Source of the DNA: Macrostomum lignano
Taxonomy: Eukaryota
Direction: 5' to 3'
DNA: 64,000 nucleotides
NCBI GenBank assembly: GCA_002269645.1
Contig: NIVC01000996.1
Location: 62,001 to 126,000 of the forward strand
Positions within the stretch are counted from its first letter, which is position 1; each line of letters begins with the position of its first letter. Below the pieces are notes generated by a model, which had not been told where the DNA came from, made no database searches, and saw only the letters and a program-made list of their open reading frames with translations. The translations under genes and the position numbers were made by a program. This document shows positions 1-64,000 of this stretch, piece by piece.

Positions 1-921
1 AAGGATGTGGAATTCGCTGAGAGTCGACGGGCGTTGGACGCTTCAATGAAGATGAGTACTCGAGAGGGCAGAGGTAGTGGACTGCGTAGAGCTGAGCCTG
101 TTCCTGCCAGCATAGAAGACAAGCTGTGGCAAAGTGGCATGCTTGGTCGGGATACGCCAAAACAGCTAGTGAGTGCTCTGATCTGGTGCGTCGGTAAGCA
201 CTTTGCTCTCCGCGGGGGATCCGAACTGCGTAATCTGGTGTACAACCGCCAAATCCAACTGGAGAAGGTAGACAATGAATTTTGCTTGGTTTATAGAGAC
301 AACGCTGGAACGAAATCCAATCAAGGCGGCCTAAAGGGCCTTCGTCGCGAACCCAAGGTTGTCAGAGCTTTCCACACCGAAGATCATGCCAGGTGCATTG
401 TCTGTGTGTACACGGACTACTGCGCGCGTCGGCCACGTGAGTGCCATGAAGCTCTTATCTTGTCATGCAATCGTCAGTGGAAGCCAGACAGCCGCGCCGA
501 GTGGTTTATGCGGACGCCAATGGGACGGCACACCCTGGCTGACACTGTCAAGACTTTAGTGAACGATGTTTCGCCTGGTAATGGTACACGCTACACTAAT
601 CAAAGTCTACGCAAGATCTGCGCTACCACCCTGAACGAGGCTGGCGTGCAACGAGCTGACATAGCACGTGTGACCGGGCACAGTAGCAACGCTTTAGAGC
701 GCTACATTGGCATCTCAATGAGTCAAGAGAAAACTTTCAGCGCCATCCTAGCTGGATCTGCAGCTGCTGAAACGAAACCGGAAAGTGCAGCAAAAACCGA
801 GCCGACCGGGGCTGGAGATGGACGGTGGCGTTGGCAGTGGTCAACCAAGGGTGAAGAGAATGCGCCTGGAGGTGTGTGGCGATACAAACAAAGTGAGCAT
901 CTATTTCGAATGATTGAATGA
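1..921 (+). mobile_element. Crypton-type (DUF3504-like) tyrosine recombinase ORF, 5' part cut by the window edge
   Basis: The frame is open from base 1. It carries tyrosine-recombinase motifs in Crypton/ZMYM-family context: KLW..G.LG.DTP, FALRGGSE (catalytic R), K.NQGGLK, PMGRHTL, TNQSLR (HxxR position), VTGHS (H) and LERY (catalytic Y). Confidence 0.8.
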
Positions 922-1079
922 TTGAAGTGACAAAATACAGCATCGTAAAAAAATTTCTTCCTTTAATATTGCATTGTTAATGTTGTTTTATTACATCACT
1001 TTCTGATAATAAATATACTGTTGTTGAGTTGATTTCTCTGGCCCGGACCGCTGTTTCTTTGGCCGGGCCAAAGAAAGAA

Positions 1080-1500
1080 TTGTTGCATTGAACCATAGAT
1101 ATATATGGAGCGGCCAAATGGGGTAGAAATCGCCTTATACTGTCCCTTAGGCTGTTGGACTGATTTACAGAGACTCGCAGCCATAGACAAAATTAGCGAA
1201 GGAAGGAAGGAAGGAATAAAAAATTTCAGGGATTTTTTCGAATAAATCCCGGAAAGGAAAGTAGTACAAGATAGATATATCGTGGTTTTTATGGTCGGCA
1301 CTTCACTTGGTAGGCTCTCGGGATTTAAACACATACCGACCTAAAAACCATGACTCGTGAAAGGAAACGCTTTCACGAGTGAAACGAAAGAGCCGCTTAT
1401 ACTCATCGTCGCGATACACGTCCATACTGTGTCGCTCGATATATAGTCTTAGCTCCGCAGGCACTCTGTCTGGAATGAATTCGGCCATCTGGAATAACGC
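1080..1500 (-). mobile_element. Possible decayed PIF/Harbinger (HARBI1-like) transposase N-terminal fragment
   Basis: Minus-strand peptides DDEYKRLFRFTRESV and KAISTP...IYGSMQQ resemble the Harbinger N-terminal F..RFRF and AIS...GSFQ blocks. They lie in different frames, and the match is by eye only. Confidence 0.35.
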
Positions 1501-1933
1501 AAGTAGCCAGTGGCAGGCAGTGGCTGGAAGATTCACTTTTAAAGCAGTGGCTGGATGCTGCTCAACCAGTGAGTCACTACAGAGGAGACTCAACTTTTGC
1601 TGAGCAAGATCTCAAGACAATTTGTTTATGACTAGTTTATTCATACTGAAGCGAGTCTCTACTCAGTCACCGAGCATTTGCTGTCGGGAGAGCACTAACT
1701 CTTGGGAAATCGATTTTGAGCACTTGCTCAGGAGGACGCACTCATTTTATTCATACCGATTTGAGAATCTCGCCGAGTTTGAGCAACTACTCACGGCCAA
1801 TTATACGGCCAATTGAGTAGTCCCTGATTCGACATCTCAGTTCGATCGCCAGCTGTCTAGACAGTTCTTTGAATGCAAATTGAAGATTTTTTAGTACTAT
1901 TAGGCAGTATATTTTTAGTACTGTCTGCATCCG

Positions 1934-2125
1934 TGGCGCACTTTAAGCGACATTAATGCCTGCCCATTCCGCCGACTACCCTGAGCAGGTACACAAGAGC
2001 GCGGATAAGTACGCAGTCATACGCACAGGCACACACTCACACAGGATTGTACAGCAACCCTAATTTTATTTATCGTTAGGCATGTACGCCTCACTGTGCC
2101 CTAATTGCACGAGCAGAGCCAAGCC
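1934..2125 (-). mobile_element. SINE family B, headless copy
   Basis: Shares TGGCGCACTTTAAGCGACA, CCCATTCCG, CCCTGAGCAGG, GTTAGGCATGTAC and TAATTGCACGAGCAGAGCCAAGCC with the copy at 51545-51905, which retains a tRNA-like head. Confidence 0.65.
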
Positions 2126-2394
2126 GCGACTTTGCAACCTGCAGCGACGAACTCTCGCGACTCAATAATTGCAGCTCGTATTTGAGGACAATATATAGCT
2201 ATATTTACTATCTTACTTTCGTCAATCCTTTAAAACTTGATCTCTTTCGAAAGCCGTCAGGTCTAGGGAGCTGTTGCTGTCATTTTTACAACAACATCAA
2301 CAAAATACGCTGTCAGGATGGCAAAAGTCAGCGTCACAGGGCGCGTTTCATGGCTTGGGCGCGAACAAAGGCCGCGGCACCGGCAGTGTCCGGG

Positions 2395-3152
2395 GCGCCG
2401 GCGTCAGCCAGCAGACAGTCGACATAACGCCGACATAACGCGTGGGTCGACGTCAACCGGAGAAGCGGCTCAGCGTGCTTGGCTACGCCGACGACCTCGC
2501 CCTGCTGTCCTCGACAGTCGAGGGGGCCAACGGCAGCTGGACAGGCTAGTTGCCGTTGCGGCGAGTGTCGGCCTGGTGGTCAACACGCAGAAGACCGTTG
2601 TGCTCTGCGTGCCATCGACATCGAGGCTGCAATATTCTGCCGAGACGCTGACGGGCAGGCGAGCGAACTCCCGCGATGTCAGCAGTTCGTCTACCTCGGC
2701 GGTCTGGTTCCAGACGCTCGCGAGGACCTGCGACGCCGCCGCGGGCTTGCCTGGGCTGCCTTTCGTTCTGTGAGGGCAGTCCTGCAGTCCGAGGCCCTAC
2801 CGGACCGCCAGAGGGCGGCGCTGTTCCAGGCGGTAATCGAGACCGTCCTGCTGTACAACGCCGAGACCTGGACGCTGACGGACTCACTTGAACAGCAAGT
2901 CGATGCGGCGCACGCTGGCCTGCTGCGCGCCGCCTTCAACATCGTCGTCGAGCGAGTCAACAACGCGGCACTCTATCGCCGCGCTGGCCTGCCACGTCCA
3001 AGCGATCTACTGCGCCGTCGGCGACTCCAGCTCGCAGGCCATCTCATCCGCGCCGAGTCGTACTGCTCACAGCCGGTGCAGGAGGTGCTGCTGCTCACGC
3101 TGCAGGCACCCTACCGGCGAGGTCAAGCGCGAACTCGGCGTTATGTCGACTG
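2395..3152 (+). mobile_element. 5'-truncated non-LTR retrotransposon (RTE-like) reverse transcriptase C-terminal fragment
   Basis: LGYADDLALL (YADD at 2484-2495), then GLVVNTQKT, FVYLG, VLLYNAETWTLT and RRLQLAGHLIR. Two frameshifts are needed to join these motifs. Confidence 0.85.
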
Positions 3153-3791
3153 TCATTTTCAACTACCGGGATTGCATGGCCTTAAACCAGATGGACCTGT
3201 AATCCTAAAATTGAAAAACTAAACGAAGCGGTGCAGCCCCGGACTTAGATTATTCTGCATAGAGGTTACAACGTTACGCAACATTAGCCTCTTATGCAGC
3301 CATAGAAATGTGAAAAAAATGCATATTATGATCTATGCTCTAGCCATCTGTTGAAGGTCCAGAAGCCCGCCTGGGTGAAGGACAGTGACAAACGAAATCA
3401 AGCTGCTGCAGACACATGTGGTCGACGTGCTGGTGAAATTTGGAGGCTTGGCAAGGCTGCACTGAGGCGCAGTGCTGATTGGCGCACAGGGGTGAACTGA
3501 ATACACTGGCGCTTATGGGAAAGTCCGACCTTCTGGCAGAATCGTTGAATATCTCGACAGTCTGGAGACTGGCGACTTGATTCTTGTTTGAGAAAGTTTG
3601 CAACAAAAAGGCAGCCCGTGTTCTTGAATTTCGTGTGCCTGCGTTGTTCCGTTCCGGCGCAGCAAAAAAAAATTGTCAGGCGCTGAGGTGGAATTTTCCG
3701 CTCCAATCTTGTTTGCAGCTTTTCGACAAGAGCAACATAAGTAAATAATGATGGTACTTGGGTCCTTGACTCAAATGAGTGGTCAAATTTG

Positions 3792-4764
3792 TACGAAGGG
3801 TGTCCCAAAAGTCGGTGCACTTTCTTCACTACAGTCTTTTCTGACCGATCAAAAATATTAAGAATTTTGCAGTTGAAAAGAGAATTATCTGCCCGTTAAA
3901 ATGACTTTCTGTTTATTTCTGTATCTGCTTGCATTCTTGAGATATGAGCACTTTTCTGCCCCACCCCCTGTGCTACTTTTACAAATTGCCATAGACCTGA
4001 TGCACGAAACGACAAAGCATTCAACGAATCAACAAAACAGCCGCAACATGAAAGCTGAGGAAAGAACAGTTAAAAGTTAATCAACATTGTCTTGAGGCTT
4101 CTCCACACAGTCACCAGTGCGCTGCACACTTTTGCCATCGGCTGTGCATGTCGTCAATCAGCAAAATCTGAGCGCGGCATCTCATGAAGGAGAACTTGGC
4201 GAGTCAATGCTTCCAGGCTCCCACGACAAGCAAAGATTTGTCGATGCAGCAGCTTCTTCCTCTTTGGAAAGAAGGCAAAGTCAGCTGTTGAGAAATCCGG
4301 AGAGTAGGGTGGCAGTGAGAGCAGCACAAAATTTGCCTGCTCGATCGTCTCCTCCGGTTTCTTGGCCGTGTGGGACGTGCGTTGTCGACATGCACAGCCG
4401 ATGGCAGAAGTGTGCATCACAGTGGTGACTATGTGGAGAAGCCTCAGGACAATGTTGATTAACTTTTAACTGTTCTTTCCTCAGCTTTCATGTTGCGGAT
4501 GTTTTGTTGATTCGTTGAATGCTTCGTCGTTTCGTGCATCAGGTACAAAGCTTTGGTCTATGGCAATTTGTAAAAGTAGCACAGTGGGTGGGGCAGAAAA
4601 GTGCTCATATCTCAAGAATGCCAGCAGATACAGAAATAAACAGAAAGTCATTTTAACGGCCAGATAATTAATTCTCTTTTCAACTGCAAAAGACTTAATA
4701 TTTCTGATCGGTCAGAAAAGACTGTTGTGAAGAAAGTGCACCAACTTTTGGGACACCCCTCGTA
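3792..4764. mobile_element. Non-autonomous mariner derivative with ~360-bp inverted arms
   Basis: Ends TA|CGAAGGGTGTCCCAAAAG and CTTTTGGGACACCCCTCG|TA, giving a TA TSD. Arms 3794-4150 and 4389-4762 are reverse complements. The minus-strand centre encodes VDNARP and PPYSPD..ADFAFFP, and each arm encodes RWQKC. Confidence 0.9.
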
Positions 4765-6389
4765 GCAAAACTGCTTACTGCCTAGCAAAATCAAGGCATA
4801 ATGCACACGTATGCATCAAAAGAAGTACATGCATAGAATGTTCGTTTCATTCATTGTTGTTTCTTCTTACACAATAGTTAGCTATAGCTAACTAGTTAAC
4901 TAGCTAACTAACTAACTAACTATAGCTAACTAGTTAGTTAGGCTATAGCTATAGCTAAGCTGTCTTCTTCCACCAATCTCCCTGAATACGAGTAGAACGA
5001 TAGACTGAGTAAAAAGATTTGCAGATTAACAAGACTGAAAGATTCGCCAACGCAGTTCAATGTTGCTTTAATTTTTTTTCGAAAAAAATGTTTTCCAGAC
5101 AGCAGACTGCACTGCTAGCAGAAAATCACACTCGAAATATAGGCAGCGCAATCAATGGCTTTTCATATTCTTGCAGTCAAAATATATCTTCCCAATAAAA
5201 ACGTTTGAGGTGGAAAAAACAGTTACTCAATTTTTAAAAAGTTCACTGGCTTTTTTCAATTTGAAAAAAAACAAATTTCTGGTCGACTTGTCTGCGTGCG
5301 AAAAAAAAACAAGTCTATTCCTTTTGGCTACATCCTGTATTTAAGCTCGCGGATTTAGGCAAGCAATTTTTGCAAGCTTGACAAACTGAGAGGGACCATT
5401 TGGTAAGTGAATTTTTCTACTCTTGAAATTCAGCTTTCATTATATCATACACGTTAGACGTAACGTGGATCTATTTAGATTTAATGCCTAAGGGTATTTG
5501 TGAATATAGTTACCACAATCTAATAACGTTGCGCGAAAAATCTTCAATGACTTCTTTATTTTTTTACTCCATACAAATTTATTGCATGCGTTCGTCAACT
5601 AAAAAGAAATTTATCTTATAATCAGAACATATTGAAAATCAACTAAGTACATTAAAAATAACAATAGTACTTATGCAGTACTTTAAGTAGTACCTTACCT
5701 TAAGTAGACTTTTACATACGAGTATCTAGTTGGGCTCGCTTTCTGGTTTCTAAAACTTGGTATATGATAATAGTTAAATAGTTCAACCAAATCAAGCTTA
5801 GTATTTTAAAATTCAACTCAAAATAAGTGGACTTTGTGTGCAGCTCACTTGACTGACCATCTTGGTAGGGATGTATTACATCTTCGATATTTTTTATTGC
5901 GATGAGGTTAAATTTTAAGCTTCCAAAGCTATAAAAAGCCATGAAAGTTCGAGCCAGCTACAAGCAGAGTGAAGTTTTTGAAGTTTAGAATTTTTTGTCC
6001 TGTTTTACTAGATTCGGTCTCATAGCAGAAGAACGCTAATCTCTAGTTTCTTAGAAAGGAGCTTAAAGACAGTAGGAACGTCTTTTTTCATAGCGCTAGC
6101 GCATTTAATGTAAACAAAATCGATCGAAAAAACTCTGCGCCAGTAGAATCGGATTTCCCCAGAGCTCATAGCAAATGTACCAGTAGCGATATGAAAAAAT
6201 CAATGTTCCTTCGGCCCTCCAGATCATTTCTAAGAGAATAAGAGAGTGACGTCTTTCGGCTTTTTATTTGTCCATGTTAAGTCTTTTAACGACGTATAAT
6301 TTTAGGCTCACAGAACACCACTTTTCTTCTACGAGCTATATTCCATCATTATGTTCTATTAGGAACTCGAACCACTTCTCTTTTCAGAA

Positions 6390-7705
6390 AAAGGATCAAC
6401 AGCAGAAAAATACTTGTCAACAATTCAACCCATAATACTGACGGCTCTTCTGCTGATCGCGACGCAGCTGTCAAGATGTGCTCCAACATCCGGTGACGAC
6501 TCGCGAAGCTCAAGTTCTACCGGTTGCAACGTTGCTCATTTCGATATAACAACCGCTCTTTATGTGAACCAGTCAGTCGACCCATGCGAGGACATGTTCG
6601 ACTTCCTAGACGAACTTTCGACGGAAACCGTCAGCGACACGATAAAGCATTGCTGAGTCAAGCTCAGGACACTGTCGATAGACGGCTGCACCAGCTGCTG
6701 AAGAGCCCGACAACGCTGAAGAAACGCGGCCAGAACGACGACTTGGTGTCGAACCTGAGCGGAACTGCTGGGAGACTCTACCGCGACTGTCTCAGCTGGA
6801 AAAACGGCAGCGAATCTCAAGCAGACGCAGAAAGCAGTTCGTTTCTGTAATCGGCAGTCAGAGAACTGCTTAGCCAGCTAAAGACCGAGTCGAGTCGTCG
6901 AGTGGAAAGACTTCGGATTGAGTCGCTGATGGCAGTTCTCGTCAAGACTGGCGTGCGGATGTCATTTTCTCTCGAGCCAGTCTCGGACTCAACAAACAGG
7001 CTTCATGCGATACTGCCTGCTGTTGCCAAGAATGTTACAAAAAGTACCGTGCTGGAAATTAGCACATCGTCAGCTACTTACAATGGTACACTGCAGGTGA
7101 AAGTGTTCGGCGTCATGGTCTTGGAAACAGCACTAGATTAAGTCTATTTCTTGACTTCCTAAAAAAGTGGAATACAAAAAGTCCAGTAGACCTGGACTTT
7201 GAGCAAACTAAAAAAGCATTCGGTTTTCTGCGTCTGCAGTTTTTATTTAAATCTGTGATGTCAGAGCCATGTTTTCAAAGAAGGATTCCGGATATGCTCC
7301 GTTCGGTGAAGACAGTTGAGAGACTTGAAAACATCACGCAGTGCGCGTTAGCAGGTACTCGAGCTGCAGTTCTATGGACCGAATTTTTCAAAACATATTG
7401 GAACCGAATTTGAAAACCAGCGAAACTCGTCTGGCTGGGTCTTATTCTAGTTTTTCTAACTTTTTGGAGATCGCCATGTTTCTGGCAAGAATTGCGCCAT
7501 CAAGCAGGAATCTAGAAGAAATACTGACCAAGCCCATCGGTCAGATCATCCTGTTTGACTGGCTCTGGGCATTGTCAACTACCGTTCCGAATGGATTCGC
7601 CAAAACTTTGCAGCTCGAGCACTTTCAAAGAGCTGGTCCGCCTCGATTTCAGAGCTGTATTGAAACTACAAAAGACCTGCTGGAACCTGTGGTGACTACA
7701 ATATA
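6390..7705 (+). pseudogene. M13 (neprilysin/ECE-like) metallopeptidase, N-terminal domain only, disrupted
   Basis: A hydrophobic anchor (IILTALLLIA) precedes VNQSVDPCEDMFDF (M13 N.S.DPC.DF), RLYRDCL and PPRFQSCIETTKDLL..V..IY (M13 PRW..C motif). There are several stops and frameshifts, and no HEXXH domain was found. Confidence 0.65.
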
Positions 7706-7810
7706 CTAATATTGATGGGCTGCAGAGGGCAGAAACGGGCTATAACGCCGAGGAGCGTAGCGCCGAGGAGTGTTAGCTCGTTTCTGCCCGATGCGGCCCA
7801 TCCATATTAG
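7706..7810. mobile_element. ~105-bp hairpin/MITE-like element
   Basis: CTAATATTGATGGGCTGCAGAGGGCAGAAACGGGCTA aligns with the reverse complement of the right end, CTAATATGGATGGGCCGCATCGGGCAGAAACGAGCTA. The centre has two GCCGAGGAG copies. No clear TSD. Confidence 0.6.
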
Positions 7811-8061
7811 TGTTATAGTTAGCGGGCGTAAAACCGCGTTTCACGAGCCGCTGAGACTGTCTATGGTAAAATCCCATTTACTTTAATGCATTCAGTCGGT
7901 TTCACGGCCCGCTGAAAATTTCTATGGCAAGGTCAGAAGAAAGCGGAGCCCCCACATTAGCACACCAGCACACAAGACAAAGAAAGAAATAATGAAATCC
8001 AAAAAAATTGTCTATGTCCAAAACTCCTTATTTTGCGAATTGAAAAAATCTGACTGATACT

Positions 8062-8462
8062 GTGGGCGCCCATGTCTCTTGGTAGGTGCTCCTGTCACTT
8101 GGTGGGGGCCCGTGTCTCTTGGTGGGCGCCCTGTCTCTTAGTGGGCGCCCGTGTAGTTTTATCTCTTGGTGGGCACCCCTGTCTCTAGGTGGCCACCCGT
8201 GTCTCTTGATGGGCGCCTCTGTCTCTTGGTGGGCGCCCCTGTGTCTTGGTGGGCGCCCCTGTCTCTTGGTGGGCGCCCCTGTCTCTTGGTGGGCGCCCCT
8301 GTCTCTTGGTGGGCGCCCCTGTCTATTGGTGGGCGCTCCTGTCTCTTGGTGGGTGCCCCTGTCTATTGGTGGGCGCCTCTGTCTCTTGGTGGGCGCCTCT
8401 GTCTCTTGGTGGGCGCCCCTGTCTCTTGGTGGGCGCCTCTGTCTCTTGGTGGGCGCCCGTGT
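8062..8462. repeat. 20-bp minisatellite (GTGGGCGCCCCTGTCTCTTG)n, ~20 copies
   Basis: Directly visible tandem array. The same family recurs at 42918-43116. Confidence 0.95.
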
Positions 8463-9195
8463 CTACTTCTCCGGCTGGTGGATGCCACGTTCTAAGAGAT
8501 TAGCAAAAGTTGAGCTACTGTCGTTCGTCGAGCTGTAGTTTGTCAAGGAACGCAGTTTTATGGGAGCGATTCGGGTCGACCTTTGGTCCCCGTCTGCGTA
8601 CGCCACAGATTTGAGTGTACTTAACACTGGAATGGGAGGACATCGTATACTTTCCTCTAAAACGCGTATTGGCTACCGTTTGGAATGAACGCATCTGCAA
8701 GCCATTCTGATTTGCATTCTGTATAGTGATGCTATGACTAAATACAGTTGTATCAGAGGGGTGGAATGTCAAGGGTAGAGAATTTTTCCAAGTGATCGGT
8801 TGATGGGAGAACTATAGGGTTTATAAGTAAAGGATCTAGATAAAAACACATTCACGTTACTTTATCTCCTGCTGACTCTGGGCAAAGAATAGATTTCATA
8901 CGGGCTTGCCTTTCCAATAGTTCATCCGACTGCCAAGTTGTCAGGCGTAGTTGTAGTTTGGGGAACAGTGAAGGCAGGAATTCTTAATGAGGAATTCAGA
9001 GAGCTGCCGCTCTGCTATGTGTATGTTATACGTATATATTGCGATTAATTATATTCAGGGTAAGACAGTGTTCCATGGTTGATACAGGGTAGGTATGTAT
9101 ATAGGAACTGGAATCACAGTAAGCGGGTGAAGAAAAAAGTACATGGATTTTTTTATGAATAACCAAATGTCTGGTTCATTCAAGACAGGAGGGCG

Positions 9196-10640
9196 CCAGG
9201 ATGATTTGGGATAGACGCGGTAAAGTGCCTGGATCATTTGGAATATACGGTAAAGTGTCTGAATCATTTGGAATAGACGGTAAAGTGCCTGGATCATTTG
9301 GAATAGACGGTAAAGTGCCTGGATCATTTGGAATAGACGGTAAAGTGCCTGGATCATTTGGAATAGACGGTAAAGTGCCTGGATCATTTGGAATAGACGG
9401 TAAAGTGCCTGGATCATTTGAAATAGACAGTAAAGTGCCTGGATCATTTGGAATAGACGGTAAAGTGCCTGGATCATTTGGAATAGACGGTAAAGTGCCT
9501 GGATCATTTGGAATAGACAGTAAAGTGCCTGGATCATTTGGAATAGACGGTAAAAATCCTGGATCATTTGGAATAGACAGTAAAGTGCCTGGATCATTTG
9601 GAATAGACGGTAAAGTGCCAGGATCATTTGGAATAGACGGTAAACATCCTGGATCATTTCGAATAGACAGTAAAGTGCCTGGATCATTTGGAATAGACGG
9701 TAAAGTGCCTGGATCATTTGGAATAGACGGTAAAGTGCCTGGATCATTTGGAATAGACGGTAAAGTGCCTGGATCATTTGGAATAGACGGTAAAGTGCCT
9801 GGATCATTTGGAATAGACGGTAAAGTGCCTGGATCATTTGGAATAGACGGTAAAGTGCCTGGATCATTTGGAATAGACGGTAAAGTGCCTGGATCATTTG
9901 GAATAGACAGTAAAGTGCCTGGATCATTTGGAATAGACGGTAAAGTGCCTGGATCATTTGGAATAGACGGTAAAAATCCTGGATCATTTGGAATAGACAG
10001 TAAAGTGCCTGGATCATTTGGAATAGACGGTAAAGTGCCTGGATCATTTGGAATAGACGGTAAACATCCTGGATCATTTCGAATAGACAGTAAAGTGCCT
10101 GGATCATTTGGAATAGACGGTAAAGTGCCTGGATCATTTGGAATAGACGGTAAAGTGCCTGGATCATTTGGAATAGACAGTAAAGTGCCTGGATCATCTG
10201 GAATAGACGGTAAAGTGCCTGGATCATTTGGAATAGACGGTAAAGTGCCTGGATCATCTGGAATAGACGGTAAAGTGCCTGGATCATCTGGAATAGACGG
10301 TAAAGTGCCTGGATCATTTGGAATAGACAGTAAAGTGCCTGGATCATTTGGAATAGACGGTAAAGTGCCTGGATCATTTGGAATAGACGGTAAAGTGCCT
10401 GGATCATTTGGAATAGACGGTAAAGTGCCTGGATCATTTGGAATAGACAGTAAAGTGCCTGGATCATTTGGAATAGACGGTAAAGTGCCTGGATCATTTG
10501 GAATAGACGGTAAAAATCCTGGATCATCTGGAACAGACGGTAAAGTGCCTGGATCATTTGGAATAGACGGTAAAAATCCTGGATCATCTGGAACAGACGG
10601 TAAAGTGCCTGGATCATCTGGAAGAGACGTTGGGATAGAC
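9196..10640. repeat. 30-bp minisatellite (GAATAGACGGTAAAGTGCCTGGATCATTTG)n, ~48 copies
   Basis: Exact 30-bp periodicity. Variant units recur at 420-bp spacing (9541-9690 vs 9961-10110). Confidence 0.97.
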
Positions 10641-11562
10641 ACCAAGTTGCGCTGTATTATTGATGATGTTGGGATTTGAGATTTAAAGTGTCCAGCAAAA
10701 TCCATTTACAGAGAGACGATCAAGTGAACACTTTGAAAGAAAACATTAGACAAAATTTATGAACCTGTCAAAATTTGGAATCAATACATGTATTGGTAGC
10801 ACCATCAGTCTTTGCTACTGACCTCGTTAATTAAATTGGATAATCTGTCTCGAAAAGTTTCTAGCCTTGATTTTCTCATCAATTTAGTCTAAAAGATCGG
10901 TGAAGCAAAACGAAACAAATAACTTGCTACTCTTCTCTCTTGCATTCATTTATTGAACCGTGGGCCCTTACTATTGCAACTTGGCTTGGCATACTTGTAT
11001 GCACTTTATGCACAGAAATTCAATCAGACTTGTCATACACACCAGTGACTGATTGAAGACTTGACCTCTCACGCACTCATATATAACATCGTATCTTTGG
11101 GGCAAGACTGTTTGAGAAAGTAAAAATAAGTAACGCCTGATAAATACCATATACTCGTAGCAAAGTTACCAAGTAAAATTATTAATACAGAATACAATAT
11201 AAAGCTTATTAAAATTGATACTGGGACTCCTTTGAACAGAAGAAAAATTCAGTACATATGCACTTATATGGATGCTTAGAAATTGAAAAAAGTTACAACA
11301 AAAATTCTGTTTCAAGTTTGAACTATTAAGATCGCTATACAGATGATGATTTGTCATTCAGCAGACCATCAAGAGCTTGACAGGACACGCGATGAGGAAA
11401 TGTTTAATCGGCAAAGTTTTATTATATAAGCAAATATTCAAAAAATTTTAAGTACTCTGATGTCCGAAAATCTGTTCCCAGATTTGTTTACAACTCGAAT
11501 TTCAAATTGTAGCAGTTTAGCTACTGAGATTTTCATAGTCTGCGCTCTTCCACTTTCATGGT

Positions 11563-12771
11563 CTAAAAGGTTCTCTGACTGTCCTCGCTATTAGGCAGGC
11601 ATTTCTTACAGAACAGGAAATCGGAAACTGAGGAACTGAAATTGAAAAGCGCTTGGCGAAACAGCTTGTTAGCGTAGGCATAGATGAGGCTATTGGTGCT
11701 GAAGTGCAGGATGTAGAGCAGCTGGGCGGCCAGTCGCATTACATTGTAGTAAGCGTAGATGTGCTGCATATCTTCACTCAGAGTTGCAAATGCCACTTGG
11801 CCCAGGCTGAGTGCCAAGTAGTTGGGCAGATTAAAAGCTAAATAAGCGAAGCAGAAACCCATCAGCATTCGAGTGATTTGGCACTGGTGCTTGCGCAGCT
11901 CTGGCCCGTACTGCTGGATGCCATCGGCTGCCAACTCCGCTGGCCGATGAACGCGGCGGTTTCCATCGCTGCTGCTGCCAGCAGTGGTGGGCGTTGTCAC
12001 CATCAGCTCCATAGCGGCTGGACAGTTGCTCCTGACACCGCCGCTGCTGCAGGCCTGACTCGACAAGGAACCGCCGCGTACAATGCTTCTAACGAGGCGC
12101 CTGACCCGGCACAGGATCAGGAAGTTGAGCAGTAGCAGAATGAGTCCAGGTACAAAGGACACAATCATAGCGTCGGCAAGTTGAAACGCCCTAGCGTGAG
12201 CCATACCAGTAGCCACACACATCAGCGTATCGTTGTAGCCAATGTACTGACTGTAATGTACTGTCCAACGGCAGTGCAAATTCCAGGAGATCGATGCTGC
12301 GACGGCGAGTTTGATCAGCAAACAGACTCGGTGGGCGTTCTTTCGACAGCCGGACAAGCCGCTGGGAGCTCTGAGAAACAACAGGCGGTCAATGGTAATG
12401 ACAACCAGCAGCCAAGGACTGAGCATCGATACCAATCCGTACAGGTAGTTGGTTATAAAACAGGTGTAGTGACTCCAGTCGTGCAAGTTGGTGTAGCTCA
12501 AAGCGAAGTAGAACAACAGCAGGAAGAAATCATTAGCTGACAGCAGACGCAGGCCAACAGACAGGTAGTGCCTGCGGACCGGTTCGCACCAGAATACGAA
12601 GAAATTCACCAAGTTGGTTGCCATGCCGAGCAGAGCCGCAGCCATGGTAGCGTGCTTTAGCCAGCGAGTGTTAAGATACAAGAATTCACTATTCGATGAA
12701 GCATACTCTTCTTCTAGAGACACGTTCGGGAAAATGGTAGTGTAGTTTATCGATGCGACATTATAGTCCAT
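11563..12771 (-). CDS. Rhodopsin-family (class A) peptide GPCR, FMRFamide-receptor-like, CDS intronless, 402 aa
   Basis: Seven hydrophobic segments, N-terminal sequons (NYT, NVS), GMATN in TM1, LSAND in TM2, ITIDRL at the DRY position, FNLP in TM6 and NSLIY at the NPxxY position. Confidence 0.9.
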   Translation of the reverse strand: MDYNVASINYTTIFPNVSLEEEYASSNSEFLYLNTRWLKHATMAAALLGMATNLVNFFVFWCEPVRRHYLSVGLRLLSANDFFLLLFYFALSYTNLHDWSHYTCFITNYLYGLVSMLSPWLLVVITIDRLLFLRAPSGLSGCRKNAHRVCLLIKLAVAASISWNLHCRWTVHYSQYIGYNDTLMCVATGMAHARAFQLADAMIVSFVPGLILLLLNFLILCRVRRLVRSIVRGGSLSSQACSSGGVRSNCPAAMELMVTTPTTAGSSSDGNRRVHRPAELAADGIQQYGPELRKHQCQITRMLMGFCFAYLAFNLPNYLALSLGQVAFATLSEDMQHIYAYYNVMRLAAQLLYILHFSTNSLIYAYANKLFRQALFNFSSSVSDFLFCKKCLPNSEDSQRTF

Positions 12772-14018
12772 GATTGGCCAATAGTTAATATTGCTTTTCT
12801 GTTTGACTTGTCTCTTCCTCGTCTGAAAGACGATAGAATTAGTTTTTTAGCAGAATATAGCGACTAGCTATGTATATATAAGCAAATATCACACGCATGC
12901 AAAAATGCACACCATTCCTCTCCTGACTCCTTTAAATGCACTGTACATTTGGACTGAATTTCAAGCAGGCAATAAATTTCTAGGAAAGCTTCTGTCATTG
13001 GTTTGACTGGAACTGGGAGGAGAGGCGGGTCTACCAGTGGCTTGCTTACCCGTCTTCATAGTCCCGGCCCTGGTTCCCTGGAATCTATCTATTACACAAG
13101 TATGGGATATAGGTTTCGGGGCTTATCTTTGCGCCTAATCTAAGGCGTCCGATGGAGTCAGTTGGTCGACAGAAAGAATATACTGCCCAGAATTAATACC
13201 AGATGGTCTGAGATGCAATGAAAACATTGATAAAGATTATTTGTGTCTCAACCATTGATCTTATGCGAACATACTCTACAGTATGCAAGATGGCTCGTAT
13301 ATGTTCCCAAATTATATTAAAGAGATCAAGGCGAGCGTGTGGATGAGTCCAGTGCCCGCTATAAAGTTTGAGGCTGAGTATTCAGAGGAAGGATCAGCTC
13401 CTTGTTCTCAGAAGCTTAGAAGAGGTTTGATGTTGTTTGAGGTTCAGAATCAAATGACAACCCTCTCAAGTAGCATTCGTGAGCCTTAGCTACCACTATA
13501 GCTTTTCACGACCCTTGTGCAAGGGGTTTTCAGCCCACTAAAATATCAGCTTATACAAATTGACTGGCCATACCCAGCTACAGTGTGTGTGCATACTCCA
13601 ACAGCCAATGCATTGTAAATGAATTTTCAGCTGCCCGGTAGCTAACTTCAATTGTAAAAGAAAAAACTGTACTAACTACAGGCAAGCTTGAGAATGGGGA
13701 GAATGAGCAAATTTACAAATTCTACCGTACAATAAATGTTCTGAGAAGTTTTTGATTAATTGTATTTTTTCCTGGTTCTCCGCACCCCGTGGATCTTTTT
13801 TTAATTCAAATGATTAATGCATTTCCAATCATGAAGAACAATTGTGGGCTAAATTGTGTATGCGCGTGTTTCGGTTGAAAGAAATGCTTCACATGAACGG
13901 AAATGCTTTCTCATTATGACAAGACTATATAGTCACAAAGTTGGCCTTTGAGCGGCAGTAGGACTTAATAAGCTCAATTTTTAGTAATAGTAAAACTGAC
14001 TCTCACCCTCTTATACAT

Positions 14019-14610
14019 ATACCCTCTGTCTCTCCAACTCTTATACCCTCCGTCTCTACCCCTCTATACCCTCTGTCTCTACCCCTCTATACCCTCTGTC
14101 TCTACCCCTCTATACCCTCTGTCTCTACCCCTCTATACCTTCTGTCTCTACCCCTCTATACCCTCCGTCTCTACCCCTCTATACCCTCTGTCTCTACCCC
14201 TCTATACCCTCTGTCTCTACCCCTCTATACCCTCTGTCTCTACCCCTCTATACCCTCTGTCTCTACCCCTCTATACCTTCTGTCTCTACCCCTCTATACC
14301 CTCTGTCTCTACCCCTCTATACCCTCCGTCTCTTCCCCTCTATACCCTCTGTCTCTACCCCTCTATACCCTCTGTCTCTACCCATCTATACCCTCTGTCT
14401 CTACCCCTCTATACCCTCTGTCTCTACCCCTCTATACCCTCTGTCTCTCCCCCTCTATACCCTCTGTCTCTACCCCTCTATACCCTCTGTCTCTACCCCT
14501 CTATACCCTCTGTCTCTACCCCTCTATACCCTCTGTCTCTACCCCTCTATACCCTCTGTCTCTACCCCTCTATACCCTCTGTCTCTCCCCCTCTATATCC
14601 TCTGTCCCCC
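14019..14610. repeat. 23-bp minisatellite (ATACCCTCTGTCTCTACCCCTCT)n, ~25 copies
   Basis: Directly visible tandem array. Confidence 0.95.
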
Positions 14611-14974
14611 TCTATACAATTATACAATTAAGTCCAAGAAACACTTATTCCCACCAAGAGTGCCGAAGTCCAACAAGACTCCGTTACGCTAAAGCTAAAG
14701 TTATTTAGGCTGGATTTTTCAGATGCATCAATTGGCATTCACGTCATTGGTGGGTTGGCTTGGGGAACGTGACGGTGCAATCACAGTCCTGTGACAATTT
14801 GTATTCATGCCACGCTCTACAGACTCTCAGCCTAATCCCACCTAGAAAACATGTCCCAAATTAATTAGAATTCAAAATCTAACCCCAAAAAGGTTTTTTC
14901 TAGCCCTGGTGATAGCTAAAAAACTATGAAATATATTCGTTCAATATTCTAAAAGCGTACAGGATGAGACAGCC

Positions 14975-15640
14975 CAGGGTGGGATATTCAAGGTGAGATT
15001 ATCCAGAGTGAGACTCTCCAGGTTGAGTCTCTCCAGGCTGAGATTCTCCAGTGTGAGATTCTCCTGAGTGAAAATCTCCAGAATGAAATTCTGCATGGTG
15101 ACATTCTCCAATGTGAGATTATCCAGGGTGAGATTATCCAGGGTGATATTATCCAGGGTGAGATTATCCAGGGTGAGATTATCCAGGGTGAGATTATCCA
15201 GGGTGAGATTATCCAGGGTGAGATTATCCAGAGTGAGATTACCCAGGGTGAGATTATCCAGGGTGAGATTATCCAGGGTGAGATACCCAGGGTGAGATTA
15301 TCCAGGGTGAGATTATCCAGGGTGATATTATCCAGGGTGAGATTATCCAGGGTGAGATTATCCAGGGTGAGATTATCCAGGGTGAGATTACCCAGGGTGA
15401 GATTATCCAGGGTGAGATTATTCAGGGTGAGATTACCCAGGGTGAGATTATCCAGGGTGAGATTATCCAGGGTGATATTATCTAGGGTGATATTATCCAG
15501 GGTGAGATTCTCCTGAGTGAGATTCTCCACAGTGAAATTTTACAATGTGAGTTTTTTGTCATGGCTAATATTCTTTAGGGTGAGATTCTCTAGGATGAGA
15601 TTTTTCAGACCAGGGTAGAGATTCACCAGGGTGAATTTCT
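14975..15640. repeat. 15-bp minisatellite (CCAGGGTGAGATTAT)n
   Basis: Homogeneous core with degenerate flanks. A related array lies at 18935-19470. Confidence 0.95.
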
Positions 15641-17061
15641 TAAGTAAGAATTTTTAATAAATGATATTCATCTGAGTGACACTCGACAATGGTGAATGTT
15701 CTCAGAATTTAAGTTTTTTTAAGAGAGATTCTTTCAAGATGAGCGAGTCTCAGGGAGGATGAGACTCTCGAAAGTGAGAAAATTATTTTCAGTGAGGCTC
15801 TCAAATTTTAGATTTTATATTATTTGTATAGTATTTTCTTTTTGGGGGGATTTTTTCTCAGTTAAGGGATTTTTTAAAACGAGTTCTTAGTACAGACTGG
15901 ATTTTATCACAGCCAAGAGTTTGTTTTTCGAAAGTTGTACCAACTGATAAATAAATTTTATCATCCTTTATTAGCTACTTGTTTGCAGTAGCTAGTGTGG
16001 TGCTGCTCTAACATTAAATGTCATCATAATTCACCAAGTGAAACAAGCTTAAACACGCGAGTCAACCGACCTCCAGGGGCAAGTCAACTTTTTACGAGTT
16101 CTTTTTGTACTTCAATAGATAGAGAGATAGCTATTTAAAAACACGTTTTTGCGTTTCTCTTCAAGCCTTAAAAAACTGCGTTTTTGAGTCAAACAGCAAT
16201 TGTCGAGGTCAAACTTCTCCGTTTCAATCAAGTTGTAGTTCGACGATATTTACCAACAAAAGCAGAATAGCTACGATTAAAAAGTTTGTTAAAAATTGTG
16301 GGTTCCATACACAAATTTTAATTAAATTTTAACGAATTTTATTCTCGTTCCTACATTAAAATTATCGTTCTTACTTTCAATACTTGTCATGAAGATCTGC
16401 TTTTTCATTCATTAATTTGATGATTTCATTCTCTATTTTAATTTCGAGGTCCATCTACGAGTAGCTACAGGATTTCAAACAATTAATTGCTAATGCGATA
16501 TTTATGAATTAACAATGTCGAGCTTTTAAATAAATCTTATTATTGAAGGAGCAAAAATACAAAGAATGGAGATGAGGGAATCGAGGAGAGTAGCTAAAAG
16601 TACTAATTAAAACATTTAATACTAAAACAAATAATTAGATACTGTCTACTAATTAAAAACATGTACAGTGCAAATGAAATTAAAAATATTTGGTGTGCCG
16701 ATATATTAGAGAGATAAACAATACATATTTTTAAAGCAATGAGGCCAGATGGCTAGCTGAAAGGACAATAACCCACAGTAAGGTCTCAAAGTCATTGATT
16801 TAGGTGCTTTAATAGTTTTTTGTGGTCTATTCCAGTATTTTTGTCGAGGTCGACGTTATGAACGATGGCCTTTTTATACCATTCACTGCCCAAGTTCCAG
16901 ATCGTGTCTTTGATCATGGACGGGGCGCTGATCGCGAGTAGTCAGTATAAGCAGAAGTTCTTGAAAAATTCCTAGCTATCTCACTTATATTACAGCAAAA
17001 ATGGGTATATGGGTGCAAGTCCAATTCTACTCGAGTTGTTGTTTGCGACCATATCGCGTCA

Positions 17062-18704
17062 TTATCTGCGGCAGAAGATGAACCGCTTGCACAGGTTAAT
17101 AAACGCGCGCCTGTAATGCCGGTAAGCGTAAGCGTAGATCAGACTGTTAGTGGCGAAGTGCAGATAGTAGAACCACAGGGCGCCAGCTCTCGTTGCGTTA
17201 AAAACAAAATAAGTAAACTGCGACTGCCACTCAATCCGAGAGAACGACGCGAAACCGTACAGAACCAGCAGGTAGTTTGGGAAATTGAAGGCAACATAGG
17301 CGATACAATAGCCCAGGAGCATTTTGGTTAACTGGCACTGGTGCTTGAACAGCTCAGTCTGCTGGTACTGGCCCTGTTGCTGTGGTTGCGGCGGCGTTGA
17401 ATGCGCTCGAGCAGCGGGAACCATGGCCGAACAGGAGCGGCTGCGTCCAGGCGAAAGCTGCCGACGCTGTTGTTGATGCGTCTGTTGGCGACTTCGTGGT
17501 TGGTTGGCCTGGCAACCGCAGCAGCAACAGGCGCCGTCTCCGCAGCAAAGTCGTCTCCTAGTAGCAGTTGCGCGGTCGGCGATCGGACAATTAGTGGTCT
17601 CGCTTCGGCGGCCTGTGCAAAATCGGACTGAGTAGCGAGGTGCTGGCGCGAGCGATTCGCTGGTGCCACCGCTGGTCCCGCCACCTGCACCGGAGTTCAG
17701 GTGTTCCAGCTGGAAGAGCGGAAAGGTTTGTTGGCTGTTTGATTCCCGAAGTGTTGGAGTAGAAAGATGCATGTAAATTGTAGTACATTGTATAAAAAAT
17801 GTATCAGCTCTGTTGTGTAACACTGATTGCCTTCTATCAATGAATTCTTGTCGCACATCTTCTGCTGGTTAAATCCTAAATTTGTCGCTAGTAACCAGTG
17901 AGACCTAATCCATCATGAGGTCAAACTCCCATGCACTTGGTCCCTCAAAATTCCCCAAGGAGTCTTCACCTCCACCAGCGATCCGTCACCGGCTCGTTCG
18001 TTGCCGCGGCACACGGTGTTCACCAGGCTGTTGATCCGGCACAGAATGATGACGTTTAGCAGGGTGAGCAGAAAGCCGGGCAGAAACGAGGCCAACACAC
18101 TGTCAGCCACTATGAGAGCGCGATTGCTGCTCTGGGAGACGCAGACCAGAGTCTCGTCTCCATTGCCGAGCACATTCAGGCCGAAGCTGACCAGCCACAG
18201 AGAGTGCAGGCTCCAGAGAGCGCAGGCCAACAATACAGCCAGGAGGGCGAGATTTGCCCGACGTCCAGATTGCCGACCCATGGCGACGTCGGCTGCAGCG
18301 GCACCAGCGACGCCAGGATTGATGAGGAACATCAGCCTGTCGATGGTGATTGACACCAGCGTCCAAGGCCCAAGCGTTGTAGCCAGGCTCAGCGCGTAGT
18401 GAACTGCCACGCAAGCGCCCTCGGAGTAGTTTTGAATGCTGCTGTTGTTCAGAGCCAGGGTGAGCAGCAGTAGGCATAGACTGCTCAGAGACAGCACTCT
18501 GAGACTCAACGACAAGTAGTGCCGTCGGACCGGCTGACAGAAGAAGACCAAAAAGTTCACCGAATTAGTTGCTACGCCGGCAATCATCGTGGACAAGTTT
18601 AAGTAGTGCAGTGAGCCCATCAGAGTTAGCATGTAACTGGGGAACTCTCCAATAACTGAGCTGTTAGCTGACTGATTGTCTCTTTCAGTCGAGTTGAAAT
18701 CCAT
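17062..18704 (-). CDS. Paralogous class A peptide GPCR, two exons (18704-17970, 17709-17062), ~460 aa
   Basis: TM1-5 are in ORF 17913-18704 and TM6-7 in ORF 17062-17856. A phase-0 intron with donor GAG|GTGAAG (weak) and acceptor CTTTCCGCTCTTCCAG|CTG joins them in frame. ELFKHQCQLTKML and NSLIYAYA match the first GPCR. Confidence 0.8.
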
Positions 18705-18934
18705 ATCGACAGAAGGCGAGTTCAGTCAATCTTTTTTATGTTATAGAAAACAAAAAAGCAGCAAGGTGGGACTGGACGGAGCATCGCATGTTATATATAG
18801 TCAGTGCTTTTTAGAGCGGAATTCAGACATTGGATCGTTTCCTGCTAATTAATTATTCCTTGAGCAGCTGCTATTGGTCGCTTCACGTCTCATCGAACAG
18901 CTCAGCGGATGTCTACCGCTACCGGATGTCAGAG

Positions 18935-19470
18935 GGTGAGTTTCTCAAGGGTGAGATTCTCAAGGGTGAGATTCTCCTGGGTGAGATTCTCTAGGATGAG
19001 ATTCTACAAGTTAAGATTTTCCAGGGTAAAATTCTCCTAGGTGACATTCTCCGGAGTGAGATTCTCCAAGGTGAGACTCTAGCTCCTAGGTGAGATTCTC
19101 CAGGGTGAGATTCTACAGGGTAAGATTCTCCAAGGTGAGATTCTCTTAGGTGGGATTCTACAGTGTGTGATTCTCCTAGGTGAGATTCTCTAAGGTGAGA
19201 TTCTCCAAGGTGAGATTCTCCAAGGTGAGATTCTCCAAGGTGAGATTCTCTAAGGTGAGATTCTCCAAGGTGAGATTCTCTAAGGTGAGATTCTCCAGTA
19301 TGAGATTCTTCTGGGTGAGATTCTCGAAGGGGAGATTCTCCAAGGTGAGATTCTCTTAGGATAGATTCTCCAGTGTGTGATTCTATAGGGTGCTATTCTC
19401 CAAGGTGAGATTTTCCAGGGTAAGATTCTCCAAGGTAAGATTCTCCGTGGTGACATTCTCCAGGGTGAGA
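18935..19470. repeat. 15-bp minisatellite (GGTGAGATTCTCCAA)n
   Basis: Degenerate tandem array with the same GGTGAGATT core as 14975-15640. Confidence 0.9.
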
Positions 19471-20904
19471 TTCTGAAGATTGGGAGTGGCTGTCTTTTTG
19501 AAGCTCACTAAATTGACAAATGCAATCATTTGAGCTTCATTATAAAAAATGACCTGAATCTTAATAATCGATTCAAAAACTGACTCAAAGAACAATCTAG
19601 TTGCTCAGATTACTCTCTTTGTAATCGGGGTGCCTGCTGAGTCAGTATTGATCCTATCCTGATATAACTGACGAGCGCCCTTCCTTATTTAAAAAATTAA
19701 CTTTCGCTGCAATTTTTCAGTCTTAACAATCGAATAATGTTACTTGTTGACATTCATTCCAAAGTCGTGCAAAGTATCTTGAAGCTAACTTTGAATCAGC
19801 GTCAACGTCATTGAAAATTAATGCTTTTTTATGCTTCCTAATTCTCTTTGATTCAACTAATGAGGGTTCCAGTTCGAGTTTGGTAAGGCAAAAAATAATG
19901 AGAAAAGAAGAAATCATACAATAGTCAAAGAAAATGAATTTCGGTTGAGCTTCCTTTCAATTTGCAGCCCGCAGCCGAGCAGATAAGGCGGCTCAGTTTC
20001 CCATAAGCTTTAATTTCCTGTGAACCGGGAGCACAGAACTCACATTGCATTTCTTGTGTGCCTTTTTGGCTTACCTGTGTGACTATACACTAGATTAGTA
20101 GGATTATCCTGATGATTGCATGCAATGGAGGCCAAGTCAGACAGACCCGCTTGTCCTAGTCTGGGCCGTGAGGCCGTGAGCACTGATACGAAATTGAAAG
20201 ATTTATGACATGCTGAGTTGCGTAAAATTTCGTGCTTAGAGTTTGGAATTGAAATTACAACCGGCTCTGAAACCCTTTGTAACAGAATGCCTGCTGAAAT
20301 TCGTCAGAAAGATAGAATGATTTATAATAGAAACGATGTGTAAGAAAGATTATGGATATTTTATTGAAGGCTGATATACAATGGTTCACTTCAAAAGCTC
20401 ACAAGGTAAAGATTTTCCATTATAGAAAAGCGTATCAATACTGTACGCAAGGTACGCACTCATACACACTCATACACACGCTCACACAGTGTGTACAGTT
20501 TTCAAGGTTGGGGACTCAACTTTTCTGAACTAATTATACACTTATTCCACGAATCCTAGCAAACATGCAGATTAACGCAGGCAACTGCCCAGAAACAAAG
20601 AAGCTGTTAGAGTCAGTGGGCAATCTATTACGAGCGTAAGTGTAGTTTAGAAAGTCTGCAGTCAATCTCAGGACTATGATTTTAGTAATATTTCACTGGC
20701 TTCTTTGACTTGCCATTGGCTTTTTACAGGGGTGAATTATAGCTTCTCAATCATATTAATTACAATGGTTGTTTAAGCTCCCCAGAAAAGCAACCTTTTA
20801 AGCACTAACTGTGAGCTACCAGTTTTGTCAAAACCCTGTAATTAAAGAATTTTTTACAGTAGGCATCTGAAAGTTATTTTTTCTTGAAAACTTAACATCG
20901 GAAG

Positions 20905-21104
20905 GGGGTTGTAACCTAGTGGTTAGAGATTTGGACTCACGACTCGAAGCACTCGGAACAATTAGTGTCCTTGAGCAAGACACTTAACTCTGCATTGCTT
21001 CAGTTCACCCAGCTGTAAAATGGGTGCCAGCATTAGCTGGGGTAATTGAGGGTGTGTGGCGACCCCCCAGTCCTTGGACTGAACAGCCGTACGCAGCCTT
21101 CAGA
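20905..21104 (+). mobile_element. tRNA-derived SINE family A (CORE-like), partly deleted head
   Basis: A-box-like CCTAGTGGTTAG, central GTGTCCTTGAGCAAGACACTTAACTCTG...CAGTTCACCCAGCTGTAAAATGGG, and a body shared with three other copies in the window. Confidence 0.85.
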
Positions 21105-22095
21105 GAATCCTTTAGGATCGATTAAATTGGCCTCTTCGGGTTCGGAACTCTATTGTTTTTGTTTAAGTCATACTTAAGCTCTTTTAATAAGTGTAACTCT
21201 TTCATTGTTGTGAATTTTATTTTCAACTCATGCAAAGGAGGTTGATTAAATTTTATGCTAACAGTCTAAATTCAGTGTACGAACCTTTTTAACTTAGTTT
21301 GCGTCCATTGCCCTTACAGACAGAAGGCTGTTATTTTGAATCGCTTGCTGCTAAAATTTCGTTTTGTTCGGTTCGAACAGCTTGTTCTTTGGATCGCATA
21401 AGCCTTAGTTTTTGCCACAAAATTCAGTTCATCAGTCAACACGCTGCTAACTAATCTCTTGCTCAAAGATGCCTTTGTAATTCAGCACGGTTTGTTCAAC
21501 GTTGGCTTAACTAAAAAATTACAATTGTAACTTATAGTCTTTCTCATAATCTAAGTTTTTTCTGTACGTCTATGAATCTAAGTCTTATTTGTCAGCCATA
21601 ATTAATAGTCCGAATAAATTAAAGATGATTAACACCTCAGGTGCTTTATTGGCGTGCTCTTGTCATCTTTGATAAACGCTGCATCTGTCGAAAATCATAC
21701 AGAGACTTCGTGTCCGCGCTTGGATTCTGAAGAAACAGATGCAGCACAGGCACACTGAATTTCTTGTCAGATTATCCAGACTGACGTTAATCAACTCTAA
21801 ACCTCGCTCTACCTGTCTCTGAGAATCTATTTATTGCATCCTACTCACAGAAAAGCATAAGATATACGCAAGGATGAAATCAAAAAACATGCCTCGACGT
21901 CTATCAAGATTAGCCAAGAAAGAGTGACCTTTATGTGACTCTCTGATCAAATTAAACTAATATATTCATCAATCTATTTAACTAACACCACGAAAGGCTT
22001 TACGTCGTACATATCCCGGTATAGTAATATTAATATCCGTAGATTCGGATGATTAAATTAATAATATTATTAATAGTTAATTACACCTGCCCTAA

Positions 22096-22306
22096 TGGCC
22101 AGATGTGCAATCGACAGCTCAGCCGCAGCTATTGCCCGGCACATCTGAAGCTGCGTACGGCTGTTCAGTCCAAGGACTGGGGGGTCGCCACACACACCCT
22201 CAATTACCCCAGCTAAAGCTGGCACCCATTTTACAGTTGAGTGAACTGAAGCAATGCAGAGTTAAGTGTCTCGTTCAAAGTCACAAACTGTTCCGAGTGG
22301 GTCGAG
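22096..22306 (-). mobile_element. SINE family A copy, headless
   Basis: Reverse complement of the body and tail seen at 26335-26602 and 57530-57814. Confidence 0.85.
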
Positions 22307-22978
22307 TATCGCAAATTAAAATTCTAGATATTTGTATAAATACGGATGATCATTTGCTATGAAGGGTCAACAAACTGCATGTATCGTGATCAAATGGTGC
22401 AAGTGACGCGGATCCTAAAAGTACGTCAGCGGTTGCACTTTATTGCGTTGAAGCATTGAACAGTGACATAGTTCGGAACCAATACCGATTAAACTGGTGC
22501 ATGAAGGCTACATACTCCTGTGTATTCAGTGTCCGAGAAAGCCCTCGGAAGTCATACGAGCGTCTAGATAAATAACCGTATATTTAAGCAGGTGCTTTTC
22601 GAAATCTAAGAGTAGGAATTATTTGCGAGTGTTCCGTCATGCGGTACCTTATGTTCTTATTTCAGTGACTACAATGCAACCAATGTAGTTAAACAAACGG
22701 TTGTTGTCTTTAATTAAGACAAAAATTAATTCACGGTCACTGGATACATACTGGAGTCAGACATTGGATAAAGAAAAAAGATCTTTGTGCAAACGATCGA
22801 GGCGACGATCGAAATGATCGAGGCGGGTTTGAGGGAGATAATGAGAGGAGAGTCGTTCTAAAACCCTCACCACGAAAAAAGAGGCCCTAGTATTAAAAAA
22901 GATGGCTATAATTGCAATTAAGTACAAACAAATGATCTCTTGTACTGCATTTCGCGCGAAATGTCTAAGGTGTCATGA

Positions 22979-23577
22979 AGTATTGGTTTTGTCAGCCTAA
23001 CTGAGAATAAAGCCATCCAAAGTGAGAATCCTGCCTACGCTGACTGCGAAGGGCCTGGCTGCGTGCAGCCTTAGTCTATGGGCCATAGACTATAAAGGAT
23101 AAACAAAGTGATAAAAAGCCATCCAATGTGAGAATCCTGCCTACGCTGAATACGAAGGGCCTAGCTGCGTCCAGCCTAGTCTATGAGCCTCGGGAGCGAA
23201 GCGATTGACGACACAGTCACTGCTGGGAAGGCTGCCGCGTGGGACCTGCATTGCAGACGACTCTTTGGGCAGTGCATTGAGGGACGGCTATTTTAACTCT
23301 TTACTTTACTGTACTGTATCATCCAGTGTGTTCCTGTTTCCGTTATTCCGTTCAAGCTATTGGCTAGTCATATGGCTCAGAGGGTATAAAAATAAAAGAA
23401 TACGACGCATAGACCAATCGATTCTCACATTGGATGGCTTTTTATCACTTTGCTTGTCCTTTATAGTCTATGGCCCATAGACTAAGGCTGCACGCAGCCA
23501 GGCCCTTCGCAGTCAGCGTAGGCAGGATTCTCACTTTGGATGGCTTTATTCTCAGTTAGGCTGACAAAACCAATACT
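22979..23577. mobile_element. Foldback/MITE-like element with ~160-bp terminal inverted repeats
   Basis: 22979-23137 (AGTATTGGTTTTGTCAGCCTAACTGAG...) is the near-perfect reverse complement of 23419-23577. There is an internal ~105-bp tandem duplication in the left arm. No TSD was recognised. Confidence 0.75.
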
Positions 23578-24743
23578 ACATTTAGGCTTCCTCATTAACA
23601 TTTTTGCTGGCTTGTACGTGACACTACTTAGACGTAATATTCATTATCATTGCTCTACACAAAAGCTTCACATCGTAGCATCCATCTGTTTTTCGGAAAT
23701 CATTCATGCAAAGTCACGATTTATAGCATCTCGTTAGCGTTAGGTTTTTGTAGTTGAAATAACGATTGAAGCAAGAAGTTAGTTTTCGAAAGTAAGAGCC
23801 AATTTTTTGTTTCAGTTGCGTTTTTTAATGATATCTGCATTTTTACCAGGATTCTCTAATTTAGTAATTTGTTTTGTGCATGGATCTGTAACAAACCAAG
23901 TGATGACAAGCAGCTAGAAAACTTGGCCCATTCGGAAATTTCGTCGACAAGAGAAATATTTCAGCCTGCGCTGCCCATGCCCAATCTTGCCACAAATTCT
24001 GGACGAAGAAAACGAAGTCTCTTAATTTTGATTTGTGCCTGTCAATGACATTGTACTTGCATAGCTAAGTTCTGTACGATGGATTCAGAAATGGATTCAC
24101 TGCTTGCTATTAAGTCAATCAGGGAACGAAGGGGTTACTCTATAGCAGGGTGCAAATGCTTGAGAAGGCCTTTCCCGGAAGATGAAGTCAAGGAGGTCGG
24201 ATAGAGAAAGAGGGGTATACAGGGAGAGGGAGCGGAGAGTGAGCTATCTAACCCTGCTTAGAATTTGTAGCATTCTAGCTTATGCTCACTTATGCATTGA
24301 TTCTCTGCCACCGCCGCTCCCACTCAATGCAGAGTGCATTGAAGCCGCACAACAACAACTTCAACTGCCGACCAAAAAAGGTGTGCAAACTTAGGTCGGA
24401 ATGTTGTAAGCCACCCACCTCCGCCTAAGTTTCGGAAATGTGCCGCACTGGGTAGAGCCATGGCGACCGTAAATTAATGCTGCATGAGCTTGTCTCACTC
24501 AAATCGCGCGCGCAAGCAAAAGTGGTGACTTGGCCTTCTGCGCCCAGATTTTTTCTGCTAAATTATTAATCCAGCCCAGCTACCACTCAATGATAGTCGC
24601 AGCTGTGTCCACTGGCAACCAAACAGATAATAAACCTGGCAGGTGAGCCTCATATCGAAGATCTCCTTAGAAACAATATTCCGTAATCCAGTCCCAACAT
24701 AGCATCACAATCAGAGGAAAAACTCTGACAACAATCTACAACC

Positions 24744-27235
24744 ATGTCGAACGGAAACGGCCGACTTCAGCTCGTTCTGAGCATCGACATGCCAAGCACG
24801 GGCCAGAAGCAGGTGCGACAGGCGTCTCCTCAGCCGATGTCGCCGATCGATCCTCCGCGTCAGTCGACGCCCGTCAGGTCGACTCCACCGCCGCATCAGC
24901 CGCCAGCGCATGAAGCTGTCACACCCAAACAGCTGATCCTATTAGCGAGCTCATCAACAGCGCCAGGAACAACTAAATTGGCCGAAATCTCAGCTCGATC
25001 AAACGCCGAACCGGACACCGAGTCCGAGACTGACGCTGACGTTCCGGACGCTTTTCTTTCGGCCAGGCAGCGCCGCCAGAGGCAGCAAGCAGAGATGGAA
25101 CAGCGCCTGTTCCGCGCCCCAACTCGGTCGGACATTCAGCGCGGCGGCAGCGGCCAGAAGCTGGTCAGATTCGACGAGCCAACGGCGTCTCCAGCGGTGG
25201 TCAACTTGTCAGGATTTTTCGCCCGACAGGCAGCTCGTGCTCGGCCGATATTCTCGCGGAAATTTGATCGCCTATCTAGGAAGAGCCACGCGGTCAGGGA
25301 TGAAAAGTCGCGCGGCATGGTAAGTAAAGACCGCGAGGCGCAACCCACCGGACTGCTGAGTCTGGCCACTCTCGACGTGGCGCAAGCGGCAAGCAGCCCG
25401 AGGAGGCAGCAGCCGGCAGGCGGCTGCAGACGTCGATGCCGTGGAAAGTCTAGCGGAGGTGTCGGAGCGGCTTCTAAACTGCCCATGCGGATAGGAACTA
25501 ATTATCCTTGTAGTTCGACACCCATACCAGCCTCAGTGACGTCATTCGTCGGGTGCTCCGACATTGTCAAGAGACGGCAGCTTCATCCGCCGTCCTCACC
25601 GGTTGGGACTTCGGTGAGAAGCAAACCAACTTTGGGCACTTAATCGTATTTGCTGAAAGCAACTCTTGTTTCACAAAAGGATTAAAAAAGCTACTGTCGT
25701 TACTGCAGGCTTTAGGATGTCTTATTAACGATATTTGCCCGAAAGTTAGTGAGGAGGACAAGTAGTCTTATTCCTTCCAAATGCGAATCAAGTGCACATA
25801 CTCACGCAAGCTTTTCGTCTACTATTTGTCACACTGCAACTAGCCTTTCGCCATGGGGTGGTGCCCTTTCTGAATATAACCTGAATATAAACCCATTTCA
25901 GAAACTGTAAATCTAGTCACAGAATTTGCTTGTATTTCGCTAGAATAATTGCATTTCGGAAGATTTTAAGTTAGAAAGGGGTTGTAGCCTAGTGGTTGTA
26001 GCATGCGTAAGCAGGCAGTTCGGGACACCCAGCTTGCACTCAGTGGTTCCACTCAGTGTAAGAGTTCTTTCCTAAATTCTTTCGGAAGATTTTAGGTTAG
26101 AAAGGGGTGTAGCCTAGTGGTTGTAGCATGCGTAAGCAGGCAGTTCGGGACACCCAGCTTGCACTCAGTGGCTCCACTCAGTGTATCCGCTTCCCCCTTG
26201 CTCGAGCACATCCCAACGCGCACTCAATGAATCGGAAATCTGAGTTCTGCCAGACAATAAATGTACAGGCACAGCCACCTTCTACTTCTCCACCTTTTTG
26301 AGTGGCTAATTAACACTCGCAATAACCAGCTAGAGGTTCTCGCTACAGTGGTTAGAACGTCGGACTCATGACTGAAAGGTCGGGAGTTCGATTCCCGATC
26401 CCACTGGAACAATTTGTGTCCTTGATAAAGACACTTAATTCTGTAGATGTTTCAGCTCACCCAGCTGTAAAATGGGTGCCAGCATTAGCTGGGGTAATTG
26501 AGGGTGTGTGTGGCCACCCCCCAGTCCTTGGACTGAACAGCCGTACGCAGCCTTCAGATGTGCCGCGCAATAGCTGCGGCTGAGCTGTCGGTTGCACATC
26601 TGCTCAATTTTTAGTCATTTGTATAATATTTTTATTTTTAAAGAACAAATGATACAATGATGCTGTTTTCGACGGTTGGTCAGACAAGGAAGATCCAATA
26701 GACAAACCGACTTAATTGGCATCGCTTCCATCTACATCTAAGAGTCTCATTTCTTCCCATGACACCCTAATTTTCTAAATCTCTCCCTCTTGTGGGAGGC
26801 CCTCAATCGAGGATGGAAGAGATACAATATAGTAAAATCGAGGATTAAAGCTTTCTTTTACTGTTTCTTGCATTTTCTGTTGCTATGTTTTTCTACTACA
26901 AAACATTACTATTGAAGTTCAATATGCGATAGGTGCGAATAGACATCGATCTGACGCCTGAAGGTCAGCAGCAGCCGCAGCAACAGCAGCAACAGCAAAA
27001 AAGCCACCAGAGTCACCAGCTATCAGATCTGTTTGGTCGGTTTCACCTGAGCAGAGATTCTTTGAAAATGACTACATCCGATGACACTCAGCAGCAGCAG
27101 CAGCAGCAGCAGCAGGTGAACTCAACACAGTTTCGCCTGGCTGAGCCTCGTCTGAAGCTGAATCATTTCTCCAGTTCACGAAATCCTGGTTCTTACTACT
27201 ATTTGAACACTCGGATGCATATTCACACTCCGTGA
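24744..27235 (+). CDS. Orphan Pro/Ser/Gln-rich protein, probably two exons (24744-25319 or -25613; 26933-27235)
   Basis: GC-rich ATG-started ORF with two phase-0 donors (ATG|GTAAGT at 25320, TCG|GTGAGA at 25614). A phase-0 acceptor (GATAG|GTG at 26933) leads into a poly-Q exon. No domain was recognised. Confidence 0.55.
25955..26185 (+). repeat. Two-copy ~123-bp tandem duplication starting with a SINE-A-like head
   Basis: TTCGGAAGATTTTA.GTTAGAAAGGGGT.GTAGCCTAGTGGTTGTAGC...CCACTCAGTGTA occurs twice. Confidence 0.8.
26335..26602 (+). mobile_element. SINE family A, near full length
   Basis: tRNA-like head (CAGTGGTTAG...GGACTCATGAC...GGGAGTTCGATTCCC B-box), CORE-like domain and GC-rich tail ending GTTGCACATCTG. 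Confidence 0.88.
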
Positions 27236-28628
27236 TGCTTGGGAACTTTTTTAATTGCAGAACGTCAAAATATTTGCCATCATTACTTAGCTTTTGTTAT
27301 GTGAGCTAAATTTTTTTTGCACCATTTCACTTTCTATGTCACTGAAATTTTTACTAGCTAAGATTTTTTATGTATTCCTCTGTTCGCTTTCCATACTACT
27401 TACAAGCGTCTGATCGCGTTGTTCATGAAAGTTTTTTAAACGCTGTTTTTATCTTATTATGAGCTGAAATATTTTTTACATTAGTACAAAGGTGGAGTAT
27501 ACAAAACAAGCCTTACAATGCTTCTCTTTGTAGAAAAAAAATGTGAGTTAATTTAAGTGCAAAAATTTTTGAAAAATTCATAAATCAAAGAAAATGTATC
27601 GTTTATAACAATGGGTTGTTTTAATCTCTTTTTTAGCCAGAAGCTAGCTAATGTACACCGCAGGTGCACGGGTTTCGAATGCATTCGACAAAACGTAGGA
27701 CGCTACGATTACTGCATTTTTTAAATGAATACAATAAATTGGTCAAACAAATTTCAGTACATTTAAAACCCAGCAAATGAATAATGAGAAAGACAGCTCT
27801 CAGTACGCTATGCAATCAGAAATTGTTATAAAAATCCAGCTCAATATTAAATTTCTTTCAATGACGCACTTGGGGGCAACCGTTAGAGACCAATCGCTAG
27901 AGATGTGTATCGTGCAGTTGATGTTAAAATGTCATCAAATCTTCTAGAATGGGGTACATTTAGTCAAGGAAAGTACTCTAAACTAAGCTAAAAATCGCCG
28001 ACGTCGTTTCAAGCTTATTCTTTTGAACAAAAATACCAGACAGAGTAAGACTACTATAGAAAAATAAGTATACAGCAGCAATCTGGTTATCAGGTCAAGT
28101 TATGTCCAATCAGCAGATCAGATGCGCGCTTCTCGAGCAAGACTAGAATCCACATCCTCAGATCCTGATCGCCGGAAAGGGGAGACGTCAAATTAGTCCG
28201 CTAATGGAGCAGGAAATTAGTGTAGAATTGGTTCTCCATGTTTCAGTCAGCCCCAGACGGGAGAAATTGGAACCTTAAGTCAACTTGTCAACTTGTGCAC
28301 GTGTAGAGTAACCAAGATAGCTCAGGCAAGAACTAAACTTTTATTCTACTCGTATTTGAAAGTTGGAGCGTTGAGACGTCTCATATTGGCCTCATTCTTT
28401 CGAATTAACAATTTAATAAACTATAATACAGAGCGAATCCAATGCTAAGGCTCTGGAAACCGATTCTTCTCTCTCCGCATGTAGCTGGGTGAGATGCCGA
28501 AGATTTTTACGATTCTATGCTCATCTATGGTCTAACAGAGAGATCAGACAGACACCACCAGTCCGATAAACCCATTCCTCATATTTGGACCAACTTAACA
28601 TCCCCTTAGTGCAATTTTAAGCAAACGC

Positions 28629-30032
28629 TTAGTTCAACGTTTGCAGCAGCTTGATGCGATAGGGCCGCGCAACATCACGGCGTCGCAGCATCTTGCGCAT
28701 CCGTTCAACATCGCCGCCGCCAATGGAGTCGAACCAGTGCAAGTCCAAATCGCGACAGAGGCCGTGGAATCGTTGAAACACCTCCGTGTAGCCCTGCTTG
28801 CCCAGCCGACTGTTCGACTCGTATGACAGCAGATTGTACAGCAGATTCTTCAGCCGTTGGTTTACTTTCGGTCGGTCGTCAACTTTTGGCCGAACGTTGG
28901 CTCGCCAGAGTTTGAGAAAGGACCGTTTCAGCTGCTTGTCATTGCTCGGTGGCGTCCCGGTGCCATCGGAGTTCGTCGCGGAGTTGTTAGCAGCTGCGGT
29001 TGCTGCCGGGGACTCGAGAATTTTGGCTCGGTGCTCTTCAAAAGGCAGCCGGCCGTAGATCATGTGGAACATGAGCGCGCCAAGGCTGTACCAGTCCACT
29101 GAGTGATCAACCATCCGGCTGCCCTCCTCCAGCTGTTCGGGTGGCACCCAACGGATTGAGGCAAAGACGGACACAGAGCAGGGACTGCCCCAATAATAGT
29201 AGGGATTCTCAATCGCTTTACCGAGAGCGCAGGCTTTGGCCAAGCCAAAATCGCCAAGTTTCACGTCGCCCGCTTCATCGATTAGGACGTTGTCGATTTT
29301 CAAGTCAAAATGAATGAATCCGCTCTCGTGCAGGTAGCTAAGCGCTTCAGCCACCTGCAGCGACAGGTAAGTCACGTAGGTCTGCAAGTTCACAGCCTCG
29401 CGGTGCCGCTCATCGGTGCCAGCGATGTGGTCCAGCAAGTTCATGGCGTCTCCGATGGCGTAGTACTCGTAAACTTCAAACGGTCGATCCGTGGTGGTGA
29501 GGGCGTACTGCGAATCTAATAGCTTCGCTATAAACGGATGATCGCAGTGCTTAATGTGCGAGATACTTTTCACAATGTCCATCGATTCGAGGTTGCGGCA
29601 GTGAAGCTCCAACGATTCGGACTGGTGCGGTTCTGCGCTCATGTGCTTCTTGATCTGTTTGACAACCACCGACCGGCCGGTCTGTAGCGCCAGCAGCTGT
29701 CGATCTTTGATTCCGTCTTCGAGACCGTCGCCAAGCAGCTTCGCCGTTTGAATCACGGCCAGATGCGTTGTGCCGAACGAGCCCTCGCCGATTCTGGCGT
29801 ACAGTCGATAGGTAGCCGTGGCTGTCTCTAAAACTACCAGCTCATCGTCTTTGTTACCTTTCCCATTGCCAGCTCGAATGTGCTTGGCGCATTGCGGTAT
29901 TTCGAACTGCTGCTGTTGCTGCTGCCTTGTACCGCTGCTTGACCGAGATCCGCTGTTGGCACTGGGCACTCTGAGCTGATGCTGCTGCTGATGATGGCTA
30001 TTGCTGCTGCGCGACTGATGCGGGTGAAGCAT
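28629..30032 (-). CDS. Divergent Ser/Thr protein kinase (AGC-like), non-RD, single coding exon, 467 aa
   Basis: IGEGSFG Gly-loop, VVVK Lys, HFDLKIDN catalytic loop, DFG, VPPE and VDWYSLG, behind a Q/S-rich N-terminus. Confidence 0.92.
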   Translation of the reverse strand: MLHPHQSRSSNSHHQQQHQLRVPSANSGSRSSSGTRQQQQQQFEIPQCAKHIRAGNGKGNKDDELVVLETATATYRLYARIGEGSFGTTHLAVIQTAKLLGDGLEDGIKDRQLLALQTGRSVVVKQIKKHMSAEPHQSESLELHCRNLESMDIVKSISHIKHCDHPFIAKLLDSQYALTTTDRPFEVYEYYAIGDAMNLLDHIAGTDERHREAVNLQTYVTYLSLQVAEALSYLHESGFIHFDLKIDNVLIDEAGDVKLGDFGLAKACALGKAIENPYYYWGSPCSVSVFASIRWVPPEQLEEGSRMVDHSVDWYSLGALMFHMIYGRLPFEEHRAKILESPAATAAANNSATNSDGTGTPPSNDKQLKRSFLKLWRANVRPKVDDRPKVNQRLKNLLYNLLSYESNSRLGKQGYTEVFQRFHGLCRDLDLHWFDSIGGGDVERMRKMLRRRDVARPYRIKLLQTLN

Positions 30033-31342
30033 TTTCTGTGTGCGAATGCGTTTTCAACTGGTGAATACCTGAGTCTGAGTTCTATCTGTGTCTCACTTGA
30101 GAATACCTGTTAGTTTTGCGTAGGCACACGGGATTTATTACTTTTGAGCTCTTGTGCTCATCAAATTTGTTGCTCTAACTATTTGGACAGTCTCTCCCTC
30201 ACTCCAATTCGACACTTCGTTTGTGTCTCTTTGGTCTCTGTCTCTTTGGTTTGTGGACTGCGCTTGTCCAGCGTCGTGGGAGTACAGTGCCCCTAGAGTG
30301 TGTCTGAGGGTGTGTGTGTGTTTGCATGACCTCATCTGGGTAGAAATATTCTGCAAAATGCTGCGTAGTAGAAGAAGAATGACACCGAAAAGAGACGATC
30401 TTGCTGGCACTGGCTGACTGACAGATATCTATAGACCGACGCTGCTAGATTGAACGGACTGAAAAGAAAAGAGAAGAGAGAGGGGGGAGAGGGAACGACA
30501 ATGTATCAGTTAAGGTTTGATAGCAGCTGCGGCTCACAAAGAGGTTTTTGCTGGACTAAACTGACAGAGCAACTAGAAACAAGAAACACTTTTCCGCCGC
30601 GCCCCCCGCTGCGCGGGCACCCATCATGCAGCCTCTTGTTCGCTCGGCGGTTCGGGCAGGCGAGTAAGTTTGGCATCATCACATCACAACTATCATCGGC
30701 CCTGTAATTTTACTTTGCTATTCCATGCCCTGTACCGCTCTGCCGCAGTAAAGAGAGCTGATCGTTCGGAGATAAAAGAAGGGACGGGTGGTTGTGTCAG
30801 TTTGACGAGCGCCCCCGCCCACAAATTCTTGAATTGTGCTTCATGCACGAGGCTGTTATGCTCCCTCCTGCTAAGGTAAAATCGCTTAAAAGTGGTTTTT
30901 ATTCATTCGGACACCAGAACTCGCCTTGTTTGCCAGGGTCCCTCCTTTGATACTTCAATTTGCTTGTAGCGTAAAGTAATACTTGAGAGATTTAATTATC
31001 TTTAATTGCTGTCTTCTCACAGCAAAATAATTATACGACTGATAGCTACAGATACTTGGGTCGTGTACCATATGTAAAGTCCATGTAGAATTAAATGCAT
31101 TTAACTCGCTACCAAGGACCACTAAAAACACTTTGTTATAGAAGGACGCGTTAAACTCTTGATTCGTGTAAAAATGGTTGAAGGCCGATACGTTGCCGTA
31201 ATACATTAGCGAGATAGATAAATTATGACTGGCCATGTCGTGAGAAAGATTTTAAAGGATATATTTATATATATGCGGGTATGCGGGTTCTGTCTTATAA
31301 ATGATCTCAATCATGGATAGAACCCTATTCGGTGTCTCAATT

Positions 31343-31949
31343 GGGGGCCCATCACAAGCTCGAAAAATCACATCGTCGAAAAGCATCCACCATCACAAGC
31401 TCGAAATATCATAAGCTCGAAAAATCATATCGTCGAAAAATTTAGCAACTACCATCACAAGCTCGAAAAGTCATAAGCTCGAAAAATCACATCGTCGAAA
31501 AGCATCCACCATCACAAGCTCGAAATATCATAAGCTCGAAAAATCATATCGTCGAAAAATTTAGCAACTACCATCACAAGCTCGAAAAGTCATAAGCTCG
31601 AAAAATCATATCGTCGAAAAGTTTAGCAACCACCATCACAAGCTCGAATAGGGTTAGGGTTAGAGCTTGTGCCTTAGGGTTAGGGTTTAGGGTTAAGTTT
31701 AGGGTTGGAGTTAGAACTTGTGCCTTAGGGTAAGGGTTAGGTTAGGGTCGGGGTTAGAACTTGTGCCTTTAAGTTAGGGTTTAGGGTTAGGTTAGGGTCG
31801 GGGTTAGAACTTGTGCCTTTAAGTTAGGGTTTAGGGTTAGGTTAGGGTTGGGGTTAGGGTTAGTGCCTTAGGGTTATGGTTCAGGGTTAGGCTAGGGTAT
31901 TGGTGCCTTAGGGTTAGGGTTAGTTATGGGTTGCTTATGATGGCGACCC
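31343..31949. mobile_element. Non-autonomous TIR element filled with CATCACAAGCTCGAAA repeats and degenerate TTAGGG repeats
   Basis: Left end GGGGGCCCATCACAAGC vs right-end reverse complement GGGTCGCCATCATAAGC. Flanks TCTCAATT (31335-31342) and TCTCAATC (31950-31957) form an 8-bp TSD with 1 mismatch. The telomere-like tract is 31650-31925. Confidence 0.65.
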
Positions 31950-33071
31950 TCTCAATCTTACAGAATTTTCTTGAATCTACATACAATCTGACGCGAAAAT
32001 TAACTTTTTTCGATTTGGATTAATTCACAGATACAGAAATTTTAATAATCGGCATTAAACTATTTTTGCACGATTTGCAAGCGTTGCGTGCTGAGCTTAA
32101 AAAAAGTCACTTATTAGTTTCCTCTCTATTTTAGTCGCGACTTGGTCCCTGAAATTTTGCGATTCCTGGCACACAAGTAGCTAAAGGTCAGGAATTCGGC
32201 AAGCCAAGGTGTTTGACAAAAGTCTGAGGGCAGAATCTTATCCCGTGCAACATTCCGACGTCCACCGATGGATGTCGCTAGAAAATAGGTATTTTTACCT
32301 TTCGCAGACGCATGACGAAGTTATAATGTCGAGGCCAAGCGTCGGTGCAATGTAAACTTATCCATTTGATAGCGACGTGGACGATACATCGAATTGCTGT
32401 ACGAGGAGGAATCTGAAAGTTTTCTATTACCATTTACTGCGCTGCATTGCACAACAAAATTAATGGAAGCGTGCTTTTGTTCAGTTAAGAGAAGTCAAAC
32501 AGGATTTTATTTCAAAATGAAATTAACACAGAGCTCGGATTTTCGTAAAAGTTAATAATTGTGATCTTCTCCCTGCCTACTGATGCAGTGCAGTAGTAAG
32601 TTAAACATCCAAGTAGAGAATAAATAATCAATTGCTTGTTTAAAAACAGCGACGATAGAAGTAATATCAACTTTAGGGCGTTGGTGTTTTGGAAGAAGTT
32701 GGCCAGCAAACACGAGAATAAAGATAGAGAAGAACAAGTATGATGGTCAGGTGTCAATAAATATGCAGCAACTGCGGCTGATAAGAACTCGATAGCTAAG
32801 CAGATGCTTCCGCTAAATTATATAATTGTTACGAGCGCGTAAATAAGCAAAATCAGAGTTAGAATAGTTCATTTTTTGGAAAAGTCGGTTAAAATCTACT
32901 TTACACTATTTTAAGATAAAACAGCAAAAAGGCTTTTTTGAAAAAATACTTTGAAGATAATCTGATAATATATATATATCATGAAAAGAGATGTACACAG
33001 GGGACTTAAACACATGATAAGAACTTTTTATTATATGAAGAATTTATGCGTTTAAGTAATTGAAATTCTGC

Positions 33072-34082
33072 TCAGGTGTTACCGCCAGCGCCTCCGGAAG
33101 CTTTGCCGCCGCCGACTAGCTCCAGGATGCAGAATACGCCGGAAACGATGGCGCAAATTGACGAATAGGCGAGGCGATCGGAGAAGTTCACCGCCTGACC
33201 GATGCCCAGGGCGACAATAGCGCTCAGACCTGCGCGTGGATCGGCAATCGTGGTTTAAGGACTTCGGGCAGGCACAAACAAATGGATGAATAATAATTTG
33301 ATGTGGATATAAAACGTATTTATGTTGAGTGCGTGATGAACAAATTAATCAACGAATCAACGAATTATTTAACCGAATAATGAACGAATTAAATAAAAAT
33401 AACGACTCAGTAAACGAACGAATTAACGAAAGGATGAATAAAGAAAATAATAAAAAAACTGAAAGAACAATGAGTGATTAACGAATAAAGAAACGAACTA
33501 TTTAATGAATGAGAACACGATATCACAAATGAATATAGGAATAAATTAACAAATGAATGAAACCAATATAATGAACGATTAAACAAACGAAATAATTAAT
33601 GAGTTAGCATATGGATAAACGAAACAATAAAAACGGACGAAATAATGAACAAACGAACGGACAAACAAACATGCAAACATTTTATACTTTACGAGCAAAC
33701 TCATAACAAACAAGAACCAGAAGAAGATAGAAGCATAAGATTAGAAGCCATCTCAGGTTAAATTTTTGTAGGTGCAAATCTATTAATATTAAAGACAGGA
33801 GAAAAACGACTCACCAGCAATAAAAACAACAACCAAATCAACGATTAGCACAATTTTATTTCCGGCAGTCTCGTCAACAAACAAGTAGAGAAAGGTGAGC
33901 AACACGCCGGCAAAATAGGTGACAATGCCGATTATAAGAAACGCTTGAAGCGCCTTTTCGGTTGAATCTGAGCCCAAAGTCGTCGCGCTCCTGACTTCCG
34001 AGGCCGCTAGCCATACAACAAAGCCGATGGTAATTAGCGCCCAGGTGCACTTCATCCACACGGATCCACCGTTAAAAGCCAT
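33072..34082 (-). CDS. Small four-TM membrane protein, two exons (34082-33815, 33229-33072), ~141 aa
   Basis: Exon 1 MAFNGGSVWMKCTWALITIGF...VVVFIA ends at G|GTGAGT. Acceptor CGCGCAG|GT continues in phase 1 as GLSAIVALGIG...SSICAIVSGVFCILELVGGGKASGGAGGNT*. Four hydrophobic segments. Confidence 0.75.
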
Positions 34083-36394
34083 TATGGCTAGATTGCTCTC
34101 GGTTGCCAATGAAAAAAGTATATAGCAGGTGTTCCAATTCCCGTATGCGTCTTCTGTTGCAACTCCGACTAGCTTACCGTTGAGTGTGTCGAAACTACCG
34201 ATCTACCGGCATTATTTCACACGTGCTTATATAACGCTCCAATTTTTCTACCCTGACAACTAAGCAGTCCTTCGTCACAACAAGAGCCTTCAGCCAATTG
34301 TAGGGCAGCGAGAGAATAAAAATTTCCTGAAATAAAACTCTGTTTAACTGCGGACCACCCGAGAACTGGCCCACCTAAAAGTTCAGCTCTACGCACAATG
34401 GGGGAAGGGATTTCAAAGAGTTTTTCTCTCTTTCAAAAGCAGAATAAAATGGCTGCTTTTGCTGGATGTACGCACGGGAACTAACCGTAACCCTTAGCAA
34501 CTCAGCAGCTCACCTTCTCGTCCACATCCCCCCAGTCCCACCGCCCATCCTGTCTGTGTAAACAACGTTTAGCACAGCAGCTCTGGGGGGGAGAAGGACG
34601 GAAAAGTTCCCACGTCATATCAGTCCCCCATGGCTCTCACCTGCAACAATAATAGGTAGTTTATTGTATCGAGACAGGCAGAGAAAGAGCCTGTGTGTTC
34701 TGCACTTGTGGTGGGGGAGCGTGAATCAACAAACACAGCTGATGGACGTGACACGTGAATCATGGATATTTTTGAAGGCCGTCTCTCGTAAACAAGAAGT
34801 CTATTTATGAAGCTGATGCCAGTCGGGATGCTGTCCTATTAGTAGTGCAATTAGAGGTTAACTGACAAGCTGATCTATAATTTGACCTTTTGCGAGTGTT
34901 CATCGCAAAATTATGCACCTAAAATAAAATGTTTGGAGTTATTAACAGACTTTCCGTAGTTTTCCATAGCTAAAATATGAAAGTGTCACGATTATTGGTG
35001 TTGAGGCTATGACCCTTAGAAGGGCCGTTTTACGAGAGTTGCCGTAAGTCGTAGTCCCAAAATGAATCGAGTCAAGTCTTGAGAAGCGGATTGTGTAGCG
35101 GAGCACTTGGCATACAAGGCAGGTAACTGCCGTAGTTGTTTTATTGTTTAAATCAATATTCAAATTTGGTTAACGTTAATACAGAACTTATTGTACTTTT
35201 GGGACACTGGCGGCTGCAACAATGGTTTTGAATTGAAGGTGAATTAGAAATTGTAGTCGAGTGGTAGGTGAGTGATGCAGGGCGATGCAACGTGGTGAGT
35301 AGCGGCGATGAGCACAGAAGAGGCAGATGCGTAGTGGTGAGATTGGCGTTAGCCGTGGCAGACAGTGGCAGTGTAAACAGGCTGGCCCAGACAGCGGAGC
35401 CGTGGCGAGAGATAAGGAGGCAGACAGAAGGCAGGAGAAGGAAAACAAGAGCCGCGAAGAACAGACAAGTGAGGAGTGCCCGCCGCCAGGCGGGGGGTTA
35501 ATAAAGAGCGCAAAAGGGGGGGAGCGTAAAACACGGAGAGTTTTCATTGGCTGGCGAGAGAACTTGAAATTATCGATCGTGCCAAAATTCACAGGCGAGC
35601 GCGAGGCCTACCAAATACACAGTGAATTAGCAATTGATACAGATTACTTGCACGCTACTATAAGTAAACGTTAAAATAAACTATTGGAGAAATTAATATG
35701 AGAAATTGCGAGGGAAACTATAGTCCAACGGCCCTTTTGCGGGACCACTTAAACTAGCAACGTCACAAAAGTGTGTAGTAAGCTGCTGCTTGGCCAGAGG
35801 TTTATGTGCAGCAAACGAATTTACTATATACACAATTATGAGCAATCCATGCAGGGAGAGGTAACGAAAGCTAAGCAAAACAGCGCAACCATATTTGAGT
35901 AGGCAAAATCTCTCTGGAAGCTAAAATAGACAGGCTCTGTCTACCTTGCAGTGTTGACTGAAGGCAAATACGGGCGGGACAGCACGGAATGCAGCAGCAT
36001 GCAGAGCAAGCAGAGACTTCGGCTTGATCGTCAGGGACGAACGGGGGACATCTGGAGACCTGAACTGGACTGGAGGTACATAAGCATGGCATCACAGAAC
36101 CACATAGTCTCATCGTTTTATGCCCTAATACCATGCGATTATACTATAACTAACCTTATGTATACTTTGTTTTAATGTAGTAAAGTTTGTGAAAATTAAC
36201 TTTTTTCCAAATTACCTGCGCAACATTCTTTATTGTGGAGAAAAAATTGAAGGAAGGAATGATTATTATTTAGAATACTCTAGCAGTCTTTTAAATTAAA
36301 ATAATTTTATATAAGTCTAAACTATTGCTCCTTGATGTAAGCGTTGAAATTATTATATTATACGAGTATTTTAAAATAGAGATAAAAAGAAAGG

Positions 36395-37222
36395 AAAGAA
36401 AAAGGGTGGGAGAGCGGGATGTAGAAGAAATGAAGAGATGAAGACGGAGGGGGAGAAGGAGACAGAGAGGGAAAGGGAAATAGAGAGAGAGACGAAGAGG
36501 AAGAGGAAGAGGGAGAGGAAGAGGGAGAGGGAGATGAAGAGGGAGAGGGAGATGGAGAGGGAGATAGAGAGAGAGACGAAGAGGAAGAGGGAGAGGGAGA
36601 GGAAGAGGGAGAGGGAGATGAAGAGGGAGAGGGAGATGGAGAGGGAGATGAAGAGGGAGAGGGAGATGGAGAGGGAGATAGAGAGAGAGACGAAGAGGAA
36701 GAGGGAGGGGGAGATGAAGAGGGAGAGGAAGATGGAGAGGGAGAGGAAGAGGGAGAGGAAGAGGGAGAGGGAGATGAAGAGGGAGAGGGAGATGGAGAGG
36801 GAGATAGAGAGAGACGAAGAGGAAGAAGGAGAGGGAGAGGAAGAGGGAGAGGAAGAGGGAGAGGGAGATGGAGAGGGAGATAGAGAGAGACGAAGAGGAA
36901 GAAGGAGAGGGAGAGGAAGAGGGAGAGGAAGAGGGAGAGGGAGATGGAGAGGGAGAGGGAGATGGAGAGGGAGAGGAAGAGGGAGAGGGAGATGGAGAGG
37001 AAGAGGGAGATGGAGAGGGAGATAGAGAGAGAGACGAAGAGGAAGAGGGAGATGGAGAGGGAGAGGAAGAGGGAGAGGGAGATGGAGAGGAAGAGGGAGA
37101 GGGAGATGAAAAGGGAGAGGGAGATGGAGAGGGAGATAGAGAGAGAGACGAAGAGGAAGAGGGAGAGGGAGAGGGAGAGGGAGAGGAAGATGGAGAGGGA
37201 GATGGAGAGGGAGATGGAGGCA
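36395..37222. repeat. Purine-rich GA low-complexity satellite (GAGGGA/GAGGAA/GATGGA hexamers)
   Basis: Almost pure G/A tract with internal higher-order duplications. Confidence 0.95.
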
Positions 37223-37917
37223 ATGTCCAAAGACAAGTTTAAACAATTCCAAGCGTTTACAAGCAGAAAGGGCTTCGCGTACACATGCCATCTCATTTCT
37301 TTTTATGAGTATCGTTATAGCAAGGTCAATATAAAACTTTTTAGGATGTGAAATGCTATTAAAAATAACGACGGTTATTTGCAAACTACTCTACTGAAGG
37401 CGTGGATTCCAGTAGGCTGTTGAGCGCATATGCATGTAAATTAAGCGTATATTATCGTTTACTTAATTTAAATAGCAACTCTGACACAATGGAACTGCGG
37501 GATGATTTTAAGCTCAAATTCATTAACAATGATCAATGGCTGTGCTGTGACTGCAGATTCCCATCTTCTATCATCTTCTTCAGTCTGCAGAGCTCAGCTT
37601 TCAATAGCAATAAAGCTGTACGCTTCTCGGCGCTTTTCTATAGAAAATATTTCATCCGCAATGCTTGTTACTGTTGTGCTGCCTCGCGGTTTCCATGGTG
37701 ACAAAGAATCACAATTCAATAGGATGAGCTGCAGTTGCGTTGCGACTTTAATTCTACCGCTTCTACCGATGCCATTCAATATAAAGAAAATTTTAGAACT
37801 TTACAATAGGCAAACTGGTCGAGACGACAGTATTGACTCGGGCAACAATTGGAGACTTCTAACAGGCTTTTACCTAATCTAAATGTTAATGTGCTGGTTT
37901 TTATACCTAGTTGTAAT

Positions 37918-38535
37918 ACAGAGGGGGAGGGAGATGGGGACAGAGATGGATAGGGAGGATGAGAGGGGGAGAAGGAGGAGACTGAGAGGGGGAGGGTAGA
38001 TGGAGAGGGAGAGAGAGGTGAGGAAGAGGGAGAGAGAGAAGAGGGAGATGGAGAGGAAGAGGGTGTAAATGGAGAGGGAGAGAGGAAGGGGGAGATGGAG
38101 AGGGAGAGAGGAAGGGGGAGAGGGAGAGGGAGAGGGGGGTAGATGGAGAGGGAGAGAAGAAGAGAGAGTGAAATGGAGAAGGAAAGGGTGTAAATGGAGA
38201 GGGAGAGAAGAAGAGAGAGAGTGAGATGGAGAAGGAGAGGGTGTAAATGGAGAGGGAGAGAAGAAGAGAGAGAGTGAGATGGAGAAGGAGAGGGTGCAAA
38301 TGGAGAGGGGGAGAGGAAGAGGGAGAGGGAGATGGAGAAGGAGAGGGTGCAAATGGAGAGGGGGAGAGGAAGAGGGAGAGGGAGGAGAGGAAAAAGGAGA
38401 GAGGAGGAGAGGGAGAGAGTGAGAAAGGGAGGAGTAGATGGAGAAGTGGAAAGAGGAGAGGCAGATGGAGAGGGAGGGGTGAGGGGGAGATGGAGAGGGA
38501 GGCAGAGAGAGAGAGGAGGGATATCGACAAGGTGA
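37918..38535. repeat. Second GA-rich low-complexity tract
   Basis: Directly visible. Confidence 0.9.
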
Positions 38536-39204
38536 GAGAGCATCGAATTGAAAAGAACACATGAGATGGAGACAGCTATAGAAGAAGTCGGAAAGGCAGA
38601 GATGGTGAGTATAGCAAATCGCAGAATTTGATGAGGCCACGTGAGTAAAAAAAACACAGAGTGGATGAAGGCTCTCCCTCAAAGTTGAATCCAAGGATTC
38701 TAAAAAAGTTGATCCCGGACAATGCAATCGCATACCTGAGGCTTAGGAAATGCATTAGCTAGGTGCAACCTGAGAAGAACCCCAATCCAAACCTTCATCA
38801 TTGTGTCGCACTCCCAGCATCCACCCCATGCTTGAATGCAGAGCACGGCTCAGCCCACCACAAACTTCCTTCAAAAGATTGTTCAGGAAGTTTGCCCCCC
38901 GGTTCTTCAGTTAAAACCTGCGCTATGCCGTGTGTCCCTGAGCAGCTGGGGCCAGATGAGAATTTGTGCTCAGAGCACTGAACTTCAAAGGGGAGCTCAG
39001 GCTGCTTTTACCCGGAAGAGAGCATTGCATTCATTTTTGCATTTGCGCGTACAGGGCATGTCAGTTGAAATTTTCCTATTTAATTCTGCACTACCAACAA
39101 GGAGAGAGGATACGTCGATAAGCTGATTTCAGGCATTATTAGAATTCTAACTGAGCTGCGCTGGGTTGAATGCACTGTGGCGAAATAGTGGATAATGACT
39201 CACC

Positions 39205-39279
39205 TATCTATGTATTCTATCGATCTATCTATTTATCTATCTACCTATCTATCTACCTATCTATCTATCTGTTTATCTG

Positions 39280-39329
<50 letters not shown>

Positions 39330-39340
39330 GATCTATCTAC

Positions 39341-39403
<63 letters not shown>

Positions 39404-39405
39404 CA
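39205..39405. repeat. (ATCT)n microsatellite
   Basis: About 50 tetramer copies. Confidence 0.97.
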
Positions 39406-39835
39406 AGCAATTATGCAAATTAGCAATCCACTCAGCTGCATTATACTATTATACTCTTCCATAAATAGCAAAATTTGTCAATCAAAATATTAAGACTCAG
39501 TAGACAGTGAAATCTCAGTCCTTCATAGTCACTTTTCATTACTATTACAGAGCTCCCATTGGTCCCCACCAGAATACACACAGCTGTATGCATAGATAAG
39601 GCAAAATCTCCGGCTTCTAAATTGACTCCAAGCTCGGTGCAGTTTGCCTGCTTTTATAGAAACCTAACGGCAAACAGAGCCGGCAGAAAGTACTGCAAAC
39701 AGTATTTTAAAAAGCAGCCGTTGACCTACAACTTTTCTAATAGAAAAGCAGACAGGCTATTTAAACTCGACTCAACAGTACAACTTTGTCGGAGACTGTG
39801 GGGTGCATTTTAGCCATATTAAATCTTAAGCCAGA

Positions 39836-42800
39836 ATGCCAATTCCACCGAAGCCGCCAGCTCTCAAGATCACGGCAGTGACTCATCAGTCTCTGGAGCT
39901 CAGCTGGGAGACGCTGCACGCGAAGCTGACTGGAGTCCTCAGCGCACAGGATGGCAAGCTTAAGTCTGAGGTCTGTTTTATAGAGTTGAGAGATGAGATT
40001 TACAGACAGAGATGCAGGGTGAGAGGAGAGAAAGTAGATATAGGGAGAGAGAGATGTAAGGGAGAGAAAGTAGATTTTGGGAGAAAGAAGATTTGGGAAG
40101 AGAAAAGATTTAGGCATAAAAATGTAGGGAGAGATGTAGGCATAAATGAGATACAGGAAGAGGAGATGCAGGGATAGATGAGATCTAGAGAGAGGAGATG
40201 CAGGAAGAAAAGAGATGTAGGCATAGCGAAGATGTAGGGAGAGAGAGTAAATGTAAGGAGAGAAATTTAGGAAGAGAGATGTAGAGAAAGAGGAGATGAA
40301 GGGAGAGAGGAGATGAAGGGAGAGAGGAGATGAGGGGAGAGAGGAGATGAGGGGAGATAGGAGATGAAGGGAGATAGGAGATAAAGGGAGAGAGGAGATG
40401 AAGGGAGAGAGGAGATGAAGGGAGAGAGGAGATGAAGGGAGAGAGGAGATGAAGGGAGAGGAGATGAAGGGAGAGAGGAGATGAAGGGAGAGGAGATGAA
40501 GAGAGAGAGGAGATGAAGGGAGAGGAGGCTTGCACTACCCTACCCACACACTCGATCCCAGGTGCAGGTGCAGCGCTCCGACCAGCCGCAGCCAGACAGC
40601 TGGGACGTGGCCTACAAAGGCTACGACACGAAGTGCACAGTGACTGGCCTGTCAGACAGCCAGTCCTACAGCCTGCGCTTCCGTTTCGGCGTCGACTCCG
40701 GTTGGGGCGAGTTCTCCAACCCGCAGTCGGTCAAAACCGCTCGCAGACTGTACACCGGCGAGGATCTGCATCGTCTGGTTCGACTGGAGAAACTGCAGGA
40801 GCTTCAGCGCGTGTTAGACACAGGCGAGGCCAATCCCAACGCGCCAGATGACAAAGGCTTCAGCCCCCTGATGCAGGCGGCTCTCGCTGGCAAGGCCGAG
40901 TCCTGTGAGATGCTCATCAATAGCGGAGCCCAGGTGGACTGGTGCGGAGAGAACGGTGAGTCAGGAGATTACCGATTTTATTCTGTCATCAGCTGACACT
41001 TGATTCAGCATGACGCTCTCTGACAGTTGATTCAGCATGACGCTCTCTGACAGTTGATTCAGCATGACGTTCTCTGACAGTTGATTCAGCATGACGTTCT
41101 CTGACAGTTGATTCAGCATGACGCTCTCTGACAGTTGATTCAGCATGACGCTCTCTGACACTTGATTCAGCATGACGCTCTCTGACAGTTGATTCAGCAT
41201 GACGCTCTCTGACACTTGATTCAGCATGACGCTCTCTGACAGTTGATTCAGCATGACGCTCTCTGACAGTTGATTCAGCATGACGCTCTCTGACAGTTGA
41301 TTCAGCATGACGCTCTCTGACAGTTGATTCAGCATGACGCTCTCTGACAGTTGATTCAGCATGACGCTCTCTGACACTTGATTCAGCATGACGCTCTCTG
41401 ACAGTTGATTCAGCATGACGCTCTCTGACACTTGATTCAGCATGACGCTCTCTGACACTTGATTCAGCATGACGCTCTCTGACACTTGATTCAGCATGAC
41501 GCTCTCTGACACTTGATTCAGCATGACGCTCTCTGACAGTTGATTCAGCATGACGCTCTCTGACACTTGATTCAGCATGACGCTCTCTGACACTTGATTC
41601 AGCATGACGCTCTCTGACACTTGATTCAGCATGACGCTCTCTGACACTTGATTCAGCATGACGCTCTCTGACACTTGATTCAGCATGACGCTCTCTGACA
41701 CTTGATTCAGCATGACGCTCTCTGACAGTTGATTCAGCATGACGCTCTCTGACACTTGATTCAGCATGACGCTCTCTGACAGTTGATTCAGCATGACGCT
41801 CTCTGACACTTGATTCAGCATGACGCTCTCTGACACTTGATTCAGCATGACGCTCTCTGACAGTTGATTCAGCATGACGTTCTCTGACACTTGATTCAGC
41901 ATGACGTTCTCTGACACTTGATTCAGCATGACGTTCTCTGACACTTGATTCAGCATGACGTTCTCTGACACTTGATTCAGCATGACGTTCTCTGACACTT
42001 GATTCAGCATGACGTTCTCTGACACTTGATTCTGCATGACGTTCTCTCGCACTTGATTCAGCATGACGCTCTCTGACACTTGATTCTGCATGACGTTCTC
42101 TCGTACTTGATTCAGCATGATGCAATTCATGGTTGTGAATTGCACGACAGCCCACCGGCTGTTTTTTACGTTCACACCAGCTCCAAACGAATGTGGCCGC
42201 GCATGCAATCGAGCCATGCAGGGATCGTAATTACCGCTGAGCTGCTCTGAGCTCCTTTAACTGACCTTGGTTAGCAGTCCTTGGATCCTAAAATTTCGCA
42301 ACCCCCCGCAGGCAAGACGGCCCTCATGCTAGTGTGCTACAGAGGCATACTGTCGAGCATCAGGCAGCTGCTGGATCGCGGTGCCAGCAGACTCAAACGG
42401 GATCGCAAAGGCTCCACAGCACTGCACTACGCTGTTGACGGCGAGAAGCTCGAAGCCATCAGCCTGCTGTTGAACTTCTGTCCGGAGAGCGATGCAATGA
42501 ACAGGGAGTCAAAGTCAGACAAGGCTCTTGTCGATGAGCAGGGTGAAGAACCTATGAGAAGCGAGTTGCTCTCGGCCAGAGACGCAAGCGGATGCTGCGC
42601 CATCGTGCGCTGCGCCATGCTGAAGAACAACGGCAACCCGGATGTGACGAAGGCACTACTCGATGCTGGAGCCAGCGCTGACGCGGTCGATGATCAGGTG
42701 AGTGCGTGGGGCTGCAGGTCCGCCACGACGTTGACATTCCACATTCGCCAAGCCATTAAACAGCCGACAAATTGTCTGCAAAACCTAAACCCTACCCTAA

Positions 42801-43527
42801 CCTAACAACCCTAAGCCTCTGAAGTTTTACCAAATTTCAAAATTCGTTGAACCACTCGATTGCGAATGATTTCGAAGTATTTTTAGTTTGTCGCCAACGC
42901 CCGTCAAAAAGCCTCCTATCTCTTGGTGGACCCTTAATTCTGTCTCGTGGTGGGCGCTCCTGTCTCTTGGTGGGCGCTCCTGTCTCTTGGTGGGCGCTCC
43001 TGTCTCTTGGTGGGCGCTCCTGTCTCTTGGTGGGCGCTCCTGTCTCTTGGTGGGCGCTCCTGTCTTTTGGTGGGCGCTCCTGTCTTTTGGTGGGAGCCCT
43101 GTCTCTTGGTGGGCGCCCCTAGCTGTCTCATACCTATGCAATACCTGCCAAAGAGGTGCCAAAAGTATACAGTTCCTCTTATTCGTCGAGCCTCGATGGT
43201 TACGTCCTTCATTTACTTACTGGGGGAGTGCAATTTTTCTGGGGCCATTGTGCGGTTGTCGGATACGGCCCCTTTCATGGCTCCCCTTTGTGCATACACA
43301 TGTCACTAGACCCAAACCTTTGCACACGCAAACACCCGCAGGGCCAGACGGCACTGTTCTATTGCGCAATGCACCGCCACTTGCGCATGGCGGAACTGCT
43401 TCTCAGCGCCGGTGCCGACCCAACGAGACCCAACATCAAAGGCGTCACGCCGACGGCCGTGGCTGACGCGCAGGAGAGCGCCGCGATGCGATCTCTGCTG
43501 GCAAAAAGGGCCGCTGCTTCAAGCTGA
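39836..43527 (+). CDS. FANK1: Fibronectin type III and ankyrin repeat protein, 4 exons (39836-39970, 40562-40955, 42312-42697, 43342-43527), ~366 aa
   Basis: FN3 domain PPKPP...VTHQSLELSW...YKGYDTKCTVTGL...YSLRFR is followed by LHR.V and ankyrin repeats (GFSPLMQAA, GKTALMLVC, GSTALHYAVDG, GQTALFYC). All junctions are GT-AG and phase-compatible (0,1,0). The architecture matches FANK1. Confidence 0.88.
40280..40525. repeat. 17-bp GA minisatellite (GAGAGAGGAGATGAAGG)n in FANK1 intron 1
   Basis: Directly visible. Confidence 0.9.
40993..42122. repeat. 27-bp minisatellite (TTGATTCAGCATGACGCTCTCTGACAC/G)n, ~42 copies, in FANK1 intron 2
   Basis: Exact 27-bp periodicity with no unique spacers. Confidence 0.97.
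42918..43116. repeat. 20-bp minisatellite (GTGGGCGCTCCTGTCTCTTG)n in FANK1 intron 3
   Basis: Same family as 8062-8462, but fixed for a C>T variant. Confidence 0.93.
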
Positions 43528-43599
43528 TGTCAAGCACTTCTGACGGTGAGATTTTTTGAACTCATCTATACGTATCACTGCGTGCGCATGTACGTGTAC

Positions 43600-44365
43600 C
43601 GAGATTCCCTGTTAGAGGAGATTACTGTTAGATATGAGATTCCCCTGTTAGATATAAGATTCCTCTGTTAGAGGAGATTCTTGTTAGATATGAGATTCCC
43701 CTGTGAGAAGAATCCTGTTAGATATGAGATTCCCCTGTGAGAAGAATCCTGTTAGATATGAGATTCCCCTGTGAGAAGAATCCTGTTAGATATGAGATTC
43801 CTCTGTTAGAGTAGATCCCTGTTAGATATGATATTCCCCTGTGAGAAGAATCCTGTTAGATATGAGATTCCTCTGTTAGAGGAGATTCCTGTTAGATATG
43901 AGATTCCTCTGTGAGAAGAATCCTGTTAGATATGAGATTCCTCTGTTAGAGGCGATTCCTGTTAGATATGAGATTCATGTTAGATATTAGATTCCCCCCT
44001 TAGATATGAGATTCCCCTGTGAGAAGAATCCTGTTAGATATGAGATTCCTCTGTTAGAGGAGATCCCTGTTAGATATGATATTCCCCTGTGAGAAGAATC
44101 CTGTTAGATATGAGATTCCTCTGTTAGAGGAGATTCCTGTTAGATATTAGATTCCCCCGTTAGATATGGGATTCCCCTGTTAGATGAGATCCCTGTTAGA
44201 TATGAGATTCCTGTTGGATATGAGATTCCCCTGTTAGATGAGGTCCCTGATGGATACGAGATTCCCCTGTTAGATGAGATTCCTGTTAGATGAGGTCTCT
44301 GTTAGATATGAGATTCACCTGCTAGATGAGATACCCCTGTTAGATATGAGACTCCTGCAAGGCAT
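43600..44365. repeat. Composite minisatellite of 14-20-bp subunits (GTTAGATATGAGATTCCCCT / GTGAGAAGAATCCT)
   Basis: Alternating subunits are visible immediately 3' of the FANK1 stop. Confidence 0.92.
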
Positions 44366-44624
44366 GAGATTGCCTTACTGGACATGCACTATATCATGTT
44401 ATTCAATATCAACCACTTTCTACATCTAACAACATTCTTCTAAATTTCAGAATTCGAAAAAGTTTAAAACCGTTGGAATAAACAAAAGCTGATCTTGTCG
44501 GAACCATCACAATGCAATGCACTGCGATCAAGTCTAGCAAATGTACACGCATAACTTATGAAGACAGACCTCAGAAAACTTTTCCAATCCCATAATAACA
44601 TAAAATTTTTATAACAAAGCCAAG

Positions 44625-44868
44625 GAAATATAACTGTTGCTAGGAAAGCCAGAACGGTACAGATATTTGTTGCTAGGGAAGCTAAAAGGGACAGATATTT
44701 GTTGCTAGGGAAGCCAGAAGGGGACATAGATCTGTTGCTAGGGAAGCCAGACGGGGATAGATATCTGTTGCTAGGGAAGCCAGAAGGATACAGATATCTG
44801 TTGCTAGGGAAGCCAGGACACAGATATCTGTTGCTAGGGAAGCCAGAAAAGGACATATCTGTTGCTAG
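44625..44868. repeat. ~30-33-bp minisatellite (CAGATATCTGTTGCTAGGGAAGCCAG...)n, ~7 copies
   Basis: Directly visible. Confidence 0.9.
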
Positions 44869-45257
44869 GACCACTGGATAGGTGAAAAGTAAAAAATAGA
44901 AAACTCGAAAACTTTTTACTCTTTAATAGAGTTAAAATTGAGAGATTTTATAGTGGGCGAGTAACTTACACTCGAAGAATTCTGATTTATTATATTTTAT
45001 ATTTCAATTTGTGGCCTTTAAATAAAACACAGAGCTTAATTGTATCGGTCCAAAAATACCGCGGGTAAAAAGTTTTCAACCTGAATAAATGTTGCACAGC
45101 ATACGAGTGCACAGAAAGCAAAAAAACAATGTTTTAGGATATATTTGACGCTTAATAAATCAAAAATTACTTTTAAGACACTTTTCTGCCACAAAGTGAT
45201 TTTCTCTCTTTCTAATCATATCAATGTAATTTTTTGTTTAAATGAAACCAAAAAAGC

Positions 45258-45409
45258 CCAACGCGCGCACAGACTTAGCCAAACAATGTCAAGCAAAGTT
45301 TTAGCCAATAATATCAGACAGGTGGCGCCCATCCGGTGTACTGGTGCGGACGGTTCCAATTAGGATTTTAACGCCGAGGCCTGTCGTCATACGTCTGGGC
45401 TCGCGCTGG
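45258..45409 (-). promoter_or_regulatory. SECIS-like element in the 3' UTR of selenoprotein copy 1
   Basis: Minus strand: AUGAC (45390-45386), GACAGG..GGCG, AAA, then CGCC.CCUGUC and UGAU (45316-45313), giving a G.A/A.G quartet. The outer helix CCAGCGCG pairs with CGCGUUGG. The core is near-identical in copy 2. Confidence 0.7.
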
Positions 45410-45574
45410 TTTTTTTATTTGTTTTTGACGAAATTCAATTCATGCTACTATTTAGTCTACTTACAGTAGAGATATACGTTTTTGACCGTCTATAAATTTG
45501 TTTATTCATTGTAAAAAAAGAGAAAACGCTCTTCGGAGAGATTGTAAATGAAAAGTTAATAGCGAAGCACAGCA

Positions 45575-45842
45575 TTACAGCAGATTACATCCGGGACTTT
45601 GAGAATCTTCCAGTACGTTAGGATCGTCGCCATTTGTAGCTCGCTTCACCTGTTCGACAACCTGATTTTCATCAGGAAAGCCGTGCAGCTTCAGCTTGGA
45701 GAAAATCAGCTGGCCATTGATTGTCACCTCGAAGCTGCCCCGGCGACCATCGTGACCGGAGATCTGAACCCCGCTGGGGCACGCGCTGAGAATAGCTCTG
45801 CGCAGGTGCTCATAGCGGGGTTCGTAGCCTCATCCGCTGCCA
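45575..45842 (-). CDS. MIEN1: SelW2/MIEN1-like (Rdx family) selenoprotein, main exon, in-frame UGA=Sec at 45832-45830; exon 1 not located
   Basis: After the acceptor CAATGCAG the exon reads GSG-U-GYEPRYEHLRRAILSACPSGVQISGHDGRRGSFEVTINGQLIFSKLKLHGFPDENQVVEQVKRATNGDDPNVLEDSQSPGCNLL*. This matches SelW2 UGYEPRY, G+FE++ING.L+FSKL..GFP and the CaaX end. Confidence 0.85.
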
Positions 45843-48800
45843 CTGCATTGGGTGAAATTGGGATAACCAGTAAGGATATATGCTCAATAAAAATCGCAAC
45901 TGGGTAAACGGCAGGAGTAACTATGACTGTGCTTCTCCAGTAAAATGCCTCGGCATCTAACTAAGCAAAGACTGGCTTCAACCCTTCAAATATGATTTGA
46001 AGCTATTAATATTACTTATTGCTTTTGATTGCAGATTGTCACAATCACATATTTGTTTTTTCTTAATTTGCTTTCTTTCCTTTTCTTCCCTTGCTTTTTC
46101 TTGGGTTGGCCATTTTTGCAACTTACCTTTCTTGGCATCTCATTACTTGGCTATATTAGCTAGATTGGCCAGGTGTTGCAAATGTATAATTCTAAAACAA
46201 TTTCAATACTTCATAAACTATATTCAAACATTCTAAAAGGTAATCAATATTATAAATTTTTTATACATTTTATAAATAATATAATATGTTTAGGATATAA
46301 AATTATTAATTGTAAAACTTATCTAATAGAATTAATTCATTATATGCTAGTGTGGTAGGGCTTTGAACATTACTACAAATTCAATTACTAATACATGATA
46401 TTTTAATTAATAACTTCAAGAATGTTACCAGTTCTGCATGAAATGATCAATACAAATATACAACAAAAATTAATTATTTGTTTAGACATTTATTTTTTGC
46501 ACCACAATTTTTGATATCAAGTACTATGTATACAAATCAAATTCTTATCCTTGCCAATCAAAATCATATCCTTATTGCCCCAGATCATGTTAAGGCTTTT
46601 GTGGCCCTGCTTTTGTATTGGCTCCCACTCAGCCTGATCTCTTATGTCAATAGGCTAGACTATTACCTAGCTTAGCTCATAATACAAAGCTTATATAATT
46701 TACAGTGGCTGGATTGACCAGGTTAGCCAGCAGTTGCGCATATATGGCTTATAAGCTATTAGCTAGAGTCAATAAGCAAATTTTCTCTGGTATACATTAG
46801 GCCTATACTAATATATGATCTTGACACTAGTATTTACATAAGTCTTAGCCCAAACTCTGGATCATATAGTATACACCCAAAAATTAAGGTGTGCATTGGC
46901 CTTGTATGCAGTGTTAGGCACCAGTCCATTAATAAGCATCTATCCATAAATAAGCACTAAGATTTTTCATTAACATTAATAGACTGCCATTAAGATTTTT
47001 TTGCACTAATGGATTAACAAATTTGCATTAATAATATCCCTTATTCATCCTTAACATTAATGGCAATGTCAATGACCAAGGATGCAAAAAAGAACAAAAA
47101 TATAAATCTGGCAAGAAGTTACATTGCAGTATGTATTTCAATTTACCTAAATACATATTTAACATTTTTGTTTTTAACAATGATGATGCAAATATAATAA
47201 CTTCTTACTAATGAACTTTAATAATGAATTAAAATTATGTTATTGCTTGTGCATGAGCATCAATTACTTTGATTCACTTCTTTCCCAATTTTTTCTTAAC
47301 TTTCTGCTGCACTTACTAATGCTATTGAAACAACCTTTATATTTGTATTTTATTATTAATCAATTAGCTTTCAAGTTTCAAATAAATGAGTTACGTCTTA
47401 CCTTTTTACCATATGCTTATTTTTAGTAGTATTATATAAATATGGACATGCGTGGTACATTGCGGTTAGGGCTACTGGTTTTCTATTGCTAAGGTTTTAG
47501 ATTTTGGTAGATTTGCTGCCACCAGGCTTCCTGCTTCCCTATTTCTATTAATTTAGTGATAAGGAGTGACACAGGAAAACCAAAATATTTAACAAAACTT
47601 TTTTATTTCAAAAAAAGAAAAGAAAATCAGCATGCAATGGTTATTGTTACTTTACTTGTGGGAAAAGCTAGGCATTGACTACCTTGTAGTGTACTATTGT
47701 TGGCATCGACTACCTCTAACAGTTTTACGTATTTCCTAATATTTTTCCTGCCTCTTACCTTTCCTAATTTGAGACTTCGTGAGTCCGCAAACGAACGAAT
47801 CTGCTTCCCAAGCAGTAACAGTAACAGTAATAAGTATTTGGCACCTCAGCCATTGATTAGGCTTTTACACCACTAGATATAAATTAATTCCAGGTTGGGA
47901 GTGTACTTATGTACACTGAGATCCTAATTGGAGCTAAGAGGACTGTACAAAGGGCAATTGACAAATCAAAAACCTCCCTGGGGGACAGTGACAGCGGAAG
48001 GACGTACCGGTCAGGAATCCCATGGGTTAGAAAAGCCAAAAACCGGTCATATGACCGCCCCCACGGCCGTGGCAGCCCGAATGAGCCTCCCCCCAACTAA
48101 ACCCCGGGTACTCTTGCCAGACAGTCTCTTATCTTTGAAGCGGCAGGAGGGCTAATCGCCGGGACTATTTCACCCTTTGCTTCGCCAACCCACCATTTCT
48201 ATAGTGACCATGCCAACAGTCTCGTCCTGCTCAGACTCAGTCCTGGTTCTGGCACACTCCAGCTATAATAGGGTCGCTGGCTGTTTGCTCAGAGGGCACT
48301 TGAAGGAGACCGTCAAAGCACCAACTGGAACAGGTATAGGCCTGCCTTCCTATACAGCTACCCACAGCCCTTCCCAATCCACTATTACCCTCCAACCCAG
48401 CCTACTCACTCATTACAAGCTTTCAGCCAGGAAGAGACAAGTTTCACAGGGGTACTGCGGTTAGGCGCCTCTATGCGAGACAAAACCACAGCCTCACGGT
48501 GATTTGAGACTAATCTTCCCAAGCCCCAAACTGCTCTATACTTCTAAGGAATCCCGAAAACTAGCGCTTTTCCCCCGCTCTAATTACTTTCCTAAACCTA
48601 AACTACTGACAGTAGGCAAAAAGCATATCTGCTTTGCTACTAATTCCCATTCCTAAAATACTGCCCTACTACACATACAAGTTTTTTAAATTATTATTTT
48701 TTACTTTCTTAGCTTATAAATCCCTTAAATGATCTCAGTGTTTTGCTAAAAGGTAGAAAAGCAGACAGTATATTATGAAGTCTGTTTTGCAAGATTTCTG

Positions 48801-50959
48801 TATTTTCTGTGGTAACTTTAACAGATTAACACTTAATAACAATTATCAGTTAAATTTTAGTTAATTTAACAAAATTAAAAGTGAATAGGTTAAGATTTCT
48901 TTGTTTTAACACTAATGCTTTTGCCATTAACAAAGTTAAGATTTTCATTAATAGTGCCCAACACTGCTTGCATGCCAAAAGTAGGCATGTACAGTTGGTG
49001 TACATCACTATTAAGAAAATAGTATGCATGCATACCTGGTATATATTTTATAGAATCATAGAAAAGTTATTATAAAGTAGAATATAAAAAAGGTCACTTA
49101 ATGTCGCAAAATCAGCTTAGTTTTGAGAATAGGTGTGCACTCTATTTTTTGGCATGCATTTATATATTTAATTTTTGTTAGGGCATGAATGATCAAGACT
49201 ATGGTTCTTAGCAAGTAAATAAACTTTGTTTATCTATAAAATTAATGTACTACACTCAATTTTCTGGCATACATTTGTAATTATTCAAGTTTTATTTGGG
49301 TATGCACCTAGCATGATCTAGACGGTATCTACTCTTTTTGATGCCTGTGCTTTTTGTTGCCCTACATTTTGGTACCCCGGTTTGCTTTTTGGTGCCTAAA
49401 TTATAAATTAGAGTTAACACAAAAATATAAAAAATGAGCCCTATTTAGCAGTAAGTGCTTTGCTTTGTAGTACTTATTTACTTAATAACTAAGGTATTCA
49501 TTTTGTTAAGCTGACCTGTTATTTAAATGAAGAAATGGTCTTGTTTTATTTTTAATTTTTTCTCTCAATTTGATTTTTAAGAAATAAAACAGGATCATGT
49601 GACTCAAGAAATCAATACTAGAATAGATTTGTGCCATTCCATAATTTTGATCAAAACTACATTTAGCATTATTGATAAATTTCATCTTTATTTAAATAAC
49701 TCTTTTAAGCATGCATGCTAAGTGCAGCCTTGTAATTATAATAAAGGATTCAGAAAATGCATGCAATTAAATTAATTCAACTTTTCAAAATTAAAAAAAC
49801 ATGCCAATTTAACAAAATGGATAGGCTTACTAGATTACTGCTTTTATTAGAAATACTAAATGTTTTGTAAAGTATTTATTATATTTGCTATTAGATTACT
49901 TTTTATTATTATTTAGGCATCATAAACTAGGGCACTGAAAAGAAATCTGGAGTACCAAAATGCTAGGCACCAAAATGCATTGAAACTATTCCGATTAGGT
50001 AGGCCTATGGTTCTTAGCAAGTAAACATACATGCGCAACTTTGGGAATCACTTGGCTGTTTCTATTGGCAACACACATGTAAGTAACTATTGGCTAAGAT
50101 AGTCACGTGACTACTATAGAGATGTTCTAAAAGAGAATTTTCTGTCGAAATTGAAATTGAAATTGAAATTCACTACTTTCTGAAATTGAAATCAAAATTT
50201 TCCAAAATCAAAATTCAGAAAAACAAAGTTTAATACAACCGACACTCACTTTTCTACTTTCGATTTACTGCTCATGCAAAACAAAATATATGTATGTTTA
50301 GCAGAAGTTTGTTTATTTTCAGCCACTAAATAAGTAGAATCTTTCATTGCCACTTTAAAATGAAAAAAAATTTTTCGACGCGAAAACAGCATATACTGAG
50401 TTGTACATGTATAAAATATACAGTTAAAATGTACATGTATCACTGCATGACTAACAATAACTGAGACTGTTTAAACGATAATGCATGTATATATACGGTA
50501 AATGTACATATATATACTGTAAAATGTGAAAAATATGCAATATATCAGTAGACACTTTTGCAGCTTTAAAGTGCCACAAAATGGCGCATGACCAAGATGG
50601 CCACACACCAAGATGGACACAGCTCTGAATGGCTGCTTGGATAGGAATAGGTCTATTTTTCCTCATTTCCTATTGGCTGTGATTGGGGTGGGGTATGACG
50701 TAGCTTCAAGTCTCGGAGAAGACAGATTTCGTTAGTGAAATTAGACTAAGTAAAACAAAAAACACTTCCCTTTACAGTAGGTATTACTACCTACTAAAGC
50801 TAGTAGCACTACTAGCACAAGACATTTGATTTTTGTTTCATGGATAATAGTTTCAAACGTATCTCCATATACTAAAACTGACGTGTTGTTTGTATATGTT
50901 AAAAGTTAAAGGTAGAGGGTAAAGGTATTAGTTATGATAGAAGTAAGCAAAAATTGGAG

Positions 50960-51032
50960 TGCCTCTTGTCTCACATCTCTGCACTCTTGTCTCTTTTCTT
51001 TTCTCTGTCACTTCTGCCCTCTCGTCTCTAAT

Positions 51033-51071
<39 letters not shown>

Positions 51072-51545
51072 TCTGCCCTCTCCTCTCTCATCTCTTGCCC
51101 TCTCCTCTCTTATCTATTCTCTCTCATGTCTACCCTCTTCTCTCTTTTCTCTCTCATCTCTGCCCTCTCCTGTATCATCTTTCTCTCTCTCATCTCTGCC
51201 TTCTCCTCTCATCTCTTGCCCTCTCTCTCATCTATTCTCTCTCTCATGTCTGCCCTCTCCTCTCATCTTTTCTCTCTCTCATCTCTGCCCTCTCCTCTCT
51301 TATCTCTGCCCTCACCTCTCTCCTCTCCTTTCTCCTCATGTCTATTCTCTCCTCTCTTCTCACCTCTGCTATCATCTCCCTTTTCCTCTTCATTCTCTTC
51401 TCCCTTCCTTCCTTTCTCCTCTCCATTAATCTCCCTTCTCCTCTCTCTCTGCTTGTATATAATCTCTCCTCTCATCAACTCTCTTCTCCTTTATTCCTCT
51501 GCCTCTCCTTTATCCTATGCTTGTATTTCTCTTCTCTATTCCTTT
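50960..51545. repeat. CT-rich low-complexity tract
   Basis: Directly visible. A shorter one lies at 53560-53760. Confidence 0.9.
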
Positions 51546-51905
51546 TTTATTATTAGAGGCAGGGGGGTTGTGTGCACCCTGGCGCACTTTAAGCGACATA
51601 GGCACACAACCGGCGAGAGGCATTGCTGCCCATTCCGCTGACTCCCCTGAGCAGGCATACAAGCGCGCAGATATGTACGCAGGCACACACTCACACAAGA
51701 GTGTACAGCGGCCCTAACTTTATATTATTGTTAGGCATGTACACTTCACTGCGCCTTGGGGGGTTGGCTCTCAAGGCCATTAATTGCACGAGCAGAGCCA
51801 AGCCAAGATTCCAATTCAGCCCCAAATTAATGTGACTGCACTTGGAATCGAGCCTGGGTCGTTGGCACACCAGAGCAGCTGCGCTACCGCTGGGCTACGG
51901 CCCCC
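51545..51905 (-). mobile_element. tRNA-derived SINE family B, near full length
   Basis: Minus-strand head GGGGGCCGTAGCCCAGCGGTAGCGC...GGCTCGATTCC, tail GTCGCTTAAAGTGCGCC...CTAATAATAAAAAA, and a body shared with 1934-2125. Confidence 0.75.
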
Positions 51906-52146
51906 CTTTCTCTATTCCTTACCCTCTCTCCTCACCTCTGGCCCGCTCTGTCATCAGGACTCCTTGCTTCGCTTTGGGGGCCAACGAAGCGGACTAGAAG
52001 GGCAGTCATGAGCTGGGTTCTCAATCGAGGTAAAAAGTTTGCCAACCCCTGCACTAAAAGCACCTGGCTTAGTCACATTAGATAAAAACTACATGTATAG
52101 TGGAATGGGATTGAGAACAACGTGAACTAGCCTCTCTACTCTGAAC

Positions 52147-52718
52147 CAGTGGTGTGATTGGAAAGTTTGCCAAATTTCGCGCCGACTGAAAATTTTCGCG
52201 CCATGCCAATAATATTCTACTGACAGCCAAATAAGTCAATTGATGACACTTTTGAAGATGCGTCTGGCTACCAATTAGCATGTCTCTCAAGTCCCAGCTG
52301 TGTCCCGCCTGAACTTCTTGTTGGCGATGTTGGGTGGAATCTTTGAATCTGGGCAAATGGCCATCAGATCCTCGGCAAGGTCCTCTTCTGACTCGAAGCT
52401 GCGATTCTTAGTGCAATCCTGACAACACATCTGATCTCTGCCGCCCTTGCAGACGTAGCAGCCACATCATCAGTGTCACTTTGCTTCTTTGCGACCACGA
52501 AATTCTCCACGAATCTCGAAATTCTCGAGATTAATCTCCTAAGCTATGACATTCTTGTATTTCATACTGTCTGACAATAGAATAAGTATAAAAATCAGAA
52601 AATAGGAATGCAATTTTCGCGCCCATGGTTCCACAAAATTTCGCGCCAGACCCCCAGGATTCGCGCATTCGCGCCATTTTCGCGCCTGGCGCGAATTCGC
52701 GCCTAAATCACACCACTG
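52147..52718 (-). mobile_element. Internally deleted hAT element with a transposase fragment
   Basis: Perfect TIR CAGTGGTGTGATT/AATCACACCACTG, TSD CTCTGAAC on both sides and subterminal TTCGCGCC repeats. The minus strand encodes AEIR...NRSFESEEDLAEDLMAICPDSKI, resembling the hAT 'FPDSKIA' region. Confidence 0.85.
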
Positions 52719-52891
52719 CTCTGAACCTCTCTACTCTCAACCTCTCTATTCTCAGCCTCTCTACTGTCAGCCCCTCTCTACTCTCAGCCCCTCTCTGCTC
52801 TCAGCCCCTCTCTGCTCTTAGCCCCTCTCTGCTCTCAGCCTCTTTACTCTCAGCCTCTACTTTCATCTTCTCTCTCAGCTCAGCTTATATC

Positions 52892-53478
52892 CCCTATTGG
52901 AATAAATGTTAAAAACCCGCGGACGCGCGCTTTAGAAAAGAGTCAAACTATTTTACCGCGCTTTAGGATTATTAAAGATGTTCCGAAAGATCTGCAGTTT
53001 TGTCGAAATAAAAATTCGCTAACTTTCCAAAATCAAAATTGAAATTTCCCGAAATCATAATTCAGAAAAACAAAGTTTAGTATGATCAACACTCACTTTT
53101 TTACTTTCAATTTACTGCTTAAGTAAAAAGTAATACATGTATATTTAGTAGAAAGTAGTTTATTTTTAGTGACTTTTTAGACACTACCAAAATTTTCACT
53201 TCTAAATTTTTTTTCGAAATTGAAATTCACTCTAAAAAATTTCAAATTTTGGAAATTGAATTTTTGGAACATCTCTAAGCTTAATAAATTACGAGTATAT
53301 AAGCCCCTTCAACAGAGGTATTATACCCATTTCCATGTATATGTATTTGCTAGAGCAGCAGCCAGTAAGAAAGGGCAGCGCGCGCGCAGGCGCTGCGCCT
53401 GTGCGCGCGCTGCGCTTTAGAAAAATTTCAAAAGTGCGCCGGACACCGTCCGCGGTTTTACAACTTTTTCCTATAGGG
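52892..53478 (+). mobile_element. 587-bp TIR element (CCCTAT.GGAA ends), copy 1
   Basis: 8-bp TSD CTTATATC on both sides, imperfect ~33-bp TIRs, and near-identity to the inverted copy at 55195-55786. Confidence 0.85.
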
Positions 53479-53859
53479 CTTATATCTAGTTCTAAATTCT
53501 AAAGTCATACTCAAACAGAAACTTGTCTTTTGAAAACATGTATTGGCAAAATCTCTGGCCTGCTGTCTCTCTCTATGTCCCTCGGATCCTTTGAAACTCT
53601 ATCTTCTCTTTTGTTTCCTCTCTCTCTCTTCTCTCTCTTTCTTCTCTTTTCTTCTTTCCTATCTCCTCTCTCCCATCTTCTCTTGTCTCTCACCTTTCTT
53701 CTCTTTAATCTTTGCTCTCTCTTCTCATTTATCTCTGGTCTTCACTCTCTCCCCTTAGGAAAGAAAGAAAGATAGAAAAGATAGATAGCAAACATAGGAA
53801 AGAAGCCTATGTTTGAAAAAGTGCCCGACTTGTACCAGCTGAGGCCAGCTAGAAGGCAA

Positions 53860-54012
53860 CAAGGGAGAGATATTGTTGTAGAGTATCCAATCAAGAATGT
53901 GCCCACCCACTTTCTGGTGGATGGGGGCAGTGCGCTGTCTTTGCTAAGAGCCAAAGACTATTCTAAAAAAATCACTGGAAGGAGCATGGAGACCTTGGAG
54001 CCCCATGTGTGA
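53860..54012 (+). mobile_element. Retroviral-type (Ty3/gypsy-like) aspartic protease fragment
   Basis: IKNVPTHFLVDGGSALSLL resembles the LVD(T/S)G(A/S)..S active-site motif. It is isolated, with no RT downstream. Confidence 0.5.
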
Positions 54013-54212
54013 AGGCCGTGTCATGTCATTAAAGATTATAGGACTGAGAAAATTTATTTATTAGGAGTTGGTCCCCCGTTCGACCCCCGCTGAGTGGCAG
54101 AATGGTAGTCAGCCCGTGATAGCTTAATCCCCTCCCAATTAGCATATTGAAAGATTGCTATATGTTAAACTTGCTACAAATTGCTACAAACTATATGCTA
54201 CATACCATAGTC

Positions 54213-55139
54213 TAGAGATGTTCCGAAAGCGAATTTTCTGTCGAAATCGAAATCGAAATCGAAATTCGCTACTTTCCGAAATCGAAATCGAAATCGAAAT
54301 TTTCCGAAATTGTAATTCAGAAAAACAAAGTTTAGTACAACCAACACTCACTTTTCTACTTTCGATTTACTGCCCATGCAAAACAAAATACATGTATGTT
54401 TAGCAGAAGTTCGTTTATTTTTGGCCACTAAATAAGTAGAATCCCTCATTGACACTTTAAAATGCAAAATTTTTTTTCGACGCGAAAACTACATATGATC
54501 TGTAAATGTGTTAAGTAATTTATTTGAACTAGTGCCTTTAAAAGAAACACTAAGGTGCGTATATTGCATTACTAGACGGTATTAAAGCACGGCAGCAAAG
54601 CGCGCCTTTTCCCTGCTAGACAAAACAAATTTCTCTGCCTTTATCCGTCTAGGCGGTAGGGTATAGGGTGCATACTGAGTTGTACATGTATAAAATGTAC
54701 AGTTAAAATGTACATGTATCACTGCATGACTAGCAATAACTGAGATCGTGTAAACGTTAATGCATGTACATGTACGGTAAATGTACATATATATACTGTA
54801 AAATGCGAAAAATATGCAATATATCAGCAGACGCTTTTGCAGCTTTAAAGTGCAACAAAAATTACGAAAATTTACAGTTCCACATGTACAAACTACCATG
54901 TTACATGTCCTACATGCATGGAACAGTTTTAACAAATTCAAATAGTTTTACATGTAAAAATTGTATAATATAACATGTAATTACAATTAGTTCTAAAAAA
55001 ACTAAAATCAGATAAAAATTTCGGAAGTAGGCACTTCCGAAATTTTGACTTCCGAAATTTTTTCAAAATTGAAATTTGCTCTAAAAAAATCCAAATTTCG
55101 GAAAATCGAAATCGAAATCGAAATTTCGGAACATCGCTA
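54213..55139. mobile_element. Intact 927-bp copy of the TAGAGATG hAT-like family
   Basis: TIR TAGAGATGTTCCGAAA / TTTCGGAACATCGCTA, TSD CCATAGTC on both sides, and subterminal GAAATC repeats. Confidence 0.88.
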
Positions 55140-55194
55140 CCATAGTCAGGAGGGTGGCACAGTGTGTGCCAGAACTATTTTGATGCCTTTTGAG

Positions 55195-55786
55195 CCCTAT
55201 AGGAAAAAGTTGTAAAACCGCAGACGGTGTCCGGCGCACTTTTGAAATTTTTCTAAAGCGCAGCGCGCGCACAGGTGCAGCGCCTGCGCGCGCTGCCCTT
55301 TCTTACTGGCTGCTGCTCTAGCAAATACATATACATGGAAATGGGTATAATACCTCTGTTGAAAGGACTTATACACTCGTAATTTATTAAGCTTAGAGAT
55401 TTTCCAAAAATTCAATTTCAATTTTCCAAAATTTGAAATTTTTTAGAGCGAATTTCAATTTCGAAATAAAATTTAGTAGTGAAAATTTTGGTAGTGTCTA
55501 AAAAGTTGCTAAAAATAAACTACTTTCTACTACATATACATGTATTACTTTTTGCTTAAGCAGTAAATTGAAAGTAAAAAAGTGAGTGTTGATCATACTA
55601 AACTTTGTTTTTCTGAATTATGATTTCGGGAAATTTCAATTTTGATTTTGGAAAGTTAGCGAATTTTGATTTCGACGAAACTGCAGATCCTTCGGAACAT
55701 CTCTAATAATCCTAAAGCGCGGTAAAATAGTTTGACTCTTTTCTAAAGCGCGCGTCCGCGGGTTTTTAACATTTATTCCAATAGGG
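55195..55786 (-). mobile_element. 592-bp CCCTAT TIR element, copy 2 (inverted)
   Basis: 8-bp TSD CTTTTGAG on both sides. Reverse complement of 52892-53478. Confidence 0.85.
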
Positions 55787-57529
55787 CTTTTGAGCACTGT
55801 GCGCCGTGCGCCATGAATAAAAGATTTTGTGCGCCGCAGCGCGCCATGATAAGGTAAGTCTAAGGTAAGGTAAGGTAAGGTATTTATTTCTACCATAAGG
55901 AATTTACAGTAGACAAATTTGAATTTCATTTACGTATTTTATATTGTGACTTACATAATTTACGTAATTTACGTAATTTTATTTTACGAATTATGGAATT
56001 AGGCCTGACACTATATATTTTGCAAAATATAACGAAGTGTAACTATATATTTTTTTCAGCGCCATGCTCCATGTGCGCCGCCAGAGCATTTCCAATTTTT
56101 CCTTGTATGACATGTGCGCTGTGTGTGCCAAAAAAGGCCAATTTGCGCCGGAAAATTCACCAAAAACTGCCACCTTCCCAGCTATGGGTTACATGTCCTA
56201 CATGCATGGAACAGTTTTAACAAATTCAAATTGTTTTACATGTAAAAATTGTAATAATATCACTGATAAAAGACAGTAACGAAGTTCTAAAAAAACTAAA
56301 ATCAGATAAAAATTTCGGAAGTAGGCACTTCCGAAATTTTGACTTTCAAATTTTTTTTGAAATCGAAATTTGCTCTAAACAAATCTGAATTTTGGAAAAT
56401 CGAAATTGAAATTTTGGAACATCTCTAGACTACTATTCCATCCAATAGCAACTTACATATGTGTGTTGTGTTGCCAATAGAAATGGCCAAGTGAATACCA
56501 AGGTTGTGCCCAAGGGCCAAGCATGCAAGTAAATAACTTTATACAAATATATTAATACAACTTACTTATTACAAAAGTAATGCAATAGAAATATTGTATA
56601 AAATATTATTGTTTTGAGCAGCAACACTAATAATTACTCTGTTTATATAAAAATAGACTATTTCTCTAAATATACACTTAATAATAGCCACAAACTTTAT
56701 TATAGCCATAGGCCTAATAAAAACACTATACATGTGCAAATATTAAAATAGTATTAGACTGATACTGGTCTGGAACTTTGGGTATAGCTGTAACTCTTTT
56801 ATACTAGGCCTAGGGCTAGGCCCTATCCTAACAAAAACTGTTTGTACCAATTTGACAGCAAATGAGAATGGAATTAGTTTGCTAATTAGGCCTAAATTCA
56901 TTTATTATATAAAAACTAGGCCTAACAGATTCTTGTAGCTAAATATTTTAGTCTAGGCCTAGTGGATTTCTATCGATTCAAAACCGATTCAATAGATTTG
57001 ACATTTGGATACAATGGCATCAAAGTTAGGCCTAATACTACCAAACTTAAAGAAGGTAGCCCCCTTCCCCCTATTATGTTTCAATCTTTTTTAGTGCATC
57101 AAGTTCAACTGTTCAAGACTCGTATTAATAAAATGATACTTACCAGTATTCAACACTAACGGTAACGGGGTGCGACATCGTAATGTAACTTCTGTCTCTA
57201 AGAATGTTAAGGTTTATTTAGTATTTTATTGTAAAGCGTTTCCTTATTTTTTTAGGACTGAAAATTGATTTTATATAAAAACTGTATCAGCGCGATAAAA
57301 ACAAACATGAAAGTTAACAAATTTTTCCGCAAAATGTAAAAACCAATATCATTTTTAATACAGAACAAAAAAACTCAGAAAATTTTATTACCACATTATG
57401 TAAAATTTAGTTTGCATGATATAGGTGAAGGAAAAACGCATACATGTTATGCATGTAATAGATACATACGGAAAAGTTGTATTCATTTATATATTTTTAA
57501 GGCAATTAAATATTTATTCTCATAAGTTT

Positions 57530-57814
57530 TAGTCTAGTGGTTGAGCGTTGAACTCACGACTTCAAGGTTGGGGGTTCGATTCCCGATCCCACAGGAACAA
57601 TTTTGTGTGCAGCACGATCGAGAAGATCGACACTTAATTTTTACATGTAAACTCTGCATTTATTTGCTTCAGTTCACCCAGCTGTAAAATTGGTGCCAGC
57701 ATTAGCTGGGGTAATTCAGGGTGTGTGGCGACCCCAGTCCTTAATTGGACTGAACGCAGTCTTCAGATGCGCCGCAAAATAGCTGCGGCGGAGCTGTCGG
57801 TTGCACATCTGGCC
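57530..57814 (+). mobile_element. SINE family A, near full length, with small insertions
   Basis: Head TCTAGTGGTTGAG...GGGGTTCGATTCCCGATCCC, CORE-like CAGTTCACCCAGCTGTAAAAT, and tail GTTGCACATCTGGCC. Confidence 0.85.
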
Positions 57815-58447
57815 ATAAGCTAGGCCGGTGTAAATCAGCTCAATTCAATCTCGATGAAGCATAATGCAGCAGACTGCAGACAGCTTTAACATTTGATAAG
57901 ATTTTTTGACATTTGAATACAATGTATTAAAGTTCAGTCTGTATAATTTTGCATGACAAGAGTATATAATCATATTTTACATGTAGCCATCAAATTTGTA
58001 CGGTTATCTTTTAATGGAAAATTCCTAGAGTTAATAAAAACGCTGGTGTAGGACATGCAAATTAAATGTTTCTGTCAGATTTACACATGTAAGCTGAAAA
58101 AATAGTATTTCCTTCTGTATTTTTGCGTGTGGTCGCCATGCAATATTACTGCCAACCAGCTGCCCGTCAAGATATCACCACAAAGATCTTTACATCAGAG
58201 CAACACTGCTCGCACTAATCTTAAAATCTACGATGTACGAGTACCCTACCCAGAGCAGTTGTCTCTCCAGAGGCACTGCTCCGAACTTCTCCGATGCACC
58301 GCGCAGCTGCCGCCGTATCTCCTGCCGTCTCTGTCTAGACTCCGCTTTCGTCCCTGCTGGCACCGCCTCCACAGGGCCCTCTTCAGCACAGCTGCTACAA
58401 GCTAGCCCAGGAAGACAGTGATAACATCGAACTCCGCTGCCTGCAAT

Positions 58448-58720
58448 GATACCATCAAAGGCCATGATACCATCGTTTAATGTAGCTCTCTGACATACCA
58501 TCGAAGGCCATGATACCATCGTTTATGTAGCTCTCTGCCATACCATCGAAGGCAATGACACCATAGTTTAATGTAGCTCTCTGCCATACCATCGAAGGCA
58601 ATGACACCATAGTTTAATGTAGCTCTCTGCCAACCATCGAAGGCAATGACACCATAGTTTAATGTAGCTCTCTGCCATACCATCGAAGGCAATGACACCA
58701 TAGTTTAATGTAGCTCTCTG
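58448..58720. repeat. 46-bp minisatellite (CCATCGAAGGCAATGACACCATAGTTTAATGTAGCTCTCTGCCATA)n, ~6 copies
   Basis: 46-bp periodicity, e.g. 58543 vs 58589. Confidence 0.92.
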
Positions 58721-58899
58721 GGAACACAAAGAGCGCGCGGCCTTGACGGAAATCAGCAACCGCCCTTTGACCTCAGTGACCCGTCACCAGCTTCTTCAGC
58801 CGGAGCAATGGCTCCGATCCTGCTGCTCAGACCGATCTCTGCCGCCTCTCCTGTTAACCCGGAGTTGACGTCAACGCCTTACCTCGCCTCCATGACCCG

Positions 58900-59500
58900 C
58901 GATGATGCAGCAGAACCAGCACCTGATGCAACAGCTCGCTAGCTGCCACCGTCCGTCCAGCCTCGACACCAGCTGCCTCAACGCCCGCATCAGATGCTCA
59001 CGATCCGACCGGGCTCATCCGCTCCACCATTCTCAAGAACGTGCTTCTCCCGACCTTCGACGGTACGGACCCTGCTGCATTTCCGGGCTTCTGGGATGCC
59101 TTCGTTTACCGCGTCGACCGCTCCAGCCTCAAAGACGTCGACAAATTTGAGGCACTCCGCGGTTTGCTCTCCGGCTCCGCTCTCAAGAATCTCGGTGCCC
59201 TCGACGCCTGCCAACCGGGCGCCTACGTGGAGGACTGCTGCGTGTCCTCCAGGCCAACTACGCCGACACGCAGGAGAAAAAGAACGCCTCCTTCCAGCGT
59301 CTCCTCGCCTTTCACTTCAGCTCTGCCTCCGACTTGGGTGAGCTCGAGGAATTCACAGCTAGACGACCTCCACCTGGCCACCGGCCAGCTCCTCCGCCTC
59401 GGCGAGCTTGCCTGCACCCTCGACAGCTACGTCTACGCGCTCTGGAGCCGCCTGCCGCTTGAATTCCAGAGCGAGATCCGCAATATTCCTGCTTCTAACA
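58900..59500 (+). mobile_element. BEL/Pao LTR retrotransposon gag fragment (DUF1759-like), degenerate
   Basis: LPTFDGTDPAAFPGFWDAFVYRVDRSSLKDVDKFEALRGLLSGSA matches the Pao gag pattern LP.FDG....W..FWD.F......LS...KF..L...L.G.A. There are frameshifts upstream and it is truncated near 59500. Confidence 0.8.
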
Positions 59501-59921
59501 GGCAGCCTCTCATGCCCAACAGGCGCAAAGTGGTTAAAGTTATCTTTTAACTTTCTTCTAATTAACAAATTTTTAAGCTAACTTGCCCTAACTATAGTAT
59601 ATTTTTTCTAATTTAAGCATAATGTACATATCTTTAATGGTCTACAAGTCAAGCGAACTATTTAGTATTTTATTCTTTTTTTAAGTAGCCCTTCATAAAA
59701 AAGCCGCTAGAAAAGTATTCAACCTTGATATTAAAAGTAGCGCAGCATGCGACTGCACGAAGCAAAAAAATGAACTATGTTTCAAGATACATGTATATTT
59801 GATGCCGAATAAATCAAAAGTTACTTTTAAGACACTTTTCTGCCACAACTTATTTTCTTTCTTTCTCCTTTTATAAACGTAACTTTTTCACAGTTTTTTT
59901 GTTTAAATGAAACCAAAAAAA

Positions 59922-60051
59922 CCAACGCGCGCACAGACTCAGCCAGATACGTGTGTCAGACAGGTGGCGCCCATCCGGTGCGATGCTGCGGACGGTTCCA
60001 ATTAGGATTTTAACGCCGAGGCCTGTCGTCATACGTCTGGGCACGCGCTGG
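59922..60051 (-). promoter_or_regulatory. SECIS-like element in the 3' UTR of selenoprotein copy 2
   Basis: AUGAC (60032-60028) pairs opposite UGAC (59958-59955). Helix II is GACAGG/CCUGUC plus GGCG/CGCC, followed by AAA. Helix I is CCAGA.CGU/ACG.AUCUGG, and the outer 11-bp helix is CCAGCGCGUGC/GCGCGCGUUGG. Confidence 0.72.
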
Positions 60052-60215
60052 TTTTTCTATTTGTTTTTGTTTCTGAATTCAATTTATGCTACTATTTAGT
60101 CTACTTAAAGTAGAAATATACATTTCAAATATCAAAATCTGTTTATTCATTGAAAAAAAGACTTCGTTTATGAGAGAGAAATCAAGAAAATTAAGTAAAA
60201 ACGAAGCCAATAGCG

Positions 60216-60486
60216 CTACAATAGATGACATCCACAACCTCCGCTATCTGATCCCAGCTTCTTAGGCTTCACACCATTCGTGGCTTTCCTCACATCGTCG
60301 ATCACCTGTTTCTCAACGGGGAAACAGCGCATCTTCAGCTTAGAGAAAATCAATTGGCCATTGACTGTCACCTCGTAAGCGCCCCGACGACCAGCAACAC
60401 CGGATACCTGAACCCCGCTGGGGCACGCGCTGAGAATTGCTTCGCGCAGGTGTTCATAGCGGGGTTCGTAGTCTCATTGGACGCTG
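60216..60486 (-). CDS. MIEN1: Second SelW2/MIEN1-like selenoprotein, main exon, in-frame UGA=Sec at 60476-60474; exon 1 not located
   Basis: After the acceptor CCTTACAG(CAG) the exon reads SVQ-U-DYEPRYEHLREAILSACPSGVQVSGVAGRRGAYEVTVNGQLIFSKLKMRCFPVEKQVIDDVRKATNGVKPKKLGSDSGGCGCHLL*. It is collinear with copy 1 and has the TGA at the same position. Confidence 0.82.
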
Positions 60487-60675
60487 CTGTAAGGTTGGGG
60501 GAGGGGAATTATAGATGATCAGTAGAGATTTTGCTGTATTACGCAGTACATGTGTGAAGTTGTTACGCAGCGATGTAAATGTACATCTACCTACCGACAG
60601 ACCACTTTTAGTATATGGAAACTTTGAATAAACTACATGTACATGTAGCTTCTGACCTCTCATACTTGATATATC

Positions 60676-60895
60676 TGAGCAATTCCCCCAGTAACCCTCG
60701 ACATCGCAGCAATTCCGCCCGTAAGCCATGACATCTCAGCAATTCCCCCAGTAACCCTTGGCATCTCAGCAATTCCCCCACTAACCCTTGGCATCTCAGC
60801 AATTCCCCCAGTAACCCTTGGCATCTCAGCAATTCCCCCACTAACCCTTGACATCTCAGCAATTCCCCCAGTAACCCTTGGCATCTCAGCAATTT
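60676..60895. repeat. 30-bp minisatellite (CTCAGCAATTCCCCCAGTAACCCTTGGCAT)n, ~7 copies
   Basis: Directly visible. Confidence 0.93.
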
Positions 60896-63800
60896 CATGT
60901 CCAACAATTTAACAAAGAAAGAGTGAATGTCTATGTCACGTGCTGGTCAAGCCTATTAACTAATTAGTACGAACATAAGTAGAGAATCTATAGTCAGGAC
61001 TGAGAGAGTTTATTAGCGTGGCCTTACAATACTTTTACAACGAAGAAATTATAAATGTAAAAAGCCAGCAGGTATGTATAAAAGGAATAAAAAATGAAAC
61101 TTTTTAAAAATCTTATACAACTGCATGAGAGCAAAATTGTACTATACATTTTGTAGAGTAACTTACATTACAATTTACTACTGACATGTATTCTGACCGA
61201 ATGTCACCCTCTGGGATCTAGGTGCGGAGCGCGGGGAGGACAGCCCAGCCAATCAGGGCTGGATACGCGATATACACTGCCGCTGCAGACGAAATGGGGG
61301 CCATTGCGAACGGTTAAAAGTGCAATGCTTAATTTGCTCCAAATGCCCCTGACCGAGGGCCAGAGCTGATTGCTCATCGCGGGCACAGCAGTGCTACTTA
61401 ATCCTACTGAGAAGTACCGGCCGTACCTCGATCTGTCTGCAAAACAGTACCGGTAATACCGTCTTGCAGAGGGAACATATCATCACATGTACTGTCTAAT
61501 TATAGTGATGAGGACGCACTTTTTTCCAAATCCCGCGCTAGCACATGGGCTCTAAACTTACTAGCCTACTAACAGTGGGCAATGGGCATTTTTATCCTTT
61601 TTCTGCGAATTGTCATAGAATCTATACTAGATATAATGTTTGGTCATACTAGTAGTCATAATAACGTAGGCGCAGCTTTTTGGGTCATAAATCATCGCTT
61701 TCAAAGCTGGTCTGACAGCCACCTGCGCCTCACTCAGTGTTGAGGCGCGCGCCAGATGGCCTGAGGGGATGCGAATGATAGCTTTTTTCGCATCATTTTT
61801 GACAGGCCATCAGATTTTTGAGGTCAGAGCCTATTGTTCGTGTTCACTCAAGCGTGTGACAGCTTTGACAGCTATGCGTTTTACCCCTAAAAGTACGTTG
61901 GGATTAGCGATTAGCGATTTCTCTTCATTATCTTCACTTTCTATTTAATAAGAGCTTTCTAATGTATATTTTTTCATTCATTTTTGTCAATTCTACGCGA
62001 AAAGTCATAAATCATTTTGTTGCGATTTTGAGTGATTTTTGGCCGCACCTGTCATGTTTTTACGACCCCGAGGGAACTGATAGGATCTCCCGGTCACGTG
62101 ATTTTGGGTGGCAGCTAGCTCATCCAATCAGAAAATTCGACGCTTATTTTAACAAATCGGCTCAGCCAATCAGAATCGACGTGTTCCATTATAACAAACT
62201 GCGGTCCAGTTGGCGGCTATTTAAACCGGTGTTTTTAGCCCGCTCGGACTGCAACCTTTTTGCGACCGGGTACTACCCTTGGCTCCACCGGCCAGGAACT
62301 GACCGTCGTTTCTTGATCCCCAGATTGCGACCTTCCCCCATTATCATCAAGGACCAATGGCAAGGCAGTTCTCAGTCGATCAATCTATCAAATCAGTGAG
62401 CAAAATTGCCAATAGTGCAGAATCGGCTCCAGAGATGTACTTTGTGCACTCTAGGTTAGCCAAGCGGCTCGGGTGATGAATCATGCGGTCTCTGATGTTC
62501 GAGTTAGCCTATCATCAGCGCTAGGAGAGGCTGGTTGGCGCGTTGAAGGCCAAAAGTACAATTCTTCGTTTTTAGCAATGTAATAGTACATGTAGCTACC
62601 CCATAGTCTCGCCACTGCAAAGAATCCCCTGCACAAGTCCCCTCTGTACCTGCATGGCCAATGCGATCTAGTCCCAGCAGTGTCCCTTATCATCGGCTAT
62701 GACTTCGAGATTGACAGCAAAAATACACTAGTTGGCAGGTATGTGCAAAGCCCCTTAGTCGGAAGCCCGATTTCGAGAGTCCCGGTGTGGTGAGCCAGGA
62801 CGTACGGGCTGGTGGCAGCGAGTTAGCTAATCTGCGGATTAGCTAATTTCTCACTACCTTCAAAATTCTCCCTGCTTGTCTCTCGCTGTCCCTCTCTTAG
62901 CTATAGGACCTAGACTGCTCGCCACACGATCAAGCTACCATGGGGCTGACCATCTGACAGGAGTGCCGCCAGGACTCTAATTGATTTATTTCTGACACCT
63001 GAGGCCCGAAGGCTTCCCCACAAGGGGGCCGGAAGGTCGAAACCCGACAATAGTACGAGCAATTTCAGATGCGCTGTCCAAAATAAGTGTCTAACTGTGT
63101 AACTGTATATGCGTGTATCCAGGGACTGCGATACTAATTAAATTCCGGCCTTTCAATACTGACAAAAAGTCCAGTCAACTTATTTAACTCAAATTTAGTA
63201 CGTATACTGAATCCCGAGTGAGATATATGTACACAAATTATACGTCATTCCGCTCACATGACACCTGAAAGCTGGGTTTGGCAAAAAGTGACGAAAGTAG
63301 GACTTGTTGGGAGGTGTGGGATAATTAATAAAGCTGGGCCGGGATAATGACCGGCCAATTTATGAGCTTAAAGTTGATACTAACTATCCCGTATCGCTTG
63401 TGAACATAGGTTACTGACTCCACTTTGAGTTGACAGGCTCTCTAAAAAACCCTTCAAATTGCAGCGCTGTCATGCGCCCTGTTTATACAGTTCAACAAAA
63501 AATCAGCAACAAATTAAATAAAGAATGTAACGATTCCGATTTTTTACTTTCTTGGCTGGGAACATTATGCATGCAGCATGTACAAAAAAGGAAATGAAAA
63601 TGACAGGAAACTCGATCCTCCTGCAAATTACAAAGAAGTCTTTTAACACTTTGTACGTGTACCTTACAAAAAAAATATTGCAATGAAAAAAGAATGCAAT
63701 TGTAATCTAACAGGCTGAAAAAGTGAAAAAAATCTCCGTTGAGTATTTTATAAAACTTAGCCCTCAAATTATTTTTTAGAACCAAATTTCTCGTCATACT

Positions 63801-64000
63801 ACTTGCCATTATTATGGTTATTGTCTAAATGAACTTCAATTAAAAAAATTTTTATAACTTATTTTCTTCAGCAGTTGGAGGTTTAAGTTATAAATCAATT
63901 TTGTTCATTATCATAAGTGTATTTTTGTTTCTTTACTCACTTTTGCATGCACTTGATCATTCCTACTACAACTAATTTTCAAAAATATCGCTGATTCGCT

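Follow-up and report, generated by a model that had tools for sequence, protein, structure and literature searches.

A probable tandem pair of SelW2-type selenoprotein genes in Macrostomum lignano

SelW2 is a selenoprotein present in three copies in the flatworm Schmidtea mediterranea (PMC3828610), and the known SelW2 proteins also include that of Schistosoma japonicum (PMC3828610, PMC3316567). Rdx12 is described as a Cys homologue (PMC3316567), while MIEN1 adopts a thioredoxin-like fold (PMC3527542) and carries a CaaX box that is geranylgeranylated (PMC6738349). Published work on other animals describes SelW2 in several copies, SelW duplicates in tandem and SelW copies devoid of exon 1 (PMC3828610, PMC3316567). 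Macrostomum lignano, a macrostomid, lies outside the species covered by the SelW2 papers found. As the pair described here belongs to a well-known family, it is a useful find but not an unexpected one.

In the 64,000-nt window analysed (positions 62,001 to 126,000 of M. lignano contig NIVC01000996.1), a tandem pair of SelW2/MIEN1-type genes lies head-to-tail on the minus strand, with 14,644 bp from the TGA of copy A (45832) to that of copy B (60476). These were the only two SelW2-type copies detected in the window by tblastn. An earlier, sequence-only reading had described two minus-strand exons ~14.6 kb apart that encode 85 and 86 aa from an in-frame TGA, each behind a splice acceptor and each ending in a CaaX-like box, and all of these features are present. 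The two peptides are collinear, with 67% amino acid identity. The proposed tandem duplication is borne out by the DNA blocks 45068-45833 and 59711-60477, which are 76.7% identical (804 columns) and give the copies ~505 nt of common 3' UTR. Identity is 76% in the coding part, 75–79% over most of the 3' UTR and 93.7% (74/79) in an AUGA...UGA hairpin. The ORF list of the window holds only GTG-started fragments of 50 and 51 aa at the two copies, so that both genes are missed by it, as the earlier reading had pointed out. We interpret the locus as a SelW2-type selenoprotein pair, with a complete gene A and a diverged paralogue B, at a probability of roughly 80%.

The likeness of both exons to the Rdx family is far above chance. 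Pfam PF10262 (Rdx), to which both had been proposed to belong, matches A with 57.6 bits (E = 1.5e-15) and B with 53.0 bits (E = 4e-14), the cut-off being 22.6 bits. The best solved relative is MIEN1 (PDB 2LJK, E = 3e-15, residues 5-87 against 34-114), and SelW (PDB 2NPB) is matched at 1e-5. Library representatives matching at E <= 0.001 numbered 252, and among the 151 examined, 96 had a CaaX end, 23 a CxxW motif and 8 a CxxC motif. The W in gene-caller relatives corresponds to TGA, as verified in the SelW2 transcript L002. The TGA of A and B aligns with the homologue column occupied by W (TGA) or C, and most readable relatives carry TGA at this Sec column. Judged by sequence, copies A and B are SelW2/MIEN1-type Rdx genes.

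Gene A is predicted to be a complete two-exon gene. Its exon 1 (57144..57197, minus strand) was recognised by a family N-terminus match, sister-contig identity and a unique pattern. It comprises a putative 5' UTR (57197-57179), preceded by ttcttag as a possible cis- or spliced-leader (SL) trans-splice acceptor, and a coding part (57178-57144, ATG...GAA TAC TG) that encodes MSHPVTVSVEY plus two bases of a Cys codon and ends at a TG/GTAAGT donor with a perfect GTAAGT. At 8 of 12 positions, exon 1 agrees with the N-terminus of the family as seen in P0006 (MSQPVKVHIEYC), and it is 100% conserved in both sister contigs (L001 and L003). It is also the sole match on both window strands to the pattern of an ATG-started ORF ending in hydrophobic-x-hydrophobic-x-aromatic and TG/GTR; for a strict form of this pattern, shuffled sequence gives a chance expectation of 0.017 per strand. 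Because this exon was found, copy A alone can be demonstrated as a complete gene. Intron 1 (45843..57143, minus strand) spans 11,301 bp in phase 2, within the Cys codon; it is shorter in the sister contigs (5,624 and 6,522 bp), and its position and phase are the same as in relative L005 (gtgcag/T GGT GCC TGA). The coding part of exon 2 (45575..45842, minus strand; T GGC AGC GGA TGA GGC TAC ... CNLL stop) follows the acceptor ...cccaatgcag/T at 45843/45842, with a pyrimidine-rich tract before the AG, and encodes the peptide U-GYEPRY...CNLL of 85 residues including Sec. The Sec codon lies at 45832-45830, the CNLL box at 45589-45578 and the stop codon at 45577-45575. A likely poly(A) signal AATAAA (44986..44991, minus strand), just outside the block in which A and B are homologous, places the 3' UTR length at ~600 nt.

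As a side observation, the Cys-Sec spacing of gene A is odd. The sequence-only reading implied a CxxU motif, which is right as to the Sec position but not as to the spacing: the first AG, the homologous acceptor, yields C-G-S-G-U, and an alternative AG (45838-45837), with exon 2 beginning at 45836, yields C-G-U. Canonical CxxU is not encodable by GT-AG splicing at either of these acceptors, and no spacing other than the CxxU/CxxC type was found among 31 readable relatives. In the thioredoxin-like selenoproteins Sep15/SELENOF (CxU) and SELENOM (CxxU), the spacing varies between paralogous families, so an altered spacing can be functional. These ER-resident proteins belong to another family and have no CaaX box, and they serve as precedent only for a possible CGU isoform of gene A.

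The sequence-only reading also reported a common 3' UTR with a SECIS-like fold, and a conserved AUGA...AAAA...UGA hairpin was indeed observed ~185 nt past the stop in both copies. The element of gene A (45258..45409, minus strand; -60.3 kcal/mol, z = -4.6), identified by fold, core motifs and A/B conservation, has its core AUGA at 45390-45387 and its 3' UGAU at 45316-45313, in agreement with the UGAN/KGAW consensus (PMC3753652). It lies inside a long outer helix (45409-45393 paired with 45274-45258), and helix II is followed by unpaired AAAA and a 7-bp apical helix. The element of copy B (59922..60051, minus strand; -56.9 kcal/mol, z = -3.0) has AUGA at 60032-60029 and, on the 3' side, UGAC at 59958-59955, which departs from KGAW (PMC3753652). 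No other part of the duplicated block is as well conserved as this hairpin: all four internal A/B differences fall in the 11-nt apical loop, and L001 shows a single change, from G-C to G-U. The SelW2 gene in L005 has a classical-looking SECIS with a similar core (AUGAC...UUGAA). The geometry is atypical, with a 4-nt/1-nt asymmetric internal loop in helix II that places AAAA 16 nt after AUGAN and an internal loop of 17-18 nt ahead of the apical helix. Rfam covariance models detected no SECIS in either 3' UTR, even at E <= 10. They also miss the L005 candidate and report none in L002, where a separate scan gave no convincing SECIS either; the Rfam result for A and B therefore weighs little.

Another side observation concerns the coding sequence directly after the UGA. 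In gene A, a stem-loop (45766..45823, minus strand) begins 6 nt downstream and contains a perfect 10-bp stem, GAACCCCGCU/AGCGGGGUUC, plus an inner stem (MFE -37.5 kcal/mol, z = -3.6, with 0/200 shuffles as stable). Copy B retains the 10-bp stem with a weaker inner part (60410..60467, minus strand; MFE -29.2 kcal/mol, z = -1.9), and in copy B of L001 two changes break the pairing midway along the stem. Over codons 1-22, A and B have a synonymous divergence of 0.13, as against 0.47 in the remaining codons (p = 0.028). The predicted stem-loop of gene A resembles a Sec redefinition element (SRE): SELENON and some other selenoprotein mRNAs likewise carry a stable coding stem-loop directly 3' of the Sec UGA (PMC5727441, PMC3541580). 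The likeness to the SELENON SRE is one of predicted fold, without sequence relationship.

The terminal coding exon of copy B (60216..60486, minus strand; C AGC GTC CAA TGA GAC TAC ... CHLL stop) encodes the 86-residue peptide U-DYEPRY...CHLL. It follows the acceptor ...ccttacag/C at 60487/60486, with a pyrimidine-rich tract before the AG, and the second AG of this CAGCAG tandem acceptor would start the exon at 60483. The Sec codon (60476-60474), the CHLL box (60230-60219), the stop codon (60218-60216) and a likely poly(A) signal AATAAA (59669..59674, minus strand) were located. Copy B (60486-59650), which has a UGA, a CaaX box, a SECIS-like element and a poly(A) signal of its own, is a putative diverged paralogue that needs an upstream exon not present in the window. 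Between A and B, dN/dS is 0.44 overall, 0.35 in the fold core and 0.75 in the C-terminal tail, with more synonymous than non-synonymous change (p = 0.006). The overall value is below 1, but only to a moderate degree.

The sequence-only reading held that both copies kept Sec. On all three contigs both copies retain the TGA (six gene copies), but a functional B is less well supported, and this copy gives indications of relaxed constraint. Copy B may be a second gene with an exon 1 past position 64000, or else a partial duplicate that comprises only the terminal exon and 3' UTR and is drifting towards a pseudogene, with A as the sole functional SelW2 of the locus. We regard the partial duplicate as a real though tentative possibility. 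No exon ending in TG/GT and no V-x-V-x-Y-C-type peptide was found in 60487-64000, the 3.5 kb upstream of B within the window, and A/B DNA homology is lost within ~60 nt upstream of the acceptor. The intron of gene A itself measures 5.6-11.3 kb, so an exon 1 of B beyond this interval is quite possible; exon-1-less SelW duplicates are nevertheless reported in other animals (PMC3828610). At neither B acceptor would the ATG of the spliced leader (SL from PMC8629364) be in frame with the Sec codon, and UGAC replaces KGAW in an SECIS quartet where the U.U position matters (PMC3541580). Asp stands where a near-invariant Gly follows Sec, lineage-specific amino acid changes are about twofold more frequent on B (19 versus 9 on A), and the post-UGA stem-loop is less stable in B and has an open stem in its sister-contig copy B'. 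B and B' differ at 8/261 coding positions versus only ~5/600 UTR positions, yet their dN/dS is 0.30. Although copy B of L003 has a frameshifting 1-nt deletion, this lies within a run of four C residues (C4) in an assembly made from PacBio reads and could be an error; the 85-codon frame is intact in 2/3 contigs. Also against loss of function, B retains its TGA, acceptor and CaaX box as well as the SECIS stems and the poly(A) signal, and its Pfam score nearly equals that of A.

It is very unlikely that both TGAs are plain stops or pseudogene lesions in Cys-type MIEN1-like relics, with a UTR hairpin unrelated to Sec. The silence of Rfam, the atypical hairpin and the non-canonical motif spacing of gene A would fit such relics, but the TGA falls precisely on the family's Sec/Cys column in all six copies, most relatives also contain it, coding conservation in gene A extends to both sides of it (in exon 1 as well as exon 2), the dN/dS ratio lies significantly below 1, and an AUGA/AA/GA hairpin with loop-confined changes lies at the usual place. 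We also consider it improbable that A and B serve as alternative last exons in a single transcription unit starting upstream of B, with the exon at 57178 as an internal alternative first exon. Their shared orientation and acceptor phase, the lack of an exon 1 for B in the window, the operons and trans-splicing common in M. lignano (PMC8629364) and the public gene model P0004, which joins B and A, are consistent with a single unit. Against it, B is equipped with a stop, SECIS and AATAAA of its own, A begins with a separate start-codon exon that has an acceptor-like site upstream, and P0004 is clearly chimeric, with nonsense sequence between its halves.

The M. lignano pair is confirmed as real and as cut short in public annotation, as the sequence-only reading had anticipated: NCBI PAA64976.1 is a partial protein of 83 aa that begins after U-G, and in UniProt A0A1I8HGK5, 397 aa long, B and A are fused into a chimera. 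The genes are hidden with respect to the ORF list, but not entirely so in the databases, as one public record is already auto-named "Selenoprotein W".

For gene A, we propose that splicing across the phase-2 intron of 11.3 kb joins exon 1 (57178-57144) to exon 2 (from 45842), giving a product of ~100 residues. The UGA at 45832 would be read as selenocysteine with the help of the type-II-like SECIS hairpin that lies 185 nt beyond the stop, and the stem-loop 6 nt after the UGA would probably be a further aid. The predicted protein is a small thiol/selenol oxidoreductase with a thioredoxin fold, and its CNLL box would be geranylgeranylated as a membrane anchor, as shown for human MIEN1.

Among known systems, SELENOW (PDB 2NPB) resembles A and B in its Rdx family membership, in a Sec motif (CxxU) followed by G-Y-x-P-K-Y and in the gene logic of UGA plus SECIS, but it is more distant (E = 1e-5), lacks a CaaX box and has another C-terminus. 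MIEN1/C17orf37/Rdx12, a tetrapod derivative of SelW2, agrees with A and B in length, in its CaaX-with-Leu ending and in a thioredoxin-like fold with a redox motif, but differs in its CxxC (Cys) motif, in lacking UGA and SECIS, and in a longer N-terminal extension. In contrast to the CxxU of SelW2, gene A has CxxxU (or CxU), and both copies differ from SelW2 in having one additional residue in the loop that follows helix 1 (CPSGVQ) and in a SECIS with an unusually long internal loop and asymmetric helix II. SelW2 of fishes and invertebrates nevertheless shares with both copies the Rdx fold, the UGA-encoded Sec followed by G-Y-E-P-R-Y (Asp for Gly in B), the 3' UTR SECIS and the C-terminal CaaX box, and with gene A the N-terminal V-x-V-E-Y-C strand and the intron in the Cys codon; multi-copy and tandem arrangements like that of A and B, as well as exon-1-less copies, are reported for it.

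Two minus-strand exons in the window encode related Rdx-family peptides that begin at an in-frame TGA. Copy A, which forms coding exon 2 of gene A, extends from the TGA at 45832-45830 through 84 sense codons to a stop at 45577-45575 (U-GYEPRYEHLRRAILSACPSGVQISGHDGRRGSFEVTINGQLIFSKLKLHGFPDENQVVEQVKRATNGDDPNVLEDSQSPGCNLL, where U is Sec), and copy B extends from the TGA at 60476-60474 through 85 codons to a stop at 60218-60216 (U-DYEPRY...GGCGCHLL). Alignment and tblastn of the window placed the exons in a duplicated DNA block (45068-45833 vs 59711-60477), and no copies of the peptide other than A and B were detected by tblastn in the 64 kb. Both exons are preceded by AG acceptors with pyrimidine-rich tracts upstream, and both peptides end in a CaaX box with predicted prenylation (CNLL in A, CHLL in B). 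A Cxxx ending, with CNLL among the variants, was observed in 96 of 151 family representatives. The sequence-only reading had described these exons correctly in every particular, including coordinates, acceptors and CaaX boxes, and had also been right that the ORF track misses the genes, since the mechanical list gives only fragments of 50 and 51 aa from internal GTG codons. An unspliced reading through the region upstream of the TGA was rejected, as both copies carry a stop and lack an ATG there.

The Pfam profile search for Rdx (PF10262), proposed earlier as a check, returned 57.6 bits for A (1.5e-15) and 53.0 bits for B (4e-14), against a curated cut-off of 22.6 bits. The best solved relative of both peptides was human MIEN1/C17orf37 (2LJK, 3e-15), with selenoprotein W further away (2NPB, 1e-5), and the top library matches were MIEN1 orthologues and CxxW-GYEPRY proteins, in which the gene caller's W corresponds to TGA. 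In the alignment, the in-frame UGA of A and B falls at the Sec/Cys column of the homologues. The SelW2/MIEN1 signature U/C-G-[YF]-E-P-R-Y is present, with D replacing G after Sec in copy B. The sequence-only reading had cited CxxU-GYEPRY for the SelW2 of fish and invertebrates; the GYEPRY of A and the SelW2/MIEN1 subfamily match agree with this, but the predicted spacing in gene A is CGSGU or CGU and copy B reads DYEPRY.

Relatives that are readable through the UGA begin with M-x(2-6)-V-x-V-E-Y-C-x-x-U. Both strands of the window were scanned for an ATG opening a short ORF that ends hydrophobic-x-hydrophobic-x-aromatic and is followed by TG|GTR. A single match was obtained, located on the minus strand, and the plus strand had none; for the strict pattern, shuffles predict 0.017 per strand. 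This exon 1 coding sequence (57178-57144, minus; ATG TCG CAC CCC GTT ACC GTT AGT GTT GAA TAC TG|gtaagt) encodes MSHPVTVSVEY(C), is located in the right orientation between the 3' end of copy B and exon 2 of A, and is identical in both sister contigs. Its peptide shares 8 of 12 residues with MSQPVKVHIEYC of a related protein (P0006). The phase-2 intron splits the Cys codon (TAC TG|gtaagt...cag|T) at the same position and phase as in L005, the SelW2 locus of a relative from an unrelated genome (gtgcag|T GGT GCC TGA), and the first splice site is common among SelW genes (PMC3828610). On its sequence, gene A is a two-exon gene, with coding conservation on both sides of the UGA in exons 1 and 2; no transcript-derived ORFs of it were present in the protein collection searched. 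A ttcttag|AGACAG... site directly upstream of exon 1, 19 nt before the ATG, could serve as a spliced-leader (SL) trans-splice acceptor, given that trans-splicing affects 30% of the genes of M. lignano (PMC8629364).

The intron of gene A spans 11.3 kb in the window, whereas its counterparts on the sister contigs measure 5.6 and 6.5 kb. Within the additional intron DNA of the window (~48.5-56.5 kb) are low-complexity Ser/Leu-rich ORFs (50934-51641). Additionally, a tRNA-like stretch was noted on the plus strand at ~57530-57610, about 350 nt upstream of exon 1, with a T-arm box (GGTTCGATTCC) and a D-arm box (TAGTCTAGTGG). ARAGORN called no tRNAs in the window and Rfam was also silent on this stretch; its assignment as a tRNA-Sec gene was rejected for want of an ARAGORN call, and the stretch probably represents a repeat derived from a tRNA, or a pseudogene.

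In gene A, the first AG acceptor produces Y-C-G-S-G-U-G-Y, with three residues between Cys and Sec, and the sole other AG (tggcag|C) produces C-G-U, so that the CxxU/CxxC arrangement of the Rdx family is absent with either. The acceptor-to-TGA distance is 7 nt in L005 (C-G-A-U) and 10 nt from the homologous first AG in both M. lignano copies. Among the 151 family representatives, 31 were readable for spacing, with 23 showing CxxW (W = TGA, verified in L002, a SelW2 transcript of another organism), 8 showing CxxC and none any other spacing. The regions of the relatives used for comparison were L002:103-390, with a TGA at the Sec codon, and L005:3001-4900, containing the SelW2 gene. The sequence around the unusual motif of gene A is identical on three contigs, so that a local assembly error is rejected as its source. 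In 3' splice-site selection, an AG located 6 nt upstream normally excludes a downstream AG, and the first AG of gene A, predicting CGSGU, should therefore be preferred. In the case of copy B, x-S-V-Q-U results from the first AG of a CAGCAG tandem acceptor and x-V-Q-U from the second; with an exon 1 ending in TG, the latter would be CxxU. The Cys-Sec spacing is the sole feature departing from the Rdx family definition.

A SECIS-like element was observed ~185 nt beyond the stop in each copy, with a UGA-SECIS distance of 442 nt in gene A. The element, GACGU-AUGA-C-GACAGG-CCUC-GGCGU-UAAAA-UCCUAAUUGGA-A-CCGUCCG-(11-nt loop)-CGGAUGG-GCGCC-A-CCUGUC-UGA(U/C), is surrounded by a long outer helix (CCAGCGCG.GCCCAGAC / GUCUGUGCGCGCGUUGG). 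Its layout comprises an AUGA/GA quartet with helix I beneath, a helix II of 6 + 5 bp with a 4/1 internal loop between its two parts, an unpaired AAAA past helix II and a 7-bp apical helix, which together resemble the type II form; atypical features are the asymmetry of helix II and the length of the internal loop. The hairpin was much more stable than shuffled sequences (z = -4.6 in A, -3.0 in B), and its 79-nt core is 93.7% identical between A and B, whereas identity is 76.0% in the coding sequence and 75-79% elsewhere in the UTR. All four internal differences in the core fall within the 11-nt apical loop, an arrangement with a chance probability of ~(11/75)^4, or ~5e-4, by our own rough arithmetic, and the hairpin of the sister contig L001 carries a single change that converts a G-C pair to G-U. 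The core of A (UGAU) fits the SECIS consensus UGAN/KGAW (PMC3753652), but the 3' side of B is UGAC, off consensus.

The Rfam SECIS models gave no match, either in the whole window at the gathering threshold or in both UTRs at E <= 10. This negative was treated as uninformative because the same search at E <= 10 missed the compact, classical-looking candidate of the L005 SelW2 gene (AUGAC-11 nt-AA...UUGAA, ATGA at 4836), 100 nt beyond its stop, and reported nothing in transcript L002. Our own AUGA/AA/GA scan, too crude for ranking and used for orientation only, gave ~8 matches per 128 kb. Among those of similar span, copy A was the most stable, and the helix-I rule of the scan was passed by the L001 twin of copy B but not by copy B of the window. 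The proposal of a SECIS-like fold in the conserved 3' UTR carries over best to A, and less cleanly to B with its UGAC and with Rfam silent on both. As candidate SECIS elements, the 3' UTR hairpins are well supported by their sequence and predicted folding. The L005 hairpin is a caution for SECIS screening with this Rfam library, which does not report it at E <= 10. In many SelW2 relatives, the Sec residue appears as W in gene-caller output.

Other elements were also seen in these UTRs. An AATAAA lies ~70 nt past the stop on the minus strand (45501-45506 and 60142-60147), inside CAATGAATAAACA and upstream of the SECIS-like element, and is kept in all copies; polyadenylation directed by this site would yield SECIS-less transcripts terminating at the UGA. 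Furthermore, two minus-strand blocks outside the SECIS-like element, TCTACTGTAAGTAGACTAAATAGTAGCATGAATTGAATT and TTGTGGCAGAAAAGTGTCTTAAAAGTAAYTTTTGATTTATT (~45425-45475 and ~45150-45195, with twins at ~60065-60115 and ~59800-59845), are 96-98% identical between the paralogues, compared with 76% for the coding sequence, and the first of these holds a small palindrome.

A second possible recoding signal is located within the coding sequence. Beginning 6 nt past the UGA, GAACCCCGCU (E-P-R codons) pairs perfectly with AGCGGGGUUC (S-G-V codons) 38 nt downstream, with an inner stem between the arms. The 80-nt fold of gene A reaches -37.5 kcal/mol (z = -3.6), and none of 200 shuffles was as stable. 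The transcript L002 folds similarly, through the same E-P-R codons. The stem-loop is less pronounced in copy B (z = -1.9), and in B', the copy B of L001, the central part of the stem is opened by two synonymous changes (z = -1.4). For the A/B pair, synonymous divergence amounts to 0.13 over codons 1-22, compared with 0.47 over codons 23-72 (p = 0.028); a tract of gene conversion would likewise account for the low value over the first codons. Selenocysteine redefinition elements (SREs) adjoin the UGA in some selenoprotein mRNAs (PMC5727441, PMC3541580), and the post-UGA stem-loop of A and B, which sits beside the Sec codon within the CDS, resembles these as a candidate element by analogy.

Decay of one or both copies into pseudogenes had been proposed to show as a dN/dS near 1. 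Between A and B the overall ratio is 0.44; it falls to 0.35 in the fold core and rises to 0.75 in the C-terminal tail. Synonymous change exceeds non-synonymous change (p = 0.006). Gene A is almost invariant across the three contigs, with one D/N change, and B differs from B' by four synonymous and four conservative non-synonymous changes (ratio 0.30), with UTRs 99-100% identical. When the A/B differences were polarised against 16 outgroup relatives, 19 were assigned to the B lineage and 9 to the A lineage, those on B including an Asp for the near-invariant Gly after Sec. The coding part of copy B upstream of its terminal exon is absent from the window, and no exon 1 for it was found in 60487-64000 by searching three frames for ATG-ORF-TG|GT, any TGGT[AG] and V-x-V-x-Y-C peptides. 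A peptide-like match at 61456 was rejected because it ends in phase 0, and an ATG supplied by the spliced leader (SL from PMC8629364) was rejected as start codon because neither at the acceptors of A nor at the two of B would it be in frame. An exon 1 beyond the window is plausible because the intron of gene A measures 5.6-11.3 kb; SelW copies without a first exon after duplication are reported from other animals (PMC3828610). The claim that both copies are real Sec genes is firmer for A, with conservation on both sides of the UGA, than for B, where the TGA stands at the Sec/Cys column and exon 1 is missing from the 3.5 kb upstream. On balance, we lean towards a functional copy B.

In the sister contig L003 (NIVC01001400.1), copy B (L003:47-130) equals that of the window minus one C in the C4 run GTGCCCCAG, which shifts the frame; either the deletion is genuine, making a null allele, or the PacBio assembly has miscounted the homopolymer. 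Just upstream of the copy B acceptor, ~8 tandem copies of a 30-nt unit, GGGGGAATTGCTGAGATGYCAAGGGTTAVT, were observed (60700-60900, minus), and homology to this array ends differently in L001.

L001 and L003, two further contigs of the assembly GCA_002269645.1, share the arrangement with the window at 92-98% identity. M. lignano is described as a hidden polyploid (PMC10468722), and the sister-contig copies are consistent with that description. The window also contains a multi-exon ankyrin-repeat gene (40500-43530, plus), with Pfam Ank matches in the ORFs 40562-40996 and 42281-42805. Tandem repeats of 27 nt interrupt the gene as a 1.2-kb array (40961-42217) whose copy number varies among contigs. 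Further ORFs (11563-12771, 17062-18704, 28629-30032, minus; 7-921, plus) comprise two weak rhodopsin/serpentine-type GPCR-like sequences, one intronless Pkinase (3.5e-34) and one DUF3504/phage-integrase-like sequence, a type typical of Crypton-type elements. Long tandem-repeat arrays are present at 9055-10705 and 36291-38733.

Database annotation was expected to drop or truncate both genes, and this is largely the case, although the databases are not wholly ignorant of them. The product of copy A is 99% identical to NCBI PAA64976.1, a record of 83 aa that starts just past U-G, and the 90%-identity cluster includes UniProt A0A1I8HGK5, a 397-aa entry automatically named "Selenoprotein W" in which the copy B peptide after Sec is followed by nonsense sequence and then by the C-terminus of copy A. 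No paper describing M. lignano selenoproteins was found in the literature searched. The analysis corrects the annotation of a model flatworm, for whose two SelW2-type loci the databases now offer just a truncated "hypothetical protein" and a chimeric 397-aa model, and it provides a clear case of UGA-Sec genes escaping ORF- and gene-model-based annotation.

The boldest reading, given a probability of roughly 0.45, is that gene A is expressed as a SelW2 selenoprotein with a C-G-S-G-U (or C-G-U) centre, its recoding assisted by the coding stem-loop 6 nt past the UGA, a stem-loop apparently common to the SelW2 of another animal. If true, gene A would carry a naturally occurring alternative to the CxxU motif of thioredoxin-fold proteins, and the SelW2 family would gain a candidate SRE. 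In the mechanism proposed for gene A, the product would have ~100 residues and the Rdx thioredoxin-like fold of the MIEN1 structure (PMC3527542), a fold taken as fixed because of the sequence match to MIEN1, with the Cys/Sec pair following strand 1. The CNLL tail would be geranylgeranylated by analogy with the MIEN1 CaaX box (PMC6738349), placing the selenol redox centre at a membrane. The UGA would be recoded through the 3' UTR SECIS 442 nt away, possibly aided by the adjacent stem-loop.

SelW2 is ancestral in vertebrates, with tandem copies in zebrafish; in tetrapods it is absent except in frog, and Rdx12 is its Cys-type homologue there (PMC3316567). Among flatworms, Schmidtea has three SelW2 genes and Schistosoma japonicum one (PMC3828610), and the M. 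lignano pair adds a macrostomid data point for the larger selenoproteomes of free-living flatworms. The odd Cys-Sec spacing and the post-UGA stem-loop raise two small questions, concerning redox-motif tolerance and recoding signals. The pair opens no new class of system: SelW2 is an established selenoprotein subfamily to which A and B add mis-annotated members that depart from it only in Cys-Sec spacing, in SECIS geometry and in having the candidate stem-loop.

Follow-up and report, generated by a model that had tools for sequence, protein, structure and literature searches.

Probable SECIS elements with an enlarged apex in two tandem SelW2/MIEN1-like genes of Macrostomum lignano

Macrostomum lignano has a tandem pair of SelW2/MIEN1-like selenoprotein genes, here called A and B, each of which carries in its 3' UTR an RNA element that is probably the working SECIS of that gene. 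The genes lie on the minus strand of a 64-kb window of contig NIVC01000996.1 (the window being the whole stretch of DNA analyzed), and both elements are therefore read as the reverse complement of the given coordinates. A 20-kb locus of this contig (assembly GCA_002269645.1) matches window positions 55826-35575 with 100% identity. The identity of the elements as SECIS is well supported by the gene context, by their uniqueness in the UTR and by selection. The predicted architecture fits best a type II SECIS whose apex has grown to roughly double the usual size, and in which the 5' strand holds two lineage-specific insertions, a bulge and a segment of 12 nt.

One UGA per mRNA, in the redox motif near the N-terminus, would be recoded to selenocysteine (Sec) by way of the hairpin in the 3' UTR. 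The AUGA and UGA strands would form the sheared G.A quartet and thereby a kink-turn that binds a SECIS-binding protein (SBP2 or SBP2L), which would recruit eEFSec with Sec-tRNA. The unpaired A-run on top of helix 2 would be required for activity. The CCUC bulge, 4 nt in helix 2, would shift this A-run from about +13 to +17, and the 12-nt segment after the A-run could close as a 3-bp hairpin and so make a three-way junction of the internal loop.

SECIS detection decides which genes are called selenoproteins, and the classical programs turn away candidates with a Y-shape, a bulged stem or a long apex. Were a real SECIS to break these rules, it would show where the filters lose true elements. The element would also serve as a natural test of apex expansion with the geometry from the quartet to the A-run kept, in a transgenic model organism. 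The scope is limited to a single gene family of one species.

Host genes

Genes A and B are tandem paralogues of the Rdx family, SelW2/MIEN1-like and with CaaX ends. The Rdx domain (Pfam PF10262) was recognized in A with E = 1.3e-13 and in B with E = 5.4e-12. The best relatives in the profile search were fish selenoprotein W2a/MIEN1 and molluscan MIEN1-like proteins, and the product of A is 99% identical to the M. lignano NCBI entry BOX15_Mlig033428g3. Both frames are open through to the C-terminal CaaX box, which is CNLL in A (...SPGCNLL) and CHLL in B (...GCGCHLL); the boxes among the relatives are CVIM, CNIL, CHIL or CILM.

The in-frame TGA is followed by GYEPRY in A and by DYEPRY in B. The relatives share the motif C-G-x-[TGA]-G-Y-E-P-R-Y (transcripts or contigs L002, L005, L006, L009 and L011, and Pomacea canaliculata genomic DNA). 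Since the context of the TGA in A and B matches that of the Sec codon in these relatives, the TGA codons of the window are assigned as Sec codons.

In the P. canaliculata homologue, exon 1 encodes MAPVRVEVEY plus TG and is followed by gtaagt, and exon 2 begins with TGGCAAATGA directly after ...ctgcag. Coding exon 1 of A was placed by analogy with this gene, and the intron of A has the same position and phase. The exon lies between the two paralogues, downstream of B, and is identical in the homeologous contig L003; A is thus a separate two-exon gene with an 11.3-kb intron. A search for exon 1 of B up to window position 64000 did not find it. The acceptor of B is at 60487/60486, or at the CAGCAG alternative 3 nt downstream.

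Splicing of A as predicted would join TG to T GGC AGC GGA TGA and give C-G-S-G-U, one residue more than the CGxU of the relatives. The predicted junction of B would give C-S-V-Q-U, or C-V-Q-U by use of the second AG of CAGCAG (acceptor 60486 or 60483). With these splice sites the redox motif of M. lignano may have CxxxU spacing, as against C-G-x-U in all relatives examined. A spliced-leader AUG as start codon was ruled out, as the acceptors are out of frame with the TGA.

Public annotation holds both real genes only as fragments that begin after the Sec codon. The UniRef entry A0A1I8HGK5, a 397-aa M. lignano 'Selenoprotein W' model, is a fusion of the last exon of B, about 230 unrelated intergenic residues and part of the last exon of A. 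The positions of genes, element parts and other features are listed in Table 1.

Table 1. Features of the window (positions are those of the 64-kb stretch)
Feature	Position	Strand	Remarks
Paralogue B last coding exon	60216..60486	-	Sec TGA 60476-60474, stop TAG 60218-60216
Paralogue A last coding exon	45575..45842	-	Sec TGA 45832-45830, stop TAA 45577-45575
Paralogue A coding exon 1	57144..57178	-	ATG..MSHPVTVSVEY + TG, then GTAAGT
Paralogue B SECIS element (reported region)	59922..60051	-	Basal GC helix to its 3' strand
Paralogue A SECIS element	45258..45409	-	Fold and distances identical to B core
B 5' quartet strand AUGA	60029..60032	-	Next base C at 60028
B 3' quartet strand UGA	59956..59958	-	Next base C at 59955 (A: U); departs from KGAW
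B helix 2, 5' strand	60013..60027	-	GACAGG (6 bp), CCUC bulge 60021-60018, GGCGU (5 bp); p 0.93-1.0
B helix 2, 3' strand	59959..59970	-	GCGCC-A-CCUGUC
B unpaired AAAA (AAR motif)	60008..60011	-	17 nt after AUGA; unpaired p = 1.0
B hairpin 1, UCC-UAAUU-GGA	59997..60007	-	3-bp stem that makes the predicted branch; p 0.87-0.99; invariant between copies
B hairpin 2, CCGUCCG/CGGAUGG	59971..59995	-	11-nt loop 59988-59978; equivalent to helix 3
A 5' quartet strand AUGA	45390-45387	-	
A unpaired AAAA	45369-45366	-	
A 3' quartet strand UGA	45316-45314	-	
A hairpin 1	45365-45355	-	
A hairpin 2	45353-45329	-	
A insertion in quartet 3' flank	~45270-45312	-	22 nt, duplication-like
Stem-loop after Sec UGA	A 45766..45823, B 60410-60467	-	Perfect 10-bp stem GAACCCCGCU/AGCGGGGUUC enclosing 38 nt
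AATAAA between stop and SECIS	A 45506-45501, B 60147-60142	-	CAAUGAAUAAACA
UTR block upstream of SECIS	A ~45430-45475, B 60073-60118		Near-identical between paralogues
UTR block downstream of SECIS	A 45154-45194, B 59808-59848		Near-identical between paralogues
DUF3504/tyrosine-recombinase-like ORF	7-921	+	Probably mobile element
7TM-receptor-like ORFs (two, weak)	11563-12771, 17913-18704	-	
Protein kinase ORF	28629-30032	-	
Minisatellite, 27 nt x 42	40993-42120		Copy number differs between homeologous contigs
Minisatellite, 36 nt x 20	43601-44371		
Minisatellite, 46 nt x 6	58449-58720		
169-aa ORF	59041-59550	+	No Pfam match; just downstream of B UTR
Minisatellite, 30 nt x 7	60673-60894		Directly upstream of B exon

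Structure of the element

The elements lie 184-185 nt past the stop codon in both copies, about 440 nt downstream of the Sec UGA. Their internal spacing is the same in A and B, with 70 nt between AUGA and UGA, 17 nt from AUGA to AAAA and 49 nt from AAAA to UGA. The sequence-only reading had given the first two of these distances for both UTRs, together with two hairpins beyond the A-run and an extra GC helix of about 11 bp closing the base. All of these were recovered by measurement and folding, the basal helix with a mismatch in one copy.

The minimum free energy (MFE) fold of the 78-nt core is the same in A and B and consists of helix 2, a U-AAAA junction, hairpin 1, one A and hairpin 2, the last of which is joined to the 3' strand of helix 2 with no break. 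Both hairpins are present in the MFE whether the core, the 130/152-nt elements or the whole 3' UTRs are folded (510-nt UTR; ViennaRNA), with pair probabilities of 0.87-1.0 and the AAAA unpaired at p = 1.0. The B element has an MFE of -56.9 kcal/mol, and the elements fold better than shuffled sequences (z = -3.0 for B and -4.6). They form GC islands of 56-59% GC in UTRs of 27-30% GC (B: 59% in 27%).

Helix 2 comprises 6 + 5 = 11 bp, broken by a 4x1 internal loop, and its 3' strand is 13 nt long. The 5' strand is likewise 13 nt if the CCUC is looped out, and the AAAA then stands at 13. Hairpin 1 plus A59996 makes up the 12-nt insertion relative to type II SECIS. The basal helix CCAGCGCGUGC/GCGCGCGUUGG has 11 bp in B and 8+2 bp with one mismatch in A. 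Helix 1, below the internal loop, is CCAG(A)/(UC)UGG or CAGAC/GUCUG in both copies, plus a GC-rich extension; the 5' strand CCCAGAC, which connects the basal helix to the quartet, has two alternative partners, UCUGG/UUGG and GUCUG. The insertion 3' of A's quartet duplicates a UUGGCUAA segment and may form a hairpin of its own; because of it, internal loop 1 has 39 nt on its 3' side in A, as against 17 nt in B.

The predicted branch depends on the small stem of hairpin 1. There is a substantial chance, somewhat short of even, that the UCC/GGA stem is absent in vivo and that the element is a functional SECIS with an unbranched apex, that is, a type II form, unusual in size only, in which the 5' internal loop measures 17 nt and helix 3 is long. 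The stem is just 3 bp long and shows no covariation, hairpin 2 runs on from helix 2 along the 3' side in the manner of a type II helix 3, and long mini-stems are already known in Ostreococcus, in Chlamydomonas and in a Dictyostelium SECIS. Against a missing stem stand the three UCC/GGA pairs, predicted with p = 0.87-0.99 whether the core or the whole UTR is folded (ViennaRNA), and the perfect conservation of all 11 nt of hairpin 1 in the face of 29% neutral divergence.

It appears unlikely, in turn, that the small hairpin is both real and functional and defines a third form of SECIS, whose UAAUU loop and CCUC bulge would contact a flatworm SECIS-binding protein or an accessory factor. If such a form existed and other Macrostomum selenoprotein genes were alike, pipelines that discard Y-shapes would under-count the selenoproteome of the lineage. 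The element had previously been described as a non-canonical branched architecture. Four SECISearch rules are indeed broken (see below), and in that respect the description stands; canonical features are the quartet, helix 2 with its 11 bp and the A-run, and the branch is a 3-bp stem without covariation. As hairpin 2 is moreover predicted to stack like helix 3, a type II SECIS with insertions is the better description, with no new architecture.

Conservation between the copies

Within the 70 nt the two copies differ by four substitutions, all of them in the 11-nt loop of hairpin 2 (CACCAGUACAC vs CAGCAUCGCAC), which bears out the earlier observation that the differences are confined to that loop. 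A fifth difference in the 78-nt core is the base after UGA, U in A vs C in B. The paralogues are an old pair: they are 75% identical over 800 nt, the remaining UTR is 76-84% identical, and 9/31 (29%) of the four-fold degenerate sites differ. At this neutral rate, the absence of any difference among the core positions outside the loop (0/66) has a probability of about 1e-8 to 1e-10; the loop itself, with 4/11 positions changed, evolves at approximately the neutral rate. The CCUC bulge, the UAAUU loop and the junction As are conserved as well as the stems. Set against the four-fold divergence, the unchanged positions indicate that the core is under purifying selection, acting on both apical stems as well as on the bases left unpaired in the bulge, the junction and the UAAUU loop.

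The conserved unpaired bases (CCUC bulge, UAAUU loop, junction As) would fit a sequence-specific constraint and would also fit gene conversion. It is plausible that they form a contact site for an accessory factor or tune efficiency, by analogy with mammals, in which the shape of the apex decides the binding of the repressor eIF4a3, and helix 2 and the internal loop set SECIS efficiency. Covariation was not found: 21/21 pairs are invariant between only two distinct sequences, since no stem base has changed. With two distinct sequences and no compensatory change, the support for the structure consists of thermodynamics and conservation.

The identity of the copies could alternatively result from gene conversion or recent duplication, with one or both genes decaying and the element a non-recoding relic. 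The equal conservation of paired and unpaired positions would agree with this, as would the near identity of other UTR blocks and of the first 75 nt after the UGA, the CxxxU spacing in A and the lack of a B exon 1 in the window. A gene-conversion tract is disfavored because conversion would have erased the loop differences too, and four substitutions packed into an 11-nt loop between identical arms are the pattern of selection on a hairpin. Both frames are also open to the CaaX end, and homeologous contigs, with matched segments 92-99% identical to the window, preserve exon 1 of A and the two SECIS copies without change. Conversion or decay is accordingly considered improbable, and functional SECIS elements under selection are the preferred explanation.

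Homeologous contigs L001 and L003 each contain the A element with 100% identity and, where this is visible, equally placed behind the A gene, and L003 also carries the B element; the matched segments of these contigs are 92-99% identical to the window, with both SECIS copies unchanged. A search of the 64-kb window with a 44-nt core pattern gave exactly two occurrences, both in these selenoprotein UTRs, versus 0 expected. Given two copies in the window and copies at the same place in other M. lignano contigs, the element is not the high-copy dispersed repeat that had been named as a possible objection, as far as the available sequence extends. In the search for orthologues, protein searches returned no other flatworm, a cluster look-up yielded nothing beyond the product of the window itself and the fused UniRef model, and the relatives found in a metagenome scan were all distant, with compact SECIS.

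Comparison with known SECIS elements

The element resembles what has reportedly been described as the type II (form 2) eukaryotic SECIS. Both lie in the 3' UTR, with a quartet after an unpaired A, a G-C first pair, a helix 2 within 11-16 bp, an A-run on the internal loop's 5' side followed by helix 3 and the apical loop, and a helix 1 below the internal loop. Unlike type II SECIS, the M. lignano element has its A-run at +17, owing to the 4-nt bulge, rather than at +10 to +13, and has 49 nt instead of 15-39 nt between the A-run and GA. It further differs in the additional 12 nt that separate the A-run from helix 3 and may fold as a 3-bp hairpin, and in the C at the last quartet position of copy B.

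A further comparison is with SECIS of the same gene family and the same Sec codon position, found in seven SelW2/MIEN1-like mRNAs. The distance between the quartet strands and the position of the A-run are 34 nt and +12 in L002, 45 nt and +14 in L005, 31 nt and +11 in L006, 40 nt and +13 in L008, 35 nt and +13 in L009, about 41 nt and +12 in L011, and 32 nt and +13 in L012, compared with 70 nt and +17 in both copies of M. lignano. The view that the apex is longer than canonical holds against these relatives (31-45 nt) and against the SECISearch distances, which it exceeds. In contrast to the M. lignano element, the seven SECIS are compact, type I or simple type II, with weak folding z-scores; L009 has the core start AUGACGAC in common with it.

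SECIS with long mini-stems occur in Ostreococcus, Chlamydomonas and a deiodinase-like gene of Dictyostelium (Lobanov et al. 2007, PMC2375036). The M. lignano element likewise shows a lineage-specific enlargement of the type II apex on an otherwise standard core. The long mini-stems are a single mini-stem of greater length, whereas the extra length in M. lignano is mostly a branchable insertion in the internal loop plus the bulge in helix 2; moreover, they are common to many genes per lineage, and in M. lignano the analysis covered one gene family. The literature covered, which was incomplete so that a prior description is possible, contained no functional SECIS with a three-way junction or Y-shape and nothing on M. 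lignano selenoproteins.

Detection criteria and uniqueness in the UTR

The SECISaln consensus (PMC2647825) comprises a UGAN/KGAW quartet, a G-C first pair and a helix 2 of 11-16 bp. The element agrees in having an unpaired A before the quartet, a helix 2 that opens with a G-C pair and is 11 bp long, and an A-run on top. The quartet is AUGAC/UGAU in A and AUGAC/UGAC in B, the latter deviating at the W position of KGAW.

The published SECISearch rules require 10-13 nt from ATGA to AA, 15-39 nt from AA to GA, at most two consecutive unpaired nt and no Y-shape, and SECISearch3 has additional filters on apical-loop length and on "bending" of helix 2. All four SECISearch rules are broken, by the A-run at +17, the 49 nt from AA to GA, the 4-nt bulge and the predicted three-way junction. 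The suspicion raised by the sequence-only reading, that default SECIS patterns may miss the element, is therefore supported for pattern-based tools.

The Rfam SECIS model RF00031 gave no match at the gathering score in the whole window or at E <= 10 in either element. As a control, the same model was applied to seven canonical relatives, of which 0/7 reached the gathering score and 1/7 had E <= 10 (L009, 24 bits, E = 0.72). Because RF00031 fails on canonical relatives, its miss carries no weight for or against the element. A tRNA or tRNA-like origin was rejected, with no ARAGORN match and no other Rfam matches.

A second SECIS was sought in 1.5-1.8 kb after each stop codon, as NUGA...GA pairs that close four or more base pairs. 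Only the reported element came up in both UTRs, and no other candidate common to A and B backs the objection that a canonical SECIS elsewhere in the UTR might account for recoding. A GUGA candidate (59891-59813) was rejected as an alternative SECIS, being found in B only and absent from A.

Both copies conserve an AATAAA that lies between the stop codon and the SECIS and precedes AUGA by about 110 nt; the conserved 250 nt beyond the SECIS showed none. Use of the upstream AATAAA would yield an mRNA without a SECIS.

Stem-loop after the UGA codon and other UTR blocks

Sec redefinition elements (SRE), stem-loops beside the UGA, are reported to occur in some selenoprotein mRNAs, and both M. lignano paralogues likewise have a stable stem-loop a few nt after the UGA. 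In each paralogue the stem-loop begins 7 nt beyond the Sec UGA (z = -3.4 and -3.2), and nucleotide conservation in the first ~75 nt after the UGA is far above that of the rest of the CDS. The stem-loop is a candidate SRE-type stimulator of recoding. A matching 3' arm is not present in the fish homologue L002.

The presence of a strong stem-loop after the UGA in both copies, taken with an apex beyond the known size ranges of SECIS and with the absent Rfam SECIS match, could suggest that recoding is driven elsewhere, for example by this stem-loop, and that the 3' UTR element merely resembles a SECIS, being a different cis-element (for localization or stability) or a small-RNA precursor. Eukaryotic Sec insertion, however, needs a SECIS, and SRE-type stem-loops only modulate it. 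The quartet strands AUGA and UGA, helix 2 with its G-C first pair and 11 bp, and the unpaired A-run are all in register, a second SECIS candidate common to both UTRs is absent from the 1.5-1.8 kb scanned, Rfam also fails on canonical relatives, and no tRNA or other Rfam matches were obtained. Such an origin is considered highly improbable, and the assignment of the two elements as SECIS is retained.

Two further UTR blocks are near-identical between the paralogues. The block upstream of the SECIS contains CUACU-UUA-AGUAG plus a second AGUAG, and the block downstream of it reads AATAAATCAAAA.TTACTTTTAAGACACTTTTCTGCCACAA on the plus strand.
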